Positions 1-64,000 of a stretch of DNA of 64,000 nt are shown piece after piece. How positions within the stretch are numbered: the stretch's first letter is position 1; every line of letters starts with the position of its first letter. Made by a program: the position numbers and the translations under genes. Source of the DNA: an uncultured bacterium (lineage in GTDB: Bacteria; Omnitrophota; Omnitrophia; Omnitrophales; Aquincolibacteriaceae). The DNA lies in contig CAYSSX010000001.1 of assembly GCA_964434115.1 (NCBI GenBank), forward strand, positions 85,571 through 149,570. The letters run 5' to 3'. Below the pieces are notes generated by a model. It did not search any database. It was given only the letters and a program-made list of their open reading frames with translations, and was not told the origin of the DNA.

Positions 1-66
1 AGTCCAACGCTGGATCCAGAAATTTCCCTGGCTCAACCATCAGCGCCGCCGCTACAGGCATTTTGA
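1..66 (+). CDS. 3' end (about 22 codons) of an unidentified gene entering from upstream; stop TGA at 64-66
   Basis: Frame-1 open reading from window edge to TGA 64-66; too short to assign function. Confidence 0.25.
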   Translation, partial: SPTLDPEISLAQPSAPPLQAF

Positions 67-73
67 ACGTTTT

Positions 74-736
74 TTGGCTTTGGCCCTGATTTCGTTTGCC
101 TGCGGGTTTTTTATGGGGGCCGCGGCCACGCTGGAAACGCACCACGACCCGGTCAAGGCTTTGGGACTTAAAGAAACACGGCCCGGGTTTATGGATTGGT
201 TCCGCAGCACGTTTGCGCCCGTGGTCACGGTTCCCGGCCATCAGCTTGACGGCAGCTTTGTGTTTGCGGATTTTGAATCCGTGGGGGATTTCAGTTTATG
301 GAAAACCGAGGCCGCTTACCTTGAGGTGGCGCAGGAAAATTTTTCCCAAGGCAGTCACTCGGTCAAAATTTCCTACCACAACAACACGCGCTTGTCGGCA
401 GTCACCATGGAAAGTTATTTCAACAGCCGCTACGCGCTCTCCGACTGGTCGGGGTACCGGGCACTGGCTTTCTACCTCTACAACCCTCAGGAAACGCGTG
501 AACGGATTATTATTCAGATCAAGGACCGCCGGGGAAAGCGTTACAAGGAAGACCTCGTGATGGACCCGGACCGCGGCACGAATTTCGTGCTGGACCTTGA
601 CCGCATCCGCAAAGAAATCGACATTCACAGGATTGAGCACATCAACCTGTTTGTCTGGGATTCCAAAGAAGAGAAAGAATTCTTCCTCGACCACCTCCGC
701 CTGCTTCCTGTGAATGAAGGGGGGAAGAACGGATGA
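74..736 (+). CDS. Hypothetical secreted/membrane-anchored single-domain protein, paralogous to the N-terminal extracytoplasmic domain of the downstream 1119-aa protein
   Basis: ORF uses TTG at 74 (alternative ATG at 113). Hydrophobic N-terminus ALALISFACGFFMGAAA. Shares motifs DGSFVF(A/S)DFE, SDW(S/T)GY..L.F and EF(F/Y)(L/F)D.(L/I)RL(L/I)P with residues about 110-260 of the next ORF. Stop overlaps next start (ATGA). Confidence 0.6.
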   Translation: MALALISFACGFFMGAAATLETHHDPVKALGLKETRPGFMDWFRSTFAPVVTVPGHQLDGSFVFADFESVGDFSLWKTEAAYLEVAQENFSQGSHSVKISYHNNTRLSAVTMESYFNSRYALSDWSGYRALAFYLYNPQETRERIIIQIKDRRGKRYKEDLVMDPDRGTNFVLDLDRIRKEIDIHRIEHINLFVWDSKEEKEFFLDHLRLLPVNEGGKNG

Positions 737-3700
737 GGTTTTCTTCGCTGAAAAATATCCTGCTTGTGGCGGCCAGCAAGCTGCGGATTCTCGCGGGCTC
801 TCTTTTTCCGCCACCGCCCGCAGAGCCGCCTTCTTCCGGAGGCAAACCCGGCCGGCGGCGCCGCCACAAAATCCCGAACATGCCGGTGCTGCTGCTGATC
901 TGCCTGGCTTCGGGGGTGATCGCGGGGTATGCGACCACCTTGGCTATTCTTAAAACCGCGGATGCGGTGGTTCATGCGGGTGAAAATTCCGTGCACCTGA
1001 TCCGGTTTGTGTTTGGAAAATCCATTCCGCTTGTGGGGAAAATATCAGATGGAAGTTTTGTTTTTTCGGATTTTGAAAAGCCGGGCAGTGAGAAAGCCTG
1101 GATGCCGATCGGAGCCTCGTTTGAAAGCACGGACCGTTTTCCCTCGCAGGGCGCGCGCACCGGGCATGTTTATTTTTCCTCCAAGGCCCGGCAATCCACC
1201 CTGATTCTTGATGATTTGCTGAAGAGCCGCAAAGGCGGCAGTGACTGGACGGGGTATAAGTCGCTATTTTTCACGGTCTTCACACCGGTCAAGGAAGAGG
1301 TCCGGCTTTCCATGCAGATTACCGACCTGTGGGGAAAACAATACCGGGAAATGATGAAATTTTCAGGCGGCCGCGGTGTTTCCATTTCAATCCCTCTGGA
1401 AAAAATCGCGGGGGTTGTGACCCTTTCGAAAATTGACACGCTTGCTTTTTCCATCACGGATGAAAAAGAAGACCGGGAATTTTATTTTGATGACATTCGT
1501 TTGATTCCCAAAGGCAAACGCGAACCTTTCGGTGCCGTTTCGGGCGGTGAAGCTTCGCAGGCTCAAGCCCGGAATGTGCCGCTCGAAAAGCGGAAGGTGA
1601 ATTTCTTTGATTACGATTTCAAGTCCCGCAAGGCGGCCTGGACTTTGGGGCAGGCCGGGCCTCTGAAAGATATTGTGAGGGTTCCTTTTGTGGTCAAAAA
1701 CGAAACTCCGTACCCCTGCCGTTTTTGTTCGGTGGAAGGCGCGCTTCCGTTTCCCGCCGGAGAATTAAAGGACCTTGAAAAAATGAGGCTGCACACACCC
1801 AAGGGCGAGGAAATTGCTTTTCAGCCGCGCGTTTTGTCCCGCTGGCCGGATGGTTCTGTGCGCTGGCTGGCTCTTTCCTTTGAAGAGTCTCTCGGATCCT
1901 GGCAGGGCACGGGTTACTTTTTGGACTACGGTGCCGGGATCCGGCGGATGGCCGCTCCGGAAAGCCGTCTGAAAGTCAGGGAAGACGCCCAGTCGGTGGA
2001 AGTGGATACCGGGGTTTTGCGGTCCGTGCTTGACCGGAATGCCTTTTTTCTTTTTTCCAAAGTTTTTGTGGATGAAAACGGCGACAGTGTTTTTGAAGAC
2101 ACGGAGCAGCGGGTTTCAGACGCCTCGCTCAGTCTTGTTTTCAGAGGCAAGCAATTCCGGACGGATCTGTCCCGGGCCGACTATAAGCTCGAGGTTGAAG
2201 AAAAGGGGCCGCACCGCGTGGTGATCCGCGCCGAAGGCTGGTTCAAATCCGAAGAGGGCAGCCGGTTTTGCAAGGCCATTGTCCGCTACTATTTTTACGA
2301 GGGCAAAAGCGAGGTCAAGATTGCCCACACGCTGATTTATACGGGGTACCCGGAAAACCGCTTTTACGGAGAGTATGAGGGTTTGGACCTTCCGGCCAAC
2401 GAAACCGTGGAATCTTTCGGCATCCAGGTGCCGCTGAAGGGCTGGAAAGAAGACGAGCCTTTGGCTTTGCGTCTTGGCCGTCATGACGCGCCTCCGCTGG
2501 AGCTTGCGGCCAATGAAAAAGTCCGCCTGGTCCAGAAGGGCTGGGAGCAGTCGGTTCTGTATAAAGGCCCGGAAACTTTGGAAAACCAGGGGCTTTTTTC
2601 CGGATGGGCGGAAGTCTCCTCGCCCGTGCGCGGTCTTTCCGTCTCGGTCCGGCGGTTCCGCGAAAATTATCCCAAGGCCTTTGGGTTTGACCCCGCGAAG
2701 CAGGCACTGGAAATTGACCTTTGGCCCGCGGAGCAGGGGCCGCTTGATTTGTCCACAACGGCCAAGGCCTTGGGCCCTGGGGCCGCGGCCCGGGGCAATG
2801 CCTTTGGTCTGGGGAAAACCCACGAAATGCTTTTTTACTTTCACCGCGGCAACGCGCGCGATTCGCTGGAAAAAATGGAAAGCTTTTCGCGCCGCCTTCT
2901 GATCCGCAGCAATCCGTTTTGGGCGGATGCCACGGGCGCGCTGGGCCGTCTTTTTCCTGCCGATAAGCGCTATCAAAAACAGGAACTCATGCTTGAAGAA
3001 TTATTTGATTGGGCGGACCGTCACCCGAAATACTTTCAATGGTACGGCATGATTAATTTCGGAGACACGCTGACCTGGTGGCGCAGCAAGGACGAGGAAA
3101 AAGATTACGGCGAGTTCGGCTGGCATCCGGAGGGCCGCTGGGGCTGGTACAACGCGGAAGGCGTGGGAACGCACACCGGCAGTCTGCTTCAGTTTGTCCG
3201 CAGCGGGAAGTGGAAGTATTTTGAATTCGGGGAAAATCTCGCGCGCCATATTTTTGACATCGATACCATTCACTACAACACAATCGCCGAAGACCCGCGC
3301 CTTAAAAAAGTGCTGAACGATGAGTTCTCCCAGCCCGGATCCATGCACCGCCACAACGGCGACCACTGGGGCGGGCGCAGTGATGAGGCCAGCCATACCA
3401 ATCTGAACGGGATCCTTCTTTATTATTACCTCACGGGGGATGAACGGGCCTGGGACGTGGCCCGTGAGATTGGAGAGTTTTTTCTTAAAGAACGTTTTAC
3501 TTATGCGGGGCACCCTGACATCGCCCCGCACCGCGGCCTCGCCAACGCTCTCTGGGGAGATGTCCTGATGTTTGAGGCCACGGGCGATGAACGGTACAAA
3601 AATGCCGCGGATAAACTCATTGAAATTTTCTTAAAGGGGCAGCAGCCGGACGGAAGTTTTCTGGAAAATTACAATCCCCAGAAAGATTCCTGGTCCGGTG

Positions 3701-4092
3701 AAAAAGAAGAGTTATTCATGTCGTGGTATGACGTGGGCGCCTTTATCAGTTATCATGAACTCACTCAGGATGTGGCGGTCAAGGAAATGCTCCTCAAACT
3801 GGTCAGGTACCTGGCGAAAAGCGAATCTTCAGGCCCCGTGATTCTTCATGGGCTTGCTTACGCTTATCTGATATCCCATGACGCGGAACTGATCAAGCTA
3901 GCGGAGAATTATCTGGCCGTGATTTTGAAAAACCAAATCAACTCCGAAAATCCCGTGCTGGACGGTTTGATTTACGATAAGCCTATTTACCACAGGCCCA
4001 ATATTTACCTCTACACGGTTCCCTATGTCTTCGGGGCTTTGGAGGAAGCTTACATTCAGGAGAGGAAGGCCGCCGCGGCGGCGCAGGTATGA
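733..4092 (+). CDS. Large (1119 aa) membrane-anchored multidomain protein. Pro/Arg-rich N-terminal tail, one TM helix, beta-domain shared with ORF 74-736, long middle region, and a C-terminal about 380-aa W/Y-rich domain with duplicated LTGDER(A/Y) motifs. Putative glycan hydrolase/lyase-like protein of the EPS locus.
   Basis: Long uninterrupted ORF. RBS-like GAAGGGGGGAAG before ATG 733. TM segment PVLLLICLASGVIAGYATTLAIL. Paralogy to upstream ORF. C-terminal motifs WYGMINFGDTLTWW, HRHNGDHWGGRSDEASHTNLNGILLYYYLTGDERAW and MFEATGDERYKNAADKL resemble repeat helices of alpha/alpha-toroid carbohydrate-active enzymes (inference, not verified). Sits immediately 5' of deacetylase/GT2/exosortase genes. 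Confidence 0.7.
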   Translation: MRFSSLKNILLVAASKLRILAGSLFPPPPAEPPSSGGKPGRRRRHKIPNMPVLLLICLASGVIAGYATTLAILKTADAVVHAGENSVHLIRFVFGKSIPLVGKISDGSFVFSDFEKPGSEKAWMPIGASFESTDRFPSQGARTGHVYFSSKARQSTLILDDLLKSRKGGSDWTGYKSLFFTVFTPVKEEVRLSMQITDLWGKQYREMMKFSGGRGVSISIPLEKIAGVVTLSKIDTLAFSITDEKEDREFYFDDIRLIPKGKREPFGAVSGGEASQAQARNVPLEKRKVNFFDYDFKSRKAAWTLGQAGPLKDIVRVPFVVKNETPYPCRFCSVEGALPFPAGELKDLEKMRLHTPKGEEIAFQPRVLSRWPDGSVRWLALSFEESLGSWQGTGYFLDYGAGIRRMAAPESRLKVREDAQSVEVDTGVLRSVLDRNAFFLFSKVFVDENGDSVFEDTEQRVSDASLSLVFRGKQFRTDLSRADYKLEVEEKGPHRVVIRAEGWFKSEEGSRFCKAIVRYYFYEGKSEVKIAHTLIYTGYPENRFYGEYEGLDLPANETVESFGIQVPLKGWKEDEPLALRLGRHDAPPLELAANEKVRLVQKGWEQSVLYKGPETLENQGLFSGWAEVSSPVRGLSVSVRRFRENYPKAFGFDPAKQALEIDLWPAEQGPLDLSTTAKALGPGAAARGNAFGLGKTHEMLFYFHRGNARDSLEKMESFSRRLLIRSNPFWADATGALGRLFPADKRYQKQELMLEELFDWADRHPKYFQWYGMINFGDTLTWWRSKDEEKDYGEFGWHPEGRWGWYNAEGVGTHTGSLLQFVRSGKWKYFEFGENLARHIFDIDTIHYNTIAEDPRLKKVLNDEFSQPGSMHRHNGDHWGGRSDEASHTNLNGILLYYYLTGDERAWDVAREIGEFFLKERFTYAGHPDIAPHRGLANALWGDVLMFEATGDERYKNAADKLIEIFLKGQQPDGSFLENYNPQKDSWSGEKEELFMSWYDVGAFISYHELTQDVAVKEMLLKLVRYLAKSESSGPVILHGLAYAYLISHDAELIKLAENYLAVILKNQINSENPVLDGLIYDKPIYHRPNIYLYTVPYVFGALEEAYIQERKAAAAAQV

Positions 4093-4874
4093 AGAACGCT
4101 GTCCCTGTTCTTAATTATCACGGCATCCAGTCCCGGCCCGGTGAGTACGGCTGGCATACGGGTGAAAAAATTTATGTTTTGCCTTTGGCCTCGTTTCAGG
4201 AACAGCTGCAGGGGATCGCCCGGAAACACGGCGCGCTTGCGAGCGAAGATCTGTCTTCTGCCGCGACAAAAGAGGGCGTGCTTCTGACTTTTGATGACGG
4301 CCATATCAGCCATTACGAACACGCGCGGCCGGCCCTCAAGGCTGCGGGATTTACAGGGATTTTTTTTATTTCCGCGGGGATGATCGGAGAAAAAGATTTT
4401 ATGGACGCGGCCCAGCTGCGCGAAATGGCCAGCGATGGTTTTGAATTGGGATCCCACGGTTATCACCATGTGCCCTTGCCCGGCCTTTCCAGCGCTCAGC
4501 TGAAGGTGGAGATGCAAGACTCCCGGAAAAGACTTGAGGATGTGACCGGCCGCGAAATTCGCAGCTTTTCCATCCCGCGGGGTTTTTATCATCCCCGGAT
4601 CCGGGCCGCGGCCGAAGAAGCCGGCTACCGTTTTTTGTTTACCTCGCATTTTGGCCTTCACACGACCGGTACGGATTTGTTTTATATCCGCAGGATGGCA
4701 GTCACTCAGGACACCACGGCGGGGCAGTTTGAATCCTGGCTTCAAGGCGATTTGGGCGCGATGCGCTGGGTGGAAGAAGCCAAGGAAAAGGCGCGCCAGT
4801 GGATCGGGCCCAAAGGGTATGAGAAAATGGCTCTTTTGAAGGCCCGCCTCCGGGGCGCGGGCAGGGGAATTTAG
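4089..4874 (+). CDS. Polysaccharide deacetylase, NodB-homology domain (PEP-CTERM/exosortase-locus type)
   Basis: Motifs LTFDDGHISHYE and GSHGYHHVPL (NodB Asp-Asp and His-His metal-binding motifs). ATGA overlap with upstream gene. Location in exosortase locus. Confidence 0.85.
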   Translation: MKNAVPVLNYHGIQSRPGEYGWHTGEKIYVLPLASFQEQLQGIARKHGALASEDLSSAATKEGVLLTFDDGHISHYEHARPALKAAGFTGIFFISAGMIGEKDFMDAAQLREMASDGFELGSHGYHHVPLPGLSSAQLKVEMQDSRKRLEDVTGREIRSFSIPRGFYHPRIRAAAEEAGYRFLFTSHFGLHTTGTDLFYIRRMAVTQDTTAGQFESWLQGDLGAMRWVEEAKEKARQWIGPKGYEKMALLKARLRGAGRGI

Positions 4875-4875
4875 A

Positions 4876-6018
4876 ATGATTCTTTTTTGGCTGTCCGTAC
4901 TGCTTGTCCTTTATACCTACGCCGGATACCCGCTTATTCTCATGTGGCTTGCGCGGGTTTCCTCTCGCCCCGTGAAAAAAGGCTCTTATGAACCGCGCGT
5001 GAGCGTGATTGTCTCCGTGTATAACGAAGAGCGGTTTATCGCCGACAAGATTAACAATCTCCTGGCGTTGGATTATCCGGCGGAAAAAATAGAAATCCTG
5101 ATTGGCTCGGACGGCGGCACGGACAGCACGGATGAAATTGTTTCCGGCATCCACGACCCGAGAATCCGGTTTTTTAGATTTGTCGCGAATCTTGGAAAGC
5201 CGCATGTTTTAAACGGGCTGATCGCGGAAGCTCACGGCGCAGTGCTTGTGTTCACCGATGCCCGCCAGCGGTTTGAACCTCAAGCGGTCCGCAAGCTGGT
5301 TGAAAATTTTTCAGACCCTGATGTGGGCTGTGTTTCCGGAGAACTGTATTTTGAGGAAGCCCGCGGCAGCGGCGTGGCGCAAGGGATGGACGCTTATTGG
5401 AAGTATGAAAAATTTCTCCGTAAAAAAGAAGGGGAGATTGCTTCCATGCTGGGGGCCACCGGCGCCATTTACGCGGCCCGGGCCGATCTTGTCCCGACGC
5501 TTCCCCTGAATATCCTTGTGGACGACATGTACATTCCTCTGGCGATTGTTGCGAAAGGGTACCGCGCGGTTTTTGAGAGTGAAGCGCGGGCCTACGACCT
5601 TGCCTCCAGCAAAGGGACACAGGAATTGAAACGAAAGGTCCGCACGCTGTCGGGAAATTTCCAGATTTTTGCGGCCTTTCCAGACTTGTTAAAACCGTGG
5701 AAAAGCCCGGTGGCCTGGCAGCTCTTGTCGCATAAATTTTTGCGTCTTATGGTGCCGTACTTTTTGATGACCGCATTCCTGAGTAATCTTTTTTTATGCG
5801 CCCATCCTTTTTACTGTTTCTTGCTGCTGGTGCAGGCTGCTTTCTACAGTCTTGCGGCATTTGAGGCCTTGCGCGTGCACTTTTTTCCGCAGATGAAACC
5901 TTTCCGGCCCGCGGCGCTTCCCTACATGTTCTGCCTGCTCAATTTTTCTGCCGCGGCCGGGCTTCGTCAGTACCTCAAAGGGCAGCCCAAAGCCGCGTGG
6001 GACAAGGCTTACCCATGA
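4876..6018 (+). CDS. Family 2 glycosyltransferase, membrane-embedded processive type (N-terminal TM helix plus C-terminal TM bundle)
   Basis: VSVIVSVYNEERFI...LIGSDGGTDSTDEI (GT2 DxD region) and DDMYIPL. Hydrophobic N-terminus and C-terminal multi-TM region, as in PgaC/cellulose-synthase-like synthases. Confidence 0.85.
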   Translation: MILFWLSVLLVLYTYAGYPLILMWLARVSSRPVKKGSYEPRVSVIVSVYNEERFIADKINNLLALDYPAEKIEILIGSDGGTDSTDEIVSGIHDPRIRFFRFVANLGKPHVLNGLIAEAHGAVLVFTDARQRFEPQAVRKLVENFSDPDVGCVSGELYFEEARGSGVAQGMDAYWKYEKFLRKKEGEIASMLGATGAIYAARADLVPTLPLNILVDDMYIPLAIVAKGYRAVFESEARAYDLASSKGTQELKRKVRTLSGNFQIFAAFPDLLKPWKSPVAWQLLSHKFLRLMVPYFLMTAFLSNLFLCAHPFYCFLLLVQAAFYSLAAFEALRVHFFPQMKPFRPAALPYMFCLLNFSAAAGLRQYLKGQPKAAWDKAYP

Positions 6019-6123
6019 TAACAATGATCGTTCCTGCTGTTTTCTGTTGTTCTCCGATCGAAGGAGTTTTTCCTCAAACGCGCTGATTTTGCGAATTCAA
6101 ATTTCATCTGCTAACCTTGCGCA

Positions 6124-6999
6124 TTGTTTAATTCTCAAACTATGACCTCAACATCCGAACAAACCCATTTCAGCTGGAAAAAGCTTCTGCTTCCGGGCCT
6201 TGCCTGCGCGGGGCTTTTGGCCTGGGTCTATGCCCCTACCTTTGAGTGGATGGTGGACCGCTGGTCGGTCCGCGATTCATATTACGGACACGGTTTTTTG
6301 ATCCCGCTGGTTTCTCTGTTCTGGATTTGGCAGAAGCGCGCGGAAATCGCTAAGGCCGTACCCGAGTCCAGCGCCTGGGGCTTTCCTGTTTTGGCCGCAG
6401 CCGCGGTGCTTCAGATTTTTGCCGCTGTTTTCAGGGTTTATTTTATTTCTGCTTTTTCTTTTGTGTTCATGCTTTTCGCGGGCGTTCTTTTGCTGGGCGG
6501 TCTGCGCCTTCTCAAACTTGTGTGGTTTCCTGTTTTCTTTCTGACCTTAATGGTCCCGCTTCCGCTTTTAATGATTTCTGAAATCACCCTGAAAATGAAA
6601 TTCCTTGTGACTGAAATGGCGGTGCATTGCCTGAACGCAGTCGGCCTGCATTCCGAGCGGCAGGGCAGTTACATTGTTCTTCCGAACACGTTCCTGCTGG
6701 TCGGAGACCCTTGCAGCGGCCTGCGCTCCTTTCTTTCTTTTCTTTGTCTGGGGTTTGTTTTCGCTTACGGCGGAAGGACCGCGTGGTGGGGAAAACTGGT
6801 GCTTGTTTTTGCCGGGCTGCCGCTTGCCATCCTTTCAAACTTGATGCGGGTTTTCTTTTTGGGGCTTGTCGCGGAAGTCTACGGCCAGGAAGCCGCGGGC
6901 GGCAAAATCCACGACGTTTCCGGAATTGTTGTCTTTATTATCTCGTTCTGCATTTTTATGGTGATCCGTCAAAAGCTGGAGGGGTCGCATGCAGGCTAA
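6124..6999 (+). CDS. xrt: Exosortase (PEP-CTERM protein-sorting transpeptidase)
   Basis: Polytopic membrane protein. Catalytic-Cys motif GDPCSGLRSF and conserved Arg in SNLMRVFFLG, typical of the exosortase/archaeosortase family. Adjacent EpsI gene and PEP-CTERM substrates. Confidence 0.85.
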   Translation: MFNSQTMTSTSEQTHFSWKKLLLPGLACAGLLAWVYAPTFEWMVDRWSVRDSYYGHGFLIPLVSLFWIWQKRAEIAKAVPESSAWGFPVLAAAAVLQIFAAVFRVYFISAFSFVFMLFAGVLLLGGLRLLKLVWFPVFFLTLMVPLPLLMISEITLKMKFLVTEMAVHCLNAVGLHSERQGSYIVLPNTFLLVGDPCSGLRSFLSFLCLGFVFAYGGRTAWWGKLVLVFAGLPLAILSNLMRVFFLGLVAEVYGQEAAGGKIHDVSGIVVFIISFCIFMVIRQKLEGSHAG

Positions 7000-7603
7000 A
7001 ACAGCCAAAGGCCTCATCCCGTTTGTGCTTGTGCTGGGCGCCTTGAGTTTCTTCCGCCTCGCGCTTCCTTCCGCAATGACTATTGCCGGGGAAGTCAGCC
7101 CGTTTTTTAAAACCTTTCCCCTCGAAATCGGCGCATGGAAAGGCGAAGAAATTGTTCCGGATGAACGCGATCTTCAAATTCTGGAAACGCGCAATGTCTT
7201 GTCGCGCAATTACCGCAATGCGGCCGGCGACTCTTTGCATCTTTTTCTGGTCAGTTCCAAAAAAGACCGCCGCGTCGCGCATCCGCCGGAAGTCTGTTAT
7301 GTTTCCTCGAATTTCAACGTGGTCAATGCCCGTGAGACCACGATTCAGGGGCCGGATGCCAAGATCATTCCGGTAAAGGAGTTTACGGCTGTTCCGGAGC
7401 GTCAGCCGGACAATGCCCAGGAAGTTTTGTACCTTTACAAGATCGGAAACCGGTTTACGACTAATTACTATGCCCAGCAGCTTCAGTTCGCTTTGGATAA
7501 TTTGTCGAAGAATGATTCCGAGGTTTTGATGATTCGTCTGGCAGGAAGAAACAAGGCTGTTCTTGAGGAATTCCTCAAAGAATTAATCCCGGTTTTGAAT
7601 TAA
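6989..7603 (+). CDS. epsI: EpsI-family exosortase-associated protein
   Basis: N-terminal TM anchor LIPFVLVLGALSFF. Motif AHPPEVCYVSS matches the conserved H-P-E-x-C signature of EpsI proteins. 11-nt overlap with exosortase stop. Confidence 0.75.
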   Translation: MQAKTAKGLIPFVLVLGALSFFRLALPSAMTIAGEVSPFFKTFPLEIGAWKGEEIVPDERDLQILETRNVLSRNYRNAAGDSLHLFLVSSKKDRRVAHPPEVCYVSSNFNVVNARETTIQGPDAKIIPVKEFTAVPERQPDNAQEVLYLYKIGNRFTTNYYAQQLQFALDNLSKNDSEVLMIRLAGRNKAVLEEFLKELIPVLN

Positions 7604-7902
7604 CCTTCCCGGGCAGCGTCTCAACTCTAACGCTGCAGACTGCAAAAGACAAAGGACACTTCGTTCACGCGAAAGGCTTTGCCTTGAGGCGAACGGGATG
7701 TCCTTAAAAGATGTAAGTTTATGAAAATGCAGAGGTTGTCAAAATCGCCGGTTATTTAAACAAATCTAGACAAATGTTGTTTTTTTTAGACATTCTGAAA
7801 TTGAAACTAAGATAAGTGACTTTGATGACAAAGCTTTTTAATTGTAAGTCATTCAAAATAAACAAGTTACACAATGTTTTAAACAGGTTAGTTTGAAATT
7901 AG

Positions 7903-7920
7903 TTGGCATGGAAAGTGCAT
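7903..7920 (+). promoter_or_regulatory. Sigma-54 (RpoN) -24/-12 promoter candidate upstream of sugar transferase / PEP-CTERM genes
   Basis: TTGGCATGGAAAGTGCAT = TGGCAT(G)-N4-(G)TGCA with exact GG-N10-GC spacing versus consensus TGGCACG-N4-TTGCA. Lies in a 330-nt AT-rich intergenic region, about 55 nt before ATG 7977. Confidence 0.5.
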
Positions 7921-7976
7921 AGAGTCTGAATGCTGAAGTGCACTTATTCAAATATCCCCGTCATAAGGTGAGCAAA

Positions 7977-8732
7977 ATGAAAACGTTATGGAATGAAGAA
8001 GTTAAACAAGGGTTTAACGCTCTGAGGGCTGATATCCAGCGAGATTATATGCTTCGCCGATATCAGATGCTCTCGAAGGGTGAAACCCCTGTTGAAGAAA
8101 AGCTGATGCACCATTTAACGCATGCCTATACGGCGGTGGTGACATCCTGGCGGCGTTTTTTGAAGCGCGTTTTGGATCTTTCGGTGTCTTTGATGGGGTT
8201 GACCTTGGGCGCGCCTCTGTTCCTGTTGATCGCCCTTGTCATTAAGCTCGACTCCCGCGGACCTATTTTTTACAAACAGCTTCGAGTGGGGCTTCGCGGC
8301 CGTACCTTTTACATCTATAAATTCCGCAGCATGCGTCAGGATGCGGAAGTCAAAAGCGGCCCGGTGTGGGCTAAAGAGAACGATCCGCGCATTACTCGTA
8401 TCGGGAATTTTCTCCGCAAAACGCATTTGGACGAGCTTCCTCAATTCATCAATGTCTTAAAAGGGGAGATGAGCCTTGTCGGTCCCCGCCCTGAGCGCCC
8501 GCACTTCGTGAAAGAATTGCGCAAAGTGATTCCGCATTATGACAAGCGCCATTATGCCAAACCTGGGGTTACCGGGCTTGCGCAGATCCGCCAGCGCTAC
8601 GATGAAACAACTGAAGATGTGAAGAAGAAAGTACGTTACGACGTGCTTTATATCAAAAAGATGTGTCCGATTCTCGATATTAAGGTGATCGCCATGACGG
8701 CGTTTACCATGATTCTGAGAACGGGCAGATAA
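7977..8732 (+). CDS. Exopolysaccharide polyprenyl-phosphate sugar transferase (bacterial sugar transferase family, WbaP/EpsB C-terminal-domain type)
   Basis: Motifs GPRPERPHF, PGVTGLAQI and YDVLYIKKMCPILDIKV, plus a TM helix LGAPLFLLIALVI. Start chosen at ATG 7977 (GGTGA RBS 8 nt upstream); the ORF could start at 7938. Confidence 0.85.
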   Translation: MKTLWNEEVKQGFNALRADIQRDYMLRRYQMLSKGETPVEEKLMHHLTHAYTAVVTSWRRFLKRVLDLSVSLMGLTLGAPLFLLIALVIKLDSRGPIFYKQLRVGLRGRTFYIYKFRSMRQDAEVKSGPVWAKENDPRITRIGNFLRKTHLDELPQFINVLKGEMSLVGPRPERPHFVKELRKVIPHYDKRHYAKPGVTGLAQIRQRYDETTEDVKKKVRYDVLYIKKMCPILDIKVIAMTAFTMILRTGR

Positions 8733-8796
8733 GAGAATGATTCCAGCTAGCGGGAATTACTTCTCTAATTTAAAAAAGAAAGGAGCTAGAAACAGC

Positions 8797-9504
8797 ATGA
8801 AAAAAACTCTGAGCTTGTTCGCACTCATCGCCGGATTGGTTATTCTCTCCAGCGCACGTGCGTACGCAGCTGTTCCGGTGATTGACGGAAGCGTCAGTCC
8901 CGCCACTGAATGGGATAATACTGGTTATAACTATTATCTCAACATCAGTGATCCGAACGAAGTTGATGTTCCTGATTCATACGACATCGCGTCAGCGACG
9001 TTGCTTCAGGAAATTGAAGGCTTCGGATTTGGAGATTCTAACGCTGCCAACGACGGGATTTACCTCCTGATCACGACCTATGCGACTCCTTCCTTCGTGG
9101 ATTTCACGTTGGGCGGTCCTAAGGTTACCGTGTATTTGGATGGTGATTTCGACGGCGATGGTATCGTTGATTTCTCACTTCAGCACACAGCTCTTGCTAA
9201 TGGAACCGGCCAGACGGTTACTGTAACGTTCAACGTTTTTGGACCTACAGGCGACCTTGTTGCAAACGGTGGTTCTTTCGCAGTGAACGGTGTGCTTGAG
9301 TATTTCATTCCTCACACGGGTTTCAATACCCCCAGCGTTCCTTTCCCTGGTGCGTTTGTTGGATACATCACCTATGATAATGGTGGTCTTCCTCCAGATG
9401 ATATCGCGACTGGCACCTTGGTTCCTGAGCCGAGCAGCATGCTTCTCTTCGGAGGCGCGTTGTTGGGTCTTTTGGGTGTGAATTTCAAGCGTTTCTCCAA
9501 GTAG
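8797..9504 (+). CDS. PEP-CTERM sorting-domain protein (exosortase substrate)
   Basis: AAAGGAG RBS before ATG 8797. Signal peptide MKKTLSLFALIAGLVILSSARAYA. C-terminus VPEPSSMLLFGGALLGLLGVNFKRFSK (PEP motif, TM helix, basic tail). Internal DGDFDGDGIVD Ca-binding-like motif. Confidence 0.85.
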   Translation: MKKTLSLFALIAGLVILSSARAYAAVPVIDGSVSPATEWDNTGYNYYLNISDPNEVDVPDSYDIASATLLQEIEGFGFGDSNAANDGIYLLITTYATPSFVDFTLGGPKVTVYLDGDFDGDGIVDFSLQHTALANGTGQTVTVTFNVFGPTGDLVANGGSFAVNGVLEYFIPHTGFNTPSVPFPGAFVGYITYDNGGLPPDDIATGTLVPEPSSMLLFGGALLGLLGVNFKRFSK

Positions 9505-9553
9505 TTTTCTTTCAATAGTTGCTATAATCCTCAAACATTATAGTTAGCTATTT

Positions 9554-9594
9554 GGTAAGAGCTCCTTACCCTGGCCCCCGAAAGGGGGCCAGGG
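9554..9594 (+). terminator. Tandem hairpins after the PEP-CTERM gene (putative intrinsic terminator)
   Basis: GGTAAG-AGCTC-CTTACC followed by a perfect 11-bp GC stem CCCTGGCCCCC-GAAA-GGGGGCCAGGG (9569-9594). No clean downstream T-run, so efficiency is uncertain. Confidence 0.45.
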
Positions 9595-9654
9595 ACTACT
9601 TGAATAATAAATGAAACCGTAGTACAAAGAAGGCAGTGAATCTTAAGGAAGGAG

Positions 9655-10485
9655 GTGGCCCGGCACATGGCACGTCACCCCGAAAATAATAAGCCACAGC
9701 AAAGCCTGCACCGCGAAACACTTATCGCGATTGCAAAGCAGCCCATTATTCCCGCGCTCTTCATACTTCTGGCAATTTTCCAAGCAGCAGGCTTGACAGC
9801 CCTTTTTCTTTCGCATTCCGAGCCGTTTTCGAGCATTTTGGGACCGATTATCCGCCGTTTTTGGGGGGAGCGTTTTCTGCATTATCCGGAAAACTTTCTT
9901 TTGCTGCCCAAGCTTTTTGGCCACTCTGAAATGGTGATCCTGACCCTTTTCGGTCTTCTGGTCACAGGCATTACGATTCAGCTTGTAGGCGCCGCCCGGA
10001 CCGGGGACAGCCGTGTCACGGCCGTGACCGCTTTTTCCGGCACCTTGAAAAAGTATCTGGGGCTGGCCGCTCTGTGGATTGCTTTGTTTTTCCTGCTTCG
10101 GACAGTTTCGAGAGCGGTACTGCCGTTTCTTCCCCCGCAGATTCCGGTCCATTACGCGGGTCTTCTGGCGGTTTTTTTATCCACGCAGGTTCTTACTGCG
10201 CTGCTCTTCCCGGCAATTCTTCTTTCTGGAAAAGGGTATTGGAAAGCCCTTGCGGAAGGTTTCTTGCTCTCCGTGAAGAATTTCCCCGTGCTGTTTGCGG
10301 CCTTATTCATTCCGGTGGCTTTAAGCGTGGCGGTCTCGTTCCTTAGGTCTTTGTCGCCGTCGATTTCGCATGATAACCCGGATTTTGTGCTCGTGATTTT
10401 GTACGGCAGTATTTTGGTTTCAACCGTTGTGGATCTCTACATCACCTCCGCGACGGCTATATTCTATTTGAAAGTGAGGAATTAA
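9655..10485 (+). CDS. Hypothetical polytopic integral membrane protein (about 6 TM)
   Basis: Long ORF with repeated hydrophobic helices. No recognisable catalytic motif. Embedded between two PEP-CTERM genes. Confidence 0.55.
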   Translation: MARHMARHPENNKPQQSLHRETLIAIAKQPIIPALFILLAIFQAAGLTALFLSHSEPFSSILGPIIRRFWGERFLHYPENFLLLPKLFGHSEMVILTLFGLLVTGITIQLVGAARTGDSRVTAVTAFSGTLKKYLGLAALWIALFFLLRTVSRAVLPFLPPQIPVHYAGLLAVFLSTQVLTALLFPAILLSGKGYWKALAEGFLLSVKNFPVLFAALFIPVALSVAVSFLRSLSPSISHDNPDFVLVILYGSILVSTVVDLYITSATAIFYLKVRN

Positions 10486-10492
10486 AATTCCC

Positions 10493-11212
10493 ATGAAACA
10501 TTTTAAACGTTATTTGGCGGGCTTCCTTTGCGCGGTTCTTCCGAGCTGGAGCCTTTACGCGGCGGTGCCCGATATGCCGCTGGTTTTCACGCCCTCCGCT
10601 CTTCCGATTGAAGAGCCGGCTGAAAAATTCATTGGCTGGTATGACCTGGTCTATCAGGATCAGGTTGCGCCTCCCACAGTTCCGCAGGCGATTGTGGACG
10701 CCTTATTTCCCGACCAGGAAATTGCGCTTCCTCAGATCTCTGGCGGTGTTTCCGTGCCTCTCGAAAAGCTTTCTGATGCGGACCTGGAAGAAGAACTTCA
10801 GGACGAACTCCTTTTAGATGAGGATGCTGAAGGCGAGCATTCTTCGAAGAAGCGGCTGGTTGTCGGCCTTCTTATTCTCAGTGCAGCGCTCGGGGCGCTT
10901 CTCTTACTTCTTTCGGGTTCTGGCGGCGGCTCCGGTTCTGGAAGCGGCGGCTCGTCAGGAAATGGTGGTGACTCCAACGGTTCCACGCCTCCTCCTGTGG
11001 GCGGCGGCGGTACCGGCGGCGGGAATGGAACAGGCCCGGGTACGGGACCTGGTACCGGCGGTGGCGGCGGCCCTGGTGTTGGCGGCGGTCCCGGCGGTGG
11101 TGGTATTACTCCTTTCTCATTTCCGAACAATGTTCCCAATAACCCGGAACCTTCGACCCTGTTTTTGATTGGCCTTGGATTGTTGTTGCCTTTTTTGCGT
11201 AGAAAAGGATAA
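10493..11212 (+). CDS. PEP-CTERM sorting-domain protein, acidic N-terminal region plus long Gly/Pro-rich low-complexity region
   Basis: Signal peptide MKHFKRYLAGFLCAVLPSWSLYAAVP. C-terminus NPEPSTLFLIGLGLLLPFLRRKG. Internal SGSGGGSGSG...GTGPGTGPGTGGGGGPG tract. Confidence 0.8.
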   Translation: MKHFKRYLAGFLCAVLPSWSLYAAVPDMPLVFTPSALPIEEPAEKFIGWYDLVYQDQVAPPTVPQAIVDALFPDQEIALPQISGGVSVPLEKLSDADLEEELQDELLLDEDAEGEHSSKKRLVVGLLILSAALGALLLLLSGSGGGSGSGSGGSSGNGGDSNGSTPPPVGGGGTGGGNGTGPGTGPGTGGGGGPGVGGGPGGGGITPFSFPNNVPNNPEPSTLFLIGLGLLLPFLRRKG

Positions 11213-11221
11213 TCCGAGTTC

Positions 11222-12634
11222 ATGAGAAAAACGTTTTTCCTTTTTTTGCTCGCGGCCTTTGCTTTTTCAGGCTGCGGTAAAAACTATCTTGCCGAGAAAG
11301 AGTTCTTTAAAGCAGAACAGCTGCTGAAGGGACTCAATCTTTCCCAGAGCCTAGATCCGCTCGACCAGGCTGTTGATGCCTTTCGCTCGGTCGCGGACCG
11401 CTATCCAGGCACACCCAAGGCGCTTGAAAGTCTCCGCCTCATTTCCAATATGCGTCTTAAACAAAAAAAGTATGAGGAGGCGCGAGAGGCCATGACGGAA
11501 GTCATTCAGAGTTTCGCGGCTTCCCAGGATGCTATTGCAGATGCCCGTTACCGTATCGGGGAAATCTACGAGATTGAAGAGAAGTGGGATGCTGCCGAAA
11601 AGTATTTTTGGGAACTTTCCGAGTACAGCCCCCTTCACGCAAAAGGCCTTTACGCTCCGATCAAAATTCTCCTCAATTACCGCAGGACTAAAGATGACAA
11701 AGGCTTTGAACGCGCGTATGTCAAAGCGTTGGACCATTACGAAAGTCTCCTTAAACAGGTAGGCCCCATTGAAGCCTCCGCGCCTGTCCGGAATTATTTG
11801 GGAATGGTTCAGATGATTCACGAAGATGCGGACAAGGCTCTTGCGACCTGGCTTTCCATCCCGCTGGATTTTCCCAAAAGCCCGCATGCCTCCATGGCGA
11901 TTCTGGCCGCCGCCGAATTGAACTGGAAAAATAAGGAATACGAAAAAGCCGAAGCTTTATATCAGCGCTTTTTCACGGAATACCCGGGGCACCCCTTGAC
12001 TGGAAGAACCGCGATGACTCTTGGCCTTGCCTATCACAGCAAAGGGGACTTTACCAAATCCCGTGAATCTTATCAGCGCGCACTGGACAGCGGCGGTTAT
12101 GCAGAAAAATCCCCTGAGAGATCGGAATTGAAACTTCTCATGGCGCGCAGTTATCAGGATGAACTGCTCTGGGATGAGGCCGACGCCCTTTATCAGGAGA
12201 TCGAATTGGCTTACCCCAATTCGTCAGCGGCGCTTCAGGTCCCGTTAATGCGCGCAGACCATTTTAATGAAGTGGGTGAGACGGCTCAGGCGCTGGATAT
12301 TCTTGATAAAGCCATCCGGCATTATGAAGTTTTGGCGGCGAATCAAAAGGATCCGAAAATTGTGAGTTACGCCCAGCGTTTTCGCTCGCAGGCTTTAGCC
12401 CGTAAAGGGGCCTGGAAAGAAATTGTTGATGATATTGACAAACGCATGGCTGAAGAGACAACGCCGGTCCGCAAAGGCCGCTGGCTTTTCTTAAAAGCGC
12501 TTATGACACAGAATCGTTTAAAGGATTCGCCCAAGGCCATTGAGTTATACGAAAGTTTTCTGAATCTTTACCCCGGTCATCCCTTAGAAGCCCGGGCAAA
12601 GACCCAGCTCGAACTCCTCCGCAAGCCCGCTTAA
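11222..12634 (+). CDS. TPR-repeat lipoprotein
   Basis: Lipoprotein signal with lipobox FSGC (MRKTFFLFLLAAFAFSGCG). Multiple TPR-like helical repeats (YPGTP/YPGHP tetratricopeptide motifs). Cf. PEP-CTERM-system TPR lipoproteins. Confidence 0.75.
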   Translation: MRKTFFLFLLAAFAFSGCGKNYLAEKEFFKAEQLLKGLNLSQSLDPLDQAVDAFRSVADRYPGTPKALESLRLISNMRLKQKKYEEAREAMTEVIQSFAASQDAIADARYRIGEIYEIEEKWDAAEKYFWELSEYSPLHAKGLYAPIKILLNYRRTKDDKGFERAYVKALDHYESLLKQVGPIEASAPVRNYLGMVQMIHEDADKALATWLSIPLDFPKSPHASMAILAAAELNWKNKEYEKAEALYQRFFTEYPGHPLTGRTAMTLGLAYHSKGDFTKSRESYQRALDSGGYAEKSPERSELKLLMARSYQDELLWDEADALYQEIELAYPNSSAALQVPLMRADHFNEVGETAQALDILDKAIRHYEVLAANQKDPKIVSYAQRFRSQALARKGAWKEIVDDIDKRMAEETTPVRKGRWLFLKALMTQNRLKDSPKAIELYESFLNLYPGHPLEARAKTQLELLRKPA

Positions 12635-12805
12635 CCCCCCCCGTATTAGCTTCTATAAACAATCCCCTAGTTTACTTTTTTAGACTTTTCTCGGTATACA
12701 AAACTAATCAAAAACAATCTTTTTAAAGCAATTTAAAACAACCTCTATGGGGTCATAACATATTGAAATAAAAGCACTTACGATTATATATTTCGCCCGC
12801 AAGCC

Positions 12806-12833
12806 TTGAATGGGGAAGTTCTTGTGATATAAT
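12806..12833 (+). promoter_or_regulatory. Sigma-70-like promoter candidate for the GAF histidine kinase gene
   Basis: TTGAAT -N16- TGATATAAT (extended -10 TGn-TATAAT) about 85 nt upstream of ATG 12918. Confidence 0.35.
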
Positions 12834-12917
12834 CCACACATCGTTTTCCAAAAGATTCATCATTGTGATTAAAAAAAACAACTTTCTGAATTCAAACCGG
12901 AAAAACCAGGACAGCCA

Positions 12918-14192
12918 ATGACCTCAGCGGTTCAAAGTTCCGAAAAAAGTTCCAGGCGTTTAGAATTTCTTCAGGAAGAACTGCACTCCACATCGCCTCA
13001 TTATTCTAATCCGGATCATTTCCTCGAATTCGTTCTCGATTCAACGCTTTCTGTCGTAAAGGCGCATGCAGGTTCTTTGTTTCTTTGGGATGAATCCAAA
13101 AAGGCTTTGGTCTTGAAGTCTTCCCGCGGTCCTTACGGGAACCGCCTTAACCATGTTCATGTCCGTCTGCGTGAAGGTATTTCGGGATGGGTGGGCGGCA
13201 ACGGCCGTTCTGTTCTTGTGAAAGACATTCAGGCCGATCAGCGCTTCAGCCAGTTTAAGCGCGCCGGGCAGTACAAAACGGACTCCTTTATTTCTCTCCC
13301 TTTAATTGCATCCAATAAACTTGTGGGTGTTATCAATGTGACCGAGCGGGAAAGCCTGAGCGCGTTTACTGAAGAGGATTTTGAACGCGCGCGCGTTTTT
13401 GCCCAGTACATTGCGATCGCTTATGAAAACATGCGTCTTGCAGCGAAGCACAAGATTGAAAATCAACAGCTTGGAGACCGTGTGATGCGCTTGGAGCAAA
13501 CCTTGCGCGATCAAGAAGCTCTGGTGTCGGTCGGCCGGCTTGCTTCCAATCTTGCCCATGAGCTTAATAACCCGCTGGACTCCATACGCCGCTATGTGAA
13601 TTTGGCCCTTGATCAAGTGATGGAAGATTCGGTTGCGAGACAGTACATTCTGAATGCCAAAGAGGGGATCCGCCGCGCGGTTCAAGTCATACGCGGCCTC
13701 CTTCAATATACAAGAGAAACCGGGCGCATTGAACGCCGGGAATCGGAAATTCATCGCGTGCTCAGAGACAGTCTTGAAAGCGCGGTGAAGGATCAAAGTT
13801 TTGGAAGCATTAAAATCGAAACGAATTTTAAAGCCCCTCCCGCGATTGTCTCGGATTGCGGACTGATGTTTGTTTTTAGAAATCTTTTCAAAAATGCCCA
13901 TTACGCCATGAAAGGCGCCGGAACCTTGACGGTGGAAACCCATTATGAAAATGAACGCGTGGTTATTTGCGTTTCGGATACGGGCTCGGGAATTCCAGAA
14001 GCTGTAAAACGCCGTCTTTTTGAACCCTTCTTTTCCACAAAAAAGGATGAGGGTACCGGGATTGGTTTAACGATATGCCGCGAAATTGTTCAGAAATGCG
14101 GAGGAGACATCTCCTTCGAAAGCCAGATGGGTGTGGGCACTCAATTCTTGATTCAAATTCCCTGTAAGAAAAAGGAAATTCCAGCCGCGTGA
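12918..14192 (+). CDS. Cytoplasmic GAF-domain sensor histidine kinase
   Basis: N-terminal GAF-like region. HisKA box LASNLAHELNNPLDSIRRY. HATPase G-boxes VSDTGSGIPE and GTGIGLTICREIV. No TM segments. Confidence 0.85.
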   Translation: MTSAVQSSEKSSRRLEFLQEELHSTSPHYSNPDHFLEFVLDSTLSVVKAHAGSLFLWDESKKALVLKSSRGPYGNRLNHVHVRLREGISGWVGGNGRSVLVKDIQADQRFSQFKRAGQYKTDSFISLPLIASNKLVGVINVTERESLSAFTEEDFERARVFAQYIAIAYENMRLAAKHKIENQQLGDRVMRLEQTLRDQEALVSVGRLASNLAHELNNPLDSIRRYVNLALDQVMEDSVARQYILNAKEGIRRAVQVIRGLLQYTRETGRIERRESEIHRVLRDSLESAVKDQSFGSIKIETNFKAPPAIVSDCGLMFVFRNLFKNAHYAMKGAGTLTVETHYENERVVICVSDTGSGIPEAVKRRLFEPFFSTKKDEGTGIGLTICREIVQKCGGDISFESQMGVGTQFLIQIPCKKKEIPAA

Positions 14193-15553
14193 AAAACTCT
14201 GTCCTTATTATTGAAGACAACGACCTTGTAAGAAACTCCCTGACGGATTTCCTGACTCTGGAAGGGTGCCAGGTGTCGCAGGCCTCTGACGGTCCCGAGG
14301 GGCTTGACCTTATTGTCCAAAAAACGTTTGATCTGGCACTGATTGATTTAAGGCTTCCTTCCGCAAATGGTATTTCCATTCTCGAAAAAGCAAAAGCGAT
14401 CCGTCCGGATATGGACGTTATCATGATGACGAGTTTTGGAACCGTGGAGACCGCTGTTGAAGCCATGAAACTCGGGGCAGTCCATTACCTGACCAAACCG
14501 ATCAACGATGATGAACTGAAAATTATTCTGAAAAGGCTTTCGGACACGCGCCATCTCCGGGAAGAGAACGAGCACCTTCGCCAGGAACTGGATGACAAGC
14601 GTTCCCATTTTCATAATTTGATCGGGCAGGACAGCAAGATGCAGAAAATTTACTCGATCATCAAAGCCATCAGTGATACCGATACAACGGTGCTTCTGCG
14701 GGGCGAGAGCGGAACGGGTAAGGGCATGATCGCCCAAGCGATCCATTACAGTGACCCCTCGCGCAATAAAGGCCCCTATGTGGAAGTGAGCTGCGGAGCC
14801 ATTCCCCGTGAGCTGCTGGAAAGTGAACTGTTCGGTCATGTGAAAGGCTCTTTCACGAGCGCAATCCGCGACCGTATGGGTCGTTTTGAGCTGGCGAATG
14901 GGGGAACAATCCTCTTGGATGAAATCGATTCCCTTCCGCCTTATTTGCAGGTGAAACTGCTCCGCGTTCTTCAGCAGAAAGAATTTGAGCGCGTGGGAGA
15001 CACGAAGACCCTTCATGTTGATGTCCGGATTATTGCTTCGACCAACCGTGACCTGGCTGCCGAGATTGCAAGGGGACAGTTCCGGGAAGATCTTTATTAC
15101 CGCCTCAATGTCATTACCATCGATGTCCCGCCTCTGAGAGAGCGCAAAGAGGATATCCCCGCGCTTGTGAAGCATTTTCTCAGTGCCTTTAATCTTAAAA
15201 CCCGCAGGATGCTTAAGACCGTGAGTTCCCAAGCCATGAAACGCATTCTTGACTATCATTGGCCGGGCAATGTCCGGGAGCTGGAAAATTTTCTGGAACG
15301 GGCGGTTGTTTTGTCGCAGGGGGAAGTCCTGGATGTCGATGTTTTTCCGGAGTATATCGGGAAGAAGAGTGAAGCGTATCAGGTCCCGGAAGTCGAAAAT
15401 ACCTCGTTGAAGGAAGTCCTCAAAGAACCTGAAAAGCAGATTATCAAGAAAGTTCTGGATCAAGTCGGATGGAACCGCAAAAAAGCCGCCGGCTTGTTGA
15501 ACATCAACCGCACCACGCTTTACAACAAAATGAAGGAATACCAGCTGCTTTAG
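14189..15553 (+). CDS. Sigma-54-dependent response regulator (NtrC-family bacterial enhancer-binding protein: REC, AAA+, Fis-HTH)
   Basis: GTG start overlapping kinase stop (GTGA). Receiver LIIEDNDLVRNSL...LIDLRLP. Walker A GESGTGKG. ESELFGHVKGSFTSA (GAFTGA-loop variant). C-terminal HTH AAGLLNINRTTLYNKMKEY. Confidence 0.9.
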   Translation: MKNSVLIIEDNDLVRNSLTDFLTLEGCQVSQASDGPEGLDLIVQKTFDLALIDLRLPSANGISILEKAKAIRPDMDVIMMTSFGTVETAVEAMKLGAVHYLTKPINDDELKIILKRLSDTRHLREENEHLRQELDDKRSHFHNLIGQDSKMQKIYSIIKAISDTDTTVLLRGESGTGKGMIAQAIHYSDPSRNKGPYVEVSCGAIPRELLESELFGHVKGSFTSAIRDRMGRFELANGGTILLDEIDSLPPYLQVKLLRVLQQKEFERVGDTKTLHVDVRIIASTNRDLAAEIARGQFREDLYYRLNVITIDVPPLRERKEDIPALVKHFLSAFNLKTRRMLKTVSSQAMKRILDYHWPGNVRELENFLERAVVLSQGEVLDVDVFPEYIGKKSEAYQVPEVENTSLKEVLKEPEKQIIKKVLDQVGWNRKKAAGLLNINRTTLYNKMKEYQLL

Positions 15554-15704
15554 CCTGGCTGGAGGCCCTTTTCCGCGCCGTAAAAAACCCGTTGGCTTTC
15601 CCGCGAAAATCGCTATAATTAGTTCTTTCTAACTGGCCCCTTAGCCACGTGTTGCGACATTTGCCGCGAGCTTTCATAAAAATATCATCAAAAAGGAATT
15701 GCCC

Positions 15705-16904
15705 ATGTCTAAAGTAAAAACAATTCGGGATCTCTCTTTGAACGACAAACGCGTTCTTATCCGGGTGGATTACAACGTTCCCTTGAACGAAAAGGGTCAG
15801 ATTACGGATGATATCCGCATCGCGAAGTCGGTGGATACGATCCGCTACTGCCTTGAGCGTAATGCCCGCGTGATCCTGATGTCCCATTTGGGCCGCCCCA
15901 AGGGTGCGCCTGAGGCAAAGTATTCCTTAAAACCCGCGGCGGATCATCTTGCGAAACTTTTGGGGAAACCCGTGAAGCTTTTAGGGGATTGCGTAGGCCC
16001 TGAAGTTGAAAAAGCGGTTCAGGCCATGAAGTCCGGCGATGTGGTGATGCTGGAAAACCTCCGCTTTCATGCGGAGGAAACCAAAAATGACGCTGCGTTT
16101 GCCAAAAAACTTGCCTCGCTGGCGGATGTTTATGTGAATGACGCGTTTGGCGCGGCTCACCGTGCGCATGCCTCAACCGCTGGTGTGACGGAATATCTTC
16201 CTTCCGGAGCGGGATTTCTGATGTCCCGTGAACTTGAATATCTTGGAAAAGCTATTACGACCCCGGACCGTCCTTTTGTGACGATTCTCGGCGGCGCCAA
16301 AGTTTCTGATAAAATTAAGCTGATCAGCAATTTGATTGATAAAGCGGATACGATTCTTATCGGCGGCGCGATGGCCTATACCTTTTACAAGGTCATGGGG
16401 ATTGGTATTGGCAATTCCAAGTTTGAGCCGGACGGCGTTCCGGCTGCGGAACTTGCGCTCCGCAAAGCCAAGGAAAAGAATTTCCCGCTCATTTTTCCGG
16501 ATGACCGCGTGATAGCCCCTTCAATTGATGAAGCCTCCAAGGCGAAAGTCATTGATACCGAAATTCCCGACGGCTGGTCAGGTTTTGACATTGGCCCCAA
16601 AACCGTGGAAAGATACAAAGCGATTCTGGCCAATGCGAAAACCATTGTCTGGAATGGCCCCGTGGGACTGTTTGAAGTGAAGCCGTTTGATGAAGGAACC
16701 AAAGCCTTGGCGAAGTTTATCGCCGGACTCAAAGCGACCAAGATCATCGGGGGCGGAGATACGGCCGCAGCTGTCCGCGCGTTCGGCCTGGACACGCAGA
16801 TGTCGCATGTTTCCACAGGCGGCGGAGCATCGCTTGAATTTCTCGAAGGAACCCAACTTCCTGGTGTGACCGCGTTAGCCGAAAAAGCCGGAGCAGCCAA
16901 GTAA
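15705..16904 (+). CDS. pgk: Phosphoglycerate kinase
   Basis: MSKVKTIRDLSLNDKRVLIRVDYNVPL and full-length PGK motifs. AAAAAGGAA RBS. Confidence 0.95.
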   Translation: MSKVKTIRDLSLNDKRVLIRVDYNVPLNEKGQITDDIRIAKSVDTIRYCLERNARVILMSHLGRPKGAPEAKYSLKPAADHLAKLLGKPVKLLGDCVGPEVEKAVQAMKSGDVVMLENLRFHAEETKNDAAFAKKLASLADVYVNDAFGAAHRAHASTAGVTEYLPSGAGFLMSRELEYLGKAITTPDRPFVTILGGAKVSDKIKLISNLIDKADTILIGGAMAYTFYKVMGIGIGNSKFEPDGVPAAELALRKAKEKNFPLIFPDDRVIAPSIDEASKAKVIDTEIPDGWSGFDIGPKTVERYKAILANAKTIVWNGPVGLFEVKPFDEGTKALAKFIAGLKATKIIGGGDTAAAVRAFGLDTQMSHVSTGGGASLEFLEGTQLPGVTALAEKAGAAK

Positions 16905-16936
16905 CCACGGTCAAAAGCCGGAAACCTGAGGTGTTT

Positions 16937-17722
16937 ATGAAGAAGCCGTTTATTGCCGGAAACTGGAAAATGTACAAGACCCCCTCCGAGGCGGTGAGTC
17001 TTGTTCAAACCATTAAAGCCGGTGTTTCCCACAAAACCGATTGTGATATTGTCGTATGTCCTCCTTTCACAGCCCTTGCTTCAGTCACAAAACTTCTTGA
17101 AGATTCCTCTCTCGATCTTGGCGCTCAGAACATGCATTACGAAGCCGAAGGGGCTTTTACCGGAGAGATCTCTCCCTTGATGCTGAAAGACCTCGGATGC
17201 CGTTATGTGATTTTAGGGCACTCCGAACGCCGTCAGTTTTTCAAAGAAGATGATGAACTTATTAATAAAAAAGTCAGGACGGCCGTAAAGTACAGCCTGG
17301 TTCCGATTCTTTGCATCGGTGAAACCCTTGCGGAACGCGAAGCCCGCCAGTTTTTTGAAGTGGTGAAACGTCAGTTTGATGAAGGCCTTAAAGGGTTGAC
17401 CGGTGAAGAAGTGTCCAAGCTTGTGATTGCTTATGAGCCGGTTTGGGCCATTGGCACAGGTCAGACCGCGACTCCGGAGCAGGCGGAACAAATGCATTCT
17501 TACATTCGCCGTCTTTTGAATGAGAAGTACGGAAATGAAACGGCCTCCCGCGTGCCTTTGCTTTACGGCGGCAGTGTGAAGCCCGACAATATTGCTTCTT
17601 TGATGCGCAAACCGAATGTTGACGGTGCTCTTGTGGGCGGCGCGTCCTTGAAAGCCGAAACTTTTTCTCAAATCATTATGAATGCAACGGAAGCTTGTAA
17701 AACAGAGGTTCATCCTTCATGA
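16937..17722 (+). CDS. tpiA: Triosephosphate isomerase
   Basis: MKKPFIAGNWKMY...AYEPVWAIGTG. ORF track starts at GTG 16931; ATG 16937 preferred (GAGGTG RBS). Confidence 0.95.
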   Translation: MKKPFIAGNWKMYKTPSEAVSLVQTIKAGVSHKTDCDIVVCPPFTALASVTKLLEDSSLDLGAQNMHYEAEGAFTGEISPLMLKDLGCRYVILGHSERRQFFKEDDELINKKVRTAVKYSLVPILCIGETLAEREARQFFEVVKRQFDEGLKGLTGEEVSKLVIAYEPVWAIGTGQTATPEQAEQMHSYIRRLLNEKYGNETASRVPLLYGGSVKPDNIASLMRKPNVDGALVGGASLKAETFSQIIMNATEACKTEVHPS

Positions 17723-18234
17723 CCATTTTGATCACCATCCTCCACGTCATTGTTTGCTTTGTTCTCATTGCGGTGATTCTCCTTCAGGCGGGCCGCGGTC
17801 AAGGGCTTACGGGCGCCACTTTTGGAAGCGGCAACGTGCAGTCTCTTTTCGGCACCAAGGCCTCTGTTTTTCTGACCAAGGCAACCTCGGTGTCAGCGAT
17901 TTTCTTTATGGTGACGTGTATCGCGCTTGATCTCATTGAAATCCACAAAAGCAAAAGCCTTCTTGAAACGTCCCGGAGCGCGGCTCCGCTGGATGTGGAT
18001 CAAATTAAGAAAGCGCTTGAGAAAGTTAAAAATGAAAGCCGTGAGAAGGCTGATGCCCTTGCGGTGAAAGCGGAAACCGCGGCCGGTCAGGCTGCGGATG
18101 CGGTTCAGGCCCAATCCGCCGAAGTGAAAGACGCGGCCGGACAAGCCGCCGCCGCGGCTCAAGAAGCCGCGGGTGATGCCAAGCAGCAAGTTGAACAAGC
18201 TGCCGGATCCTTGGCCGAAGCTGCCAAGTCCTGA
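17719..18234 (+). CDS. secG: Preprotein translocase subunit SecG with about 95-aa Ala/Gln/Glu-rich C-terminal extension
   Basis: N-terminal 75 aa match SecG (two TM helices, LLQAGRGQGL...FGT loop). Conserved pgk-tpiA-secG synteny. ATGA overlap with tpiA. Confidence 0.8.
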   Translation: MTILITILHVIVCFVLIAVILLQAGRGQGLTGATFGSGNVQSLFGTKASVFLTKATSVSAIFFMVTCIALDLIEIHKSKSLLETSRSAAPLDVDQIKKALEKVKNESREKADALAVKAETAAGQAADAVQAQSAEVKDAAGQAAAAAQEAAGDAKQQVEQAAGSLAEAAKS

Positions 18235-18275
18235 TCCCACAGCTTTTCCTCGGTTGTTATTAAAAGCCGGAAGGT

Positions 18276-20339
18276 ATGAAAATCCAATCTACCGTTCCGA
18301 TTTCATCCAACCTCCGATATCTCAAGGGAATCGGTCCGAAGCGGGCTGAAACCCTTGAGAAAATTGGAATTCGCGATACGCGCGACCTGCTTTTTTATTT
18401 TCCCCGCCGTTATGAAGACCGCAGTCAATTCAAAAAAATAAGCGAGATAAAACCCGGAGATACCGTCACCCTCAAAGGGCGTATTTTGTCCGCGAATCTT
18501 AAGCGCCTCCGTCGTTTGACGATTCTTGAAGCTGTTCTTGGGGATGACAGTGGAATGATTCCCGCAGTCTGGTTCAACCAACCCTATCTTAAAAACCAAT
18601 TTACGCCGGAACGCGAAGTTGTTTTTTTCGGCAAAGCGGATTTTTATCAGGGGCGTTTTCAGCTGAATGCCCCGGAATATGAAATCCTTGAAGACCGAGA
18701 TGCTTCTATTCACACGGGCCGCATCACACCGATTTATCCTTTAACCGAAGGCCTTTATCAGAAGTCGCTCCGGACAATCCTTAGCGAAGTTGTTTCTCAG
18801 CAGGCCAAAAGCCTGGTGCAGGATTTTCTCCCCGAGAACTTCCGGTCTGCCAAGCGGTTAATGCCTCTCTTGGACGCGGTTCAGGAAATGCATTTTCCTT
18901 CTTCCTTTGAAGCTTTAAATCAAGCCCGGCGCCGCATCGTTTTTGATGAGTTTCTGCTTTTTGAAGTGACCCTGCTGGAAAAAATAAAGATGATGAAATC
19001 CCGCTTTCAAGCGCCGGAGTTTAAAGGCGCTTCGGGCCTTATCGCCAGGTTTGAAAAATCCCTGCCTTTTACTTTTACCGCGAGTCAGCAGCAGGCCTTG
19101 CGGGAAATTGCAGGTGACCTTGAAAAAGACCAGCCCATGAACCGGCTCTTGATGGGGGATGTGGGAAGCGGTAAAACCGTGGTGGCTGCTTTTGCCCTTT
19201 GGGCTGCCGCCGAAGCGGGTTATCAGGGAACGCTTCTTGTCCCCACGGAAACCCTCGCGCTGCAGCATTATGAAAACCTCAAACAGTTCTTCCAGCCTTT
19301 CGGCCTTTCAGTCCGTCTTCTTACGGCGGGGACCGAGGCCCCGGCGAGGGAGCGCCTGCTGGCAGAGTTGAAACAGGGGAAAGTCGCTTGCCTGATAGGA
19401 ACCCACGCCTTGCTGCAGGAGGACGTACTTTTTAAGTCTTTGGGAATCGTGGTCATCGATGAGCAGCACAAGTTTGGAGTTTATCAGCGCTGCCACTTGC
19501 TGAACCGGAGCCCCAGGCCTCATCAGCTGGTCATGACAGCGACCCCGATTCCCAGGACGCTGGCGCTGACGACTTATGGAGACCTTGATTTGTCTGCCAT
19601 GCGCGGTTTGCCCATGGGACGAAAACCGATTAAAACCTACTGGATCACGAGGGCTAAGCAGGCGCAGGTGTATGCGCATATTCTGGAAAAAATAAAGAAG
19701 GGCGAGCAGGCCTATTTCATTTTTCCGTTGGTTGAAGAGACCGAAAAAACGGACCTTCTCGCGGCGGTCACTGAATTTGAGCGCCTGCAGAAAGGGCCTT
19801 TCAGGGGAGTCAAAGCCGGGCTTGTCCACGGCCGGATGCCTTCGGCGGAGCGTGAGGCGGCCATGAAGTCTTTCAAACAAGGCGTCCTCCAGATTCTGGT
19901 GGCGACCTCTGTCATTGAAGTCGGAGTGGATAATCCCAACGCGACCGTGGTGGTTATCGAAAATGCGGAGCGTTTCGGACTTTCTCAGCTGCATCAAATG
20001 CGGGGGCGTATCGGCCGCGGAGAAAAAGATTCAGAGTGTTTTTTGTTCGGGGAACCTGCCACCGAGGAAGGGAAAAAGCGGCTGCGCACTCTGACAAGAA
20101 CCCAGGATGGCTTTGAAATCGCGGAAGCGGATCTTAAATTACGGGGACCGGGCGATTTTTGGGGAAAGAGGCAGAGCGGCGAACCCCTTTTCCGGGTGGC
20201 GAACCCAATCGAGGATGAGGCCCTGCTTATGGAAGCCCGGGAAGCGGCCCGTGAAATTGTCCAAAGCGGGGGATTTACGGACCAAGGCCCCTGGGCGTTA
20301 CTTAAAAATTATCTCGATCAATTTCCTATTCGCTATTAA
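18276..20339 (+). CDS. recG: ATP-dependent DNA helicase RecG
   Basis: Wedge/OB N-terminal region. Helicase motifs GDVGSGKT and DEQHKFG. C-terminal RecG domain. Confidence 0.95.
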   Translation: MKIQSTVPISSNLRYLKGIGPKRAETLEKIGIRDTRDLLFYFPRRYEDRSQFKKISEIKPGDTVTLKGRILSANLKRLRRLTILEAVLGDDSGMIPAVWFNQPYLKNQFTPEREVVFFGKADFYQGRFQLNAPEYEILEDRDASIHTGRITPIYPLTEGLYQKSLRTILSEVVSQQAKSLVQDFLPENFRSAKRLMPLLDAVQEMHFPSSFEALNQARRRIVFDEFLLFEVTLLEKIKMMKSRFQAPEFKGASGLIARFEKSLPFTFTASQQQALREIAGDLEKDQPMNRLLMGDVGSGKTVVAAFALWAAAEAGYQGTLLVPTETLALQHYENLKQFFQPFGLSVRLLTAGTEAPARERLLAELKQGKVACLIGTHALLQEDVLFKSLGIVVIDEQHKFGVYQRCHLLNRSPRPHQLVMTATPIPRTLALTTYGDLDLSAMRGLPMGRKPIKTYWITRAKQAQVYAHILEKIKKGEQAYFIFPLVEETEKTDLLAAVTEFERLQKGPFRGVKAGLVHGRMPSAEREAAMKSFKQGVLQILVATSVIEVGVDNPNATVVVIENAERFGLSQLHQMRGRIGRGEKDSECFLFGEPATEEGKKRLRTLTRTQDGFEIAEADLKLRGPGDFWGKRQSGEPLFRVANPIEDEALLMEAREAAREIVQSGGFTDQGPWALLKNYLDQFPIRY

Positions 20340-20406
20340 TATACGGATTCAGTGCGGGGTGTAGGATCCATGCAGAACGGACAAGTCTTCCAAGTGGAGG
20401 CAGGCC

Positions 20407-21003
20407 ATGAGAATTATATCGGGCGAATTTAAGTCCAGAAAAATACAATTCCCAAAAACCAAGCTGACCCGGCCGATGACGGACCGGACCAAGGAAACCG
20501 TTTTTAATATTGTCGGGAGTCTGGTTACGGGGAAGCATATTCTGGACCTTTACGCGGGAAGCGGTTCTTTGGGGCTCGAAGCTTTGAGCCGCGGCGCCTT
20601 GGATGTCACGTTTGTGGACCGGGGGTCCTGGGCGACCAAAGTTATTCATCAGAATCTCGAATCTTTGGGGTTGACGAATAAGGCCCAAATCCTTGAGGGG
20701 GACGTCATCCGGTCGATCAACCGCCTTGAAAAGCAGAAGCGGTTTTACTCCCTGGTTTTTGTGGATCCTCCGTTCAGTCAAGGACTTGTGAAAAAGACAT
20801 TGCTCCGTCTAGACCAATCTGCTATATTGACGCCCTTCGCGCAGGTCGTGGTGGGGCATTTTAAAGATGAACCTTTGCCAGAATCGCTTCAAACTCTCCG
20901 GCTGGCACGCACCAAGAAGATAGGCCAAGCCTGTCTCTCATTTTATTTTCGTTTGGAGTCACAGGATGGAGAAACGAAGAGCTATATATCCGGGGAGTTT
21001 TGA
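20407..21003 (+). CDS. rsmD: 16S rRNA (guanine966-N2)-methyltransferase RsmD
   Basis: LDLYAGSGSLGLEALSRGA and FVDPPF motifs. rsmD-coaD synteny. Confidence 0.85.
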   Translation: MRIISGEFKSRKIQFPKTKLTRPMTDRTKETVFNIVGSLVTGKHILDLYAGSGSLGLEALSRGALDVTFVDRGSWATKVIHQNLESLGLTNKAQILEGDVIRSINRLEKQKRFYSLVFVDPPFSQGLVKKTLLRLDQSAILTPFAQVVVGHFKDEPLPESLQTLRLARTKKIGQACLSFYFRLESQDGETKSYISGEF

Positions 21004-21451
21004 CCCGATCACGTACGGGCACATTGATTTAGTCCGCCGTGCTCTTTTGATCTTTGACGAAATCATTATCGTAGTCGCTATCAACGCGGGTAAGAATGCG
21101 CTCTTCAGTATTGAGGAGCGCATGGATTTTATTAAGCGCGTGTTCAAAAATACGCCCGGTGTGAAGATCGACAGCCTGGAAGGCTTGACAGTTAAATACG
21201 CCAAGCAGAAAAAGGCCCGGACCATTATCCGGGGGCTTCGGGCAACGTCCGATTTTGACTATGAATTTCAGATGGCTTTAACGAACCGCCGTCTCTCCAA
21301 AGAAGTAGAGACGGTTTTTTTAATGCCTTCGGAAGCTCACTTTTACTTATCCTCCCGGTTGATCAAGGAAATAGCCCTCTTGAAAGGCGATATATCGGAA
21401 TTTGTTCCATCGGATGTCGCGAAGCGCATACGGGAAATTTTCGGCCGCTAG
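20966..21451 (+). CDS. coaD: Phosphopantetheine adenylyltransferase
   Basis: MEKRRAIYPGSFDPITYGHIDLV (T/HxGH nucleotidyltransferase motif). Confidence 0.9.
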   Translation: MEKRRAIYPGSFDPITYGHIDLVRRALLIFDEIIIVVAINAGKNALFSIEERMDFIKRVFKNTPGVKIDSLEGLTVKYAKQKKARTIIRGLRATSDFDYEFQMALTNRRLSKEVETVFLMPSEAHFYLSSRLIKEIALLKGDISEFVPSDVAKRIREIFGR

Positions 21452-21470
21452 CAAGCGGGGAGGATTTGTC

Positions 21471-21941
21471 ATGAAAATAGTGATCTCCGCGTACCAGGAA
21501 GGTATTCCTAAGGATGTCCGGGAAACCTTTGATCCCAAAAAGCTGGAACTGGAACTTGTTGATCTGAAATTTCTGGAAGACCTGAAGCTTGAAGGGGTCA
21601 TCCTCCGGGAAGCGACCACGGTAAGTTTCAGCGGACGTCTGACCAGCAAGGTGAAACGGATCTGCGGCAAGACCTTGAAGGAAGTCACAGAACCTTTGGA
21701 TATTCCGTTCAGCTTCTATTATGAGACGGCGGACAAGGATACGATTGATACCCTGGACGATATCCGCGAGGCGGTTTTGATCGAGCAGCCGATGGTTTAT
21801 TACGCGCCGGGAACAGAAAACGTGGACGTCGGATACGAAGACAAAGAACCGGAATCGGCACCAGATTCAGAGACGAAAATTAAAGACAACGCTCTACGCG
21901 GTCAGCTGAAGAAACTTCGCGACCGCTTCAAGGAGGAGTAA
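21471..21941 (+). CDS. yceD: DUF177/YceD-family protein (large-subunit ribosome accumulation protein)
   Basis: GGGAGG RBS before ATG 21471. Position immediately upstream of rpmF-plsX is characteristic of YceD. Acidic C-terminus. Similarity is modest. Confidence 0.55.
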   Translation: MKIVISAYQEGIPKDVRETFDPKKLELELVDLKFLEDLKLEGVILREATTVSFSGRLTSKVKRICGKTLKEVTEPLDIPFSFYYETADKDTIDTLDDIREAVLIEQPMVYYAPGTENVDVGYEDKEPESAPDSETKIKDNALRGQLKKLRDRFKEE

Positions 21942-21946
21942 AGATC

Positions 21947-22147
21947 ATGGCGAATCCAAAGAGGAGACATTCCAACACCAGAACGCAGACGCGCCGCGCG
22001 CACGATTTCCTGAAGTTGAAATCCGTGTCCAAATGCGCCAACTGCGGAGAACCTATCCTTTCGCACCGCGTCTGCATGGCCTGCGGTTTTTACAAAGGCC
22101 GCCAGGTTCTGACCGTTAAAATCAAAGAAAAGAAGAAAAAGTCCTAG
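21947..22147 (+). CDS. rpmF: 50S ribosomal protein L32
   Basis: MANPKRRHSNTRTQTRRAH... with Cys-x2-Cys...Cys-x2-Cys zinc ribbon. Confidence 0.9.
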   Translation: MANPKRRHSNTRTQTRRAHDFLKLKSVSKCANCGEPILSHRVCMACGFYKGRQVLTVKIKEKKKKS

Positions 22148-22181
22148 TTCGTTTATTGCCTAACGATAAGGAACCACTTTT

Positions 22182-23231
22182 ATGATTCGCATCGCGGTCG
22201 ATGGAATGGGGGGCGATTACGCTCCTGAAACAGTTGTGGAAGGCGCCGTATACGCGGCCAATGACTTTTCCGATCTTGAAATTGTTTTAGTCGGACAAAT
22301 TGATGTGATTAAGCGTGAACTGAATAAGCACCGCGTGCTTGGCGGAAAAATTGTCATTCAGGACGCGAAAGAAATTGTCGGCATGGGGGATTCTCCCGTG
22401 GCCGCGATCCGCAAGAAAAAAGACTCCTCTCTCTCCGTTTGTGTCGATCTCCTGAAAAAACAGGAAGTTCAAGCCGTGGTCACGGCCGGTAATACAGGCG
22501 CCGCTGTTGCCGCGGCAACTTTGAATCTCGGGCTTTTGCCGGGGATCAAACGGCCGGGTATCGCGATCGGCGTTCCCACGCTTCATGGTATTTCAATCGC
22601 GCTTGATGTCGGCGCGAACCTTAATCCTTCCGCGGAGGAGCTTTTTCAGTATGCGCAGATGGCCGACAGCTATGCCCGGTACATCCATCAGAAGAAACGG
22701 CCCGCGATCGGTCTGCTGAATATCGGTGAAGAAGAATCGAAAGGGACGGAAGTGATCAAGGAAGCTTACAAGCTTCTTCGCGACTCCAACCTGAATTTTG
22801 TCGGCAACATTGAAGGGCGGGATTTTTTTACCGGCCGCGTAGACTGCATTATCTGCGACGGTTTTGTCGGCAATGTGGTGCTCAAGATGTGCGAGAGCAT
22901 TCTCGAAACCGTGGGTGCGATGGCGATCCGTGAACTTAAAAAGAGCCCCATCTCTCTTTTGGGCGCCTGGCTGTGCAAGCCGGCCCTGAAGGCCATCCGC
23001 AACGAAACGAATTATGAAGAAGCCGGCGGCGCCCCGCTCCTCGGCGTTAACGGAACGGTGATTATCAGCCACGGTATTTCTTCCGCGCGCGCAATCCGCA
23101 ATGCCATTCACGTGGCGGGGGAGATGGTTTCAAAACAGCTTAATCTCCACATCGTAGAACTCATCAAATCGAACTCTCAAGGGGCCTCGTCCCAGCGCAG
23201 CGAAGAAACCTCGGGCGAAGGTATCCGCTGA
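22182..23231 (+). CDS. plsX: Phosphate acyltransferase PlsX
   Basis: MIRIAVDGMGGDYAPE N-terminus; full-length PlsX. Confidence 0.95.
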   Translation: MIRIAVDGMGGDYAPETVVEGAVYAANDFSDLEIVLVGQIDVIKRELNKHRVLGGKIVIQDAKEIVGMGDSPVAAIRKKKDSSLSVCVDLLKKQEVQAVVTAGNTGAAVAAATLNLGLLPGIKRPGIAIGVPTLHGISIALDVGANLNPSAEELFQYAQMADSYARYIHQKKRPAIGLLNIGEEESKGTEVIKEAYKLLRDSNLNFVGNIEGRDFFTGRVDCIICDGFVGNVVLKMCESILETVGAMAIRELKKSPISLLGAWLCKPALKAIRNETNYEEAGGAPLLGVNGTVIISHGISSARAIRNAIHVAGEMVSKQLNLHIVELIKSNSQGASSQRSEETSGEGIR

Positions 23232-24217
23232 TGAGTACTGTTTACCGGGCATGCATCAGCGGCCTGGGTTTTCACGTCCCCGAAAAAGTTTTGACCAACT
23301 TTGATCTTGAGAAGATGGTTGAGACCACGGATGAGTGGATTCAAACCCGCACCGGGATTAAAACCCGGCACCTTGCCGCGAAAGGCTGCAAAGCCAGTGA
23401 TCTCGGCACCCATGCCGCAAAAGTTGCCCTTCAGAACGCTGGGCTGACTCCTCAGGATTTAGACCTCATCATTGTCGCCACGATCACACCGGATATGTAT
23501 TTCCCTTCAACGGCATGCCGCATTCAGGATAATTTGGGCGCCCGCTGCGGGGCTTTTGATCTTGCGGCCGCGTGTTCCGGTTTTCCTTATGCCCTAACTG
23601 TTGCGGAAGGGTTTATCGCGGCGGGCCGGTACCGCAACATTCTGGTCGTGGGTTCCGAAGTCCTTTCCGGATTTATTGATTGGAAGGACCGCGCCACCTG
23701 CGTGCTTTTTGGCGATGGGGCGGGTGCCGCGATTGTTTCCCGTTCACCCGACGAGCATGGCATTATCGCGTCCCTTCTGGGGTCGGACGGTTCTCAAGGC
23801 GGGATTCTTCAGATTCCGGGCGGCGGCTCGGCTCATCCGCCGTCCACGGAAACCCTGGAACAAGGCCTCCATTTTCTGAAAATGGAAGGCTCGGAAGTTT
23901 TTAAAGTGGCGGTGCGCACCATGGAAGTCGCGGTTCGTGAAGTTCTTGAGCGGGGCGGCTTAACCCTTGAAGAAGTGGATTGGCTGATTCCTCATCAAGC
24001 GAATATCCGAATTCTGCATGCGGTGGCCGAGCGTCTCAAATTCCCGCTCGAAAAAGTGGTGGTGAATGTGGAACGTTATGGAAATATGTCAAGCGCTTCA
24101 ACGGTGGTTGCCTTGGCTGAAGCAGTGCAGGACGGCAGGGTTAAAAAAGGCCAGAATGTCGTACTGGTTGCTTTCGGCGGCGGTTTGACGTGGGCCTCGA
24201 ACCTCATTAAATGGTGA
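23231..24217 (+). CDS. fabH: 3-oxoacyl-ACP synthase III
   Basis: Active-site AACSGF, HQANIRI and GNMSSAS motifs. Confidence 0.95.
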   Translation: MSTVYRACISGLGFHVPEKVLTNFDLEKMVETTDEWIQTRTGIKTRHLAAKGCKASDLGTHAAKVALQNAGLTPQDLDLIIVATITPDMYFPSTACRIQDNLGARCGAFDLAAACSGFPYALTVAEGFIAAGRYRNILVVGSEVLSGFIDWKDRATCVLFGDGAGAAIVSRSPDEHGIIASLLGSDGSQGGILQIPGGGSAHPPSTETLEQGLHFLKMEGSEVFKVAVRTMEVAVREVLERGGLTLEEVDWLIPHQANIRILHAVAERLKFPLEKVVVNVERYGNMSSASTVVALAEAVQDGRVKKGQNVVLVAFGGGLTWASNLIKW

Positions 24218-24221
24218 TGAA

Positions 24222-25166
24222 ATGAAAATCGGTTTTCTCTTTCCGGGGCAGGGTGCGCAGTTCATCGGCATGGGCAAGGATCTTTTCGACGCCCAGCCCA
24301 AAGCCAAGGCCTTGTTTGGACGGGCTTCCGAAATTCTCGGCTACCCTATTGATAAGCTCTGTTTTGAAGGCCCCGAAGAAGAGCTGACGCGCACTCTTTA
24401 TGCGCAGCCTGCGATTTTTGTGATGAGTCTTGCGGCGCTGGAAGTTTTGAAAGCCAAGGAACCGGGGCTTCAGCCCGCTCTTGTTGCGGGACTCAGTCTC
24501 GGAGAGTTTACGGCCTTGACCGCGGCTTCTGCGATTTCTTTTGAAGAAGCCCTCCAGCTCGTGCGTCTGCGCGCGGAAGCGATGGAAGATGCGGCCAAAC
24601 AAAATCCGGGAACCATGGCTTCGATCATGGGGCTTGACCGCGCCGCCTGCGAAGCTGTTGCGAAGGAAGCGGGTTGTGAAGTCGCGAATCTGAATTCGCC
24701 GGATCAAATTGTTCTTTCCGGGACCGTGGAGTCTATCGACCGGGCCTGTGTGCTGGCCGAAGGCCGTCAGGCTAAACGGGCCCTTAAATTAAAGGTGGGG
24801 GGAGCTTTTCATTCTTCTTTGATGCAGCCTGCCCGCGAAAGATTGGAAGCAGCCCTTCGGAACACCGCCATCCAGACGCCGAAGTGCCTTTTTATTCCCA
24901 ATGCCAAAGCGGTGCCTGTTTCCGCGCCGGAAGAAATACGTTCCTTGCTGTCTCAACAGTTAACGAGTCCGGTGCGCTGGACGGAGACCATGGACTGCGC
25001 TAAAACCGCAGGCATTCTTCATTATCTTGAACTAGGGCCCGGAAAAGTTTTGAAGGGCCTTGTAAAAAAATCGATCCCCGAGTTTCAAATTCACGCCTGC
25101 GGCAGCACGGCGGATTTTGACAAACTCGAGGAGTTTCTGCGGTCTAAGGCGCCGCACAGCGCCTAG
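24222..25166 (+). CDS. fabD: Malonyl-CoA:ACP transacylase
   Basis: FPGQGAQ and GLSLGEF (GxSxG nucleophile elbow). Confidence 0.9.
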   Translation: MKIGFLFPGQGAQFIGMGKDLFDAQPKAKALFGRASEILGYPIDKLCFEGPEEELTRTLYAQPAIFVMSLAALEVLKAKEPGLQPALVAGLSLGEFTALTAASAISFEEALQLVRLRAEAMEDAAKQNPGTMASIMGLDRAACEAVAKEAGCEVANLNSPDQIVLSGTVESIDRACVLAEGRQAKRALKLKVGGAFHSSLMQPARERLEAALRNTAIQTPKCLFIPNAKAVPVSAPEEIRSLLSQQLTSPVRWTETMDCAKTAGILHYLELGPGKVLKGLVKKSIPEFQIHACGSTADFDKLEEFLRSKAPHSA

Positions 25167-25199
25167 ACTCAAGGGTTGCAGAAGGGAAAGGATTTTAAA

Positions 25200-25946
25200 A
25201 TGCAGAACCTGAAAGATAAAGTAGCGATAGTGACCGGGGCCAGCCGGGGAATCGGGCAGGCGATAGCTGTTTTGTTTGCCAAAAGCGGCGCCAAGGTCGT
25301 TCTTTCAGCCTCTTCGATTGAAAATTTACGGGAGACCGAGGCCCAGATCAAGGCGCTCGGAAACGCTGAATGTGTTTTGACGCAAGCCAATGTCAGCATT
25401 GGAGATGAAGTCAATGAAGTGGTGAAAATAGCGCTTGACACGTTTGGAAAGGTCGATATACTTGTCAACAATGCAGGGACAACACGTGACAATTTGTTGG
25501 CCTTGATGTCCGAAAAAGACTGGGACGATGTTCTTTCTACGAATCTAAAAAGTGTTTTCCTGTTCACTAAAGCGTGCACACGGCCGATGGTGAAACAGCG
25601 GGGCGGTTCGATCGTGAATGTCGCCTCCGTGGTTGGAATAACCGGAAACGCAGGTCAAACCAATTACGCGGCATCCAAAGCGGGGATTATCGGTTTCACA
25701 AAGTCCGTCGCAAAGGAACTTGCCAAAAGAAATATCCGGGCCAATGTTATAGCGCCTGGTTTTATCAAGACAAGGATGACGGACCAGTTGTCATCCGACC
25801 TTCAAGAAAAAGTTAAAGAGCAGATTGCATTAAAAAGGTTTGGCGAACCGGAAGAAATCGCTGAAGTGGCTGCTTTTTTAGCATCCGATGCCGCAGGTTA
25901 CATAACAGGACAAACACTTGTTGTTGACGGCGGAATGGTCATTTAA
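25200..25946 (+). CDS. fabG: 3-oxoacyl-ACP reductase
   Basis: TGASRGIG Rossmann motif; NNAG; YxxxK (YAASKAG). AAAGGA RBS before ATG 25200. Confidence 0.9.
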   Translation: MQNLKDKVAIVTGASRGIGQAIAVLFAKSGAKVVLSASSIENLRETEAQIKALGNAECVLTQANVSIGDEVNEVVKIALDTFGKVDILVNNAGTTRDNLLALMSEKDWDDVLSTNLKSVFLFTKACTRPMVKQRGGSIVNVASVVGITGNAGQTNYAASKAGIIGFTKSVAKELAKRNIRANVIAPGFIKTRMTDQLSSDLQEKVKEQIALKRFGEPEEIAEVAAFLASDAAGYITGQTLVVDGGMVI

Positions 25947-25979
25947 AAAAATACTCTCATCATTACGGAGGAGGAATCA

Positions 25980-26219
25980 ATGGCGGTTCATGACAAAATC
26001 ACTGAAATCATCGTAGAGCAACTTGGGGTGAAGCCCGAAGAAGTTATCCCTGAAGCTTCCTTCGTTGATGATCTGGGTGCTGATTCCTTGGACACCGTTG
26101 AGCTTGTAATGGCTCTTGAAGAAGAGTTTGGTGTCGAGATCCCGGACGAAGACGCTGAAAAGATCCAGACGGTCGGCGATGCGATCCGTTATATCGAAGA
26201 AAAATCCGGCTCGAAGTAA
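25980..26219 (+). CDS. acpP: Acyl carrier protein
   Basis: [21 protein letters not shown] (phosphopantetheine Ser motif DSL). Confidence 0.95.
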
Positions 26220-26267
26220 CATTCCAGCAGCCAGCTATTCGAAGAAGTCCACCCAAAAAACAATCCC

Positions 26268-27515
26268 GTGATTAAAAGGCGCGTTGTGGTGACGGGTCTG
26301 GGGACGATTAGTCCCTTAGGCTCGTCCACAGACAAAACATGGCAGGCATTCCTTAAGGGACAGAGCGGAACCAAGCGTCTGTCTCAAGTGGAGTGCGCTA
26401 AGTTCAATTCCCAGGTCGCTGCCGAAGTCACGGACTTTGACCCTTCGCTTTACTTCTCACCCAAGGAAATCCGCAAAACCGACCGCTTTGTTCAGTTCAG
26501 TGTTGGGGCGGCCAAGATGGCGCTTCAGGATTCCGGAATGGATCTGTCCAAGGAAGATCCGCATCTGATTGGCGTTTTGGTCGGTTCGGGCATTGGGGGA
26601 CTGAGGGTTATTGAAGAACAGCACAAGGTGCTTCTGGAAAAAGGGGCTGACCGGGTTTCTCCTTTTCTGATTCCCATGCTGATTGTGAATATGGCGCCTG
26701 GCCAGATTTCAATCGCCCTTGGATTGAAAGGTCCGAACAACTGCGTGGCAACGGCCTGTGCGACCGGTTCCAACGCGATTGGAGATGCCTTCAAAATCAT
26801 TCAGCGCGAGGAAGCGGATGTGATGTTTGCGGGAGGAAGTGAATCCTGCATTACGCCGCTGGGCTTCGGCGGTTTTGACGCGATGAAAGCCCTGAGCACC
26901 CACAATGAAGATCCGGCCACTGCTTCAAGACCGTTTGACGCGACCCGTAATGGTTTTGTGATGGGGGAAGGCTGCGGGGTTGTCATTCTTGAAGAGCTGC
27001 AGCATGCTCTCAAACGCGGGGCGAAGATCTATGCTGAAATGATCGGCTATGGAATGACGTCCGATGCAAGTCATATTACGGCCCCGGACCCTACGGGGGA
27101 CGGCGCGGCCCGCTGTATGATCAACGCTATGAAGGATGCGGGACTGAAGCCGGAAGACATCAGTTATATTAACGCGCACGGGACCTCAACACCTTTAAAT
27201 GATAAGGTTGAGACCCTCGCTATCAAAAAGGCTCTGGGCGAAACCCTTGCCCGCAAAGTTAAGATCAGCTCGACCAAGTCTATGACCGGCCACCTTCTCG
27301 GAGCCGCCGGCGGCGTGGAAGCTATTGCCTGCTGTCTGGCCATCCGTGACCAGATTATTCCACCGACGATTAATTATCACACTCCAGATCCGGACTGTGA
27401 TTTGGACTATACCCCGAACCAAGCTTTGCGCTATCCTGTAAAAGTCACCCTTTCGAATTCTCTCGGATTCGGCGGCCATAATGCATGTATTGCATTCCGG
27501 TCGTTTCAAGGGTAG
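26268..27515 (+). CDS. fabF: 3-oxoacyl-ACP synthase II
   Basis: KRRVVVTGLG N-terminus; active-site ATACATG; HGTST; GFGGHN. Confidence 0.95.
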   Translation: MIKRRVVVTGLGTISPLGSSTDKTWQAFLKGQSGTKRLSQVECAKFNSQVAAEVTDFDPSLYFSPKEIRKTDRFVQFSVGAAKMALQDSGMDLSKEDPHLIGVLVGSGIGGLRVIEEQHKVLLEKGADRVSPFLIPMLIVNMAPGQISIALGLKGPNNCVATACATGSNAIGDAFKIIQREEADVMFAGGSESCITPLGFGGFDAMKALSTHNEDPATASRPFDATRNGFVMGEGCGVVILEELQHALKRGAKIYAEMIGYGMTSDASHITAPDPTGDGAARCMINAMKDAGLKPEDISYINAHGTSTPLNDKVETLAIKKALGETLARKVKISSTKSMTGHLLGAAGGVEAIACCLAIRDQIIPPTINYHTPDPDCDLDYTPNQALRYPVKVTLSNSLGFGGHNACIAFRSFQG

Positions 27516-27569
27516 AATGCCGCAGTTTTTTATCCTGCTCTTCTCTATTCTCTCCCTTCTGGAGGATTC

Positions 27570-30500
27570 ATGCGCTTAAAGAAAGTTGAAATCGTCGGGT
27601 TTAAATCGTTCGCGGACCGCACGCTCGTTTACTTTGATAAAGGTGTCACGTGTGTGGTCGGACCGAACGGATGCGGTAAAAGTAATATCTCTGATTCCAT
27701 CCGCTGGGTGCTTGGAGAGCGCAGTGCGAAAATGCTCCGCGGTTCCAAAATGGAAGACGTTATTTTTGCCGGCACGCAGTTCCGCAAGCCCGTGGCTTTT
27801 GCCGAAGTGTCCCTGACGATTGATAACCAGGACCGCGGTCTTCCCATTGATTATAATGAAGTGACTCTGACCCGCCGTCTTCACCGCTCCGGTGAAAGTG
27901 AATACCTTATTAACAAAACCTCCTGCCGCCTCAAGGACGTCCAGGACCTTATTCTGGATACGGGTATCGGGTCCAGTTCCTACTCCATGATTGAGCAGGG
28001 CCGCATTGACCACATTTTGAATGCCGATGCGGATGAGCGCCGTTTTCTTATCGAAGAAGCCGCGGGCATTTCGAAGTACAAAGTCAAAAAAGATGAAGCC
28101 ATCCGTAAGCTTGAGCGCACGGAACAGAATCTTCTCCGTCTGCGTGATATTGTCACGGAAGTTCAGCGCAATATTCAGTACGCGGAGCGTCAGGCGCGCC
28201 GCGCGGAACGTTACCGGGAGCAATTCGAAAAACTGAAGGATCTTGAAATCCGCCGCGCTTTTTTTGAACTCGGGCAGATCAGTTCGATCAGCGGGGAACT
28301 GGAATCGGCAAAATCCCGTTATCAATCCGATATTGAAGGCATTGTGGGAACCATTGCCGAACTCCGCGCCGGCCAGGAAGGTTTGGCGCAGAGCCTTGCT
28401 GAAATCCTGGAACGTTATTCCGCGATTGAGTCCAAGCGTTATGACCTCAAGGGCCGTTACGAGCAGAACGACCAGCAGCTCAGGTTCAACCAGGAAAAGA
28501 AAATCGAGTTTGCGTCAAGAAGCGGACAGATTCAGCAGGAAAAAAGCCAGCTGGATCAGCAGATTCAGCGCAGCCAGACCGAAATTGAATTGAAACGTGA
28601 AGAAGTTGTTTCCATTGATGGCCAGAAACAGGATGTTCAGGTGGCCTTTGAAGCCGCGCGCCAGATGCTGGAGCAGGCGGAAAGCCATCTTGAAGCTTCC
28701 CGCACTCTTTTTAATGAAACCAAATCCGCGGGGTTTGAAGCGGCCAGTGAAGCCGCCAAGGTCCGTAATGATTATCACCGTCTCTGCGCTTTTCTGGAAA
28801 GTAATGTGGAGCAGAAAAAGAAGCAGGATGCGGGGGCCTCACGCTACCAGCAGGAACTTGAGCAATGGGCGGCGAGAAAAGAAGACTGCGAAAAAAGCCT
28901 TCGCGAGCTCGAGGAGCGGGTGGTGCTTCTCTCTGAGCAGAAGACCGTTCAGGAAGAACAGCTTAAAGGTTTAAAAGAGACGCTGGAATCCCTGGGCGAC
29001 AAGATTGAGAACGCCGAGCGACAGCTTCACGAAAAGCAAACCCGCCAGAACCTTCTTCATGAAATTGATGCCGCGGCGGGGCTTAGCCAGGAAGGTCTTC
29101 TGGAACACTTGTCCGGCGATGAACGTTCCCTGATGCGCCAGCTTCGTGACCTTCTTCATATTGAAGCCGGCTATGAATGGGCCGTTGAAGCTGTGCTTGG
29201 AGATTTTGCCAAGGCCCTGGTTACGGAGAACGGCGCGGCCGCCTCCAAATTGCTTCATGAAATGATTGAAAAGAAAAGCGCTCCCGCGGCGCTTTTGGTG
29301 AACCTGACCGCGGGGGACAGCTCTTTTCCGGAGGCCCCTGTTTCCCAGCTCCCCGAAGGCGAGTTGTTCTCAAGCCCGCTCCGCCGTTTTGTGAGTCTGG
29401 AAGAAAGTTACCGTCCGCTGCTGGAAAGTTTCTTTGAAAATGTTTTTGTGATTGAAAATCTTACGGACGAAAATTTTCTTGAGGTTTTGAAGAGCGCCGG
29501 CGCCTACCGCTTAGTGACCCGGGAAGGAACCCTGTTGGGGCCCCGCGGCCGTGTGTTTTTCCGCCAAGGGCAGTTAAGCGCGGAGCAGAATCTTTTTAAA
29601 CGGGGCACGGAAATCGAGACGCTGAGCACGGAAATCCGTGAATTGGAACGTAATGAATCCAGCTGGAAGCAGGAAGCTGAACGCATGCTCCAGGAAGCGC
29701 AGCAGCTGGACGAAGGCGTGAAACTGACGGATGCCGAGATCCTTGAAACCAAACTTCAGCGGGAATCATTTGAATCCCTGCGCAAGGGGCTTCAGGACCG
29801 GCTGGGGACTTTCCAGCGTGAGCTGGACCTTATTTTTAATGAACAGGAAGAAATGAAGACCCGCGAAGAGGAAGCTATTGCTCAGCGGACCCAGCTCGAA
29901 ATTGAGTTGATGCGTACGGAAGAAAAACAGCGTCAGATCCGCAATGAGCAGGAAAACCTGATCCGCGACATGGAACGCATGGAGCGCTCGAAAGCCGAAG
30001 CCCTCCGTGATTTCTCTGATCAAAAGGCCCGCCTTGACGGCCTTCGCCAGCGCGAAAAATTTCTCGAAGAAGCCTGTAAGCTTTTGAGCGAGCAGCAGAA
30101 CCGCGACCGGAGCCGTATCGAAATTCTGGACACGGAAACGGCCCGCATTCAAGACCGCGAGCAGGCGCTGAATGTGGAAGATGAACGCATTCGCCAGGAG
30201 CAGCAGGAATTGAATGTCAGTCTTCAGGAAACGGATTTGAATCTCGCCCTTGTCCGTCAGGAGCGCGACAAGACCCAGCAGGAGATTCAGCAGATTGAAC
30301 AAATGCTGATTGAGAGCCAGGACAAAAAGCATCAGATTGAAGAAGAACTCCACGAAATTGAAAAGAAAGTCATGGATCTCGGGTATCAGGAAAAGAATAT
30401 CCATGAACGCCTGCTGCAATCCTATAAAATCGAACTCTCCGCGTTTCAGCCCGAACTTTTTGCTCTGTCGGAAGCGGACCATCCGGCTGTGGCAGCCCAG

Positions 30501-31223
30501 GTCGATGAACTCCGCCAGAAGATCGAATCCATTGGGACCGTCAACCTGCTTGCGATCGAAGAGTACGATGAGCTGAAACAACGGTATGAATTTTTGCAGA
30601 CTCAGCAGAAGGATTTGGAAGAAGCCCGTGATTCGTTGATGGAAGCCATCCGCAAAATCAACCGCACGACCAAAGGGCTTTTTGAAACTACTTTCCAAGA
30701 AGTCCAGAAGGCGTTTGGCGAATACTACCAGACCCTTTTCCGCGGCGGTGAAGCCAAACTGGTTCTCATTGATGAGTCCAACCCGCTGGAATCCGGCGTG
30801 GACATTGTGGTCCGTCCTCCGGGGAAGAAGCTGCAGCACATGAGCCTTCTTTCCGGCGGTGAAAAAGCGATGACCGCGATGGCGCTGCTTTTCTCGCTGT
30901 TTAAGATCAAGCCGTCGCCCTTCTGCGTGCTGGACGAAGTGGACGCGCCTCTTGACGAAGCGAACGTGGACCGCTTCCTCGCGGTACTCAAGACTTTTCT
31001 TCAGTCGTCCCAGTTTATTATTGTGACGCACAACCGTAAAACGATTGCCATGGGCGATTCTCTTTACGGGGTCACGATGCAGGAGGCGGGAGTTTCGAAG
31101 ATCGTTTCGGTGAAGATCAGCCAGGACGCTCAGAACGAAGCCTTTGAAGACCAGAAGGTTGCGGCCTCGGCGGTTCAGGAAAGTGCTGCGGCACCGGAAG
31201 CTGAAAACCCGGAAAATTCTTGA
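27570..31223 (+). CDS. smc: Chromosome segregation protein SMC
   Basis: Walker A GPNGCGKSN. Long coiled coils with central hinge. C-terminal signature LSGGEKAMTAMALLFSLF and Walker B CVLDEVDAPLD. Confidence 0.95.
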   Translation: MRLKKVEIVGFKSFADRTLVYFDKGVTCVVGPNGCGKSNISDSIRWVLGERSAKMLRGSKMEDVIFAGTQFRKPVAFAEVSLTIDNQDRGLPIDYNEVTLTRRLHRSGESEYLINKTSCRLKDVQDLILDTGIGSSSYSMIEQGRIDHILNADADERRFLIEEAAGISKYKVKKDEAIRKLERTEQNLLRLRDIVTEVQRNIQYAERQARRAERYREQFEKLKDLEIRRAFFELGQISSISGELESAKSRYQSDIEGIVGTIAELRAGQEGLAQSLAEILERYSAIESKRYDLKGRYEQNDQQLRFNQEKKIEFASRSGQIQQEKSQLDQQIQRSQTEIELKREEVVSIDGQKQDVQVAFEAARQMLEQAESHLEASRTLFNETKSAGFEAASEAAKVRNDYHRLCAFLESNVEQKKKQDAGASRYQQELEQWAARKEDCEKSLRELEERVVLLSEQKTVQEEQLKGLKETLESLGDKIENAERQLHEKQTRQNLLHEIDAAAGLSQEGLLEHLSGDERSLMRQLRDLLHIEAGYEWAVEAVLGDFAKALVTENGAAASKLLHEMIEKKSAPAALLVNLTAGDSSFPEAPVSQLPEGELFSSPLRRFVSLEESYRPLLESFFENVFVIENLTDENFLEVLKSAGAYRLVTREGTLLGPRGRVFFRQGQLSAEQNLFKRGTEIETLSTEIRELERNESSWKQEAERMLQEAQQLDEGVKLTDAEILETKLQRESFESLRKGLQDRLGTFQRELDLIFNEQEEMKTREEEAIAQRTQLEIELMRTEEKQRQIRNEQENLIRDMERMERSKAEALRDFSDQKARLDGLRQREKFLEEACKLLSEQQNRDRSRIEILDTETARIQDREQALNVEDERIRQEQQELNVSLQETDLNLALVRQERDKTQQEIQQIEQMLIESQDKKHQIEEELHEIEKKVMDLGYQEKNIHERLLQSYKIELSAFQPELFALSEADHPAVAAQVDELRQKIESIGTVNLLAIEEYDELKQRYEFLQTQQKDLEEARDSLMEAIRKINRTTKGLFETTFQEVQKAFGEYYQTLFRGGEAKLVLIDESNPLESGVDIVVRPPGKKLQHMSLLSGGEKAMTAMALLFSLFKIKPSPFCVLDEVDAPLDEANVDRFLAVLKTFLQSSQFIIVTHNRKTIAMGDSLYGVTMQEAGVSKIVSVKISQDAQNEAFEDQKVAASAVQESAAAPEAENPENS

Positions 31224-31795
31224 ATCTTCCCAACACCCTGACAATTCTCCGGATCCTGATAAGCCCGTTTTTTTTCACGGCGCTTCTTTACTACGCCGCC
31301 GGAAATGAACACTGCAGGATTCTTGCCGCGGTTCTTTTTACCGCCGCAGCGCTGACGGATGCTGCCGATGGTTTGCTGGCCCGCATCCTGGATCAGCGCA
31401 CGCCCCTTGGAAAATTCCTCGATCCGCTTGCGGACAAACTTCTGCTTTTGAGCGGCTTTTTGGGGCTTCTTTTTGTGGACACGCTCCGCTATCATCCGCC
31501 GCTTTGGATTATTGTCACGATTGTGTTCCGGGACCTTGTGATTCTTGGCGGGCTGCTGGTTGTTTTTCTGGCCACAGGAACGGTGAACATCCGGCCTGAT
31601 TTTTTGGGAAAGACGACGACCGCGGTTCAGATGGCAGCCCTGATTGCCATTCTTATGCAGTGGCGTTTATCGGTTTTTCTTTGGTTTGCCGCGGCCTTGC
31701 TGACCGCTGCTTCCTGCGCGGTTTATATGCTGCGCGAACTTAAAAGCCTCAAATATTTTCATCACCCCGTAGCTTCGAAAGGTCAGGAACCATGA
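31220..31795 (+). CDS. pgsA: CDP-alcohol phosphatidyltransferase (phosphatidylglycerophosphate synthase-like)
   Basis: DAADGLLAR...G...D...D motif (DAADGLLARILDQRTPLGKFLDPLADK). TTG start overlapping smc stop (TTGA). Confidence 0.75.
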   Translation: MNLPNTLTILRILISPFFFTALLYYAAGNEHCRILAAVLFTAAALTDAADGLLARILDQRTPLGKFLDPLADKLLLLSGFLGLLFVDTLRYHPPLWIIVTIVFRDLVILGGLLVVFLATGTVNIRPDFLGKTTTAVQMAALIAILMQWRLSVFLWFAAALLTAASCAVYMLRELKSLKYFHHPVASKGQEP

Positions 31796-32400
31796 ATTTT
31801 TTTCAGCTGCTCCTTTTCTCTCTCCTCGCTTATTTTCTTGGCAGTATCCCGTTCGGACTTCTGGTGGCTAGGCAGGTCCAGGGGATTGATATCCGCGAAC
31901 ACGGAAGCAAGAACACGGGCGCCACGAATGTGTTTCGTGTGGTGGGAAAAAAATGGGGATTTCTTGTCCTTTTTCTGGATGCGCTGAAAGGGGCTTTGGC
32001 GGTTTTCATTCCCGTGTTTTTCTTTCCGGAACTTTCCTTTGCGTGGAAGTCGCTTTTTGCCGTGACCGCGATTCTCGGACACAGTTTTTCCGTGTGGATC
32101 CAGTGGAAAGGCGGCAAGGGAGTGGCGACATCCTTGGGGGTTTTTCTGGCGCTCACGCCCCAGGCGACCTTGCTGACGCTCGCCGGCTGGATTTTGGTGT
32201 TCGTTATATCCCGCACAATCTCGATCGCGTCCTTGTCCGCGGCCGTTATTTTCCCGGTCGTGGTGTTGGTTTTTTTTCGGGGCGGGGAGGCGTTTCCCGT
32301 TCTTATGCCGTTGAGTCTTGTTCTCGGGGCCTTTATTTTTTACACGCACCGCGCTAATATCGGGCGGATCCTTAAAGGAGAAGAGAAAAAACTTATTTAA
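31792..32400 (+). CDS. plsY: Glycerol-3-phosphate acyltransferase PlsY
   Basis: GSKNTGATNVFRVVGKKWGFLV... motif; multi-TM. Confidence 0.9.
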   Translation: MNFFQLLLFSLLAYFLGSIPFGLLVARQVQGIDIREHGSKNTGATNVFRVVGKKWGFLVLFLDALKGALAVFIPVFFFPELSFAWKSLFAVTAILGHSFSVWIQWKGGKGVATSLGVFLALTPQATLLTLAGWILVFVISRTISIASLSAAVIFPVVVLVFFRGGEAFPVLMPLSLVLGAFIFYTHRANIGRILKGEEKKLI

Positions 32401-32485
32401 ATTAGTAAAAATTTAATTGACTTAAAGTAAAGTATTTGTTAGTGTCTCTTTGCCGATACCTGTTTCCTTCATCCCAGGAGGAAAC

Positions 32486-32800
32486 ATGAACAAATTTTCT
32501 AGAACCCTTATCCATTCCGTTCCCACCAGCAGTGAAGAAGAACTGCAATTCGCGATTACCCAATATGAAGACCGTTACTATGTCGATGTCCGTCTGTGGT
32601 TCAGGGCTCCTGAATCAAAAGGGCTTCGTCCGAGCCGGAAAGGACTGTCACTTCCCATGCACCGCCTCTCAGGGCTTCGCGAAGGAATCGAAATTGTGTC
32701 CGAGGCCATGGCGAAGAACGGCTTTCCCCAAAAACAATCCAGAGAAAGAAAACCCGGGACTGAAAAAGGCTCGCCGAACGGCCGGGGGCATGCGGATTAA
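32486..32800 (+). CDS. Small PC4/YdbC-like putative ssDNA-binding protein
   Basis: AGGAGG RBS before ATG 32486. YEDRYYVDVRLWF...PSRKGLSLPMHRLSGLREGI resembles the bacterial transcriptional-coactivator-p15 (PC4) fold signature (KGISL). Immediately upstream of recA. Confidence 0.5.
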   Translation: MNKFSRTLIHSVPTSSEEELQFAITQYEDRYYVDVRLWFRAPESKGLRPSRKGLSLPMHRLSGLREGIEIVSEAMAKNGFPQKQSRERKPGTEKGSPNGRGHAD

Positions 32801-32917
32801 GGGCTTTACACCCTTTGCCTAACCCAGTAAAATATGCGGACTTGCATTCATTTGCAGCGTCCGTCTAAATAATTTTCATTCCATTTTCAGTAAAAATTCC
32901 TCTCAGGAGAAGACTCC

Positions 32918-33979
32918 ATGGTGAAGAAACCCGAAAAAGATTCAAAGCAGGAAATTTCTGCGGCTTCGAACAAGGTCACGCAGGAAAAACACAAAGCGCT
33001 TGAACTTGCCCTGCTTCAGATCGAAAAACAGTTTGGTAAAGGCTCGATTATGAAAATGGGCGATGAACGCCGCGAGCCTGTCCAGAGCATTTCCACGGGC
33101 GCGTTAAGCCTGGATATTGCAACCGGTGTGGGCGGTATTCCCCGGGGCCGTGTGGTGGAAATCTACGGTCCGGAATCGAGCGGTAAGACCACTTTGACGC
33201 TGAGCATTATTTCCCGTGTTCAGGCCGAAGGCGGTGTCGCGGCCTTTATTGACGCCGAACATGCCCTGGATCCAACGTATGCGCAGAAAATCGGCGTGAA
33301 GCTGGATGATCTTTTGATTTCTCAGCCGGATTCCGGCGAGCAGGCTTTGCAGATCGCCGAAATGCTGGTCCGCTCCAACGCCGTGGATCTTATCGTGATC
33401 GATTCCGTGGCCGCCCTTGTTCCGAAAGCGGAAATCGAAGGGGATATGGGGGACTCTCACATGGGGCTGCAAGCGCGCCTTATGTCGCAGGCCCTCCGCA
33501 AACTGACCGGAATCATCAGCCGTTCCAAAACCAGCATGATTTTTATCAATCAGATCCGCGACAAGATTGGCGTCATGTTTGGCAACCCGGAAACAACCAC
33601 GGGCGGTAAGGCTTTAAAGTTCTACGCCTCAATGCGTCTCGATATCCGCCGCATTGAGAGCCTTAAAAAGGGCGATGAAATTATCGGCAACCGCGTCAAG
33701 GTCAAGGTTGTCAAAAATAAAGTCGCGGCACCCTTCAAGATCGCGGAATTCGATATTCTTTTTGAAGAAGGCATCTCGCGTTCTTCCAGTATTCTGGATC
33801 TGGGAATCGAACAGCAGGTCCTTGAAAAATCCGGATCGTGGATTCTTTATGGACAGGAAAAGCTTGGGCATGGCCGCGACGCGGCCCGTCTGTTCCTCAA
33901 GGAAAACAAAAAGCTGCTTGAAGAAATTGAAGATAAGGTCCGGACCAAGATGATGGGGGAAGCGGCGGTTGTAGCCTGA
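32918..33979 (+). CDS. recA: Recombinase RecA
   Basis: Walker [10 protein letters not shown]; L1/L2 loop regions; full-length RecA. Confidence 0.97.
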
Positions 33980-34013
33980 TCGCCGGCCTGCTTCGAAAAT
34001 CCAGCTTTTCGAT

Positions 34014-34571
34014 TTGCTCCTGCCGATCATGAATCAAGAAAAAGATCCGCTGAAGGCCGATGCTTTATCCCTGGAAAAAGAGGCCTGGAATTTTGCGCTT
34101 AAAATATTAGGGATCAGCCCCAAAAGCCGGAACGAAATGATTGAGAGGCTGAAAACCAAGGGCTATACCGGGGGCCTCGCGGAAAAGACCGCGGCAAGGC
34201 TTGAAGCCGTGGGCTTTTTGAATGACCGCGCTCTGGCGGCGGGGCTTGTGGCCAGAATGGCCGCCTCACGGAAAGGTTTTGGCAAACGCAAGGCCGCTTT
34301 TGAACTCAAAAGGCGGGGTTTTGACGCGGCCGCTGCCGCCGAAGCCCTGGAGGCATTGACCGGGGAAGTTCAAAAAGAGTCCGCGGAGGTTTTAGCTCAG
34401 GCGCTCTGGGCGAAAACCGGAAAAATGCCGTTCCTCAAGCGGAAAAAGAAATTGTTCGACACTCTCGTCCGCCGCGGGTTTGATTTTGGAATGACCCAGC
34501 AGGTGATTGAGAAAGTGATCCGGGATTCCGGAGACAAAAGCACGGAAGATGACGCGGCTGAATTTTCTTAA
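34014..34571 (+). CDS. recX: RecA regulator RecX
   Basis: Three tandem helical repeats typical of RecX. recA-recX-alaS synteny. Confidence 0.8.
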   Translation: MLLPIMNQEKDPLKADALSLEKEAWNFALKILGISPKSRNEMIERLKTKGYTGGLAEKTAARLEAVGFLNDRALAAGLVARMAASRKGFGKRKAAFELKRRGFDAAAAAEALEALTGEVQKESAEVLAQALWAKTGKMPFLKRKKKLFDTLVRRGFDFGMTQQVIEKVIRDSGDKSTEDDAAEFS

Positions 34572-34582
34572 GGAAAGCAGAT

Positions 34583-37225
34583 ATGAAAACTGACGAAATC
34601 AGGAAAACCTACCTTCGATTTTTTGAGAAGAACGCGCACCGGATCGTGGGCAGCGACTCCCTTGTTCCTCAAAATGACCCCACCCTTTTATTCACGGGCG
34701 CGGGCATGAATCAATTCAAAGAAAATTTTCTGGGGATCAAAAAAGATTTGAAGCGCGCGACCACGAGCCAGAAATGCCTTCGCACCGGGGACCTCGAAGA
34801 GGTGGGCCGCACGGCTTTTCACCATTCCTTTTTTGAAATGCTCGGTAATTTTTCTTTTGGAGATTATTTCAAGCGTGAGGCGATTCATTGGGCCTGGGAA
34901 TTTTTGACCGTGGAGGTAAAAATCCCAAAAGACCGCCTGCGCGTCAGTGTCCACCAGAGTGATGATGAAGCCTTTGCGATTTGGAAAAACGAGATTGGCC
35001 TCCGCGCGGACTGGATCTATAAGCTCGGGGACAAGGATAACTTTTGGCCGTCCAATGCGCCGAAGGATGGACCGAACGGTCCCTGCGGCCCTTGCTCGGA
35101 AATTTATTTTGATCAAGACCCCTCTCAGGGCGACGGGGGAACGGTTCAGGACAAGCGTTTTGCGGAAATCTGGAACCTTGTTTTTACACAGTTTGACCGC
35201 CAGGACGGCGGCAAGCTTGTGCCGCTTGCCCAGAAAAATATTGATACCGGGATGGGGCTTGAACGCCTTTCCTGCGTGCTTCAAGGCAAGACCACCAATT
35301 ACGAGATTGATATTTTCCAGCCGATCAATGCGGCCATTGAGCGTGCTTTGGGCCTTGCTGAGCGCAGTGTTCAGGGACCGGAGAGAAGCCATCTTTACGC
35401 GGTCAGTGATCATGTGCGGGCCATTGTTTTTTCCATGGCCGACGGCGTGATTCCTTCCAATGAGGGGCGCGGGTATGTGATCCGTAAATTGATCCGGCGT
35501 GCGCTTTGGCGCGCGCACCACATTCTTGCTTCAGCCGGGGGCGGTACGAGGCAGGAACTTAAAGGCGCTTTTTTGTATAAGATTGTTCCTGTGGTGGTAT
35601 CGGTCATGGCCCCGGCTTACCCGGAGCTTAAGGACGCGGAAAAAAGCATCACCGCGACCTTGAAAGGCGAAGAGGACCGTTTTCTTGACACGCTTGAAAC
35701 CGGCCTCCGGATTCTTGAAAGCCGGATCGCCGACCTGGATAAAAAGAAGTCCAAGGTTATTCCGGGGCAAATTGTGTTCGAGCTTTATGACACGTATGGT
35801 TTCCCGGACGAGTTGACGCGCATGATTGCGGAATCCCGCGGGCTTGAAATTGATAACGCGGGCTTTGATACGCAGATGGAAGAACAGCGCCGCCGCGCCA
35901 AACAGGCCACGCAGATTTCCGGGAGCATATTTACGGCGACCGAGCTTGAGAAAAAACTGGGTTCGCTTGCCCCGACGCGTTTCCTTGGGTATTCGGCCCT
36001 TGAAAGCGAAGCCGGTGTCCTGCTCGCGGATTTAGAAGGCGGTAAAGGGGTGGTGCTTCTCGATCAGACGCCTTTTTATGGTGAAAGCGGAGGGCAGGCC
36101 GGGGATCTTGGAACGCTTGAAAACGCTTCCTTCAAGGCCGTTGTCTTGGACACCCAGAAAAAAGATTCCTTTGTCCTTCATCTTGTGGAAGTTCAGAAAG
36201 GAAGCCTGAAGCCGGGCGATAAAGTCACCGCCCGCGTGGATGCCGAGCGCCGCGCCAGCACCATGCGGAATCATACGGCCACGCACCTTCTTCATGCCGC
36301 GCTTCGTTCTGTTCTGGGTCCTCAAGTGCGCCAGCTTGGTTCTTTGGTGGCCGCAGACCGTCTTCGTTTTGACTTCTCTCATTCTCAAGCGCTGAGCGCG
36401 GAGGAATTAAAAAAGATCGAGGACCAGGTTAATAGCGAAATTCTTTCGGACAAGGCTGTGTCCAAGGAAGAGAAGCCGGTGGAAGAGGCCAAGAAGGACG
36501 GCGCGCTCGCCTTTTTTGGTGAAAAGTATGGAGCGCTGGTCCGCGTGGTGACGATCCCTGGATTCAGCAAAGAATTTTGCGGGGGAACCCATTGCGACCG
36601 CACAGGGCAGATCGGAAGTTTTGTGATCACAAGTGATTCATCGATCGCAAGCGGAACGCGCCGGATTGAGGCGCTTACAGGTTCGGGTGCGCTGAATTAC
36701 CTGCGTGAACTGCGCGCCCAGATTGGTGAGCTTTCCGTGTCGTTGAAAACAACGCCTGAAAAGCTGGCTGAGAAAGTTTCCAAGCTTCAGGACACGATCA
36801 AAAAGATGGAGAAGGAAAAGAAGCAGAGCTCCGTGATTTCTGCGGATCCCAAGGCGATTTTGAATCAAGCCCTTACGGCGGGGGCTTTCAAGGTCGCGCG
36901 CCACAAGCTTCCGGAAGGCGCGGGCGTGGATGAACTTCGGGGGCTTTCCGATTCGCTGCGTTCCATGAGTTCAAAGACGATTTATTTTCTTGGAACGGAA
37001 AGCGAAGAGAAGGTGCATTTTGTAATCGGTTTAAGCCCTGACCTAGTGCAAGGTCCTCTGGACGCCCGTGAAGCCATGAAGACACTCGCGCCTCTTGTGG
37101 GCGGAAGCGGCGGCGGCCGCAAGGAATTGGTACAGGGCGGCGCCCGCAACCAGGGGCAGTTTAAAGACCAGTGGGACAAGATTGTGGAAAATCTGACCTC
37201 CTATGTGAATGAAAGGAACGGCTGA
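34583..37225 (+). CDS. alaS: Alanine--tRNA ligase
   Basis: Class II catalytic core, editing domain HxxxH...CGGTH, and C-terminal DHHA1-like region. Confidence 0.95.
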   Translation: MKTDEIRKTYLRFFEKNAHRIVGSDSLVPQNDPTLLFTGAGMNQFKENFLGIKKDLKRATTSQKCLRTGDLEEVGRTAFHHSFFEMLGNFSFGDYFKREAIHWAWEFLTVEVKIPKDRLRVSVHQSDDEAFAIWKNEIGLRADWIYKLGDKDNFWPSNAPKDGPNGPCGPCSEIYFDQDPSQGDGGTVQDKRFAEIWNLVFTQFDRQDGGKLVPLAQKNIDTGMGLERLSCVLQGKTTNYEIDIFQPINAAIERALGLAERSVQGPERSHLYAVSDHVRAIVFSMADGVIPSNEGRGYVIRKLIRRALWRAHHILASAGGGTRQELKGAFLYKIVPVVVSVMAPAYPELKDAEKSITATLKGEEDRFLDTLETGLRILESRIADLDKKKSKVIPGQIVFELYDTYGFPDELTRMIAESRGLEIDNAGFDTQMEEQRRRAKQATQISGSIFTATELEKKLGSLAPTRFLGYSALESEAGVLLADLEGGKGVVLLDQTPFYGESGGQAGDLGTLENASFKAVVLDTQKKDSFVLHLVEVQKGSLKPGDKVTARVDAERRASTMRNHTATHLLHAALRSVLGPQVRQLGSLVAADRLRFDFSHSQALSAEELKKIEDQVNSEILSDKAVSKEEKPVEEAKKDGALAFFGEKYGALVRVVTIPGFSKEFCGGTHCDRTGQIGSFVITSDSSIASGTRRIEALTGSGALNYLRELRAQIGELSVSLKTTPEKLAEKVSKLQDTIKKMEKEKKQSSVISADPKAILNQALTAGAFKVARHKLPEGAGVDELRGLSDSLRSMSSKTIYFLGTESEEKVHFVIGLSPDLVQGPLDAREAMKTLAPLVGGSGGGRKELVQGGARNQGQFKDQWDKIVENLTSYVNERNG

Positions 37226-38507
37226 TATGCAGGTTCTAACCTGGGATAAGATCACTCAGAAGAAAATTTGCCGGGATTTTAACGATGCGTTTGATCCCAA
37301 AATCTTTAAAAAGGTAAACCGCATTCTTGCCGAGGTCCGTTCACGCGGAGACTTGGCGATCCGCCGTTTTACGCGGGAGTTTGACGGCCTTGACCTGCCG
37401 CTGAAGAGGATTCAGGTTTCGCAGAGCGATATTAACCGGGCCTTTGAAAAGATCCAGGTGAAATTTGTCCCCATCCTGAAACAGATTACCGATAACGTTA
37501 CGGAGTACTACGAAAAGGAATTAAAACAGTCTTTTGAAATCAAGGGCAAAGACGGGGTGTATCTCGCAAAGCGCTATCAGCCTTTGGACCGCGTGGGGGT
37601 TTATATTCCCGGAGGCACCGCGCCGCTGGTTTCAACGGTCTATATGACGGTGATTCCCGCGAAAGTCGCGGGCGTCAAAGAAATCGTGATCGCGACGCCG
37701 CCGAACCGCGACACGGGAGAGATTGACCCCAACATTCTGGCTGTGGCAAATCTTCTGGGCGTGAAGGAAATCTACCGCGTGGGCGGGGCGCAGGCGATTG
37801 GGGCCTTGGCTTTTGGAACGCGGACCATCCGCAAGGTCAATAAAATCGTCGGTCCCGGCAATCAGTATGTGACCGAAGCCAAGCGCCAGGTTTACGGGTT
37901 TGTGGATATTGATATGGTCGCCGGTCCCAGTGAAGTCGCGATTATCGCGGACAGTACCGCGGACCCGGACTTTGTGACCTGCGATCTTCTTGCCCAGGCG
38001 GAGCATGCGGGCGGTATTCCTTACCTGATTACACCGTCAAAAAAACTGATTGAAATTATCCGTAAGCGGGTCGATACAGGTTTCATTATCCAGGTGAAAT
38101 CGATTGCGGAAGCCTGTGAAGTGGCGAATGCCATTGCGGCTGAGCACCTTGAAATCCTCACCGAAGACCCGGAAAAAGTCGCCAAGATGATTGACCACGC
38201 GGGCGCTATTTTCCTGGGGCCTTATTCACCGGCCGTCGTGGGGGATTACATTGCCGGTCCCAGCCATGTGCTGCCAACGGGCGGAACCGCGCGTTATTAT
38301 TCGCCGCTCAGCGCGTCGTCTTTTGTGAAGAGCACCCAGATTATTTCCTACACCAAGGAAGCGCTTTTGAAATCCCGTGAACATGTGAAGCAATTGACGG
38401 ACATGGAAGGACTCGTGCTGCACCGGATTTCCATGGAAGCCCGTTTTGTTGAAAAGACGCCAAATGAAGAAACCGAAACAGAAAAAGAAGGGGCTGCCGC
38501 GGAGTAG
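37209..38507 (+). CDS. hisD: Histidinol dehydrogenase
   Basis: Full-length HisD with GGAQAIGALAFGT region, AGPSE, HxxxH. Start may be ATG 37227. Confidence 0.95.
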   Translation: MKGTADMQVLTWDKITQKKICRDFNDAFDPKIFKKVNRILAEVRSRGDLAIRRFTREFDGLDLPLKRIQVSQSDINRAFEKIQVKFVPILKQITDNVTEYYEKELKQSFEIKGKDGVYLAKRYQPLDRVGVYIPGGTAPLVSTVYMTVIPAKVAGVKEIVIATPPNRDTGEIDPNILAVANLLGVKEIYRVGGAQAIGALAFGTRTIRKVNKIVGPGNQYVTEAKRQVYGFVDIDMVAGPSEVAIIADSTADPDFVTCDLLAQAEHAGGIPYLITPSKKLIEIIRKRVDTGFIIQVKSIAEACEVANAIAAEHLEILTEDPEKVAKMIDHAGAIFLGPYSPAVVGDYIAGPSHVLPTGGTARYYSPLSASSFVKSTQIISYTKEALLKSREHVKQLTDMEGLVLHRISMEARFVEKTPNEETETEKEGAAAE

Positions 38508-38533
38508 TATCCGGCACCATGAGGGGGCGAAGG

Positions 38534-39136
38534 ATGAAAGCTTCAGTGAGAAAAGCTGATTTTAAGAGAACGACCCGCGAGACCGACATTGCCATGAAAC
38601 TAAATGTGGATGGCAGCGGAGTCTGCTCGCTCGATACGGGCATTCCTTTTCTGAATCACATGCTTGAGCTTTTTACCAAGCACGGCCTGTTCGACCTCAC
38701 GGTCAAAGCCAAGGGCGACCTGGATGTCGACATTCACCACACGAATGAAGATGTGGGGATTACGCTTGGGCAGGTTCTCACGAAAGCGCTGGCCGGAAAA
38801 ACCGGGATCCGGCGGTATGGTTTTTTTCATGTTCCGATGGATGAAGCCTTGATCCGGGTCACGCTGGATATTTCCGGGCGCCCGTCGCTTCATGTTTCCA
38901 AAGCGCGTGAAGTGTCTTTCTCGCGTCTTGAAAATTATTCGTTTCATGACGCTATGGAATTTATGAAGGCCTTCTGCCAGCATGCCGGAATCAATATGCA
39001 CATTGAAGTGGCGGCAGGCCGCGACTCCCACCACATTATCGAAGGCGTTTTTAAGGCCGTTGCGCGTGCGCTTGATGCGGCCACCCAGATCGACCCGCGC
39101 GTCAAGGGTGTTCCTTCCACGAAAGGCAGCCTTTAA
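38534..39136 (+). CDS. hisB: Imidazoleglycerol-phosphate dehydratase (monofunctional)
   Basis: RTTRETDI and HHxxE/ HH motifs; about 200 aa, IGPD domain only. Confidence 0.9.
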   Translation: MKASVRKADFKRTTRETDIAMKLNVDGSGVCSLDTGIPFLNHMLELFTKHGLFDLTVKAKGDLDVDIHHTNEDVGITLGQVLTKALAGKTGIRRYGFFHVPMDEALIRVTLDISGRPSLHVSKAREVSFSRLENYSFHDAMEFMKAFCQHAGINMHIEVAAGRDSHHIIEGVFKAVARALDAATQIDPRVKGVPSTKGSL

Positions 39137-39138
39137 GC

Positions 39139-39750
39139 ATGATCGTGGTCCTAGACTACGGCATGGGAAACCTTCGAAGCGTTTCGAAGGCACTGGAGCA
39201 TTTGGGGGCGGACGTTAAAGTCACTTCCAATCCTGCGGACCTTGCCCGCGCTGAAAAGGCGATTCTTCCGGGGGTGGGCGCTTTTGGCGACGCTTCCAAG
39301 GAACTGGACCGGGCCGGTCTTCGCGAGCCGCTCGTCGACTACATTCGTTCCGGCGGTTTGTTTCTCGGCATCTGTCTGGGCCTGCAGCTTCTTTTTTCAG
39401 AAAGCGAAGAAACCCCCGGTGCTAAAGGCCTGGGGATTTTTCCGGGTACTGTCCGGCTGTTTCGTTCTCCGGGGCTTAAGGTCCCGCACATGGGCTGGAA
39501 TCAGATTCTCATCCGGAAACAGCACCCGCTTCTCAAGGGGATCGCGGACAAAAGTTATTTTTATTTCGTGCATTCTTATTATGCCCCGGCCGGAGCCGGC
39601 GGCGCCAGTGCCGCGGATTGTGATTACGGCGGAGAAATGTTCAGCGCGGCCCTGGGAACGGAAACTCTTTTTGCGGCTCAATTTCATCCGGAGAAAAGCC
39701 AGGAAGCGGGCCTCCGGATTCTTAAGAATTTTGTGGAATGGAAAAAATGA
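39139..39750 (+). CDS. hisH: Imidazole glycerol phosphate synthase, glutaminase subunit
   Basis: Class-I GATase: GICLGLQ (catalytic Cys); HMGWN; C-terminal HPE. Confidence 0.9.
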   Translation: MIVVLDYGMGNLRSVSKALEHLGADVKVTSNPADLARAEKAILPGVGAFGDASKELDRAGLREPLVDYIRSGGLFLGICLGLQLLFSESEETPGAKGLGIFPGTVRLFRSPGLKVPHMGWNQILIRKQHPLLKGIADKSYFYFVHSYYAPAGAGGASAADCDYGGEMFSAALGTETLFAAQFHPEKSQEAGLRILKNFVEWKK

Positions 39751-40481
39751 TCCTCTATCCAGCGATTGATCTTTATCAGGGAAAAGTGGTCCGGCTCTCA
39801 CGGGGAGATTTTCAGGCGGAAACGGTTTATTCCGACAATCCTCCGGCGCAGGCCCTTGAATGGCAGAACCAGGGCGCTGAGTGGATTCATGTGGTGGATC
39901 TTGAAGGCGCGAAAACCGGGGAACTCCGGAACCTTTCCTGGGTTCTTAAAATCCGCCAGAGTGTGAACTGCAAGCTCCAGGTTGGAGGCGGGCTTCGCCG
40001 GGCCGAAGACGTGGAGCGCCTTCTTAAAGAAGGGGTCAACCGGGTGGTGATCGGGACCAAGGCTTTGGATCAGAAGTTTTTTCTCGGGCTCTTGGAAAAG
40101 TTCGGGGACCGGATCGCGGTCAGCCTGGACACCAAGGAAGGGCGCGTTCAAACCGAAGGCTGGCTCAAAGAGAGCGGGGAATCGCTTGAGGCCATGTTAA
40201 AACGATTCAATGAAATGACGCTTTCGACCGTTATCTATACAGACATTGCCCGCGATGGCATGCTTCAAGGCCCCAACCTCCAAGGTTTAAGCCAGGTTCT
40301 AGAGTGGAGCAAGGCGAGTGTTATTTTGTCCGGGGGGATTTCCAGTCTCGCGGATCTGGAACAGTGCCGGACGCTCAAGCATAAAAATTTTAACGGTGTG
40401 ATCATGGGCAAGGCCCTTTATGAAAAACGTTTTGAGCTTAAAGAGGCGGTTCGTCTTGCCTCACAAAAGGCCGTGGCTTAA
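39738..40481 (+). CDS. hisA: ProFAR isomerase HisA
   Basis: (M)ILYPAIDLYQGKVVRL N-terminus; TIM-barrel phosphate-binding motifs. Start at 39738 or 39747 (ATGA overlap with hisH). Confidence 0.9.
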   Translation: MEKMILYPAIDLYQGKVVRLSRGDFQAETVYSDNPPAQALEWQNQGAEWIHVVDLEGAKTGELRNLSWVLKIRQSVNCKLQVGGGLRRAEDVERLLKEGVNRVVIGTKALDQKFFLGLLEKFGDRIAVSLDTKEGRVQTEGWLKESGESLEAMLKRFNEMTLSTVIYTDIARDGMLQGPNLQGLSQVLEWSKASVILSGGISSLADLEQCRTLKHKNFNGVIMGKALYEKRFELKEAVRLASQKAVA

Positions 40482-40903
40482 TGGAAATGTTTAATTCTTA
40501 CCTGAATGTTATTTTGCAGGAAAGGTTCTGGTCCTGGTCGATTATCGGAATCATTTACCTTATCTTCGCTTTTACCGTGCGCGGCTGGTTTTTGAATCCG
40601 CTCTTCCGGGACGTGAAGCACCTCAAGCCGCGCTATTACCACGAGATCAAGCAGATCTACCTGAAGTATTCCTTCTGGGGCTGGTTTCTTTTTTTTCTCC
40701 CAGTCGTTTTCTTTACTTATGTCTGGAATCAGACAGCCAAAGAACCGTTGACTCTGCGGCATCACCTTGCGATTGCTTTGGGTTTTTTCAGCTTTCTTGC
40801 ATCCATCATGATTCATATGCGTGCCTTTGCGAACGCGTGTGTGGAGCTCCTCCGGGAGATGGTGGATGAAAAGGATGCCCAGGCTGTTGTGAAGCACGTT
40901 TAA
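40481..40903 (+). CDS. Hypothetical small membrane protein (3 predicted TM) inserted between hisA and hisF
   Basis: 140-aa ORF tightly packed (TAATG overlap with hisA, 17 nt before hisF). Hydrophobic helices. Lower-GC codon usage than flanking his genes by eye. Confidence 0.5.
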
Positions 40904-40920
40904 CCCCACAGACTTTCCGC

Positions 40921-41685
40921 ATGCTCGCCAAACGCATTATTCCATGCCTCGATGTTAAGGACGGCCGTGTTGTCAAAGGTGTCAACTTCGTCAATCTGCT
41001 TGATGCGGGTGATCCCGTGGCGTGCGCCAAGGCCTACGATGAATCCGGTGCTGATGAATTAGTTTTCCTGGACATCACAGCCTCCCATGAAAAACGCGGA
41101 ACAACCCTCGAAATGGTGGAAAAAGTCGCTGAAACCGTAATGATTCCCTTTACGGTGGGAGGCGGCATACGCGAGGTGCAGGACATCCGGGATTTGCTCA
41201 AAGCGGGATGCGATAAGGTTTCGATTAATACCAGCGCGATACAAAACCCCGATTTTATCCGTCAGGCCAGCAGCCGTTTTGGAAGCCAGTGCATTGTTCT
41301 CGCGGTCGATGCTAAACGGGACACGGATGGGACATGGCGCGTCTACACCCATGGCGGCCGGAACCCTACAGGCTTGGATGCTGTGGCCTGGGCCAAGGAA
41401 GGCGAACGTTTGGGCGCTGGGGAGATTCTTCTAACCAGTATGGACCGGGACGGCACGAAACTCGGCTACGATGTGGAGCTTTTGCGTATTATTTCCGAAA
41501 GCCTCAAGATTCCGCTGATCGCCTCTGGAGGAGTTGGAACGCTGGAACATTTTTATCAGGGTTTTCATGAAGGTAAAGCGGACGCGTGCCTTGCCGCATC
41601 GGTATTTCATTTTGGGGAATTCCGTATTTCTCAGGTCAAAAACTACCTGGCAGAGCGTGGAATTCCTGTCCGTGTAACTTCTTGA
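40921..41685 (+). CDS. hisF: Imidazole glycerol phosphate synthase, cyclase subunit
   Basis: [21 protein letters not shown]-terminus; full-length HisF. Confidence 0.95.
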
Positions 41686-41777
41686 CACAGATTGAACTTG
41701 TGGCATACTGAAGAATTAAGAAGCTGTAAAGGCTTTCAGCCATCATTATAAGACATTTAAATCAAAGGAGTTAGGTT

Positions 41778-42155
41778 ATGACGGAATTCAAGTACGACTC
41801 AAAAGGACTGATGCCGGTCATTATTCAGGACGTGGACAGCGGCGAAGTTCTGATGCTTGCTTATATGGACAAAGTGGCAGTTGAAAGAACCCTCAAAGAA
41901 AAAAAGACGGTTTTCTTCTCCCGTTCCCGCAACAAATATTGGGTCAAAGGCGAAAGTTCAGGCCACATTCAGGAAGTCAAACAAGCTCTTACGGACTGCG
42001 ACACGGACACAATTCTTGTGAAAGTGAAGCAGCACGGAGGCGCCTGCCACCTTGGGTACAGAACCTGCTTTGTCCACGAGCTGGATGAAAATGCTCAGGT
42101 CACCCGCATTACGCAGGAAAAGGTTTTTGACCCGGACAGTGTTTATAAATCATGA
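41778..42155 (+). CDS. hisI: Phosphoribosyl-AMP cyclohydrolase (HisI only, no HisE domain)
   Basis: LMLAYMD... and C-x..C region (GGACHLGYRTCF). Confidence 0.9.
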   Translation: MTEFKYDSKGLMPVIIQDVDSGEVLMLAYMDKVAVERTLKEKKTVFFSRSRNKYWVKGESSGHIQEVKQALTDCDTDTILVKVKQHGGACHLGYRTCFVHELDENAQVTRITQEKVFDPDSVYKS

Positions 42156-43642
42156 TTTCTCCGGATCTGAAAACCTTCAAACAGATGTCCCGGAAGGGAA
42201 ATCTGATCGCTGTCACGGAAACAGTCCCCGCCGACCTTGAAACGCCTGTCTCGAGTTTTTTAAAAATCGCGGGCCGTGAAAAGAACGCTTTCTTGCTTGA
42301 ATCCGCGGAGCAGGAAGAGCGGGTGGGGCGTTACTCGATTCTGGGGATCCACCCGGAGACTCTTTTGGGCGCGGGCGCGGATGGAAAACTTTTTGAGGAA
42401 GTTGACGGGAAACGCAAAGCCTTGAATTTCAAAGGCGCGCTCTGTGACGCGGTGGAAGCGAGAATGAAACAGATGAAACTCGCGAACCCGCAGGACTTGA
42501 AAGGTTTCAGCGGCGGATTTGTCGGGTATCTGAGTTATGAAAATGTCGCGGATTTTGACGATGTCCGTTTAAAACCCTTAGCCTCGATCGGTGTCCCTCA
42601 GGGGATTTTCGTTTTTTGCCGCGACCTGGTGATCTTTGACCATTTCCGCAAACAGCTTCACTTTGTGTCCCTGGTTCCGGTTTCTAAAAGTCAATCCGCC
42701 GAAAAAGCTTACCGCCGGGGTGTGGCCAGTATTCAGAGCCTGACCGCGCGTCTCAGCCGCCCGCTTAACAGCTCTTCCCGTTCTTTGTCCGCGAAAGCAC
42801 CCAAACCTCATTTTCACATGAAGCCTGAAGCCTTCGAGGCCAAGGTCAAGCGTGTGAAGGAATATATCCGGGCCGGGGACTGTATTCAGGTGGTTTTGTC
42901 TCAGCGCTTTTCTTTGCCTTTCAAGGGCCAAGACTTTCAGATTTACCGCGCTTTGCGTTCGATCAACCCTTCACCCTACATGTTTTATTTCCGCTGCGGC
43001 GATTTGCGTTTGATCGGGTCTTCTCCGGAACTGCTGGTCAAGAAAACCGGCTTGCTCGCCGAAGTGCGCCCTATTGCCGGAACACGCCCGCGCGGCGCCT
43101 CAATCCGTGAAGACTTAAAGCATGAAGAGAATTTGAAAAAATCCCGGAAGGAATTGGCCGAGCACCTGATGCTTGTGGACTTGGGCCGCAACGATCTGGG
43201 CCGGGTCTGCCGCTACGACTCGATCCGCGTTGAAAACTTTGCCCGTGTCGAACGTTATTCCCACGTCATGCATCTGGTCAGTGATGTTTCCGGAAAGCTC
43301 AAGCCGGGGATGACCTCCTTTGATCTTTTGAAGGCGACTTTTCCGGCGGGAACGGTTTCCGGGGCACCGAAAATCAGGGCCATGGAAATTATCAATGAAT
43401 TGGAAGCCGAGACGCGCGGGCCTTATGCCGGCTGCCTGGGGTACTTCGGCTTGAACGGGGATATGGACATGTGTATTACGATCCGGACCATGGTTCTTCA
43501 CGGCGGACGTCTTTACCTTCAGGCCGGCGCCGGGATCGTGAAAGATTCCAATCCCAAAAGTGAATATCAGGAAACGGTCAATAAAGCGAAGGCGTTGTTT
43601 AAGGCCATTGAAGAACAGGGGCGGTTCAAATGCTTCTCGTGA
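42152..43642 (+). CDS. trpE: Anthranilate synthase component I
   Basis: Chorismate-binding domain motifs ([20 protein letters not shown]). Confidence 0.95.
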
Positions 43643-44214
43643 TCGATAATTACGATTCCTTTACCTACAACCTGGTGCAGTATTTCGGGGAATTGAAAAC
43701 CAAGCCTCAGGTGTGGAGGAATGACAAAATTACGATTGCCGCCATCCGCAAAATGAAACCGGACCAGATTGTGATCTCCCCGGGACCCTGCACGCCGAAA
43801 GAGGCCGGCATTTCCAACGAAGTGATCCGGACCTTTGCCGGAGTGATTCCGATTCTGGGCGTTTGCCTGGGGCATCAATGTATTGGAGACACTTTTGGCG
43901 GCCGGATTATCCGGGCCAAGCAAATCATGCACGGAAAGACTTCGGAAATTTTTCATAAGGACCAGGGCGTGTTTGAAGGCCTGCCGAAACCTTTTCCCGC
44001 AACCCGGTATCATTCGCTGGTGATTGAGAAGAAATCTTTTCCGGCCAAGGAGCTTGAAATCACGGCCTGGACCAAGGACGGGGAAATCATGGGGGTCAGG
44101 CACCGCCGGTATCCGGTCTGGGGCGTGCAGTTTCACCCGGAATCGATTTTGACCACCTCCGGAAAAGACATTCTAAGAAATTTTCTCAAACTTTCACGCG
44201 CTTCAAAAAAGTGA
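43630..44214 (+). CDS. trpG: Anthranilate synthase component II (glutamine amidotransferase)
   Basis: GVCLGHQ catalytic Cys; GVQFHPES. Confidence 0.9.
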
Positions 44215-45242
44215 AGGCTGTGATGCAGCCCGTATTGACCGCGCTTTTAGCAGGCAAAAAACTGAGCTTTGCTGAGGCGAAAAAAGTTTTTACCGCTCTT
44301 TTTCAGGAAAAAATTCCCGTTTCTCAGGCTAAAGCCTTTTTGCTTCTGCTTGCTGAAAGAGGGGAAAGTTCAGACGAACTTCGCGGCTGCGTGGAGGCCC
44401 TCCGGGCGCTGGAGCCGCCGCGCCGTTCCCCTTACGGGGACCTGCTGGACACCTGCGGGACAGGCGGTGACGGGTCGAATTCCGTGAATGTCTCAACGCT
44501 CGCGGCCTTTGTGATTGCCGGCGCGGGCGGGCATGTCGCGAAGCACGGGAACCGGGCCATTACCTCCAAGTCAGGAAGCTCTGATTTGCTCGATGCTCTG
44601 GGCGTCAAAATAGAAGCCCCGATCGCCCGGATGCAGGCGGCGATTAAAAAAGCAGGCATTGGTTATTTTCACGCGCCTCTTTATCACCCGGTTTTTGCGA
44701 GGGTGCAGCCTTTGAGAAAATCGCTCAAAGTCAGGACGGTTTTTAATTTGCTCGGACCGCTTGTGAACCCGCTGAACGTGGCGTATCAGCTCACGGGCGT
44801 ATCCCGCGCCGAACACCTGAAGCTTTACGCGGAAGTGTTCAAACATCGTCCGGGGGTCAAGCGGGCGCTCATTTGCCGCAGTGAAGAAGGCTGGGACGAA
44901 ATTTCGGTTTTAAAACCCACCCGGTTTCTGCTTGTGGAAAAAGGCCGCGTGAAGGCCGGAGTGATTGATCCCAGAGAGCTGGGGCTCCAAGGCGGGCGCT
45001 TGGAAGATTTAAAAGGCGGCACGCCGGAAAGAAGTGCGGTGCTTGCCGAGAAGATTTTAAACGGCACTCAAAAAGGCCCGCTCCGCAATTTGATTGTGAT
45101 CAATGCGGCCGCGGGAATTTGGACAGCCGGACTCGCGAAGAATCTCCGTGAAGGGGTTCTTGCCGCGGAGTCCTCGATTAACAGCGGAAACGCACGGAAA
45201 GCGCTGCGAGATTTGGTGCGCATTTCCAAGGGCGGGGTTTGA
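44211..45242 (+). CDS. trpD: Anthranilate phosphoribosyltransferase
   Basis: [17 protein letters not shown] motif (GTGGD). Confidence 0.95.
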
Positions 45243-45245
45243 TTC

Positions 45246-46058
45246 ATGATTTTGAATGAAATTGTGCAGCAAAAACGCAAAGATCTTGAAGAGCTCAAGA
45301 GACGGTTTCCGCCCCACCGCCTGAAAAAGGCCGTGGAACATTTGAAGCCTTCGCAAAGGCGGCCGTTTCTCAAGGCCATCAGCAGTCCCAAGAAACTCAA
45401 CATTATCTGCGAATTGAAAAAGGCCTCACCTTCCGAAGGCGTGATCCGCGAGGATTTTCAGCCTTTGCGCATTGCGTCCATTTACGAACACGCCGGAGCG
45501 GCTGCGCTTTCAATCCTTACGGAGCCGCATTTTTTCAAAGGCCGTCCCAGCTATCTGAAAACCGTCCGGCAGGTGACCACCATTCCGCTTCTGAGAAAGG
45601 ATTTTATTTTTGAAACTTATCAGCTTTATGAAACAGCCCTGCTTGAGGCGGACGCTTTTTTACTGATCGCCTGTCTTTTGACTGAAGAAGAGCTCAAGAC
45701 CTTGATTGATCTTGGCCGGGAGCTTGGTATGGATGCCCTGGTGGAAATCCACGCGGATGAGGATTTGAAGAAGGCTTTGGATGCGGGCGCCCAAATCATC
45801 GGGATCAATAACCGGAATTTAAAGACTCTCGAAGTGGATGTGAACCGTTCCAAACAGCTGCTGCCGCACATTCCCAAGGGGATTATTAAAGTGGTCGAAA
45901 GCGGCTTGAGCAGTCACGAACAGCTATTATCTTATAAGGGGTACGGGGCGGACGCTTTTCTGATTGGGACTGCCTTTATGAAGTCCCCGGATATTCTTGC
46001 CTCGGTCGAGAGTTTTCTCGGGACCGACCGGAAATGGCGCAAAACGGAGGAAGTCTGA
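45246..46058 (+). CDS. trpC: Indole-3-glycerol phosphate synthase
   Basis: IICELKKASPS...; LRKDFIF; GINNRNL. Confidence 0.9.
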   Translation: MILNEIVQQKRKDLEELKRRFPPHRLKKAVEHLKPSQRRPFLKAISSPKKLNIICELKKASPSEGVIREDFQPLRIASIYEHAGAAALSILTEPHFFKGRPSYLKTVRQVTTIPLLRKDFIFETYQLYETALLEADAFLLIACLLTEEELKTLIDLGRELGMDALVEIHADEDLKKALDAGAQIIGINNRNLKTLEVDVNRSKQLLPHIPKGIIKVVESGLSSHEQLLSYKGYGADAFLIGTAFMKSPDILASVESFLGTDRKWRKTEEV

Positions 46059-46714
46059 TGCCGCTCGTTAAGATCTGCGGAAATACAAATCTTGAGGATG
46101 TCCGCCTGGCCATCAAGCTTGGAGCGGACTTCATTGGCTTTATTTTTACGGAAAGCAAGCGCCGCATTTCAGTCGCGGAAGCAAACGCGATTATTCAGCA
46201 GTTTCCTGAATATCAAAATTTTGTCGGTGTTTTTCTGAATCAGCCCAAGAAGGAAGTGGAAGACGCGGCCCGGGAACTGGGCCTCAAATGGGTTCAGTTT
46301 CACGGCGATGAAACCGCGCTTTACTGTGAGTCTTTTATGGATCACGGGTTTTCTGTGATCAAAACCTTCCGTATTAAAGACGCCATGAGTCTCAAGCGGA
46401 TTGATGAATACAATGTGCAGGCCTTTCTTTTCGACACTTATTCAAGCGACAAAAAGGGCGGTACCGGGGTTCCCTTTGACTGGAGCCTGATTTCGGAACG
46501 TTCTTTTGTTCACGATAAACTTTTTCTGGCGGGCGGCCTCAACAATGAAAATCTTGAAGACGCGATCCGCCAGGTGAATCCGTTTGCGGTGGATGTCGCA
46601 AGCGGGGTTGAACTCAGCCCGGGCAAAAAAGACCCGGTGCTGCTTGAGCGGTTCATTCGATTGGCGCACGAGGGCCGAAAACGCAATGTCCCGGAAAGTA
46701 CCCTTCCTTCATAA
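46058..46714 (+). CDS. trpF: Phosphoribosylanthranilate isomerase
   Basis: MPLVKICGNT N-terminus (GGAGG RBS before ATG 46058); LAGGL; TIM barrel. Confidence 0.85.
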   Translation: MPLVKICGNTNLEDVRLAIKLGADFIGFIFTESKRRISVAEANAIIQQFPEYQNFVGVFLNQPKKEVEDAARELGLKWVQFHGDETALYCESFMDHGFSVIKTFRIKDAMSLKRIDEYNVQAFLFDTYSSDKKGGTGVPFDWSLISERSFVHDKLFLAGGLNNENLEDAIRQVNPFAVDVASGVELSPGKKDPVLLERFIRLAHEGRKRNVPESTLPS

Positions 46715-47900
46715 GTTTCTTTCCCGGCTGGACCGTGTGGACCGGGAGTCTCTCCAAAGCACTGTGCGGAGCCTTGCTCTGGAGCACGCGCAGTATCATG
46801 AAATCCTTCAGTCCCTGCCCATCGGGATTGCCCTGACCGCGAGGAATGGAAAAATTCTTTTTATCAATACCCAGGCTTTGGACTGTCTTGGCGCGGACCT
46901 CCGTGCTGCGGACAGCCCGTCGAAACTTTCATCACTTGCGCAAGACGCCGCGCTTCGGGCCTTTCTTGAAAAGCTGGAAAAGGTGGACCCCAAAGTGCTG
47001 AGTGAAGATCTCTCTGTGGTGCTTCCAAAGGAAATGGTGCTGCGAGTCAGCGTGACGCCTTTTGACAAAAGCGAGGCCGGGGAGCGGATGATCCTTTTCA
47101 CGGAAGGCGGGCAAAGCAAGAATCAGGCGGATGACTCGCTTCTGCAGCGGCGCGAATCACTTCTTAAGCTGGCCGCGGGGGTGGCGCATGAAATCGGTAA
47201 TCCGCTCAATTCGATCCATATTCATCTCGGTCTGCTGAAGCGCGACGCGGAAGAACTGCCAGCGCCCAAACAAAAGAATTTTCTCAAAACGCTTTCAGTG
47301 CTTCAGGCTGAAACCTCGCGCCTGGACCGCATTATCCGGGCCTTTCTCAAAGCCACGCGGAAGCCGCCGCTCCGTTTCAAGGAAAGCGACCTCAATGAAG
47401 TGATTCAGGGGTCTGTGGATTTTTTTCAACCGGAACTTGAGAAACACAAAATTCAGATCCGCTTCCGCCCGGACCGCATGCTGCCGTGCTTTCTCATGGA
47501 CAAGGAAAGGCTTCGTGAGGTTTTTGTGAACCTGATTAAGAATGCGATGGAAGCCATGCCGGAAGGCGGGTTGATCCGGATTTCCGTGACGCACCGGGCC
47601 AAGGCCGCGCTGATCCGCGTGAGGGATGAAGGAAACGGGATTCCGGAAGATTCCTTGCCGCATATTTTTGACGCCTATTACACCACCAAGCCGGAAGGTT
47701 CGGGGCTTGGATTGGTTTCGGTCTATAACGCTGTGGCCGAGCACGGGGGACGGATTGAAGTTGAAACGCGCCAAGGGAAAGGGACGACCTTTACCCTTCT
47801 TTTGCCCGTGCGGCAGCCGCGGCTGCAGCTGCCGGGCTACGGCAGTGCCTCAGGTTCGGCCCGCGAAAAAAAGAATGAACGAAATTCAGAAGGAGCCTAA
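46686..47900 (+). CDS. Sensor histidine kinase (PAS-like N-terminal region, HisKA, HATPase)
   Basis: H-box AAGVAHEIGNPLNSI; N-box NLIKNAMEAM; G-boxes RDEGNGIPE and GSGLGLVSV. Start uncertain (ORF opens at 46584, overlapping trpF). Confidence 0.8.
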   Translation: MSRKVPFLHKFLSRLDRVDRESLQSTVRSLALEHAQYHEILQSLPIGIALTARNGKILFINTQALDCLGADLRAADSPSKLSSLAQDAALRAFLEKLEKVDPKVLSEDLSVVLPKEMVLRVSVTPFDKSEAGERMILFTEGGQSKNQADDSLLQRRESLLKLAAGVAHEIGNPLNSIHIHLGLLKRDAEELPAPKQKNFLKTLSVLQAETSRLDRIIRAFLKATRKPPLRFKESDLNEVIQGSVDFFQPELEKHKIQIRFRPDRMLPCFLMDKERLREVFVNLIKNAMEAMPEGGLIRISVTHRAKAALIRVRDEGNGIPEDSLPHIFDAYYTTKPEGSGLGLVSVYNAVAEHGGRIEVETRQGKGTTFTLLLPVRQPRLQLPGYGSASGSAREKKNERNSEGA

Positions 47901-47903
47901 ATC

Positions 47904-49295
47904 ATGTCTGTCTATGCGACGCTGCTGATCGTGGATGATGAAAAAAATACCCGGGAAGGTTTGCAGCGTTTTTTGGAGGGCCTGGGGTTTGATGCCGTGA
48001 CGGCCGCGGATGGTGAGGAAGGGTGGGCGCTTTTTCAAAAAGAACGCCCCGACCTTGTGCTTTGCGACATCCGCATGCCGAAACTTGACGGCATCGGTCT
48101 TCTTGAAAAGATTAAAGCCCAGCATGCTTCTGCGGCCGTGATCCTTTTGACGGCTTATGGAACCGTCGAAGACGCGGTCAAAGCCATGAAAAAGGGCGCG
48201 TATTATTACCTGACCAAGCCGGTGAATCTGGAAGAGCTGGAGTTTCTTATAAACAAGGCTTTGGCCAGCCGCACGCTTGAAGAAGAAAACCGGGAGTTAA
48301 AGGAAGCGCTTTTTAAAGAGAAGTTTGAACAGGGGCAGATTCTTGCCGAGTCGCCGAAGATGCGTGAAATCCTGAAAACAGTGGAACAGGTCGCGGCTTC
48401 AAACGCCACGGTGCTGATCGAAGGGGAGAGCGGCAGCGGCAAGGAACTTATTGCCCACCGCATTCACGAACTCAGCCCCCGGCGGAACAAGCCTTTTGTG
48501 GCGGTCCACTGTGCCTCGCTTACGGAATCGCTTCTGTCCAGCGAGCTTTTTGGTCATGAGAAAGGTTCTTTTACGGGAGCATCGGAACGCAAAGTGGGAC
48601 GCTTTGAGCGCGCCCATCAGGGAACTTTATTTCTGGACGAGGTCGGGGAAATTTCGCAGGAAACGCAGGTGAAACTTCTGCGCGTGCTTCAGGAGCGGGA
48701 GTTTGAGCGTGTGGGCGGAACCAAAACGATTCAGGTGGATGTGCGCCTGATCTGTGCCACGAACAAAAATCTTTTGGAGGAAGTCCGGGCCGGCCGTTTT
48801 CGTGAGGATCTGTATTACCGTTTGAATGTGATTTATATGAAAGTCCCGTCACTCCGGGAACGGAGGGGAGATGTTCCGCTGCTTGTGAAATCGTTTGTGG
48901 AACATTATGGCCGCTTGAATAATAAAAAGATCCGTGAGATAGAACCCGCCGCGATGGACGCGCTGCAAAACTATGACTGGCCTGGGAATGTGCGCGAATT
49001 GAAAAACATTATTGAACGGATGATTGTCCTGAGTCAGGGGGATGTTTTGACTTTGGCCCATGTGCCGGAAGACCTTCGTCAGAATAAGCCCGCTTACCCG
49101 CTGTTGAACACGCTTCCGGGAGGGACTGCCGGTTCTTCCGCGCCCATGGCCTCGGCCCAGCTTGAGGATATGGAAAAAGAGTTTATCCGTGCCAAGCTTC
49201 AGGAGGCCAACGGTAACAAATCCCTGGCCGCCAAAAAACTGGGGATCTCGCGCCGGACCCTTTACCGGAAAATTGAATCTTACAAACTGGAATAA
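47904..49295 (+). CDS. Sigma-54-dependent response regulator (NtrC family)
   Basis: REC LLIVDDEKNTREGL...VLCDIRMP. Walker A GESGSGKE. SELFGHEKGSFTGA. C-terminal Fis-type HTH AAKKLGISRRTLYRKI. Confidence 0.9.
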   Translation: MSVYATLLIVDDEKNTREGLQRFLEGLGFDAVTAADGEEGWALFQKERPDLVLCDIRMPKLDGIGLLEKIKAQHASAAVILLTAYGTVEDAVKAMKKGAYYYLTKPVNLEELEFLINKALASRTLEEENRELKEALFKEKFEQGQILAESPKMREILKTVEQVAASNATVLIEGESGSGKELIAHRIHELSPRRNKPFVAVHCASLTESLLSSELFGHEKGSFTGASERKVGRFERAHQGTLFLDEVGEISQETQVKLLRVLQEREFERVGGTKTIQVDVRLICATNKNLLEEVRAGRFREDLYYRLNVIYMKVPSLRERRGDVPLLVKSFVEHYGRLNNKKIREIEPAAMDALQNYDWPGNVRELKNIIERMIVLSQGDVLTLAHVPEDLRQNKPAYPLLNTLPGGTAGSSAPMASAQLEDMEKEFIRAKLQEANGNKSLAAKKLGISRRTLYRKIESYKLE

Positions 49296-49500
49296 AAACT
49301 GCCAAAGCGGCACACTTTCTGCTGTGCCAAAACGCATCAGCTCTTCTTTAAGGCCTTCCACGAGCACCTCCCTAAATATTCTCTAAGTTATTTTATAGCT
49401 TTAAGTTGCAGGATACTTAGAGAAGCGCCCCTCGGTGGCACGGTAATTGATAAAGAGACGGTGCAGTAAAATATCAGGTCTTATCAAAAAGGAGATTTAT

Positions 49501-51432
49501 ATGGCTAAGATTCTTGGAATTGATTTAGGAACAACGAACTCTTGTATGGCGATTATGGAAGGCGGAGAGCCCAAAGTGATTGCCAACAAGGAAGGCAACC
49601 GCACCACGCCGTCGATTGTGGCATTCACCAAAACGGGCGACCGTTTGGTGGGGCAGGCCGCAAAACGCCAGGGTGTGACCAATCCGGAAAACACGATTTT
49701 CAGCGCCAAGCGTTTCATTGGGCGCCGCGCTTCTGAAACCGAAGCCGAAACCAAGCATGTCCCTTTTAAAGTGAAAGCCGGAAAACATCAGGAAGCAATC
49801 ATCCACGTTCCGATTCAGAGCCGTGATTACACACCGCCTGAGATTTCCGCGATGGTGCTTCAGAAGCTGAAGGCCGACGCGGAAGCGTTTCTCGGCGAAA
49901 CCGTGACCCAGGCGGTCATTACGGTTCCCGCGTACTTCAATGACTCCCAGCGCCAGGCCACGAAAGATGCAGGCCAGATCGCGGGTCTTGAAGTGCTCCG
50001 TATTATCAATGAACCTACGGCCGCGGCGCTTGCCTACGGCCTGGATAAAAAGAAAGATGAAACCATCGCGGTCTATGACCTTGGCGGCGGAACTTTCGAC
50101 GTTTCGATTCTTGAAATTGGAGACGGTGTTTTTGAAGTGAAGGCCACCAACGGCGACACGCACCTTGGCGGTGATGATTTTGACCAGAAGGTGATGGAAT
50201 GGATCATCGATGAATTCAAACGCTCCGAAGGGATTGATCTTTCCAAGGACCGCACCGCGGTTCAGCGTTTGAAGGAAGCCGCGGAAAAAGCGAAATGCGA
50301 GCTTTCTACTTCGCAGACCACGGAAATCAATTTGCCGTTTATCACGGCCGATGCCTCAGGTCCGAAGCACCTGCTGCTCAATCTGAACCGCGCCAAGCTT
50401 GAACAGCTTGTGGCGGAACTTATTGCCCGTACCATCAAGCCTTGTGAAGCGGCGATGCGTGACGCGGGGATCAGCGCGGACAAGATTGATGAAGTGATCC
50501 TTGTCGGCGGTCAGACCCGTATGCCTGCGGTGGTTGAGCAGGTGCGCAAGCTTTTCAACAAAGAACCCCATCAAGGAGTGAACCCGGACGAAGTGGTGGC
50601 CATTGGCGCCGCGATTCAGGGCGGTGTGCTTCAGGGGGATGTGAAGGATATTCTGCTCCTGGATGTGACGCCTCTGTCCCTTGGGATTGAAACCCTGGGC
50701 GGCGTCATGACCAAGCTGATTGAACGCAACACCACGATTCCGGCCCGCAAGTCGGAAATCTTTTCAACCGCCGCGGACAACCAGACGGCCGTGACCGTGC
50801 GTGTTCTTCAAGGGGAGCGTGAAATTGCTTCCGGGAACCGGCTGCTCGCGAACTTCAATCTGGAAGGCATTCCGCCGGCGCCTCGCGGTATTCCTCAGGT
50901 GGAAGTGACGTTTGATATTGATGCGAACGGCATTGTTCATGTTTCGGCCAAAGATCTTGGCACGGGCAAGGAACAGAAAGTGCGCATTGAATCCTCTTCC
51001 GGCTTGTCCAAGGAAGAAGTTGAGAAGCTGGTCAAGGAAGGCGAACTCCACGCGGCGGAAGACAAGAAGAAACACGAACTTGTCACCGCGCAGAATCAGC
51101 TCGACAACTTGATCTATGCCACGGAAAAAAGCCTGAAGGAACACAGCGACAAGATCAACGACGAAGAAAAGAAGCGCGTTGAAGAGGCTTTGAAAGAAGC
51201 CAAGGAACAGGCTAAGAGCGAAGTGCTGGAGAAAATCCAGGAAGTCACCAACAAGCTGACGACCGCTTCTCACACGATTGCTCAGAAAATGTATGAAGAG
51301 GCTGCGAAGAAGGCCCAGGCCCAAAAGGGCGGGGACGCTTCCCAGGCTCCGGGAGCCCAGTCTGGCGGCAAGGATTCGGATGTTGTGGACGCCGATTACG
51401 AAGTCGTGGACGAGGATTCCAAGAAGAAATAA
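49501..51432 (+). CDS. dnaK: Molecular chaperone DnaK (Hsp70)
   Basis: [15 protein letters not shown]; DLGGGTFD; full-length Hsp70. AAAGGAG RBS. Confidence 0.97.
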
Positions 51433-51440
51433 GCCGTCTT

Positions 51441-51476
51441 GCCCGGGCAGGGGAGAACCCCCTGTCCGGGCTTTTA
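51441..51476 (+). terminator. Rho-independent terminator after dnaK
   Basis: 13-bp GC-rich stem GCCCGGGCAGGGG / CCCCTGTCCGGGC (one G-U) with 4-nt loop, followed by TTTT. Confidence 0.7.
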
Positions 51477-51523
51477 AAAAGAGTCATTGACCTTCCTGTA
51501 ACTCCCTTTAAAATAATGCCTTT

Positions 51524-52414
51524 ATGAAAATGCGTGAAGGCCTTATTCCTCTCTTCGTGATTCTGTCTGCCGCTTTTCTGCCGAATGCTTGGGCGGAACC
51601 GCAGCTGACTGCCCGTGTTTCCTCCACTCAGCCTGTTCTCGATGAAAGCCTTCTTGTGACCCTGGATATTGAATGGGCTCAGGCCGAAGGCTCTTATGCC
51701 TTTACGCTTCCCATGCTTCCCTTAAAAAATCTTATCCTCAAAAGACAGGGTGAATCGCAGGAGACCTTTCAAAAGGGCGATGCTCTTGCGGCGCGCAAGA
51801 CTTTTGTGTTTGAAGTGCAGCCTGAGAAAAAGGGGAATGCCCGTATTGAATCTTTTGCTTTGACCTACGTCGAAAGTACTTCGGGCTCAAGCGGGGAGTT
51901 GAAGGTGCCCGCATTCGATATTCAGGTTCGGGCCAAGGGGCTTCCCGTGATCGTCAAGACTCTGGCCGCGGGGGCTCTTGCCGTGGTTGCGGCACTCTCG
52001 GTGATCCTGATGGTTCTCCGCGGAAAAAGAAAACGCCTGAACTCCGCGCGGGGCCCGGTGGAGTTGTCTCTGGAGGACCGTGCGGCCGGCGCTTTGCGGC
52101 AGCTCCCTGCGGTTTCCTCCGAGTCCGAAGCCTTGTCAAAGGGCGGTGTGGTTTTCCGTTCCTATTTGCTTGAGAAGTTTGCTCTTGCCCAGTCCTCGGC
52201 CGGAGATGCGGAAATCGTCCGCACGCTCGAAGATAAATCATTTGATGTTTCAGAGGTTCGCGCGGCGCGGCGGCTTTTGGAAAAATTCCGGGAAGCCCGT
52301 TATTCGGGCGTCCCCCTCGCGTCATCCGAAGTGCAGAGTATCCTGGAAGAATCGGCTTCCTGGATCGAACGGCGAAGAATTCTTGGGGCATCCGCCCAGT
52401 CAGTTAAAAAATAA
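51524..52414 (+). CDS. BatD-like N-terminal beta-domain fused to a TM helix and DUF4381-like cytoplasmic region (copy 1)
   Basis: Signal peptide MKMREGLIPLFVILSAAFLPNAWA; V..V....L.V.L.IEW pattern; TM LAAGALAVVAALSVILMVL; helical C-terminus. Sigma-70-like TTGACC-N16-TAAAAT immediately upstream. Confidence 0.55.
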   Translation: MKMREGLIPLFVILSAAFLPNAWAEPQLTARVSSTQPVLDESLLVTLDIEWAQAEGSYAFTLPMLPLKNLILKRQGESQETFQKGDALAARKTFVFEVQPEKKGNARIESFALTYVESTSGSSGELKVPAFDIQVRAKGLPVIVKTLAAGALAVVAALSVILMVLRGKRKRLNSARGPVELSLEDRAAGALRQLPAVSSESEALSKGGVVFRSYLLEKFALAQSSAGDAEIVRTLEDKSFDVSEVRAARRLLEKFREARYSGVPLASSEVQSILEESASWIERRRILGASAQSVKK

Positions 52415-52440
52415 CTTGTTGGCTTCCAAAGGAGGAAGAG

Positions 52441-53433
52441 ATGGAAAATGTTTCAATCAAGGAGATTAACGCCAAAGTCAAAGACGCGAGTTCGGTGATT
52501 CAGGATTTACTGCGCGAAATCGGAAAGGTGATCGTCGGCCAGCAGTACCTGGTGGAACGCCAGATGATCGCGATTCTGGGAGATGGCCATATCCTGATCG
52601 AAGGTCTTCCGGGTCTCGCGAAAACGATGTCCGTCAGAACGCTGGCCTCGGCCGTGAAATGCCACTTTCAGCGTATTCAGTTCACTCCGGACCTTCTTCC
52701 CGCTGACGTGGTAGGGACCTTGGTCTACAGCCCCAAAGACGGCACGTTTACGGTTAAGCACGGACCGATCTTTGCCAATATCGTGCTGGCCGACGAAATC
52801 AACCGCGCGCCTTCGAAAGTGCAGAGCGCGCTTCTTGAAGCCATGCAGGAAAAGCAGGTTACGATCGGCGAGAAAACCTACCCGCTTCCGAAGCCTTTTC
52901 TGGTGCTTGCCACGCAGAACCCGATTGAACAGGAAGGAACCTATCCGCTCCCGGAAGCCCAGGTCGACCGTTTCATGCTCAAGCTTGTGGTGACGTACCC
53001 GACGAAAAAAGAAGAAAAGGAAATTCTGGAGCGTATGTCTACGGGCCGCGAGATTGACGTGAACCCGGTCATCGACCCTCAGAAAATTCTGGAACTTCGC
53101 CAGATCGTGAACCAAATCTATATTGATGAAAAGGTGAAGGATTACATTCTGGACCTTGTCTTTGCCACACGCGCGCCGCAGGAATACAAACTTGAAAAAT
53201 TGAAACCGCTTATTTCTTTCGGGGCTTCACCCCGCGCAAGCATCATGCTGACGCGCGCGGCCAAGGCGCATGCCTTTATCCGCGGGCGCGGGTATGTGAC
53301 GCCGGATGACGTGAAGCAGATCGGAATGGACGTGCTTCGCCACCGGGTTTTGATTACCTACGAAGCGGAAGCCGAAGAAATGACCTCGGAACACATCGTG
53401 AAAGCGATTTTTGACCAGGTTGAGGTTCCATGA
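52441..53433 (+). CDS. MoxR-family AAA+ ATPase
   Basis: Walker A IEGLPGLAKT; Walker B VLADEINRA; sensor motifs; about 330 aa. Confidence 0.9.
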   Translation: MENVSIKEINAKVKDASSVIQDLLREIGKVIVGQQYLVERQMIAILGDGHILIEGLPGLAKTMSVRTLASAVKCHFQRIQFTPDLLPADVVGTLVYSPKDGTFTVKHGPIFANIVLADEINRAPSKVQSALLEAMQEKQVTIGEKTYPLPKPFLVLATQNPIEQEGTYPLPEAQVDRFMLKLVVTYPTKKEEKEILERMSTGREIDVNPVIDPQKILELRQIVNQIYIDEKVKDYILDLVFATRAPQEYKLEKLKPLISFGASPRASIMLTRAAKAHAFIRGRGYVTPDDVKQIGMDVLRHRVLITYEAEAEEMTSEHIVKAIFDQVEVP

Positions 53434-54305
53434 TCCCAAAAGAGGTCATGAAAAAGGTCCGGCATATTGAAATCCGGACCACCCGTCTCGTCAACGACCT
53501 CTTTGGAGGCGAATACGAGTCTGTCTTTAAAGGGCAGGGGATCGAATTCGCGGATGTCCGCGAGTACGTGCCGGGCGACGATATCCGTTCCATTGACTGG
53601 AATGTGACGGCGCGCAGCCAGACGACGTTTATCAAGAAGTATATGGAAGAGCGCGAGCTCACCGTGTTCTTTGTGGTGGATATGTCCGGCTCGCAGTATT
53701 TTGGAACCGGCCAGCGCCTGAAGTCCGAAGTGGCGGCTGAGATCACGGCCTTGCTGGCCTTTTCGGCCGTGAAGAACCACGATAAGACCGGTCTTGTCAT
53801 TGCCACGGACCGGGTGGAGAAATTCGTGCCGGTGAAGAAAGGCAAGATGCATGTGCTGCGCGTGGTGCGCGAAATTCTTTATTACAAACCCGAAGGCCGC
53901 AAGACCAAGTTGAGCGCCGCGCTTGAATACCTGCATAATTTTCTGACCCGCACGGCGGTTGTTTTCATTATTTCAGATTTTATGGATGACAGCTTTGAAA
54001 AACCTCTCAGGATTTTGAGCCAGCGCCACGACGTGGTGGCGATTCATCTTAAAGACCGCCGTGAAGAGGTTTTGCCGGACATCGGGCTTATGGAAGTCCA
54101 GGACCCTGAAACCGGGGAAAAGTTCCTGGTCAACACGGCGGACAAAAAACTTCGGCAGGAATTTGAAGCGGCCGCAGCGGAGCGCAACGAAAAATTAAGC
54201 AAGCTTTTAAAGCAGCTCCGGATTGACCGCATTGTGATTCCGGTGGAAGGTTCTTACGTTGAGCCGCTGATTAAATTTTTCAAGATCCGGGAGCGCCGCC
54301 TGTGA
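53430..54305 (+). CDS. DUF58 domain protein (VWA-like partner of MoxR)
   Basis: VREYVPGDDIRSIDWNVTAR and VDMSGS motifs. Confidence 0.8.
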   Translation: MIPKEVMKKVRHIEIRTTRLVNDLFGGEYESVFKGQGIEFADVREYVPGDDIRSIDWNVTARSQTTFIKKYMEERELTVFFVVDMSGSQYFGTGQRLKSEVAAEITALLAFSAVKNHDKTGLVIATDRVEKFVPVKKGKMHVLRVVREILYYKPEGRKTKLSAALEYLHNFLTRTAVVFIISDFMDDSFEKPLRILSQRHDVVAIHLKDRREEVLPDIGLMEVQDPETGEKFLVNTADKKLRQEFEAAAAERNEKLSKLLKQLRIDRIVIPVEGSYVEPLIKFFKIRERRL

Positions 54306-55261
54306 GACGTTTGCTCTTCTTCTTTCTCACGGCCGGGGTTTTGTTTCTTCCGCGCTTGGACGCGGCAGACAATCAAAATACGCCGATTTCAGTCAAGGCT
54401 GAAGTCGACCGCGCCGCGATTACGATCGGGGATCCGGTCAAGTATTCGGTGATCATCCAGTCCGCCCCGAACGTTCAAATCCTTTCCCCGATTCCGTATC
54501 CGCCCAAAGACATTTTTCAGATCAAGAAAATTGAAGAGATCAAGAACGAGGATGCCGGCCAGACGATCACCGGAAAAAAGTTCACGCTCACGGCCTACCA
54601 GCTCGGCGAGTTCATTCTCGAGCCCGTGGAAGTGGAGTACCGTATTAAAGGCGCTCCGGGCGCGGCGGCCGGGGGGGATGAGATCAAGAAGATCCAGACC
54701 AGCCGCATTTTTATCACGGTCAAGAGTGTTTCCGGCGGGAAACCCCAGACGGACATCCGCGGCCTCAAAGCCATTCTTTCCATTCCTCTGAATGTTTTAG
54801 GCATCGGACTCGCGGTTGCCGCGGGGATTTTATTGATTTTGATTCCGATGATTTACCGTATTTGGAAAAAGCGTTCAGCCTTGCCGCCGGCGCCCAAGGT
54901 CATTCTTACCGCGGAAGAAGAAGCCATAGGGCAGCTGAACCAGCTTTTCGATTCCGAGCTTCTCCGTGAAGGGCGGACCAAGGAGTATTTTTTCCGGCTC
55001 TCGGAAATCCTGCGCTTCTATCTTGAAAAGCGTTATAAAATCGCAGCCGTCGAGTCGACCACTTTCGAGATTGTCCGCATGTTCAGGTCTGTCGATGTCT
55101 CTAACGAATTGAGGAACAAAATCCGTGAAGTGCTGGAGGCTTCAGACCTGGCGAAGTTCGCGAAGTACAGGCCCGAACCCGCGGAGATTCTGAATTTAAA
55201 CAAGCAATCCAAGGAGATCGTGGAAGCTTCGCGGCCCCGGGAGGCTTCCGGTGGAGTTTAG
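54302..55261 (+). CDS. BatD-like N-terminal beta-domain fused to a TM helix and DUF4381-like region (copy 2)
   Basis: Signal peptide MRRLLFFFLTAGVLFLP; VKAEVDRAAITIGDPVKYSVII; TM LGIGLAVAAGILLILIPMIY; C-terminal ...TTFEIVRMF... helical domain. Confidence 0.55.
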   Translation: MRRLLFFFLTAGVLFLPRLDAADNQNTPISVKAEVDRAAITIGDPVKYSVIIQSAPNVQILSPIPYPPKDIFQIKKIEEIKNEDAGQTITGKKFTLTAYQLGEFILEPVEVEYRIKGAPGAAAGGDEIKKIQTSRIFITVKSVSGGKPQTDIRGLKAILSIPLNVLGIGLAVAAGILLILIPMIYRIWKKRSALPPAPKVILTAEEEAIGQLNQLFDSELLREGRTKEYFFRLSEILRFYLEKRYKIAAVESTTFEIVRMFRSVDVSNELRNKIREVLEASDLAKFAKYRPEPAEILNLNKQSKEIVEASRPREASGGV

Positions 55262-56231
55262 GCATCCAGGGGTTTTCCTTCTCATTTTTCTGCTTCCGCT
55301 GATTTTCTATATCGCGTCAAAAAAGTCACGCGTTTACCTGCCTTTCTCGACCACGGCGCTTTTCAGAAAGCCGCAAATTTCCCTGAGAATTTTTCTCTAC
55401 CGCGCTATGCCTTACCTCCGGGCGCTGGTTCTGCTGCTTTTTGTGGTGGCTTTGGCGCGCCCTCAAAAAGTCGCGGCCGAGCGCGAGTACAGCACCAACG
55501 GCGTGGATATCGTGATCTCCCTCGACTTGTCAGGATCCATGCTGGCGGAAGATTTTAAACCGGAAAACCGCATGGCCATCGCCAAGCAGGAAGCCATTAA
55601 ATTTATCCGGGGACGTGAAAATGACAGGATCGGCCTTGTGGTCTTTGCGCGCAAGGCGTTTACGCAATGCCCGCTCACCCTGGATTACGATGTTTTGACG
55701 GACCTCACGGACCAGCTTCACGTGGGAATGATCCCGGACGGCACAGCGATCGGCATGGGACTGGCCACGGCCGTGAACCGGCTTCGTGACAGCCAGGCCA
55801 AAAGCAAAGTCATTATTCTGATCACGGACGGATCCAACAACGCGGGCAATATTGACCCCATCACAGCCGCCGAACTGGCTAAGACGTTTGGAATCCGCGT
55901 GCATTCCATTGTCGTGGGGAAGGGCGGTCTTGTGCCTTTTCCGGTGAATGACCCGTTGTTTGGAAAGCGCTACGTACAGGCCAATATCGAAATTGACGAG
56001 GACGTGATGAAGCGGATCGCGGATATTACGGGAGGCTTGTTCTTCCGCGCCCGTGATCCTGAGTCCCTCCACCAGATTTACCAGAAAATCAATGAATTGG
56101 AAAAGACGGAAGTGAAGGTCAAGGAATACCGCAGTTTCGAAGAGTACTTTCACTTGTTCCTGATTCCCGCGCTCCTGCTTTTGTTTCTCGATTGGTTTCT
56201 GGCGCGAACCCTTCTCATGAAGGTGCCCTGA
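55251..56231 (+). CDS. batA: VWA-domain membrane protein (BatA-like)
   Basis: Two N-terminal TM helices. VWA MIDAS DIVISLDLSGSM...TDG. C-terminal TM. Confidence 0.8.
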   Translation: MEFRHPGVFLLIFLLPLIFYIASKKSRVYLPFSTTALFRKPQISLRIFLYRAMPYLRALVLLLFVVALARPQKVAAEREYSTNGVDIVISLDLSGSMLAEDFKPENRMAIAKQEAIKFIRGRENDRIGLVVFARKAFTQCPLTLDYDVLTDLTDQLHVGMIPDGTAIGMGLATAVNRLRDSQAKSKVIILITDGSNNAGNIDPITAAELAKTFGIRVHSIVVGKGGLVPFPVNDPLFGKRYVQANIEIDEDVMKRIADITGGLFFRARDPESLHQIYQKINELEKTEVKVKEYRSFEEYFHLFLIPALLLLFLDWFLARTLLMKVP

Positions 56232-58408
56232 TGCAGTTTTTTCATCCCGAATACTTTCTTTTGCTCTGGGTGCTTCCGGCGGTTTGGGGACTCCACGTCC
56301 TTTCCGTGCGGCTGTGGCAAGGCCGCATGAAACGTTTTGGCGACCGGGTCACGCTTGAAACCAAATTGCTTCCTCAGTACCGGAAAAACCACTGGGGTGT
56401 GCGCGCGGTTTTGATCACCCTGGTGTTTCTTTTTTCCATTCTGGCGCTGGCCCGGCCGCAGTGGGGTGAAGAGAAAAAGAAGGTCCAGCGTAAAGGCGTT
56501 GACCTTGTATTTCTTCTCGATACTTCACTCAGTATGCTTGCCGAAGATGTGAAGCCGAACCGTTTTGAAAAAGCCCAGATGGAGATCAAGAGTTTTGTGC
56601 GCAGTCTTAAAGGGGACAGGATCGGGCTCGTGGCCTTTTCGGGATCCAGTTTTCTGCAGGCGCCATTGACGCTTGATTACGCTGCCTTTTTTCTTTTTCT
56701 GGACGGTATCCGGGTAGGCTATATTCCGGACCCCGGAACCTCCCTGAGTAAGGCCATTGGGCTTTCCATACGGTCTTTTCCCAAAGACGATATGAAGCAT
56801 AAGGCCCTTATCCTCTTTACCGATGGGGAAGACCTGCAGGGGGGGATGGATGAGGCCATTAAGGCGGCCAAGGAAGCGGGGGTTCGTATCTACACCATTG
56901 GCGTGGGTACGGAAGAAGGGGACCCGATCCCCCTCAAGGACGATACCGGCCGGAAGAGCGGCTTTAAGAAGGACCGTGCCGGGCAGGTGGTCGTGACCAA
57001 GCTGGACAAAGCACTGCTTCAAAAAATCGCGGCGGAAACAGGCGCTGTGTATCTTCCCAGCACCCCGGGTGAGGACGAAGTGGAATATATCCTCAAACAC
57101 CTTCAAAGTTTGGGTCAGCGGCAGTTTAAAGAAAAGCTGATTTCCGAAAAAGAAGATCATTACCAGATTTTCGTTTTTCTCGCTTTTTTCTTTTTGCTGC
57201 TGGAAATGATGGTGCGCGTGACCCGGAAAAACGGGAGCGTTTCAGGCCCCAGCGTTCTTCCGGTGCTGCTTTTATTTTTTCTGTTTACCGGCTTTCTCGA
57301 CACCACGCGTTCGCTCAATGAAAAAGGCAATGCCGAATTTGAACAAAAAAAATACCAGACCGCGCTTGAGAATTACCGCAAGGCGCAGGTGAAAAATCCG
57401 GATGACCCGGTGGTGATGTACAACCTTGGGGCGGGTCTTTACCAGACCCAGCAGTATCAGGAAGCGAAAAAGAATTTTGAAGGCGCTATCGCCAAGACCA
57501 AGGACCCGGAACTTAAGGCCAAAGCGCTCTACAATTACGGCAATACGCTTTACCGTTTAGGGGATTTTGAGAAGGCTATTGATTCCTATAAAAAGGCTCT
57601 TGAGCTCAAGCCCGACGACCAGGACGCCAAATACAATCTTGAGTTTTTGCAGAAGTCCAAGAACCGGATGGAAAAGGAAAACCAGGACAAACAAAAGCAA
57701 AGTGATAAACAGGACCAAAAGCAAAATCAGGACAAACAGCAGAATCAGCAGAACCAGCAGCAGAAGCCCGATCAGAAAAAGGACCAGCAGCAGAACCAGG
57801 GCGATCAGCAGCCCCAGGACCAGCAGGGGGAAGGCCAGCAGGGCAAGCAGGGGGACCAGAAGCAGGACCAGAATCAGGATCAAGATCAGAAGAAAGAACC
57901 CCAGGACCAGCAGGGCGAACAAAACCAGGATCAGAAAGACCCTCAAGATCAGCAGGGCCAGCAAGGTGAAAAGGACGACCAGAAGCAGGATCAGAAGCGC
58001 GATGAGGGCGATCAGCAGGATCAGCAGCCGAAACCCAAAGAGGACGGCCAGCCCGAAGAAGCCAAGCCTGAGGACGAGCAAGGTAATGAACCCCCGGAGC
58101 AGCCTGATCAAAAGGAAGGCGATCAGCCCCAGGACCAGCCGGAACCGAATCAAGAAGGTCAGCCCGAGCAGGCCAGCCCTGATGAGCAGCAAGGCGATCA
58201 GCCTGGAGAGCAAGGCGAACAGACGGAGCAAAGTGCGGGACAGGAAGAAAACCCTCAATCCCAGCAAAAAGCGCCGCTTCAAGGGCAAATGACTAAAGAG
58301 AACGCGCTTCGTATGCTTGACGCGATGAAAGACGGCGAAAAGGACCTACAGGACCTCCGCCGGCCGCCGTCCGAACATAAAGAAGTGCCGCCGGAAAAAG
58401 ACTGGTAA
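56231..58408 (+). CDS. batB: VWA plus TPR protein (BatB-like) with about 210-aa Q/D/K/E-rich low-complexity C-terminal tail
   Basis: TGATG overlap with batA. VWA MIDAS DLVFLLDTSLSM...TDGED. TPR repeats (YNLGAGLYQTQQYQEAKKNF, YNYGNTLYRLGDFEKAIDSYKKALEL). Then QDQKQ-rich tail. Confidence 0.8.
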   Translation: MQFFHPEYFLLLWVLPAVWGLHVLSVRLWQGRMKRFGDRVTLETKLLPQYRKNHWGVRAVLITLVFLFSILALARPQWGEEKKKVQRKGVDLVFLLDTSLSMLAEDVKPNRFEKAQMEIKSFVRSLKGDRIGLVAFSGSSFLQAPLTLDYAAFFLFLDGIRVGYIPDPGTSLSKAIGLSIRSFPKDDMKHKALILFTDGEDLQGGMDEAIKAAKEAGVRIYTIGVGTEEGDPIPLKDDTGRKSGFKKDRAGQVVVTKLDKALLQKIAAETGAVYLPSTPGEDEVEYILKHLQSLGQRQFKEKLISEKEDHYQIFVFLAFFFLLLEMMVRVTRKNGSVSGPSVLPVLLLFFLFTGFLDTTRSLNEKGNAEFEQKKYQTALENYRKAQVKNPDDPVVMYNLGAGLYQTQQYQEAKKNFEGAIAKTKDPELKAKALYNYGNTLYRLGDFEKAIDSYKKALELKPDDQDAKYNLEFLQKSKNRMEKENQDKQKQSDKQDQKQNQDKQQNQQNQQQKPDQKKDQQQNQGDQQPQDQQGEGQQGKQGDQKQDQNQDQDQKKEPQDQQGEQNQDQKDPQDQQGQQGEKDDQKQDQKRDEGDQQDQQPKPKEDGQPEEAKPEDEQGNEPPEQPDQKEGDQPQDQPEPNQEGQPEQASPDEQQGDQPGEQGEQTEQSAGQEENPQSQQKAPLQGQMTKENALRMLDAMKDGEKDLQDLRRPPSEHKEVPPEKDW
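57655..58290 (+). repeat. Coding low-complexity repeat tract (CAG/GAC/AAG-rich; encodes QDQKQ-type tail of BatB-like protein)
   Basis: Reiterated caggac/cagcag/aagcag units; produces spurious ORFs in other frames and on the minus strand. Confidence 0.6.
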
Positions 58409-58423
58409 ACCTCGGGAGGAATT

Positions 58424-58870
58424 ATGAGTTTGGATCAAAAAATTCAGGATGACATTGTTCAAGCCATGAAAGCCAAGGACGCGGACACGCTTTCCGTGTT
58501 AAGAATGCTGAAAACCATGCTGACTAATACCAAAATCCAGAAAAAGCGTGAAACCCTGGAAGATTCTGAAACGCTCGAAGTTCTTCAAAAACAGGCCAAG
58601 CAGCGTAAAGAAAGCATCGAGAGCTTTGAAAAAGCCGGCCGCGCGGATCTTGCGGAAAAAGAAAAACGGGAATACGAGATTTTGAAGAAGTATCTGCCTG
58701 AACAGCTGGATGATGCCGCTATCAAGGCTTTGGCTGAAAAAGCGATTCAATCCACAGGCGCCAAAGGAAAAGCAGACCTTGGCAAGGTCATGAAAGAATT
58801 AATGCCAGCCGTCAAAGGTAAGGCTGACGGTAAGCGCGTTAATGAAATCCTCGCGGGATTACTGCCTTAA
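58424..58870 (+). CDS. yqeY: GatB/YqeY-domain protein
   Basis: MSLDQKIQDDIVQAMKAKDADTLSVLRMLKTML; about 148 aa. Confidence 0.85.
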   Translation: MSLDQKIQDDIVQAMKAKDADTLSVLRMLKTMLTNTKIQKKRETLEDSETLEVLQKQAKQRKESIESFEKAGRADLAEKEKREYEILKKYLPEQLDDAAIKALAEKAIQSTGAKGKADLGKVMKELMPAVKGKADGKRVNEILAGLLP

Positions 58871-59341
58871 AAAACCCTAAAAACCAGATTTGAAGTCACG
58901 CCTTAATAACCCGCCTCTTATTTTACATAACATACATTATAGGACGTTATCCTTTGGGGAGAATCGCGCCTTTTTGGCTTTTGCCTGGCGTGGACAGTTC
59001 GCCTGTTGAGGGCGTTTTAGGCTGATTCAGCCATCCTCCTTTGAGGTGTTTTTTCTTCCTGCGGCAGGAGTCTTGCGGTTTGTTAGGCCTTCGGTAGCGG
59101 GCTCTCTCTATTTTTTGCCGCTGCCTGTGCAGCGTATCTATCGAGGAGGCTGTAAAACTCGAGGCCTTGCTTGGAGTGCTGGGATCTCTGAAGAAGATTT
59201 TCCCGGCGCCGGGAAAATGTGGAAATAGAGGTGTCCCTGCACAAGGCTTAAACAATAATCCTTCCCCGCTCTTTAGGCTATGTGTTTAGGGTAAAAGAAT
59301 CTGGGGGGCTGATGGGAGGTGTGTGTAAAACCCCTGAAGGG

Positions 59342-60439
59342 CTAAACCGTGCGTCTGAGGCCAGGAGTTTTTTGAAGAAGTGTGATGATGCCAAAGGAAA
59401 GAAGGTAAATGACGAGGGTGCAGATGGGAATCATAAACACCGGGTGCTGAGTGTCGGGTTTTAAGACAAAACCTCCCCACCGCCCTGAATTTAAAGCTTC
59501 GAGAATCATTGGATGAACAAGGTAAATGCCAAAACTGGCCTTGGACAGGCTGAGGACTAGGTTCTTAAAGGCAGGATTCAGGTTTCCTCCTTGCGTGTGT
59601 TTTGAATGTTTGATGAGGACAAAAAACGACGCCGTGAAAAGCACAACGTTTGGAGCAAAGTTATCGTAAAACAGTTTTTGATAGGTGTGGAGTTTGGTGC
59701 TCAATAAAAAAGTTCCCACGAGACAAAGAAGAAAACTTCCGAGCCAAAGGGCGAAGGCTGCGGGAACCCAGGAAGGCTTTGAATGTTTATGAAGAAAATA
59801 ACCCAAAAGAAAGTAGCCCACAAAACCTTCCGCGGGCGGAATCGGCAGTGAAAGGCTGATCTGGGACCCGCCGAGCAGCGGGACAGCCTTTTCTATAAAG
59901 GGCAAAGCTGAGGAAACGGTGAACCAAAGGCCTAAGAACCAAAGCAAGTCTCTCCGTGAGGCGTGGATGGTGACGAGCCGAAGGATCGGCGTAAAAAGAT
60001 AAAGCCCCGCGATCATATAAAGAAACCAGAGGTGAAAGTGGACTTTGTCCCCCGCGGCCAGACTTAAGGCTAGGGGTAAAGTGAGTTCAGGCTGGAACAG
60101 GAGTTTTTTCCAAACGAGATAAAAGAAGAGCCAGGCGGCAAACGGAATCGCGATCCGCTGAAAACGTTTGGTGAAAAAGCTTTTGTAATCCTCCTGTTTT
60201 CCTAAAAGAAGCGCCCCGCTGAGCATGACGAAAACCGGGACACAGCCCCGGACAAGCGAATCGTAAATATTCGCGGCCCACCACCAGCTGTTAGGAAATC
60301 TTCCCCACTCCGTAATGACATCCGCCGAGGTGTGAATGATGATGACGCCGAACATAACCAGTGCGCGGCAGAGATCAATCCAGAAAAGGTTTTCGTGCGG
60401 GCTGGCTGGAAGTGCTGCGGGCGAGGGGGTGATTTTCAT
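59342..60439 (-). CDS. Acyltransferase family 3 (OafA-like) integral membrane acyltransferase
   Basis: About 10 TM helices. N-terminal ENLFWIDLCRALVMFGVIIIHTS (acyltransferase_3 signature with conserved His). Confidence 0.8.
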   Translation of the reverse strand: MKITPSPAALPASPHENLFWIDLCRALVMFGVIIIHTSADVITEWGRFPNSWWWAANIYDSLVRGCVPVFVMLSGALLLGKQEDYKSFFTKRFQRIAIPFAAWLFFYLVWKKLLFQPELTLPLALSLAAGDKVHFHLWFLYMIAGLYLFTPILRLVTIHASRRDLLWFLGLWFTVSSALPFIEKAVPLLGGSQISLSLPIPPAEGFVGYFLLGYFLHKHSKPSWVPAAFALWLGSFLLCLVGTFLLSTKLHTYQKLFYDNFAPNVVLFTASFFVLIKHSKHTQGGNLNPAFKNLVLSLSKASFGIYLVHPMILEALNSGRWGGFVLKPDTQHPVFMIPICTLVIYLLSFGIITLLQKTPGLRRTV

Positions 60440-60480
60440 GTCTTTTTATATCGGCGTCCGGCAGGCGAAAGCGCAGAGGG

Positions 60481-60521
60481 AAAAAGAGGGCAGGAAACCT
60501 TTCGGCCCCCTGCCCTCTTTT
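60481..60521 (-). terminator. Rho-independent terminator after dps (minus strand)
   Basis: Plus-strand AAGAGGGCAGG-N14-CCTGCCCTCTT flanked by A5. On the minus strand the 10/11-bp stem is followed by TTTTT. Confidence 0.55.
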
Positions 60522-60542
60522 CATGAACGTGAAGTTTTTTTC

Positions 60543-61031
60543 TTACTTTTCCATCAGACTGCGCAGCATCCAGGCTGTTTTTTCATGGATCTGCATGCGC
60601 TGGGTGAGAAGATCAAGAGTAACCTGATCCTGGGCCTTTTCAGCGATAGGGAAAATCTTACGGGCCGTGCGGATGACGGCTTCATGACCTTCGACAAGGG
60701 TCCGCACCATCTCTTCGGCCTTGATGCCGCCCTTTTTTTCCTTAATCGAGGTAAGATCTGCGAATTCAGCATACGTTCCCGGCGCAAGTTCTCCCAGGGC
60801 CCGGATTCTTTCAGCGATCAAATCAATCGCCATCCAAAGTTCATTGTAGTGGGTTTCAAACATCAAATGCAGCGTCTGAAACATGGGGCCTGTGACGTTC
60901 CAGTGAAAATTATGTGTTTGAAGGTAAAGCGTGTAGGTGTCTGCCATAAGCTTTGAAACGCCTTTAGCGATTTCCTTGCGCGCACTTTCTTTAATACCAA
61001 TTTCAATAGGAATGCCGGACTTGGAACCCAT
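60543..61031 (-). CDS. dps: Dps (DNA-binding ferritin-like protein)
   Basis: [17 protein letters not shown]...[10 protein letters not shown] ferroxidase-site motifs; about 160 aa. Confidence 0.9.
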
Positions 61032-61100
61032 AAAAGCCTCCTGTTTACCTGATGTTCAATGATGATGGCCTGACTTGGGGGTGACTTTTATTATAACAGA

Positions 61101-61137
61101 AATAAAAAAGGCAGGGAACGTTATGTTCCCTGCCTTT
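61101..61137 (-). terminator. Rho-independent terminator after gap (minus strand)
   Basis: 12-bp stem AAGGCAGGGAAC / GTTCCCTGCCTT. On the minus strand followed by TTTTTTATTT. Confidence 0.65.
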
Positions 61138-61162
61138 GTAAAACAAGAAGCTTTGAAGCGTC

Positions 61163-62242
<1,080 letters not shown>

Positions 62243-62324
62243 TCAATCCGGGTTTATGAGGGGTAAACAAATGATTCCGGAAGAAATCCAGTAACTTTTC
62301 GGATCCAGGACCCGAAGGTGAAAA

Positions 62325-63449
62325 TTATAGAGACTTTGCCGGGGGTGTCAAGACTTCGTTATACACCCCTGCGATCTCGGATCCCATGCGCTCAATGGTG
62401 AAATGCTCCTCAACCGCGCGCCGGGCATGGGCGCCTATTTTACTCCGTAAGGCGGGGTCTGCCAGCAGGTTGCGAAGCGCCTCCGCGAGAAGGTCCACCC
62501 TCTTGGGTTCCACAAGAAAACCGGTTTCGCCATTTTGAATAAGCGAGTTTAAGGCCCAGATGTTGCTGACAATGACCGGCTTGCTGCAGGTCATAGCTTC
62601 CACAATGCTGAGGCCGAAGCCTTCCCTCCAGGTGGCGGGGAACGCAAAAATGTCCATCGCTGCCAAAGGTTTGGAAACATCCGAAACATTGCCGGTAAAA
62701 ACAACCCGTGACTCAATGCCTAATTCCGCGCTGAGAGACTTTAAAGAAGCCATTTCGCGGCCGTCCCCGACAATCAGAATTCGGAGGTCCGGAAACTCCC
62801 CAAGAAGTTCTGCCGCGGCGCGGATCAAATACTCATGCCCTTTGTCCTCGACCAGACGGGCCACAATGCCGACCACCCGGTCTTTGGGAGAAAACCCGAA
62901 ATCCTTTTTAACCGATTCCGGAGAATGCCGGCGGTATTGTTCGTCCAGAAGATGAATGTCCACGGCATTGTGAATCACCCGGACACGGGAAGGTGTAATA
63001 TGAAAATCTTCGGTAAGGTGCTTCCCCACCGGTTCGCTGATGGCAATGGCCCGGTTTCCCCAGGCCGGAAGCAGGCGTCTGCCAAGGCGGGCTTTGTAAA
63101 AGCCGTGGCAGGTCGTGACCACCGGGATCCCGGTTATTTGATGCGCCCAAAAGGCGAGCACTTGAGTCACTCGTGTATGGGCATGAAGAACATCGATTTT
63201 TTCGCGCCGGATGATGCGGATCAGCCGTACCAGGGCGGGAAAAAGTTTGGGGTGAATTTCGCTCTTGGTTTTGATGTCCTGGGTGAAAAGTTCCACATTT
63301 TTTTCCAGAAAAAGCGGGGCATATTCCCCGCCGCTGGAGAAAACTTTAGATTCATAACCTTTCTGGCGGAGGGTTTCCACCAGCCTGAGGATATAAATGG
63401 TAATGCCTCCGGAATTAAGATGCGTGGTGACATGCAAAACTTTTTTCAT
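62325..63449 (-). CDS. Family 1 (GT4-type) glycosyltransferase
   Basis: MKKVLHVTTHLNSGGITIY N-terminus (GGAGAG RBS). C-terminal EGFGLSIVEAMTCSKPVIVSN (E-x7-E region). Confidence 0.85.
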   Translation of the reverse strand: MKKVLHVTTHLNSGGITIYILRLVETLRQKGYESKVFSSGGEYAPLFLEKNVELFTQDIKTKSEIHPKLFPALVRLIRIIRREKIDVLHAHTRVTQVLAFWAHQITGIPVVTTCHGFYKARLGRRLLPAWGNRAIAISEPVGKHLTEDFHITPSRVRVIHNAVDIHLLDEQYRRHSPESVKKDFGFSPKDRVVGIVARLVEDKGHEYLIRAAAELLGEFPDLRILIVGDGREMASLKSLSAELGIESRVVFTGNVSDVSKPLAAMDIFAFPATWREGFGLSIVEAMTCSKPVIVSNIWALNSLIQNGETGFLVEPKRVDLLAEALRNLLADPALRSKIGAHARRAVEEHFTIERMGSEIAGVYNEVLTPPAKSL

Positions 63450-64000
63450 CCGGCACTCTCCGTAAGCATCATTCCCGGCTTCAGACGGCGGCCATTTGCA
63501 AAATCCGAACCCTTCATGGGGCTTTTGCCCGCGGGCTGGAGGCGGAAAATCCGGACCGCTCCCCTCGCGGCAGCAACCGTGATACTGCCGTCCGCATGGA
63601 GGGCCGTAAGGGTTCCGGGGGCCGCGGCCTGTGCTGACTTTTCCACTTGAGTTTCCAGCAGAGCGGTCCTGATTCCGAACCACGTGAGGTAAGTGCCGGG
63701 CCAGGGCTGAAGCGCGCGGACTTTGCGGTCGATTTCCTCGGCGGGCTGGGTGCTGAATGAAAGCTGCCCGTCTTCTTTCGTGAGTTTCCGGGCGTAAGTG
63801 GCCTGGCTTTCCTGCTGAGGCGTGCGCGTCAGGGGTTCGCCGGGAATGCGTTTCAGAAGATTCAGCAGAATATCGTGTGAACGCTTCGCGAGTTTTTCTC
63901 TTAAGGAAGGGTGAGTCTCCCCCTCCGTGATGGGAAAACGCTCCTGATAAAAAATGTCGCCCGCGTCCAGCCTGCGCGCAACTTCAATAATGGAGACGCC
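63446..64000 (-). CDS. fmt: Methionyl-tRNA formyltransferase, C-terminal part (gene continues beyond window end)
   Basis: Own translation of the minus strand: ...LDAGDIFYQERFPI...QATYARKLTKEDGQLSF...RALQPWPGTYLTW...LQPAGKSPMKGSDFANGRRLKPG matches the Fmt C-terminal domain. TGA overlaps the GT4 start (ATGA). Confidence 0.8.
   Translation of the reverse strand, partial: GVSIIEVARRLDAGDIFYQERFPITEGETHPSLREKLAKRSHDILLNLLKRIPGEPLTRTPQQESQATYARKLTKEDGQLSFSTQPAEEIDRKVRALQPWPGTYLTWFGIRTALLETQVEKSAQAAAPGTLTALHADGSITVAAARGAVRIFRLQPAGKSPMKGSDFANGRRLKPGMMLTESAG

Follow-up and report, generated by a model that had tools for sequence, protein, structure and literature searches.

The window analysed here, a 64,000-nt stretch of DNA from an Omnitrophota bacterium, holds a histidine kinase gene and a sigma-54 regulator gene beside an exosortase/PEP-CTERM exopolysaccharide locus, and we propose, at a probability of roughly 0.7, that the two proteins would act as a dedicated two-component switch for that locus. 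The pair is made up of two overlapping genes:

12918..14192, + strand: soluble GAF-HisKA-HATPase sensor histidine kinase (ATG start, 424 aa; Pfam domains)
14189..15553, + strand: REC-AAA+-Fis sigma-54 enhancer-binding response regulator (GTG start, 454 aa; Pfam, NCBIfam)

The kinase begins with about 30 residues, followed by a GAF domain (Pfam GAF_2, residues 31-168), HisKA (206-267) and HATPase_c (316-416). His214, within the H box HELNNPLD, serves as phospho-acceptor; this residue, the N box and the G box are invariant in 21 orthologues. No 19-residue window of the protein exceeds a Kyte-Doolittle value of 1.6 (maximum 1.42, vs 2.38 for the exosortase taken as control), so it has no hydrophobic segment; with the GAF_2 match, this bears out the sequence-only reading, which had described a kinase without transmembrane segments and with a GAF-like N-terminal domain. 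The AlphaFold2 model (mean pLDDT 80) places the GAF fold at residues 32-151 and the catalytic domain at 274-418, and a continuous helix (152-233) links the GAF fold to the DHp, with a membrane segment absent. Among solved structures, ZraS (9jfj) matches the kinase core best. For the GAF region, PDB sequence comparison points to the GAF domains of PtsP, PDE5/10 and HD-GYP proteins (E 1e-6 to 1e-12); these nearest solved domains differ in ligand or have none known, the fold search was dominated by the kinase core, and neither search yielded a ligand.

The regulator had been described as a full REC-AAA+-Fis bEBP, and all the expected Pfam domains were found: Response_reg (PF00072, 5-113), Sigma54_activat (PF00158, 144-311), AAA_lid_14 (PF25601) and HTH_8 (PF02954, 412-451). 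Its GTG start is supported by an identical 454-aa protein in the public collection (P0121). The claimed GTGA overlap of the two genes is read at 14189-14192: within 14187-14193 (gcGTGAa), the kinase stop TGA (14190-14192) overlaps the regulator start GTG (14189-14191). D53, K103, Walker A (GESGTGK) and the Walker B DE are invariant in the orthologue alignment, and all 22 aligned members, namely the window regulator and 21 orthologues, share the recognition helix INRTTLY[NK]KM. The sigma-54 contact loop is indeed GSFTSA, within ...FGHVKGSFTSAIRD..., where the canonical form is GAFTGA, but its standing as a notable anomaly was lost. The loop is peculiar to the window genome, the nearest relatives having GAFTSA; among orthologues, positions 2 (A/S) and 5 (G/S/T/N/H/D) vary, and G1, F3, T4 and A6 are fixed. 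In Desulfovibrio vulgaris, activators with the loops GSFTGA, GAFTDA and GAFTHA were judged activation-competent and assigned target operons (PMC4641369). We rejected GSFTSA as a functionally odd loop, both substitutions being ordinary in the family and in characterised activators. The regulator thus has the marks of a bEBP, that is, Walker A/B plus a GAFTGA-type loop keeping G1, F3, T4 and A6.

Upstream of the pair, on the same strand, lie the genes of the exosortase locus:

6124..6999, + strand: exosortase (TIGR02602 153.4, cut-off 105.55; no named subtype cut-off reached)
6989..7603, + strand: EpsI, exosortase-associated protein (TIGR02914 71.7, cut-off 42.8)
7938..8732, + strand: polyprenyl glycosylphosphotransferase (priming sugar transferase), first gene of the proposed sigma-54 operon (TIGR03025 314.8, cut-off 295.55)
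8737..9504, + strand: PEP-CTERM sorting-signal protein, ending ...VPEPSSMLLFGGALLGLLGVNFKRFSK (PF07589 24.7, cut-off 20.7)
9655..10485, + strand: multi-pass membrane protein, conserved, of no known family (61 hydrophobic windows)
10493..11212, + strand: second PEP-CTERM protein, ending ...NPEPSTLFLIGLGLLLPFLRRKG (PF07589 22.0, cut-off 20.7)
11222..12634, + strand: TPR lipoprotein, 470 aa (TPR families, YbgF/BamD-like matches; lipobox-like N-terminus ...AFSGC)

On the XrtA profile the exosortase scores 173.1 bits, below the cut-off of 208, and only the generic TIGR02602 is reached. The true start of the glycosyltransferase is probably ATG 7977, where a Shine-Dalgarno sequence (AAGGTGA) and the N-terminus MKTLWN agree with the annotated start in a related locus (L002). 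The membrane protein has no Pfam or NCBIfam match (Pfam none even at E<=5), and its homologues occur in most related loci. The TPR protein has a lipoprotein-like N-terminus, MRKTFFLFLLAAFAFSGC; its gene directly precedes the kinase in loci L001-L016, and the statement that the pair sits immediately 3' of it holds, with a gap of 283 nt. On the other side of the pair, pgk-tpiA-secG follow 145 nt downstream on the same strand; recG is also among these downstream housekeeping genes, and all four are kept only in the closest relatives. The window also contains a second kinase/sigma-54 activator pair (46584-49295), between trpDCF and dnaK. Its activator (47904-49295) is likewise REC-AAA+-Fis and is 43.6% identical to the 14189-15553 regulator; its recognition helix is ISRRTLYRKI, unlike INRTTLY[NK]KM.

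Two cis elements precede the glycosyltransferase gene:

7775..7792, + strand: candidate upstream activating sequence (enhancer), TGT-N12-ACA dyad (TGTTGTTTTTTTTAGACA), starting 129 nt upstream of the promoter match
7904..7919, + strand: sigma-54 (-24/-12) promoter of the glycosyltransferase/PEP-CTERM operon (TGGCATGGAAAGTGCA, GG-N10-GC intact)

The second of these answers to the sigma-54 promoter that had been placed at 7903, and it is the sole exact TGGCAY-N6-TGCW match in the window. One match per 64 kb is the chance level, and looser sigma-54 patterns occur less often than chance predicts in the window alone (19 vs 31 expected; 11 vs 11.5); the significance of the 7904 site therefore comes from its conservation in relatives. 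In 23 related loci the pattern lies <=150 nt upstream of a glycosyltransferase homologue. Altogether it occurs 35 times in 1.10 Mb, with 8.4 occurrences expected (fourfold), and 34 of the matches share the strand of the locus. Further matches precede stand-alone PEP-CTERM genes in relatives. As for the dyad, 7775-7792 is the only match to TGTNNNTTTNNNNNNACA in the window, and TGT-N12-ACA occurs in 21 of the 23 promoter-upstream regions, the other two having TGT-N12-ACG. Shuffled sequences gave 2.0 sites on average and at most 6, vs 26 observed (13-fold); the shuffles match base composition and not homopolymer richness, and the T-rich dyad sits in AT-rich intergenic DNA. Spacings other than N12 are much less enriched (<=9 sites), and most sites lie at -123 to -170 from the promoter. 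Several stand-alone PEP-CTERM promoters in relatives (L022, L051) have no dyad within 260 nt, which means that not every promoter of the regulon carries one. Wherever the dyad half-sites are unchanged, so is the recognition helix of the regulator; that of the second activator differs.

The pair appears to have a promoter of its own:

12806..12833, + strand: sigma-70-type promoter, extended -10, TTGAAT-16-TGTGATATAAT (consensus scan 10/12 with TG motif)

In an alignment of five upstream regions (61% mean identity), TTGA and TGTG.TATA.T are invariant, and a pattern scan of 12635-12917 gave no sigma-54 site. We propose that this promoter drives the pair independently of the sigma-54 operon.

The link between the pair and the exosortase locus extends well beyond the window. 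We collected 52 homologous pairs, 46 from a scan of 185,579 species genomes and six from contig look-ups. Exosortase-locus genes lie upstream in 33 of the 37 pairs having at least 2.5 kb of upstream DNA, which answers the earlier suggestion to check whether the pair co-occurs with exosortase loci in relatives, and an exosortase or EpsI is present in 17 of the 21 having at least 6.5 kb. On the six contigs (kinase homologues, 48-91% identity), the block of glycosyltransferase, small proteins, TPR, kinase and regulator is kept in all, and both flanks differ. Across Omnitrophota, and down to ~30% kinase identity, the pair adjoins exosortase, EpsI, priming glycosyltransferase and TPR genes. Gene order varies by clade (exosortase-EpsI-...-TPR-kinase vs ...TPR-exosortase-EpsI-kinase), and thus the linkage has outlived rearrangement. 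In an apparent exception (L037), the pair is accompanied by rpoN and a sigma-54 site, then by Wza-, Wzz- and tyrosine-kinase-like export genes. In most other Omnitrophota a PocR-GAF gene comes after the pair, often followed by rpoN; in 16 loci, rpoN is at most a few kb downstream of the pair. The sigma-54 regulators beside Omnitrophota exosortase loci are a coherent family, which could receive a model of its own.

From these data, we suggest how the switch might operate. The pair would be transcribed from its conserved sigma-70 extended -10 promoter at 12806-12833, and the kinase, cytoplasmic by its architecture, would use its N-terminal GAF domain to detect a cue from inside the cell. Autophosphorylation at His214 and transfer of the phosphate to Asp53 of the regulator, both conserved residues, would follow as is usual in this protein family. 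The phosphorylated regulator would then assemble on the dyad at 7775-7792, and its AAA+ ATPase would open the promoter at 7904-7919; dyad and promoter are conserved, and binding by the 14189-15553 regulator is the predicted step. The operon thereby switched on would comprise the priming glycosyltransferase, the two PEP-CTERM proteins, the membrane protein at 9655-10485 and the TPR lipoprotein.

One could argue that the pair is a diverged true PrsK/PrsR orthologue, which lost the PrsK membrane N-terminus and belongs in TIGR02916/TIGR02915 (PrsT being TIGR02917). The tandem of TPR, kinase and regulator genes mirrors PrsT-PrsK-PrsR (PMC1569441), and PrsK is the only NCBIfam kinase model to span the GAF region plus the kinase core (residues 31-415 vs profile 319-679 of 679). 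The regulator shares REC, sigma-54 AAA+ and Fis HTH with PrsR, stands in tandem with a kinase near exosortase/exopolysaccharide genes, and has PrsR as its third-best model. However, the scores fall well below the family cut-offs: 96.3 bits vs 300 for the kinase on PrsK, 394.7 vs 502.6 for the regulator on PrsR, and 32.9 vs 312.2 for the TPR protein on PrsT (470 aa vs ~900 aa for PrsT), with the exosortase under the XrtA cut-off as well. The 23 related regulators likewise all seem to stay under 502.6 on PrsR (best E 2.3e-131, estimated ~440 bits), AtoC is the top model for every one of them, AtoS, VirA-like and ZraS models give the kinase core higher scores than PrsK does, and orthologues of the regulator are publicly annotated only as "sigma-54 dependent transcriptional regulator". 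A tblastn search of the kinase against PLSDB plasmids gave no PrsK among the top matches, which were generic sensor histidine kinase/GAF proteins of Rhizobium and cyanobacteria. We thus consider PrsK/PrsR orthology unlikely. The view of the pair as a PrsK/PrsR analogue with a different sensor needs one amendment: analogue stands, but because the PrsK profile match covers the GAF region, the kinase differs by loss of the membrane-embedded N-terminal half and not by the gain of a GAF domain. The same profiles bear on whether the pair is simply of the NtrC/AtoC/ZraR type, handling nitrogen, short-chain fatty acids or metal stress, and stands beside an exosortase locus by coincidence. Its top NCBIfam models are AtoC/AtoS, NtrC and ZraR/ZraS, and some orthologues are labelled "HydG" or "AtoC" by JGI, but no curated cut-off is reached (AtoC 469 vs 714 bits; NtrC 401.2 vs 558.6; ZraR/HydG 387.8 vs 760). 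The proposed comparison with the PrsR HMM, for which assignment to an NtrC/HydG family with synteny unrelated to EPS genes had been named as the refuting outcome, left the regulator below all of these cut-offs, and that outcome therefore did not arise. With no ato, gln or zra genes nearby, and with the exosortase linkage so frequent despite rearrangements, a generic system beside the locus by chance is very improbable.

The remaining alternatives accept the proteins as described and assign them other targets. The sequence-only reading had called the pair the obvious candidate activator for the 7903 promoter, and conserved synteny, promoter and dyad favour it; still, the second kinase/activator pair in the window is also a candidate, so the 14189-15553 regulator is not the sole one and another activator could serve the 7904 promoter, leaving the adjacent pair with other targets and only a loose association. 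Enhancer-binding proteins can work at a distance, and regulators are not always beside their targets. But the second pair lies between trpDCF and dnaK, its recognition helix is different, and it is the adjacent pair, promoter and dyad that are conserved together phylum-wide; we therefore regard control by another activator as improbable. Control of pgk-tpiA-secG by the pair, which their shared strand and short distance might suggest, is hardly credible: pgk/tpiA are kept after the pair in just 5 of 31 loci, on which synteny we rejected them as the regulated target, and 15553-15699 holds sigma-70-like sites instead of a sigma-54 site.

Exosortase/PEP-CTERM systems are widespread in environmental bacteria; to our knowledge, PrsK/PrsR of Proteobacteria is the only regulatory system characterised for them, and our literature search brought up no paper on how exosortases are regulated in Omnitrophota. 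The dedicated switch proposed here would be a second, architecturally different solution to exosortase-locus control, and provides testable cis elements (the sigma-54 promoter and the 18-nt dyad) across an uncultivated phylum. In this scheme, an internal cue sensed by the GAF domain would trigger the production of matrix and surface proteins, and in most relatives rpoN is physically linked to the proposed regulon. More tentatively, and at slightly less than even odds, the pair may belong to a module assembled independently of the proteobacterial system, or at least deeply diverged from it, phylum-wide in Omnitrophota and dedicated to the exosortase/PEP-CTERM surface-polysaccharide locus. Its parts may be a cytoplasmic GAF kinase, a sigma-54 activator, a PocR-GAF protein, often rpoN, and its own TGT-N12-ACA dyad, and in the window's clade the module may be reduced, its PocR-GAF component having been lost. 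Omnitrophota are ultra-small bacteria, often host-associated, and if such a module exists, an intracellular metabolite or second messenger, rather than an envelope signal, would gate the production of their surface matrix.

Among known systems, AtoS/AtoC and ZraS/ZraR of E. coli (NtrB/NtrC class) give the best-scoring models for both proteins, and their regulators share the REC-AAA+-Fis plan. AtoS and ZraS, however, are membrane sensors without GAF, whereas the window kinase is soluble with GAF, and the window pair differs further in scoring far under the AtoC/ZraR cut-offs, in its synteny with exosortase genes and in lacking ato or zra targets. In whole-chain fold matches, the kinase resembles the engineered LOV-FixL chimeras YF1/SB2F1 (PDB 4gcz, 8a3u) in having a cytoplasmic sensor and a continuous coiled-coil helix to the DHp, a likeness that suggests helical passage of the signal from sensor to His214. 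The sensor is GAF rather than LOV or PAS, and the likeness is in architecture only.

The closest comparison is with PrsK/PrsR/PrsT. Haft et al. 2006 (PMC1569441) were the first to predict this proteobacterial PEP-CTERM regulatory system; in Zoogloea, PEP-CTERM genes and floc formation are governed by PrsK/PrsR together with RpoN (PMC9012009), and in Aquincola, RpoN1 is needed for pepA transcription (PMC9850573). Both systems have a histidine kinase, an NtrC-type sigma-54 response regulator and a TPR lipoprotein in tandem by exosortase/exopolysaccharide genes, with the window TPR lipoprotein holding the position of PrsT directly before the kinase, and both have -24/-12 target promoters with an upstream enhancer motif and PEP-CTERM genes under (here, predicted) sigma-54 control. 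PrsK, however, spans the membrane and has a novel sensing domain at its N-terminus (PMC1569441), whereas the window kinase is fully cytoplasmic, without a membrane-embedded N-terminal domain. The main conserved target in Omnitrophota is the priming glycosyltransferase operon, including PEP-CTERM genes, rather than single-gene PEP-CTERM operons. The Omnitrophota dyad is 18 nt long (TGT-N12-ACA) and ~130-170 nt upstream; the motif of Haft et al. spans 17 nt, has TTTACA at its end and stands ~63 nt upstream. Unlike in the PrsK/PrsR system, a PocR-GAF protein, often with rpoN, directly follows the regulator in most Omnitrophota. PrsK/PrsR and their upstream motif were defined from proteobacterial genomes, and the window system is that of an Omnitrophota bacterium. 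By analogy, the pair would be the functional counterpart of PrsK/PrsR/PrsT, responding to an internal rather than a membrane signal and standing outside those families, and we read the system as a variant of that known kind by function, not as a family member.

The pair described by the sequence-only reading, a soluble GAF histidine kinase followed by a REC-AAA+-Fis sigma-54 activator with a GTGA overlap, is present as noted in open reading frames, domains and hydropathy. GTGA in the sequence joins the kinase stop to the regulator start, and a Kyte-Doolittle scan (19-residue means) found no hydrophobic stretch in the kinase, with a maximum of 1.42 vs 2.38 for the adjoining exosortase. In an AlphaFold2 model of the kinase (mean pLDDT 80), the first ~30 residues are predicted to be disordered, residues 32-151 to adopt a GAF fold, and a single continuous helix (152-233) to enter the DHp domain bearing His214, with the catalytic domain after it; among solved structures, the cytoplasmic domain of ZraS matches the kinase core best. 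Gene structure and domains of the pair are intact, and orthologues show no change in the H box, the N and G boxes, Asp53 and Lys103 of the receiver, or Walker A/B. The kinase presumably phosphorylates the regulator, and its GAF domain would sense a cytoplasmic small molecule. Because the genes upstream serve the surface polysaccharide (733-12634, all on the pair's strand) and those downstream are housekeeping genes (pgk, tpiA, secG, recG, rsmD, coaD, plsX, fabH), the pair stands on the border of both.

Features of the locus and the adjoining pair
733-4092, +, PcRGLX-like protein (rhamnogalacturonan-lyase-like/GH127-like), 1119 aa
4089-4874, +, polysaccharide deacetylase
4876-6018, +, GT2 glycosyltransferase
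6124-6999, +, exosortase, above the generic family cut-off and below that of XrtA
6989-7603, +, EpsI
7604-7937, AT-rich gap, 334 nt
7938-8732, +, polyprenyl glycosylphosphotransferase
8737-9504, +, PEP-CTERM protein
9655-10485, +, multi-pass membrane protein, 276 aa, no known family
10493-11212, +, PEP-CTERM protein
11222-12634, +, TPR lipoprotein
12918-14192, +, kinase, 424 aa: GAF 31-168, HisKA 206-267, HATPase_c 316-416
14189-15553, +, regulator, GTG start, 454 aa: receiver 5-113, sigma-54 interaction 144-311, AAA lid, Fis-type HTH 412-451

The block of PcRGLX-like, deacetylase and GT2 genes is syntenic with the exosortase in related loci L001-L005, L013 and L019, and a metallophosphoesterase is inserted near it in two clades. 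The membrane protein at 9655-10485 gave zero Pfam or NCBIfam matches even at E<=5; in most of the related exosortase loci its homologues are conserved together with the glycosyltransferase and TPR genes, and the protein is a core, uncharacterised part of such loci.

Nearly all kinase homologues belong to Candidatus Omnitrophota, and they make up a family that stays full-length down to ~30% identity. Look-ups of six contigs (kinase identity 48-91%) found the block of glycosyltransferase, small proteins, TPR, kinase and regulator kept in 6/6 while the genes on either side vary: L005 has, after the pair, genes for a PocR-GAF and a PEP-CTERM protein and then rpoN, and in L006 unrelated genes take the place of the upstream exosortase and pyruvate dehydrogenase genes lie downstream. 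A species scan (one genome per species, 74 loci, then tblastn with the window's proteins), taken with the six contigs, gave a full-length GAF kinase in 56 loci and the regulator directly downstream in 52. The co-occurrence with exosortase loci that the sequence-only reading had left to phylogenetic profiling was borne out when this check was run, with at least one exosortase-locus homologue upstream in 33 of the 37 informative pairs (those with >=2.5 kb of upstream sequence). Among pairs with >=6.5 kb, an exosortase or EpsI was found upstream in 17/21 and the glycosyltransferase in 18/21; pgk/tpiA lay downstream of the pair in only 5/31. The gene order is exosortase-EpsI-glycosyltransferase-...-TPR-kinase in the window's clade and glycosyltransferase-...-TPR-exosortase-EpsI-kinase in more distant clades, so that the linkage outlasts rearrangement, a classic sign of functional coupling. 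Judged from gene order in these genomes, the linkage of pair to exosortase locus is phylum-wide.

The pair had also been proposed as the activator of a sigma-54 promoter in the AT-rich gap. Within the window TGGCAY-N6-TGCW has one exact match, at 7904-7919 (TGGCATGGAAAGTGCA), which for the window alone is within chance expectation. Related loci totalling 1.10 Mb contain 35 matches to the strict pattern vs 8.4 expected, 34 of them on the locus strand; 23 matches are <=150 nt upstream of a glycosyltransferase homologue, and 2 are upstream of the uncharacterised membrane protein. Four of the remaining strict matches (L022 360 and 1458, L051 2816, L061 4637) precede stand-alone PEP-CTERM genes, as sigma-54 sites precede PEP-CTERM genes in Proteobacteria (Haft et al.). 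An enhancer-like dyad, TGT-N12-ACA, is found in 21 of the 23 promoter-upstream regions (26 sites vs a shuffle mean of 2.0 and maximum of 6), and the other two carry TGT-N12-ACG; other spacings reach <=9 sites each with much weaker enrichment. For the majority of dyads the distance upstream to the -24 element is 123-170 nt, and the consensus, TGTT[GT][AT]TTTTTTT[AG][AG]ACA, has a single match in the window, at 7775-7792. Among the stand-alone PEP-CTERM promoters of L022, L051 and L061, only that of L061 has a dyad within 260 nt. The window regulator and 21 orthologues all share the recognition helix INRTTLY[NK]KM, just as the TGT/ACA half-sites do not vary, and we infer that the regulator binds the dyad. 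With promoter and dyad conserved and the pair linked to the locus, its candidacy as activator of the 7904 promoter is supported. One locus without an upstream exosortase, L037 (12760-19063), has kinase, regulator and rpoN followed by a sigma-54 site at 14499, with a dyad ~240 nt further upstream, and then genes for Wza-like, Wzz-like, ExeA-like ATPase and CpsD-like tyrosine kinase proteins; these exopolysaccharide export genes are a typical XrtA-associated set.

Translation of the glycosyltransferase probably begins at ATG 7977; this codon is preceded by a Shine-Dalgarno sequence (AAGGTGA), agrees with the annotated start in L002 and would give a leader of ~47 nt; GTG 7938 is probably wrong because it would leave only ~8 nt after the promoter. 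In L001 the annotated start (4984) falls within the promoter of that locus (4980-4995) and was likely called wrongly.

The pair itself is preceded by a conserved sigma-70 extended -10 promoter (12806-12833), and a pattern scan found no sigma-54 site in the 283-nt gap upstream of the kinase. At 12669-12686 (AGTTTACTTTTTTAGACT), ~120 nt upstream of this promoter (-35 at 12806), 13/18 positions fit the enhancer dyad with the outer T and A missing; the element is kept in L001 and may serve weak autoregulation, or may be no more than a T-rich terminus of the transcript of the TPR gene.

The sigma-54 contact loop had been read, correctly, as GSFTSA instead of GAFTGA, a spelling peculiar to the window genome within its clade; GAFTSA is the loop of the L001 regulator (94% identical) and of all others in the clade. 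Outside the clade the loop reads GSFTGA, GSFTSA or GAFTGA, position 5 being occasionally T, N, H or D, and G1, F3, T4 and A6 are constant throughout the family. Desulfovibrio vulgaris activators with GSFTGA, GAFTDA and GAFTHA were judged activation-competent and assigned target operons (PMC4641369). Since positions 2 and 5 vary both in the family and in these activators, GSFTSA is ordinary family variation, and we reject it as an anomaly or notable departure.

In 37 related loci, and so in most Omnitrophota, a PocR-GAF gene (~330 aa product) lies directly 3' of the regulator, with rpoN just past it in 16 (in L005, 12697-13686 and 14844-16367, minus strand), which suggests an ancestral four-gene module of kinase, regulator, PocR-GAF and rpoN. 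Neither PocR-GAF gene nor rpoN was found in the 64-kb window; the window's clade lost the PocR-GAF gene, which L010 retains between regulator and pgk. The window holds a second pair, whose activator is 43.6% identical to the first regulator and has the recognition helix ISRRTLYRKI.

Features of the second pair
46584-49295, +, kinase/activator pair between trpD/trpC/trpF and dnaK
46584-47900, +, histidine kinase, no sensor domain recognised
47904-49295, +, REC-AAA+-Fis sigma-54 activator, loop GSFTGA

A -24/-12-like site at 49436-49451 (TGGCACGGTAATTGAT), with TTGA replacing TTGC at -12, ends 51 nt before the dnaK start codon (ATG 49502) and is a possible sigma-54-dependent promoter for this chaperone gene.

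In Proteobacteria, Haft et al. defined PrsK as a transmembrane kinase, PrsR as an NtrC-type regulator and PrsT as a TPR lipoprotein, co-occurring with a two-part element (enhancer motif and sigma-54 site) before PEP-CTERM genes (PMC1569441). Zoogloea genetics support control of a PEP-CTERM gene and floc formation by PrsK/PrsR/RpoN (PMC9012009), and in Aquincola RpoN1 is needed for pepA transcription (PMC9850573). Membership of the pair and the TPR lipoprotein in the PrsK/PrsR/PrsT families is rejected, as scores fall below all three cut-offs (regulator on PrsR 394.7 vs 502.6, kinase on PrsK 96 vs 300, TPR protein on PrsT 33 vs 312). All 23 related regulators have AtoC as top model and seemingly fall below the PrsR cut-off (best E-value 2.3e-131, estimated ~440 bits). 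The sequence-only reading had named assignment to an NtrC or HydG family as the case against a role here; in the profile search the window regulator reached none of the AtoC, NtrC and ZraR (HydG) cut-offs, and the exosortase linkage holds. That reading's PrsK/PrsR analogue with a different sensor stands as an analogue, but the difference lies elsewhere: the kinase's match to the PrsK profile is confined to positions 319-679, its C-terminal half, and takes in the GAF region, so that it is the membrane-embedded sensing half that is lost and the GAF domain itself does not distinguish the two. Length and distance also set the enhancer dyad apart from the published PEP-CTERM upstream motif. A literature search yielded no paper that treats exosortase regulation in Omnitrophota, and the orthologues bear generic names in public annotations. 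The Omnitrophota locus shares with PrsK/PrsR/PrsT three protein kinds in tandem, the promoter class and the kind of target, and the evidence supports the view that the pair regulates the adjoining locus in the manner of PrsK/PrsR, which would make it the first defined regulatory module with cis elements for exosortase loci beyond Proteobacteria, in an uncultivated phylum.

Follow-up and report, generated by a model that had tools for sequence, protein, structure and literature searches.

A PC4-like gene directly upstream of recA-recX in an uncultured Omnitrophales bacterium, with predicted hairpins in the leaders of both genes

The window analysed here, a 64-kb stretch of DNA from an uncultured Omnitrophales bacterium, carries a short predicted gene for a PC4-like single-stranded DNA (ssDNA)-binding protein directly 5' of recA and recX, together with putative promoters and predicted RNA structures in both leaders (Table 1). 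The gap between the PC4-like gene and the recA start codon is exactly 117 nt, as an initial reading of the letters made before any database search (the sequence-only reading) had stated. The RecA protein has a charged N-terminal extension of about 20 residues and is 79-84% identical to the RecA proteins encoded 3' of PC4-like genes in four related lineages (L019, L022, L024 and L025). Its ribosome-binding site is kept as AGGAG or AGGGG in orthologous leaders. For recX, the mechanical open reading frame begins at TTG 34014, and the start used here, ATG 34029, is the gene call from an identical contig (L001).

Table 1. Features of the PC4-like gene, recA and recX in the window (positions are those of the window)
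Feature	Positions	Strand	Details
Putative sigma-70 promoter of the PC4-like gene	32417-32445	+	-35 TTGACT 32417-32422, 17-nt spacer, -10 TAGTGT 32440-32445
Predicted hairpin sequestering the ribosome-binding site, 5' UTR of the PC4-like gene	32461-32486	+	UGUUUCCUUC (32461-32470) pairs with GGAGGAAACA (32477-32486)
PC4-like ssDNA-binding protein gene (predicted)	32486-32800	+	104 aa; ATG 32486, TAA 32798-32800
Predicted sigma-70 promoter of recA	32805-32833	+	-35 TTTACA 32805-32810, 17-nt spacer CCCTTTGCCTAACCCAG, -10 TAAAAT 32828-32833
Predicted stem-loop at the start of the recA mRNA	32838-32862	+	Fold energy, partial covariation
recA ribosome-binding site	32905-32909	+	AGGAG, 8 nt 5' of the ATG, read from the sequence
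recA	32918-33979	+	353 aa; Pfam RecA 465 bits, RecA_C 69 bits
recX	34029-34571	+	180 aa from ATG 34029; Pfam RecX_HTH1, HTH2, HTH3; NCBIfam RecX

The position of the PC4-like gene is constant. In each of the nine sampled lineages (L001-L025), over which the identity of its product falls to about 25%, plsY precedes it and recA-recX-alaS follow. The conservation of order extends well beyond this pair, since the whole block of about 10 kb, fabF-smc-(pgsA)-plsY-PC4-recA-recX-alaS-hisD, is syntenic in the sampled lineages, with RecA about 80% identical, and plsY neighbours the PC4-like gene as constantly as recA does. Within the same block, pgsA has been gained or lost among lineages. Because the block as a whole is collinear, common inheritance may account for the adjacency of the PC4-like gene to recA without any selection for it. 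The PC4-like gene resides in a core housekeeping block, and its base composition is ordinary.

The sequence-only reading had assigned a PC4 fold to the 104-aa product, in which the motifs YYVDVRLW and RKGLSLP are both found, and the assignment holds by three routes that agree: Pfam, a search of PDB sequences with a family profile, and a fold search that started from a structure model. Compared with the Pfam family PF02229, the protein scores 29.9 bits (E = 4e-7, profile positions 5-51 of 52), over the curated gathering cut-off of 25 bits, and precomputed PF02229 matches are present on all of its homologues. The profile search returned BPSL1147 of Burkholderia pseudomallei (5a4n, 2.4e-9), human PC4 (1pcf, 1.4e-7) and the PC4-like protein of phage T5 (4bg7, 3.6e-5). 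The AlphaFold model of the monomer (mean pLDDT 80; 84-95 across residues 1-80) has strands at residues 4-13, 18-27, 30-40 and 47-57, followed by a helix at 58-78. Its best Foldseek match was again 5a4n (target-normalised TM 0.86, rmsd 1.5 A over 67 columns, 27% identity), and ranks 1-9 were taken by 5a4n, 5a4o, 4bg7, 4bhm, 4agh and 5zg9, with BPSL1147, the T5 PC4-like protein and MoSub1 on top. The folded core spans residues 1-83; the remaining residues, 84-104, make up a basic C-terminal tail for which disorder is predicted.

The residues expected to contact ssDNA are kept as well. Six positions (D34, R36, W38, P49, K52 and G53) show little or no variation in the family, as is seen for R36, W38 and K52 across 31 family members, and in the profile alignment to 1pcf/4usg residues Y27, R36, F39, R51 and K52 fall at ssDNA-contact positions. 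The human PC4 counterparts are F77 for Y27, R86 for R36, W89 for F39, P98 for P49, R100 for R51, K101 for K52 and G102 for G53; of these, F77, R86, W89 and R100/K101 are the aromatic and basic residues that contact ssDNA on the strand surface. Profiles and model together indicate a PC4 fold for the product, with the ssDNA-contacting positions of human PC4 retained and a basic tail, predicted to be disordered, in addition. A phage origin of the gene was considered and set aside: a tblastn search against 50,697 phage records gave no match, which argues against a recent phage acquisition, and the sole PHROG match of the protein, annotated as a transcriptional regulator, was weak (E = 0.0012).

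Each of the two genes appears to have its own promoter. Upstream of the PC4-like gene, the -35 element reads TTGAC(T/A) in 9/10 aligned orthologous upstream regions (TTGATT in L010), and 17 nt further on the relatives carry a -10 box of the form TAAGAT, TAAAAT or TACAAT, with one TATACA. The window's own -10 box is weak, matching the consensus at three of six positions, and this promoter was not called in a consensus scan. The recA promoter starts 4 nt past the stop codon of the PC4-like gene, matches the consensus at 10 of 12 positions and is the sole promoter-like site that the scan called in 31700-34700. The pattern CTTTACA-N17-TA(A/G)AAT is found at recA in all nine lineages, and the 30-nt promoter block is 90-97% identical among near lineages, as compared with 41-46% at the third-codon positions of the adjacent gene. 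In L024, where only 33 nt separate the two genes, the recA promoter is found within the final 10 codons of the PC4-like gene; the short gap had suggested a pure operon lacking a recA promoter in that lineage, a reading that this finding removes. A scan of 32400-32918 called no terminator-like site between the PC4-like gene and recA.

Several ways of reading the conserved promoter sequences were tried and rejected. A sigma-32-type interpretation of the recA spacer failed on inspection, since its CCCC core varies across lineages and the spacing is off. The spacer motif TTTGYCTAACCCAG shows no enrichment in the window that would mark it as a regulon motif. Finally, a motif shared by the two promoters of the window (CTTTGCCGATACC resembling CTTTGCCTAACCC) was judged a chance likeness: the PC4 leaders of the relatives keep only GCCGA, and its position relative to the promoter differs.

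The 5' untranslated region of the PC4-like gene is predicted to fold over its own translation start. The ribosome-binding site, GGAGGA, lies 4-9 nt 5' of the ATG, and the 3' arm of the hairpin spans all of it together with the A of the AUG. In the window the hairpin has a folding energy of -13.1 kcal/mol (z = -3.2), which makes it only the seventh most stable of 50 start regions, and the case for it rests on conservation. Each of the 11 distinct leaders is predicted to fold in this topology (z between -1.7 and -4.8), with arm pairs as different as GCUUCC/GGAAGC, GUUUUC/GAAAAC and GAAUUCUCC/GGAGAAUUU, and with 15 bp in L024. In a leader alignment (A5), 93% of cells are paired, as against 43-64% with shifted partners; covariation scores 0.351, while shuffles give 0.267 and none of 500 attains the observed value, and two pairs have changed on both sides. 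The Rfam search of the window at the gathering threshold gave no match in either leader, and at E up to 10 the region 32350-32960 gave only a spurious lncRNA match, which places the PC4 leader hairpin outside described RNA families such as ROSE and fourU. By comparison of the leaders, then, the ribosome-binding site and start codon of the PC4-like gene are predicted to lie inside a helix that is conserved with covariation.

The recA leader holds a second predicted structure. The direct repeat TTGCA-N5-TTGCA at 32842-32856 (TTGCATTCATTTGCA), to which the sequence-only reading had drawn attention as a possible non-canonical operator, does exist. As an operator it fares badly: the single copy in the window compares with 0.19 expected, dinucleotide shuffling yields at least one copy in 18 of 100 sequences, all seven other distinct orthologous recA leaders aligned lack the second TTGCA, and the complementary arm lies anywhere from 6 to more than 40 nt away. 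Since TGCA equals its own reverse complement, the two copies (32842-32846 and 32852-32856) are instead complementary arms, UUGCA/UGCAG, forming the inner helix of a stem-loop. This stem-loop has a folding energy of -11.9 kcal/mol (z = -4.3; none of 200 shuffles was as stable), for a segment whose ends were chosen after the folds had been seen. Its outer helix could still pair despite sequence change, being GGAC/GUCC in the window and L010, GAAC/GUUC in L003 and L014, AAAC/GUUU in L008 and AGGGUU/AACCCU in L019. The 5' arm and the loop are formed by the motif ACTTGC-N3-CATTT (32840-32853), whose sequence is kept in 6/8 distinct leaders.

The support for the recA stem-loop is uneven among lineages. 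Its stability ranges from z = -5.2 to -0.2 and is significant in some lineages only; in three it is thermodynamically unremarkable (z from -0.2 to -0.55), and in the short L024 leader it is not evident. RNAalifold, applied to a MAFFT alignment of the recA leaders, returned no consensus structure, because loop-length indels misalign the 3' arms, and the helices were compared by eye and with single-sequence folds, which is weaker evidence. The recA transcription start is predicted at about 32838-32841, with the helix beginning 5-7 nt past the -10 box; a start at A32840, the usual seventh base after the -10, would leave two base pairs of the covarying outer helix outside the RNA. On these comparisons the best reading of the TTGCA repeat is as a pair of hairpin arms, predicted to lie at the start of the recA message.

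How these elements fit together can be proposed with about as much confidence as doubt. We suggest a lineage-specific module, PC4-like gene - recA - recX, in which the first gene encodes an accessory ssDNA binder in one transcriptional unit with recA, and in which the element at the start of the recA message is a hairpin and not a repressor site. The protein would act as a dimer in RecA-dependent recombination or repair, and would be kept at low amounts by the leader hairpin, which may throttle its translation. Transcripts from the PC4 promoter would read through into recA and recX, in which case recA would be served by two promoters. The sequence-only reading had gone further and suggested an accessory ssDNA binder co-regulated with recA. 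Of this proposal, linkage finds indirect support: the order plsY - PC4-like gene - recA - recX is invariant in the nine lineages, no terminator-like site intervenes, and the PC4-like gene ends right beside, or within, the recA promoter. Co-regulation is unsupported, since recA always has its own promoter and the two promoters have no motif in common.

Of the other readings, the one that survives best is that the adjacency is historical only, and that the gene encodes a general ssDNA- or RNA-binding housekeeping protein that might, for example, serve replication, protect transcription bubbles or be an RNA chaperone, and would have no specific tie to RecA. We regard this as the less probable account, albeit one to be taken seriously. 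It would fit the collinearity of the 10-kb neighbourhood in all lineages and the high identity of RecA, it would fit a PC4-like gene with its own promoter and its own translational control, and published surveys have found the context of bacterial PC4 homologues to be inconstant. It sits less easily with a junction that has stayed tight while the PC4-like proteins diverged to 25-35% identity and third-codon positions became saturated, or with the history of pgsA, which came and went in the block while the recA promoter still touches or overlaps the PC4 stop codon.

A different function for the recA-proximal hairpin, as a weak terminator, a 3'-end stabiliser or a processing site of the PC4 transcript, seems unlikely. 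The full outer helix (from G32838) starts only 5 nt past the -10 box and would thus be wholly contained in read-through RNA, but perhaps not in RNA from the recA promoter. Such a role is hard to reconcile with a stem that no U-tract follows, with the empty terminator scan, and with L024, the sole lineage with a short leader, where no hairpin is evident though the PC4 gene still ends there.

Comparably unlikely is that the PC4-like protein itself is a regulator, which would sense ssDNA or bind the melted or hairpin form of the recA promoter or leader, and control recA as a stand-in for LexA, an echo of PC4 as a eukaryotic transcription cofactor. Melted DNA is indeed bound by PC4 proteins, YdbC can disrupt duplexes and has ssRNA among its ligands, an inverted repeat is predicted at the recA transcription start, and the only PHROG match is to a transcriptional regulator, weak as it is. 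Further, the recA promoter spacer and the block at +1 are conserved far beyond neutral sites, so that some factor probably reads them. Nothing ties this conserved spacer to the PC4-like protein, however; ssDNA binding by the PC4-fold proteins so far characterised shows no sequence specificity, and the arms of the inverted repeat vary in sequence and spacing between lineages. A more elaborate form of this idea, still more doubtful, is that the protein is a sensor-regulator of the damage response, kept scarce by its hairpin, which would bind both damage-derived ssDNA and the recA +1 region or leader and would thereby replace a LexA/operator circuit in setting RecA levels. Such an arrangement would explain why the recA promoter and leader are so unusually conserved and why the junction between the PC4-like gene and recA is unbroken.

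The search for an SOS operator gave little. The sequence-only reading had seen no classical LexA palindrome at recA, and this is borne out by a scan for exact matches to CTGT-N8-ACAG, GAAC-N4-GTTC and 11 further LexA-box consensi (13 in all), which found none in either intergenic region of the window and of seven related lineages. The remaining matches were coincidences within coding sequences or the degenerate CCT-N10-AGG without a conserved position; the GAAC-N4-GTTC matches in L008 and L010, for instance, fall in codons for EELQF and were rejected as LexA boxes. A tblastn search of the 64 kb with E. coli LexA gave nothing better than E = 1, and none of uvrA, uvrB, lexA, dinB, ruv or recN is among the genes of the window. 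No copy of TTGCA-N5-TTGCA lies upstream of recG (18276-20339). The motif ACTTGC-N3-CATTT does not recur elsewhere in the 64 kb and, with up to two mismatches allowed, gives 10 matches against 23 expected, and was rejected as a regulon motif. That either motif is the operator of a LexA-like or other damage repressor, which would place recA and the PC4-like gene in a damage regulon under a non-canonical box, is therefore very improbable: the conserved ACTTGC-N3-CATTT does cover about +1 to +17 of the recA promoter, where repressors typically bind, known LexA boxes are absent from the intergenic regions scanned, and the TetR-family EppR of Acinetobacter baumannii, which binds DNA encoding the recA 5' UTR, offers a precedent, but the repeat is neither significant nor conserved, neither motif form recurs, the PC4 promoter lacks the motif and the window lacks a lexA gene.

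Comparison with known systems places the favoured module, an accessory ssDNA binder linked to recA, among several partial likenesses. BPSL1147 (5a4n/5a4o), the best match by profile and by structure, is like the present protein a small bacterial single-domain PC4-fold protein, but at 75 aa it lacks the basic, disordered tail of roughly 25 residues, and no linkage to recA is reported. The C-terminal domain of human PC4 and yeast Sub1 (1pcf, 2c62) has PF02229 in common with it and aligns at the ssDNA-contact positions; human PC4, however, serves Pol II in eukaryotes as a cofactor and has a regulatory region at its N terminus, whereas the protein described here consists of the core and a C-terminal tail and is encoded in a bacterial recombination neighbourhood. 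YdbC of Lactococcus lactis (DUF2128) and SP_0782 of Streptococcus pneumoniae are bacterial dimeric PC4-like ssDNA binders, but belong to another Pfam family (PF09901) and are monocistronic in variable contexts, with no recA adjacency. SP_0782 is induced eight-fold in competence, a RecA-dependent process (PMC7145681). The T5 protein has the PC4 fold and took third rank in Foldseek, but it is phage-encoded and only 12-19% identical; the title of PDB entry 4bg7 describes it as implicated in recombination-dependent DNA replication, which makes it a case of a PC4 fold at work alongside recombination machinery. By analogy, SSB, the PC4-like SSB of phage T5 and the competence-induced SP_0782 may be comparable cases for the proposed accessory role. 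As for genomic setting, Rossi et al. (2013) describe variable surroundings for bacterial PC4 homologues, with integrases or transposases 5' of the PC4 genes in some Burkholderia. The phage integrases and transposases upstream of those genes contrast with the core housekeeping block around the gene described here.

The arrangement at recA and the stem-loop in its leader also have counterparts. In Firmicutes and Enterobacteria the order cinA/pncC - recA - recX - alaS is found, and pgsA is near recA in Bacillus subtilis also. The cinA/pncC arrangement has the same recA-recX-alaS order and likewise a small accessory gene directly 5' of recA; that slot is filled by a PC4-fold gene here and by cinA there, and the two proteins are unrelated. 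Stem-loops at the 5' terminus that stabilise the mRNA are exemplified by A. baumannii recA and E. coli ompA. In the A. baumannii case, passages of PMC13492130 and PMC7509114 that cite Ching et al. (2017) state that the stem-loop in the recA 5' UTR stabilises the transcript and that compensatory mutations restore stability. That organism, too, has a stem-loop in the recA leader and no classical LexA box at recA. Its element is species-specific, unrelated in sequence and of measured effect, whereas the stem-loop described here is predicted, with partial covariation.

To our knowledge, bacterial PC4-fold proteins have been characterised structurally and have no assigned cellular role. Here, one subfamily is fixed directly 5' of recA-recX, where earlier surveys saw no constant genomic partner. 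Should the adjacency be only inherited, the result would be an ordinary annotation, that of a small ssDNA-binding protein beside a normally organised recA. A recA promoter fused to the end of the PC4-like gene, together with the predicted gating of translation, leads us to the hypothesis that the protein assists RecA as an accessory factor, in the manner of SSB or of a mediator. The modulators of the RecA filament include SSB, RecFOR, DprA, RecX, DinI and RdgC. If the hypothesis is true, the PC4-like protein would bring a new fold to these modulators, and would provide a connection to the genome-stability roles of eukaryotic PC4/Sub1 and of the plant Whirly proteins.

The small protein encoded directly upstream of recA has a PC4 fold, as the sequence-only reading had proposed. 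The Pfam profile which that reading suggested for a search, PF02229, matched at 29.9 bits (gathering cut-off 25) over 47 of its 52 positions, and a profile built from 21 family members retrieved PDB chains of BPSL1147 (2.4e-9), human PC4 (1.4e-7), the phage T5 PC4-like protein (3.6e-5) and also MoSub1. The AlphaFold model made on the 21-member alignment (pLDDT 84-95 for residues 1-80) has four strands and, after them, a 21-residue helix, with residues 84-104 predicted to be disordered, and Foldseek places 1-9 all went to PC4-fold structures, led by BPSL1147 (target-normalised TM 0.86, rmsd 1.5 A). When aligned to human PC4, Y27, R36, F39, P49, K52 and G53 fall on F77, R86, W89, P98, K101 and G102, which we take to be the stacking and phosphate-contact positions of the PC4-ssDNA structure; across the family, D34, R36, W38, P49, K52 and G53 show no or almost no variation. 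The protein represents a new subfamily of the same kind as BPSL1147, YdbC, SP_0782 and the T5 protein, known PC4-fold ssDNA binders. An exhaustive HMMER scan gave 273 cluster representatives at E <= 1e-3 (28 of them at E <= 1e-10), all small (~75-125 aa).

The reading frame, its distance from recA and the repeat in the recA leader were all found as the sequence-only reading described them. All homologues begin at the Met equivalent to ATG 32486, which rules out the longer, TTG-started ORF from 32450 as the gene; GGAGGA lies 4-9 nt 5' of this ATG.

Features of the PC4-like gene and recA region (window coordinates)
Feature	Position	Strand	Remarks
plsY	31792-32400	+	85-nt gap to PC4-like gene
Putative PC4-like gene promoter	32417-32445	+	from upstream alignment; -10 box weak in the window
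Hairpin over PC4-like ribosome-binding site	32461-32486	+	-13.1 kcal/mol, z = -3.2
PC4-like gene, 104 aa	ATG 32486 to TAA 32800	+	117-nt gap to recA
recA sigma-70-like promoter, TTTACA-17-TAAAAT	32805-32833	+	10/12 consensus positions, promoter scan
recA leader stem-loop, 25 nt	32838-32862	+	UUGCA/UGCAG plus flanking GGAC/GUCC
recA	32918-33979	+	
recX	34029-34571	+	downstream of recA
alaS	34583-37225	+	downstream of recX

The lineage is rare, with one match among 185,579 GTDB species representatives and one among JGI contigs. Genomic context was recovered for nine lineages, in which the identity of the PC4-like protein to the query runs from 100% down to ~25%. The order plsY - PC4-like - recA is present in 9/9, so that the position of the gene directly upstream of recA is invariant, and where contigs are long enough it extends to fabF - smc - (pgsA) - plsY - PC4-like - recA - recX - alaS - hisD; downstream genes cut by contig ends were recA by tblastn (79-84% identity). 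In a published survey of bacterial PC4 homologues the neighbouring genes varied and no link to recA emerged (PMC3575825). Since genes keep one order along the entire block and RecA identity stays at ~80% in all lineages, a conserved neighbourhood by itself is no proof of functional coupling, and the arrangement could be merely historical, with the protein a general ssDNA/RNA binder. We regard this as possible but rather unlikely. Third-codon positions are saturated (41-46% identity) and pgsA is variable, yet the PC4-recA junction is extremely tight, which counts against pure inertia. In the window (27570-32400 region), L011, L022 and L024 the pgsA gene separates smc from plsY; it is missing from that position in L003, L006, L008 and L019, the sole rearrangement seen from fabF to hisD. 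In this lineage the N-terminus of RecA is extended by a Lys/Glu-rich stretch of ~20-30 residues ahead of the usual KQKALE...IEKQFGKG start (window 32918-32990; from 1837 in L024 and 1371 in L025), and the sequence of this stretch differs between lineages.

The module has two predicted promoters, and a scan found no terminator-like site between 32400 and 32918. Upstream of the PC4-like gene, TTGAC(T/A) occurs in 9/10 aligned sequences with a TAnnnT-type box 17 nt on. The ribosome-binding site is enclosed in a conserved hairpin, whose 3' arm it forms, usually together with the first AUG base, in all 11 distinct leaders (z -1.7 to -4.8 in relatives). The arms covary (GUUUCC/GGAAAC, GCUUCC/GGAAGC, GUUUUC/GAAAAC, GAAUUCUCC/GGAGAAUUU, GCCUCCU/AGGAGGU), reaching a 15-bp helix in the distant locus L024. 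In one alignment of leaders 93% of cells are paired, versus 43-64% with slid partners, and no shuffle out of 500 attains its covariation score; at two pairs both partners have changed. Among 50 start regions in the window this one ranks only 7th in stability, so the case for the hairpin, a member of no Rfam family, rests on conservation. Candidates for opening it are temperature, ribosome standby or the PC4-like protein itself; phage ssDNA-binding proteins autoregulate and offer a model for the last.

The recA promoter, the sole sigma-70-like promoter called in 31700-34700, starts 4 nt past the PC4-like stop codon, and CTTTACA-N17-TA(A/G)AAT is found in all nine lineages. Spacer included, the 30-nt block is 90-97% identical among nearer lineages versus 41-46% at nearby neutral third-codon sites. 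The 17-nt spacer (32811-32827, within block 32804-32833) comes close to the -35 and -10 boxes in conservation, and its 3' part CTAACYCAG, adjoining the -10 box, is kept even in distant L024 and L025. None of the explanations tried accounts for this. Sigma-70 spacers are normally without sequence constraint, and this one may therefore be read by some factor or reflect an unusual sigma requirement. That the PC4-like protein is itself regulatory at the recA promoter or leader seems improbable to us.

In L024 (1772-1803) the recA promoter sits inside the PC4-like gene, over its last ten codons (CTTTACA 1772-1778, TAGAAT 1796-1801), with the -10 box overlapping the stop codon, and the same bases double as protein-coding and promoter sequence; the conserved C-terminal (A/S)NSV(K/E) of this subfamily (proteins P0165-P0168) is encoded by spacer and -10 DNA. 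For the PC4-like subfamily as a whole, the fusion of promoter and gene is unusual. In the near clade the C-terminal Asp of the PC4-like protein is invariant although the preceding tail varies; its codon and stop (GAT TAA/TAG, window 32795-32800) lie 4-9 nt upstream of the -35 box, and the constraint may be on DNA instead of protein.

The recA leader carries TTGCATTCATTTGCA at 32842-32856, earlier suggested as a possible damage-response operator, an idea that the analysis does not support. TTGCA-N5-TTGCA occurs once in 64 kb (0.19 expected) and at least once in 18/100 shuffles, and relatives have TTTATA, TTTACT or TTTGTA where the window has the second copy. The sequence conserved downstream of the -10 box is ACTTGC-N3-CATTT, which with <=2 mismatches gave 10 matches in the window versus 23 expected, so there is no enrichment. 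As TGCA is self-complementary, one copy can pair with the other to give a stable predicted hairpin at the predicted recA start (~32838-32841): -11.9 kcal/mol, z = -4.3, with 0/200 shuffles folding as stably. In relatives this place is also taken by a helix, whose outer arms differ (GAAC/GUUC in L003 and L014, AAAC/GUUU in L008, AGGGUU/AACCCU in L019 at -16 kcal/mol, z = -5.2), as do its loops, of 6 to >20 nt; the conserved UUUGC of L025 and L022 pairs with distant GCAAA or GCGAA. Support is not equal among lineages: L010, L025 and L022 have weak z-scores, no such helix is seen in the short leader of L024, and RNAalifold found no consensus structure in the indel-rich leader alignment. The variability of arm sequences and spacing argues for a nucleic-acid hairpin and against a protein operator, and a repressor site here is very improbable.

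No lexA (tblastn, approximate E. coli LexA query) or other classical SOS gene was found in the 64-kb window, and no exact copy of any of 13 LexA-box consensi lies at the PC4-like or the recA promoter in eight lineages. A perfect Cheo-box-like palindrome, GAAC-N4-GTTC, at L008 5055-5066 and L010 930-941 is in our judgement a coding coincidence within EELQF codons of the PC4-like gene; the window carries GAACTGCAATTC at this place.

Elsewhere the window holds EPS/exosortase genes, two histidine-kinase / sigma-54 response-regulator pairs, pgk, tpiA, secG, recG, rsmD, coaD, plsX, fabF (inferred from ketoacyl-synthase Pfam matches to the gene at the corresponding syntenic place of related loci), smc, pgsA, plsY, his and trp operons, dnaK, MoxR/VWA genes and gap. 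Across all 64 kb there is no tRNA gene, nor any Rfam family at gathering score. About 50 genes in a row over 58 kb (1-58408) lie on the plus strand, along which cumulative GC skew climbs steadily; the first minus-strand genes begin at 59342. The exopolysaccharide/exosortase (XrtA-like, EpsI) cluster (733-12634) is headed by a protein of 1119 aa that matches in Pfam only PcRGLX-like (rhamnogalacturonan-lyase-type) domains, and includes three ORFs without NCBIfam match (8737-9504, 9655-10485, 10493-11212). The separate neighbours pgk and tpiA (15699-17722) both have the fused bifunctional PGK/TIM enzyme PRK13962 as best NCBIfam model.

With moderate confidence, we propose that the PC4-like protein would be a low-abundance, dimeric ssDNA binder that assists or modulates RecA on ssDNA, that transcripts of its gene may run on into recA-recX, and that the recA 5' stem-loop would stabilise the mRNA. 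As a precedent for this predicted stem-loop, the structured 5' UTR of A. baumannii recA comes closest: it stabilises the transcript, and compensatory mutations in it restore stability (PMC13492130 and PMC7509114, citing Ching et al. 2017). The recA link of this PC4-like subfamily is conserved, as is its translational hairpin, and is unreported in the literature searched. We see the recA-linked subfamily as a useful, testable lead more than a surprise.

Follow-up and report, generated by a model that had tools for sequence, protein, structure and literature searches.

A clade-restricted family of small predicted membrane proteins encoded between hisA and hisF in Candidatus Omnitrophota

The window analyzed here is a stretch of 64,000 nucleotides from an uncultured bacterium (GCA_964434115.1 CAYSSX010000001.1:85571-149570), and all positions are counted from its first letter. 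It contains a super-operon that combines alaS with genes of histidine and tryptophan synthesis. Within the his transcription unit, hisH lies upstream of hisA and hisI downstream of hisF, as seen from the window ORFs and Pfam; the hisB gene encodes IGPD only and the hisI gene PRA-CH only, and no phosphatase gene was found within the operon. Located inside this transcription unit is one further gene, here termed gene X, which is not homologous to any his enzyme. The features of the locus and of the predicted protein are as follows.

34583..46058, plus strand: super-operon alaS-hisD-hisB-hisH-hisA-X-hisF-hisI-trpE-trpG-trpD-trpC (co-directional ORFs; Pfam for hisH, hisA, hisF and hisI)
39738..40481, plus strand: hisA (TIGR00007, 261 bits, cut-off 229; PF00977)
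40479..40483, plus strand: TAATG, one-base overlap of hisA stop and X start, indicating translational coupling (sequence)
40481..40903, plus strand: gene X, 140 aa, small predicted inner-membrane protein of an undescribed family; stop codon at 40901-40903
40529..40594, plus strand: predicted TM1, residues about 17-38 (hydropathy); R15-x-W17-S18-W19 at the outer end, R34 at the cytoplasmic end (conserved in 62-72 of 73 sequences)
40595..40669, plus strand: predicted cytoplasmic basic loop 1, residues 39-63; short helix 50-63 (AlphaFold2), invariant Y60
40670..40726, plus strand: predicted TM2, residues about 64-82; conserved G67-W68 on the cytoplasmic side, conserved W82 on the outer side
40727..40765, plus strand: predicted short outer loop 2, residues 83-95 (hydropathy, family alignment, AlphaFold2)
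40766..40825, plus strand: predicted TM3, residues about 96-115; H112 and A115, both near-invariant, toward the cytoplasmic end
40826..40900, plus strand: predicted cytoplasmic helix at the C-terminus (residues 116-140), which extends TM3 without a break in the AlphaFold2 model (helix 92-139)
40904..40920, plus strand: 17-nt spacer between X and hisF (hisF ATG at 40921)
40921..41685, plus strand: hisF (TIGR00735, 392 bits, cut-off 295; PF00977)
40478..40909, minus strand: antisense shadow ORF of 143 aa, not a gene; no family match

The extent of the ORF, its overlap with the hisA stop codon and its distance to hisF agree with the first-pass annotation of this DNA, and its statement that X interrupts the order hisH-hisA-hisF also holds, both flanks being assigned with scores above cut-off; X is built into the operon. 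A scan for terminators and promoters (positions 37000-42400) gave no signal above chance around X, and Rfam gave zero matches in the whole window. As X lies within the transcription unit and is translationally coupled, it is expected whenever HisA and HisF are produced, and we infer that it is transcribed and translated together with them.

In codon alignments of the window with three homologous loci, X displays a pN of 0.17-0.38 against a saturated pS of 0.63-0.88, and the same pattern of low pN and saturated pS is found for hisH, hisA, hisF and hisI. The gene evolves about 1.5-2 times faster than hisA, and the rank order of its divergence across relatives matches that of the his genes. A word-index search retrieved homologs at 100, 71, 59 and 49% identity, and the N-terminus and the motifs of X are conserved among relatives. 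AlphaFold2 with an alignment of 73 sequences predicts an all-helical protein (pLDDT 96, pTM 0.83), compared with a pLDDT of 78 when only four sequences were used; this gain with the larger alignment reflects a real co-evolution signal in the family. Judged by its pattern of sequence change, X is a genuine gene under purifying selection.

The ORF had been described as foreign-looking, with a codon usage richer in AT than that of the flanking his genes. The gene is indeed richer in AT (GC 0.466, with a local dip to 0.46-0.48, compared with about 0.52-0.58 in the flanks), but codon usage is not the cause. Its GC3 (0.629) is within the range of the 56 other genes of the window (0.587±0.045; z = +0.9), also after correction for amino-acid content (z = +1.17), and the GC deficit lies entirely in GC1 (z = -2.8) and GC2 (z = -2.2); the mean synonymous adaptiveness (0.100) is likewise within the range of the window genes (0.129±0.055). 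There is no in-frame TTA codon, and the ratios of TTT to TTC (10:6) and of AAA to AAG (1:6) compare with 42:12 and 51:43, respectively, in hisD, hisB, hisH, hisA and hisF combined. The content of Phe is 11.4% against 4.0% and that of Tyr 5.0% against 2.5%, and the AT-richness of the gene is due to its content of Phe, Tyr, Ile and Leu, not to codon choice. Its synonymous codon usage is native, and a foreign codon usage is rejected by GC3, by composition-corrected GC3 and by the in-frame codon counts. Only short chance repeats were found around X, none of them bracketing the ORF, with no insertion scar, and no mobility genes lie beside it, the neighbors being hisA and hisF.

Hydropathy supports the three transmembrane segments noted previously and places them at residues about 17-38, 64-82 and 96-115. 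In the AlphaFold2 model, the helices comprise residues 2-13, 15-45 (TM1 with a cytoplasmic extension), 50-63 (juxtamembrane), 65-84 (TM2) and 92-139 (TM3 running into the cytoplasmic helix). Loop 1 contains six Lys/Arg residues in the window protein (family mean 6.8), and for loop 1 plus the C-terminal tail the mean number of Lys and Arg residues is 9.8, compared with 3.1 for the N-terminal tail plus loop 2, the former being larger in all 73 sequences. By the positive-inside rule, this excess places the N-terminus outside and the C-terminus in the cytoplasm, and the sequences therefore show X as a predicted inner-membrane protein with three transmembrane helices in N-out/C-in orientation.

Eleven positions are conserved to at least 80% (R15, W17, S18, W19, R34, Y60, G67, W68, W82, H112 and A115), mostly tryptophans at the membrane interface. 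The signature R15, W17-S18-W19, R34, Y60, G67-W68, W82 and H112 is complete in the window protein, and its residues are conserved in 62-73 of the 73 members. The membrane helices contain close to zero Asp/Glu and almost no conserved polar residues, and there is no conserved acidic residue anywhere in X among the 73 members, which speaks against X being a proton-coupled carrier or an enzyme that depends on a metal. The pattern of conservation points to a putative interaction or ligand site that faces the cytoplasm; we infer that X inserts into the inner membrane and offers a small helical platform with R34, Y60 and H112 on the cytoplasmic side.

An exhaustive HMMER profile search of 1.84 billion representatives yielded 97 clusters (50% identity; E ≤ 1e-3), 67 of these at E ≤ 1e-10. 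Nearly all members are 125-145 aa long, and no larger protein that carries the X domain was found among the 97 clusters. The one apparent HisA-X fusion (P0096), in which the C-terminus of HisA runs on into X with no intervening stop, is a sequencing or assembly artefact, for its contig (L113) is frameshifted throughout, in hisB, hisH, hisA and X. Wherever a source name includes a phylum, it is Candidatus Omnitrophica or Omnitrophota, and one MAG is labeled "Verrucomicrobiae"; the taxonomic assignment is based on these source names and on the nearest HisA matches among the matches listed. All members are annotated as hypothetical proteins apart from one, UniRef100_A0A2H0LUC4 of Candidatus Abzuiibacterium crystallinum (an Omnitrophota genus), which is named "Mechanosensitive ion channel protein MscS". 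The first-pass annotation had looked to relatives for the same conserved gene with a clear annotation: relatives do carry the conserved gene, but none with an informative annotation.

With the window protein, all Pfam and NCBIfam scores stayed below the family cut-offs, and, when the 73 members were searched against Pfam, scattered sub-threshold matches to 19 unrelated hydrophobic families were obtained, none of them consistent. Together with the missing conserved acidic residue, this bears out the earlier observation that X has no detectable enzymatic motif. No nucleic-acid-binding or sensor domain was detected in X. A sequence-profile search of the PDB gave nothing meaningful, a Foldseek search of the PDB gave a best E-value of 1.0, and four diverse members had no match in PHROGs, so that the proposed search for homologs and related structures did not provide an identity. 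Class I holins have the three-helix N-out/C-in topology in common with X; this candidate was rejected on the empty PHROG search with the four diverse members and on the context, which is a biosynthetic operon and not a lysis cassette. On the evidence of these searches, X is a member of a hitherto undescribed protein family that is confined to one clade of Candidatus Omnitrophota.

Loci were collected by exact protein look-ups, by a HisA-based scan of species-representative genomes and by an X-based scan of metagenomes (profile from a 13-sequence subset). After removal of near-duplicates, 26 distinct X lineages were obtained (pairwise identity down to 13%, median 28%), and X is flanked by hisA and/or hisF in 25 of them, the most distant having 19% identity to the protein of the window; the loci in which this slot is occupied include L001-L011 and L089-L116 (except L091/L092). 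The usual relative order, with Pfam labels, is alaS-hisD-hisB-hisH-hisA-X-hisF-(hisI)-trpE-trpG-trpD-trpC. Across the lineages, the distance from the upstream stop codon to the X start ranges from -8 to +9 nt, and that from the X stop codon to the next start from -1 to +38 nt. In the sole exception (L091/L092), X overlaps the start of a 167-aa His_Phos_1 (SixA-like) gene, which adjoins genes for CHAD, Ppx-GppA and polyphosphate kinase. The synteny of the hisA-hisF junction, a check that had been suggested for related genomes, is thereby established for the clade, and the suggestion of a recent insertion is contradicted by the same slot being occupied in these 25 of 26 lineages, by their belonging to one clade and by the absence of flanking repeats.

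The operon beyond hisF varies in the clade, while the hisA-X-hisF unit stays fixed: VanY is found downstream of hisF in L107 and L109, four genes are found there in L114, and hisI is absent in L011 and L089. Further passengers in the operon of relatives, in addition to VanY, are 23S_rRNA_IVP and TPR plus ABC-F genes. Among at least 80 HisA loci of species representatives, hisF, where it follows downstream, lies 9-143 nt from hisA, except in the X-bearing loci and in L064, where an unrelated 23S_rRNA_IVP ORF occupies the slot between hisA and hisF. In X-less sister lineages, as in other bacteria, hisA and hisF are adjacent, and within the X-less HisA loci X was not found elsewhere among the matches listed.

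In a neighbor-joining tree of HisA plus HisF (calculated without bootstrap), all X-bearing loci form one clade with the X-less Omnitrophota locus L018 as sister, and the other X-less Omnitrophota loci (L041, L064 and L067) are placed elsewhere. Gene order and this tree would be most simply explained by a single gain of X in the ancestor of an Omnitrophota subclade, with vertical inheritance within the super-operon thereafter. Conservation of a neighborhood with coupling to both flanks usually points to a functional link. As the X-bearers all belong to one clade in which synteny is conserved globally, their lineages cannot be counted separately as evidence on a his-related role, and synteny is weak evidence of function.

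With a probability of roughly 55%, we regard X as a non-catalytic membrane adaptor or structural subunit, that is, as an ancient orphan passenger of the operon whose job lies outside histidine synthesis. The non-catalytic character is suggested by the missing conserved acidic residue, by the near absence of Asp/Glu from the helices and by there being only 11 highly conserved positions, mostly interfacial tryptophans. The cytoplasm-facing residues R34, Y60, G67-W68 and H112 would make up the working surface along with the C-terminal helix, production of the protein would be slaved to the operon by translational coupling, and its role would be in the membrane or envelope rather than in a step of histidine synthesis. 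A passenger is consistent with the lineage in which X is found away from the his genes and coupled to the SixA-like gene, with the X-less sister lineages that keep hisA and hisF adjacent, and with a mixed alaS-his-trp operon that has admitted other passengers. Furthermore, HisA and HisF of X-bearing lineages show no docking extension or insert, and there are precedents in impA of Corynebacterium glutamicum (PMC3896937) and in the "alien" and "ORFan" genes of operons (PMC10138114). What speaks against a passenger is that the hisA-X-hisF unit has changed less than the remaining operon, with X coupled to both neighbors; a role specific to histidine is possible on this pattern. The first-pass annotation had proposed a small transporter or a regulatory membrane protein co-opted into the operon, and the sequence analyses favor neither.

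The leading alternative, which we consider rather unlikely, is that X serves as a membrane tether: its cytoplasmic platform would dock HisA, the imidazole glycerol phosphate synthase formed by HisF and HisH, or both, or X would tether the his-trp mRNA. In the mRNA variant, X inserting as it is made would keep the his-trp message at the membrane during translation, and in either case the steps from ProFAR via PRFAR to IGP would be localized at the inner membrane. Such a tether would account for the 25 of 26 lineages that keep X coupled at hisA/hisF despite a rearranged operon downstream and for the clustering of conserved residues on the cytoplasmic face, and a hisBHAF metabolon has been proposed (PMC1963479, PMC10138114), although it is unconfirmed (PMC10138114). 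Against it stand the finding of X also away from his genes, HisA and HisF sequences in which the X-bearing lineages have no clade-specific extension or insertion, the artefactual nature of the only apparent HisA-X fusion, and a structural match to PceB that was not reproduced with the pLDDT-96 model. The more specific proposal that X, which may have originated de novo between hisA and hisF in an Omnitrophota ancestor, physically recruits HisA and HisF-HisH, or the his-trp mRNA during translation, to the inner membrane is doubtful; if true, this would be the first histidine "core" metabolon to be anchored in a membrane and would put the long-standing, unproven hisBHAF hypothesis to a natural test.

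A small homo-oligomeric transporter or channel for histidine or a pathway-related solute is improbable, even though X is a membrane protein in an amino-acid biosynthesis operon and its expression appears coupled to the pathway genes. Three-helix protomers can make transporters as dimers, e.g. SemiSWEET, but the helices of X are virtually free of conserved charged or polar residues that could line a pore or bind a substrate (Asp/Glu in the TM segments about 0), no transporter family was found by sequence or fold, with no SemiSWEET-type structure among the matches listed, and the model of the X monomer is already a compact and confident fold.

The absence of a phosphatase gene from an operon with an IGPD-only hisB might suggest that X is the missing histidine enzyme, e.g. 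a membrane-bound histidinol-phosphate phosphatase, and X outside the his operon is coupled to a gene of the histidine-phosphatase superfamily (L091/L092). This is very improbable, for acidic or metal-binding residues are not conserved in X, neither motifs of nor matches to HAD, PHP, IMPase or PAP2 were found, and X-less relatives with an IGPD-only hisB do without X; for the known families of histidinol-phosphate phosphatase (HAD HisB-N, PHP HisK/J and IMPase-like HisN), neither Pfam nor NCBIfam gave a match.

A mechanosensitive channel of the MscS type, as the label of UniRef100_A0A2H0LUC4 has it, would find some backing in weak matches to PF12794 (MscS_TM) in four of the 73 members (best E = 0.0016), but such matches are at chance level for hydrophobic queries, the window protein scores 16.3 bits at a cut-off of 28, the MS_channel domain (PF00924) is absent from the window protein and from all 73 members, and about 135 aa is too small to hold this domain; an MscS channel is hardly credible, and the database label is unsupported. 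Hardly more credible is a recent horizontal insertion of foreign DNA, which has the local GC dip in its favor and against it the native GC3 and synonymous usage, the same slot in a deep clade of monophyletic bearers with no patchy presence among the clade members sampled, and the lack of flanking repeats and mobile-element genes at X. That X is spurious, or that the antisense ORF of 143 aa is the real gene, is next to impossible: no stop interrupts the antisense frame in the window or in L005, but it is a shadow ORF and was rejected as a gene, as it is broken by one stop in L001 and by two stops in L002, and the sense frame is under purifying selection with a confident, co-evolution-based fold. 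Even taken together, the enzyme, the MscS channel, the foreign insertion and the spurious ORF are improbable.

The locus adds a clear case of an orphan gene that became fixed well inside an essential biosynthetic operon of an uncultured phylum. A hypothetical gene has been resolved into a defined, clade-restricted family with a confident fold, a clear topology and near-absolute synteny; the protein family is new, but the phenomenon that it exemplifies is known. In addition, one misleading "MscS" label is corrected and one artefactual "HisA fusion" in public collections is exposed. The slot of X lies between two paralogous barrel enzymes, HisA and HisF. If X binds either of these, the unproven idea of a histidine metabolon would become directly testable, and, if it does not, X would be one more passenger whose stability reflects tight operon packing.

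Among known systems, MscS channels have only inner-membrane helices in common with X, with sub-threshold PF12794 matches in four of the 73 members; X has no MS_channel domain, no pore helix and no cytoplasmic beta domain, and it is less than half the required size. The three-helix anchors PceB/RdhB (PDB 8q4h_D) have no sequence similarity to X, and their structural match, noted above for the tether, was not recovered with the model of pLDDT 96. The closest parallel in position is impA (cg2298), which lies between hisA and hisF in the hisHA-impA-hisFI cluster of C. glutamicum and is co-transcribed with the his genes (PMC3896937). Both impA and X are non-his genes exactly at the hisA-hisF junction, each conserved in its own lineage, but they share no sequence relationship and have their origins in different phyla, and impA encodes a soluble protein of the inositol-monophosphatase family with homologs everywhere, whereas X is a three-helix membrane protein of an orphan family. 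The same organism carries an MFS permease gene (cg2301) in hisDCB-cg2302-cg2301, and deletion of impA or of cg2301 left histidine prototrophy unaffected (PMC3896937). Non-his genes are common in the his operons of beta-proteobacteria (PMC1963479), and the literature recognizes "alien" and "ORFan" genes as a category of operon genes (PMC10138114). Like X, such genes have no evident role in the pathway and are fixed in a compact operon, and some of them encode membrane proteins; X differs from them in its confinement to one clade of Omnitrophota, in the codon-to-codon coupling on both sides and in its unusually stable position.

The gene X, encoding the three-helix inner-membrane protein, lies in an alaS-his-trp super-operon that is conserved across the X-bearing clade, with hisD abutted or overlapped by alaS and trpEGDC following directly after hisI. 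In the window, hisB encodes the dehydratase only and hisI the cyclohydrolase only, and no genes for hisG, hisC, hisE or histidinol-phosphatase are found within the super-operon. The features discussed here, in the window and at loci from relatives and metagenomes (L-numbers), include:

Window 34583-46058, alaS-his-trp super-operon
L041:4735-4854, hisA-hisF spacer with short tandem motifs, X-less Omnitrophota
L067:4717-4813, hisA-hisF spacer with short tandem motifs, X-less Omnitrophota
L107:2001-2798, secreted VanY-type D-Ala-D-Ala carboxypeptidase gene (PF02557), between hisF and hisI
L109:3492-4304, secreted VanY-type D-Ala-D-Ala carboxypeptidase gene (PF02557), between hisF and hisI

The hisA-hisF junction has been invaded at least twice within Omnitrophota, since in another, X-less lineage the same slot (L064:4788-5177) is filled by an unrelated soluble ORF of 129 aa, a member of PF05635, the family of 23S rRNA-intervening-sequence proteins (E = 2e-14). 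The spacers of L041 and L067 are 96-119 nt long and consist of the tandem motifs cacacagcacacagcacacagcacac and gcctaacgg (three copies).

The plastic point of the operon looks to be the hisF-hisI spacer. The VanY-type gene is inserted there in two X-bearing lineages (E = 9e-27), and is a further envelope-related passenger of the X-carrying operon; in L011 and L089, hisI is absent from the position after hisF. In L114, four unrelated genes, namely those for a TPR protein, a 147-aa unknown ORF, an ABC-F ATPase and an S4_2 protein, occupy the interval from hisF to hisI (L114:6267-9233), and hisA-X-hisF is unbroken. In the window, the best-scoring promoter-like site of the region (41682-41709; TTGACA, 16 nt, CATACT, with extended TG; 10/12 matches) is located where hisF ends, in the 92-nt hisF-hisI spacer, and could represent an internal promoter at this plastic junction.

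Outside his operons, only one homolog of X was found (L091:5001-5905, also L092). It overlaps a 167-aa His_Phos_1 (SixA-like) gene at that gene's start, with CHAD, ROK, Ppx-GppA and polyphosphate kinase genes alongside; the locus is oriented divergently to a CNNM/TolC/HlyD/ABC-C39 cluster.

The apparent HisA-X fusion in a public protein entry (P0096) is an artefact, because its source contig (L113; JGI 3300019785 Ga0182022_1316899) carries frameshifts in hisB, hisH, hisA and X, and function prediction based on fusions could be misled by it. One family member (P0071; UniRef100_A0A2H0LUC4) carries the UniRef name "Mechanosensitive ion channel protein MscS", despite the absence of the MS_channel domain from every family member; the name was probably propagated from a sub-threshold MscS_TM match.

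In the wider window, all of the approximately 52 long ORFs within 74-58870 are located on the plus strand. This co-directional run is unusually long, with no strand switch before approximately 58.9 kb. A 738-aa ORF within this run (56192-58408) has very low hydropathy (GRAVY -1.05) and a GC2 of 0.31, and is therefore predicted to encode a large, highly charged protein.

Follow-up and report, generated by a model that had tools for sequence, protein, structure and literature searches.

The region analysed here lies within a window of 64,000 nucleotides and represents a real six-gene Bat/MoxR envelope-stress operon of an uncultivated Omnitrophota bacterium. Taken as a whole, it is best explained as the form that the widespread Bat (Bacteroides aerotolerance)/MoxR-DUF58-VWA operon takes in Omnitrophota, a reading to which we assign a probability of about 0.8. 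The part of this explanation that concerns identity and evolution is well supported and highly probable, while the coupling mechanism discussed below is a tentative hypothesis. Only the gene arrangement is lineage-specific, as the two proteins encoded 5' of moxR and 3' of the DUF58 gene, here termed A and B, both belong to the known BatD family as short members; what remains unusual is solely that A lies 5' of moxR and that the long BatD and BatE have been lost.

Organization of the operon

The six open reading frames are all located on the forward strand in the order A, MoxR, DUF58, B, BatA and BatB-BatC fusion; neighbouring frames from MoxR to BatB overlap by 4-40 nt, and A and MoxR are spaced by 26 nt. 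The same gene order had been given for this place in the first-pass annotation and is supported by Pfam matches, and its assignment to the Bat/MoxR type agrees with the AAA_3, DUF58 and VWA domain matches. The region comprises the following features:

51441..51471, + strand: intrinsic-terminator hairpin of dnaK, 13-bp stem followed by UUUU (RNA fold, sequence read)
51487..51514, + strand: sigma-70-like promoter TTGACC-N16-TAAAAT (10/12 consensus matches)
51524..52414, + strand: protein A, short BatD-family paralog, 296 aa (AlphaFold2, Pfam BatD, long-BatD HMM, hhalign)
52441..53433, + strand: MoxR AAA+ ATPase, 330 aa (Pfam AAA_3, AAA_lid_2)
53430..54305, + strand: DUF58 protein, VWA-like, 291 aa (Pfam DUF58, VWA_2)
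54302..55261, + strand: protein B, gene 3 ortholog, 319 aa (AlphaFold2, hhalign, BLASTP, shared slot)
55251..56231, + strand: BatA-like protein, 326 aa (Pfam VWA and BatA N-terminal domain; NCBIfam VWA_BatA_Lepto)
56192..58408, + strand: BatB-BatC fusion, 738 aa from the first possible start (Pfam VWA/TPR; NCBIfam)
58424..58870, + strand: YqeY-like gene (Pfam YqeY, E 1.3e-48)

MoxR matches Pfam AAA_3 (E 8.7e-66) and AAA_lid_2 (E 7.6e-23), and Walker A (GLPGLAKT) and Walker B (LADEINR) motifs can be read in its sequence. As it also matches Pfam bpMoxR, the MoxR of MoxR-vWA-beta-propeller ternary systems (E 8e-16), the locus might be taken for a conflict or anti-phage system of the MoxR-VWA kind instead of an envelope/stress system. 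This is highly improbable, since the AAA_3 match is far stronger, no beta-propeller or effector gene occurs at the locus, PADLOC returned no defence-family match save a generic TPR match, and synteny of the locus with housekeeping genes extends over a whole phylum. The DUF58 protein (Pfam DUF58, E 1.4e-81; VWA_2, E 8.7e-14) has the MIDAS motif DMSGS at residue 84 and is the cytoplasmic VWA-like partner of MoxR; transmembrane segments were predicted in neither of the two. BatA matches Pfam VWA (E 1.8e-19), the BatA N-terminal domain (E 2.3e-5; 25.2 bits, with a cut-off of 25.9) and NCBIfam VWA_BatA_Lepto (E 1.8e-65, under the equivalog cut-off), and consists of two N-terminal transmembrane segments, a VWA domain with the MIDAS motif DLSGS at residue 92, and a C-terminal transmembrane segment.

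The last protein of the operon has four transmembrane segments, a VWA domain with the MIDAS motif DTSLS (Pfam VWA_2, E 1e-16; NCBIfam VWA_BatB_Lepto, E 6.5e-43), TPRs at residues 374-495 and a C-terminal low-complexity tail of 243 aa rich in Q/D/E/K/P. The MIDAS motifs are intact in DUF58, BatA and BatB. Translation of BatB likely begins at M14 (nt 56231), within a TGATG overlapping the BatA stop codon. BatC and BatE had both been noted as absent. This holds for BatE, whereas BatC is present as a fusion to BatB, as residues 377-534 match NCBIfam TPR_BatC_Lepto (E 2.9e-20) and the protein matches Bacteroides BatC in a phmmer search (2.7e-24). No long BatD was found within 8 kb in the surveyed Omnitrophota loci; the Omnitrophota operon lacks both BatE, a TPR-SH3 protein, and the long BatD with its multiple sandwiches.

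The operon is flanked by dnaK (5') and yqeY (3'), a lineage-specific arrangement in Omnitrophota, and yqeY follows BatB in most Omnitrophota loci that reach beyond BatB. Here, the YqeY-like gene starts 15 nt 3' of BatB and may be co-transcribed with the operon. The hairpin downstream of dnaK is stable (dG -30.8 kcal/mol; z -4.9 against 200 shuffles). Directly behind it, the promoter element described in the first-pass annotation was located, ending 10 nt 5' of the A start codon; however, such sites are not above chance in the region (3 found, 4.1 expected from shuffles), and a similar element occurs at the same position in only 7/36 related loci, the nearest relatives.

Position of A within the operon

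Among Omnitrophota loci with the upstream region present, A was found 5' of moxR in 42/45, a count that includes two locus pairs in which the same contig or operon was retrieved twice. The remaining three have dnaK adjacent to moxR and lack A, and two Omnitrophota loci lack BatA; thus, neither A nor BatA is strictly required. It might be argued from these three loci, and from the position of A directly 3' of dnaK with a gap of merely 3-40 nt in many relatives, that A has its functional link with dnaK, or is a membrane protein in its own right, and only adjoins the Bat operon. We consider this quite unlikely: A is a paralog of the third gene of the operon, moxR follows 26 nt away on the same strand, and in the window a strong terminator and a promoter-like site separate A from dnaK. 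In addition, A is located 5' of moxR with no dnaK called upstream both in one further locus (L004) and in Sumerlaeota.

Proteins A and B are short members of the BatD family

AlphaFold2 predicted the same build for both proteins, in which a signal peptide is followed by one Ig-like beta-sandwich, a single transmembrane helix and a cytoplasmic tail of five helices, in line with the layout of signal, BatD-like beta domain, transmembrane segment and DUF4381-like helical tail proposed earlier. In A (pLDDT 91.8), the signal peptide (AWA|EP) is followed by the periplasmic sandwich (27-136), the transmembrane helix (142-174) with the basic residues RGKRKR right behind it, and the tail (183-282). In B (pLDDT 88.0), the sandwich spans residues 29-141 and the transmembrane helix, followed by KKR, residues 163-193; the tail (204-309) contains an invariant DLAKFAK at residues 282-288. 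B is thus a BatD-family protein of type I topology in the inner membrane, with a cleaved signal peptide, one periplasmic sandwich and a DUF4381-like cytoplasmic tail. The two flanking proteins had been described as paralogous, and by sequence comparison they are indeed paralogs, with a BLASTP E of 5e-7 for the single sequences and an hhalign probability of 99.3% (E 4.2e-20, 264 columns) for the family profiles.

Profile searches for BatD and DUF4381 did detect similarity, although A and B by themselves stay under the Pfam cut-offs. A matches Pfam BatD (PF13584) at E 1e-3 (20.1 bits; cut-off 24.1), and B matches BatD at E 4e-3 (18.2 bits) and DUF4381 at E 0.071, both under the gathering cut-offs. 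Support comes from the family level: Pfam BatD is matched by 26/67 members of the A family and DUF4381 by 12/67 (E<=0.01), and in the B family the corresponding numbers are 34/49 and 14/49 (E<=0.1). An HMM built from 20 long BatDs detected A (2.3e-16) and B (2.2e-15) and matched nothing else within the window. In hhalign, the A-family and B-family profiles align to the long-BatD profile at 98.6% and 98.3%, in both cases over the last beta domain of BatD, its transmembrane helix and its tail.

The combination of a BatD-type domain with a DUF4381-like module had been taken as a departure from described operons, and it might be supposed that a novel fusion was invented and duplicated here, replacing a small DUF4381 gene. 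The weak Pfam BatD matches of both proteins and the weak DUF4381 match of B would fit, as would the DUF4381-only gene that occupies the position of B in proteobacterial operons. However, long BatD ends in the same module, and a 674-aa long BatD of Sumerlaeota matches Pfam DUF4381 over transmembrane helix and tail (E 2.7e-4), indicating that the apparent fusion is the native architecture of the BatD family. Furthermore, in Bacteroides and many other phyla a protein of this full-length architecture is already encoded behind DUF58, and a second gene with a BatD domain, bf2420 of B. fragilis, is already in the literature (PMC5700661). A novel fusion is therefore very unlikely and, for B, largely refuted.

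B is instead the ordinary third gene, orthologous to the canonical gene 3 found in Bat operons. It aligns to Bacteroides gene 3 across beta domain, transmembrane helix and tail (hhalign 98.6%, E 8e-16; BLASTP E 1e-12), and the slot after DUF58 is occupied by members of the B family at 75 loci, which represent at least eight phylum-level groups (Omnitrophota, Elusimicrobia, Binatia, Armatimonadota, Sumerlaeota, Margulisiibacteriota, Bacteroidota and Verrucomicrobia). In the synteny survey, the position of A 5' of moxR was lineage-specific, whereas the B slot is common to at least seven other phylum-level groups.

A represents a second subfamily, which evolves faster and shares the architecture of B, and which opens the operon at its 5' end in Omnitrophota and Sumerlaeota; its homologues form 426 clusters (50% identity, E<=1e-3), almost all of 280-300 aa. 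Alternatively, A might be the Omnitrophota ortholog of long BatD, cut to one beta-sandwich, moved to the front of the operon and doing the job of BatD. Omnitrophota loci have A and no long BatD within 8 kb, A aligns well to the terminal module of BatD, and Sumerlaeota long BatD is matched by the A-family HMM at E 1e-19 to 4e-22 and by the B-family HMM at only about 1e-4. Yet Sumerlaeota (L060, L080) possess an A-like gene 5' of moxR in addition to long BatD and BatE downstream, the best non-self matches of this A-like protein are Omnitrophota A proteins, and the profile-profile score of A is higher with B (141) than with BatD (124.5). We therefore regard a shortened BatD as a minor possibility and favour A as a separate subfamily.

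A putative role of A and B in coupling

MoxR, as a hexamer, and DUF58, its VWA-like adaptor, would reside in the cytoplasm. In BatA and BatB, the VWA/MIDAS domains, and in BatB also the TPRs, are predicted to be periplasmic from their homology to Borrelia BB0173, an inner-membrane protein of mapped topology with a periplasmic VWA domain (PMC5700661). Among the membrane subunits, only A and B would then have sizeable cytoplasmic domains, namely their helical tails, and it is therefore tentatively proposed that these tails are docking sites for MoxR-DUF58 or are remodelled by it. As transmembrane couplers, A and B might thus bring about the assembly or switching of a periplasmic complex of beta-sandwich, VWA and TPR domains, which may serve the envelope and stress tolerance as published for the Bat operons of other bacteria. 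Stress phenotypes have been published for Bat and MoxR mutants (PMC11834572, PMC3557215); however, L. biflexa bat mutants had no oxidative-stress phenotype (PMC3557215).

Comparison with known Bat/MoxR operons

In Bacteroides (B. finegoldii, L005), the operon consists of moxR, DUF58, a bf2420-type gene 3, batA, batB, batC, batD and batE and shares the core order MoxR-DUF58-short BatD-family protein-BatA-BatB with the operon described here. A small DUF4381 gene had been stated to follow DUF58 in Bacteroides and Leptospira, but the slot holds proteins of 362 aa and 289 aa instead. The Bacteroides protein, named 'BatD family protein' by PGAP, is homologous to B. Both operons have two BatD-family members (PMC5700661), and the duplicated BatD domains of B. 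fragilis, bf2420 and bf2416, had already been remarked upon in 2017 (PMC5700661). The second member is, however, a 606-aa BatD with three repeats 3' of BatC in Bacteroides and the 296-aa single-sandwich A 5' of moxR here. Bacteroides also encodes BatC as a gene of its own, which is fused to BatB here, and a BatE (TPR+SH3), which the present operon lacks.

The Leptospira/Borrelia bat clusters similarly encode MoxR, DUF58, a slot-3 protein of about 290 aa with signal and transmembrane segment, BatA and BatB. In size and layout, the Leptospira slot-3 protein resembles B, but no sequence similarity between the two was detectable (hhalign 6%). Long BatD is present in these clusters, BatC is a separate gene in Leptospira, and the adjoining chaperone gene is htpG in Leptospira and dnaK here.

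The proteobacterial operons of the type MoxR-DUF58-DUF4381-VWA-VWA(-TPR-BatD), as found in Legionella, Sagittula, Pantoea, Vibrio and on Rhizobium plasmids, have the same order as well. Their slot-3 gene encodes a transmembrane helix and a helical tail (DUF4381) which align to the tails of B and A, although the similarity is merely moderate (hhalign 77% to B and 73% to A for a profile of five such proteins); in 5/5 operons examined, this protein has 145-182 aa and lacks the periplasmic beta-sandwich.

Sumerlaeota are the sole other group found with an A-type gene directly 5' of moxR. The A-type protein (377 aa) carries an N-terminal extension rich in P/S/A, and, unlike the operon described here, that of Sumerlaeota keeps separate BatC, long BatD and BatE. 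As in Omnitrophota, however, the A-type protein consists of one beta-sandwich, a transmembrane helix and a tail, and B follows DUF58.

Gene content of the operon

Six forward-strand ORFs fill the interval 51524-58408:

Genes of the bat operon, in order of transcription
51524-52414, + strand, protein A, 296 aa; first ORF, ends 26 nt before moxR
next, + strand, MoxR, 330 aa; Pfam AAA_3, E 8.7e-66
next, + strand, DUF58 protein, 291 aa; Pfam DUF58, E 1.4e-81
54302-55261, + strand, protein B, 319 aa; in the slot between DUF58 and BatA
next, + strand, BatA-like VWA protein, 326 aa; Pfam VWA (E 1.8e-19) and BatA N-terminal domain
last, + strand, BatB-like VWA-TPR protein, 738 aa; Pfam VWA and TPRs

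From moxR to batB the neighbouring genes overlap by 4-40 nt, the moxR/DUF58 overlap being 4 nt. The MoxR-type AAA+ ATPase carries Walker A and Walker B motifs and is adjoined by the DUF58 gene; two membrane-anchored VWA proteins with MIDAS motifs, BatA and BatB, are encoded downstream, and the MIDAS DxSxS motif is intact in DUF58, BatA and BatB. No TM segments are predicted for MoxR and DUF58, three for BatA and four for BatB. Against the NCBIfam Leptospira models, BatA scored at E 1.8e-65 and BatB at E 6.5e-43, both under the equivalog cut-off. The Bat-type operon of six genes, in the order proposed by the first-pass annotation, is thus borne out by the ORFs and by the Pfam and NCBIfam searches. 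The slot between DUF58 and BatA, referred to as gene 3 in Bat operons, is occupied by B, a protein with a TM segment and a helical tail.

That annotation had also regarded BatC and BatE as absent. This holds for BatE, as no SH3-bearing BatE of the TPR-SH3 type occurs in the window, but not for BatC: residues 377-534 of BatB match TPR_BatC_Lepto (NCBIfam, E 2.9e-20), and Bacteroides BatC matches the TPR region of BatB in phmmer (2.7e-24), so that BatC is fused to BatB rather than missing. A long multi-repeat BatD is likewise not encoded in the window, where A and B are the only BatD-like ORFs. Membership of a defence system was considered and rejected, a PADLOC scan having returned no defence-system match.

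The longest ORF of batB begins at TTG 56192; the BatA-type N-terminal domain extends from residue 14, and an ATG at 56231 shares bases with the stop codon of batA (TGATG), which together indicate that the true start is probably 56231. Residues 496-738 of BatB (57677-58408) form a 243-aa C-terminal tail of extremely low complexity, consisting of 30% Q and for the remainder mostly of D, E, K, P and G, and the underlying DNA contains short imperfect repeats of 9-18 nt. Intact Omnitrophota BatB ORFs range from 601 to 813 aa, and this variation suggests that the tail is a variable periplasmic spacer. A YqeY-like gene (58424-58870) starts 15 nt past batB and holds the same position in most Omnitrophota loci that reach beyond batB; given this conserved position, it may be co-transcribed with the bat genes.

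Proteins A and B are members of the BatD family

Taken singly, A and B match Pfam BatD (PF13584) at 20.1 bits (E 1e-3) and 18.2 bits (E 4e-3), short of the gathering cut-off of 24.1, and B matches Pfam DUF4381 (PF14316) at 13.8 bits (E 0.071; gathering cut-off 27.2, not reached), while A gave no match to the latter model. The similarity is supported by the respective family members: counted at E<=0.1 for B-type and at E<=0.01 for A-type proteins, BatD was detected in 34/49 B-type (best E 4e-6) and 26/67 A-type sequences (best E 5.5e-7), and DUF4381 in 14/49 (best E 1.4e-5) and 12/67 (best E 2e-5), respectively. When 20 long BatDs from other phyla were used to build an HMM, it recovered A (2.3e-16) and B (2.2e-15) and matched nothing else in the 64 kb. 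Upon alignment by hhalign to the terminal module of BatD, which comprises the last beta domain, the TM segment and the tail, the A profile reached 98.6% and the B profile 98.3%. Homology of both proteins to bona fide BatD was therefore found across the beta domain, the TM segment and the C-terminal tail. The two are also related to each other, by BLASTP over TM and tail (E 5e-7) and by deep profiles over 264 columns (hhalign 99.3%, E 4.2e-20).

AlphaFold2 models of B (pLDDT 88.0) and A (91.8) display an identical layout, in which a signal helix is followed by an Ig-like beta-sandwich (about 110 residues), a single long TM helix and finally a bundle of five helices spanning about 100 residues. 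Together with the family Pfam matches and the profile comparisons, these models confirm the earlier view of A and B as paralogs composed of a signal, a BatD-like domain, a TM segment and a DUF4381-like tail. Each has a single sandwich instead of the tandem BatD/DUF11-like repeats, and the roughly 110 aa of beta-sandwich before the TM helix set both apart from small DUF4381-type proteins of about 150-180 aa with a short N-terminal segment. A HEPN domain, considered only for the fold of the tail, was not recovered in the form of a four-helix up-down bundle with a catalytic Rx4-6H motif. Both TM helices are directly followed by basic residues, RGKRKR in A and KKR in B, which points to a cytoplasmic tail and a periplasmic sandwich and makes A and B predicted type I membrane proteins. 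Foldseek searches against the PDB yielded only generic Ig-like and TM matches, and profile searches of PDB sequences with the A and B families gave no meaningful match. The relationship of A to Bacteroides BatD or gene 3 escaped single-sequence and 7-sequence profile comparisons and was detected only with a 67-sequence profile.

One module behind four annotations

The terminal module is not restricted to short proteins. A 674-aa Sumerlaeota BatD matches Pfam DUF4381 over residues 530-663 (E 2.7e-4), and against a profile of five proteobacterial DUF4381 proteins hhalign gave 77% for the B tail, 73% for the A tail and 57% for the BatD tail. Since long BatDs end in the same module and align with DUF4381, a BatD-family protein is composed of n beta-sandwiches, a TM segment and a DUF4381-like tail, DUF4381 being the form with n = 0, and no new fusion has to be invoked. 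The combination of BatD and DUF4381, previously put forward as a novelty of this locus, is accordingly an ordinary feature of long BatD and of the gene-3 protein of Bacteroides. A single module of TM plus tail thus unites gene 3, BatD, DUF4381 and the Omnitrophota protein A, which simplifies annotation and marks the tail as a likely contact for the cytoplasmic ATPase. DUF4381 itself is essentially unstudied in the literature.

Distribution of the operon variants

One genome per species was scanned with B-family motifs, which yielded 75 loci in a survey that starts from B-like motifs and over-represents Omnitrophota; its ORFs were labelled by custom HMM and phmmer searches. The gene-3 protein is kept in these 75 loci. 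Elusimicrobia, Binatia, Armatimonadota, Sumerlaeota, Bacteroidota and Verrucomicrobia share the order MoxR-DUF58-B-BatA-BatB-(BatC)-BatD-BatE, with BatDs of 585-892 aa in the non-Omnitrophota loci. The synteny survey suggested by the first-pass annotation revealed an Omnitrophota-wide pattern, (dnaK)-A-MoxR-DUF58-B-BatA-BatB::TPR-YqeY, and no long BatD or BatE was found within 8 kb in any Omnitrophota locus. A is present in 42/45 Omnitrophota loci with the upstream region covered, a count that takes in repeats (L001/L002 and L003/L028 are the same contig or operon retrieved twice). It is missing from three loci (L036, L046 and L053), where dnaK abuts moxR, and BatA is missing from two (L001 and L013); thus, neither A nor BatA is strictly essential to the system. 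Another locus, L041, carries two tandem A genes (4098-6011). Close to the bat operon of an Omnitrophota genome (L003, GCA_964482725.1), at a distance of a few kb, a gene called at 13145-14948 (-) has a product of 21,902 residues; giant genes in Omnitrophota are already reported in a preprint (bioRxiv 10.1101/2023.11.21.568195). We found no paper linking Omnitrophota with MoxR or Bat.

The A family is large and fast-evolving, with 426 clusters at 50% identity (E <= 1e-3), nearly all of 280-300 aa. Outside Omnitrophota, Sumerlaeota were the only group among the surveyed loci in which moxR is immediately preceded by an A-type gene. A might be regarded as a relocated BatD. However, the Sumerlaeota A-type gene stands beside BatD and BatE, and the best non-self matches of its product are Omnitrophota A proteins; these observations favour a third subfamily of the BatD family. 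The profile-profile scores (A-B 141, A-BatD 124.5, B-BatD 117.5), at about 20% identity, lie close together, and A may have arisen from BatD or from gene 3.

Upstream signals and a possible link to dnaK

The terminator of dnaK is a 13-bp hairpin at 51441-51471 (dG -30.8 kcal/mol, z -4.9). Behind it, the sequence TTGACC-N16-TAAAAT described earlier as a sigma-70-like promoter is indeed present (51487-51514), but such sites are no commoner in the region than in shuffles, and an element of this type recurs in only 7/36 related loci. No sigma-54 promoter was found before A; the sole well-placed match in the window lies upstream of dnaK:

Elements upstream of dnaK
46584-47900, histidine kinase
47904-49295, NtrC-type sigma-54-dependent response regulator
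49436-49450, + strand, sigma-54-type -24/-12 element (TGGCACGGTAATTGA), directly after both genes and about 50 nt upstream of dnaK (ATG 49502)

The motif TGGCA[CT]-N5-TTG[ACT] precedes dnaK in 33/34 Omnitrophota loci, whereas by our own estimate, which assumes equal base frequencies, about 0.002 occurrences per locus would be expected by chance. From this conservation, dnaK appears to be under sigma-54 and two-component control across Omnitrophota. Where the gap between dnaK and A measures 3-40 nt, the bat genes probably ride on the dnaK transcript.

A possible role of the tails

Bat/MoxR operons are widespread, and their mutants display stress and virulence phenotypes. In BB0173, a homolog of BatA, three TM helices anchor the protein in the inner membrane, and the VWA domain lies on the periplasmic side (PMC5700661). 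By analogy, the VWA domains of BatA and BatB as well as the TPR region and the Q-rich tail of BatB would face the periplasm. Apart from the tails of A and B, the membrane subunits would then have no substantial cytoplasmic domain. Tails of this kind co-occur with MoxR-DUF58 in all operon variants examined, even where a periplasmic part is lacking, as in DUF4381. On these two grounds, we propose that the tails might serve as a docking site or substrate of MoxR-DUF58, and that BatD-family proteins might pass assembly or a conformational change on to the periplasmic complex of sandwich, VWA and TPR domains. In physiological terms, the system most likely serves envelope and stress tolerance. In Riemerella, a MoxR mutant is heat-sensitive and a batA mutant oxidant-sensitive (PMC11834572); by contrast, L. 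biflexa bat mutants had no oxidative phenotype (PMC3557215).

Taken together, it might be speculated that gene 3, A, long BatD and proteobacterial DUF4381 share, in their TM segment and DUF4381-like (HEPN-fold-like) tail, a module that MoxR-DUF58 universally uses in the cytoplasm as a docking site or substrate, and that BatD-family proteins act as transmembrane couplers in all Bat systems. The Omnitrophota version would then be a minimal one: it would have two couplers, each with a single Ig domain, and neither BatD nor BatE. Its transcription would be tied to dnaK and to the conserved sigma-54 promoter and accompanying two-component system, which would make it an envelope-proteostasis machine co-regulated with DnaK. 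We consider this full reading tentative and give it a chance of roughly one in four. Comprising six genes, two of which encode BatD-family proteins with a single domain each, the Omnitrophota operon represents a minimal system that could suit structural work.

Comparison with known Bat operons

Annotated canonical operons were retrieved with the DUF58 protein of the window as query. A small DUF4381 gene had been expected after DUF58 in Bacteroides and Leptospira. Instead, Bacteroides finegoldii encodes, in order, an AAA ATPase, DUF58, a 362-aa "BatD family protein", two VWA proteins, a TPR protein, a 606-aa BatD and a TPR/SH3 protein, and the third slot of Leptospira interrogans holds a 289-aa hypothetical protein. 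The DUF4381-only gene (145-182 aa) is the proteobacterial form, present in the third slot of 5/5 operons (Legionella, Sagittula, Pantoea, Vibrio and Rhizobium). The Bacteroides gene-3 protein resembles B (BLASTP E 1e-12), and its alignment to the B-family profile covers the sandwich as well as the TM segment and the tail (98.6%, E 7.9e-16, 253 columns). Scans of two long BatDs, one of Bacteroides and one of Sumerlaeota, gave three matched stretches each, compared to one sandwich in A and B. A duplication of BatD domains, in bf2420 and bf2416, was already stated for B. fragilis in 2017 (PMC5700661). Sumerlaeota possess the A-type gene directly upstream of moxR besides BatD and BatE, unlike Omnitrophota, which are without long BatD and BatE near the operon. 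The locus is thus the form that a known operon takes across the phylum Omnitrophota, of an ordinary housekeeping type, and our analysis corrects its over-call as a new system. B is ordinary, and the distinctive feature is solely the presence of A, shared with Sumerlaeota, along with the loss of BatD and BatE from the operon.
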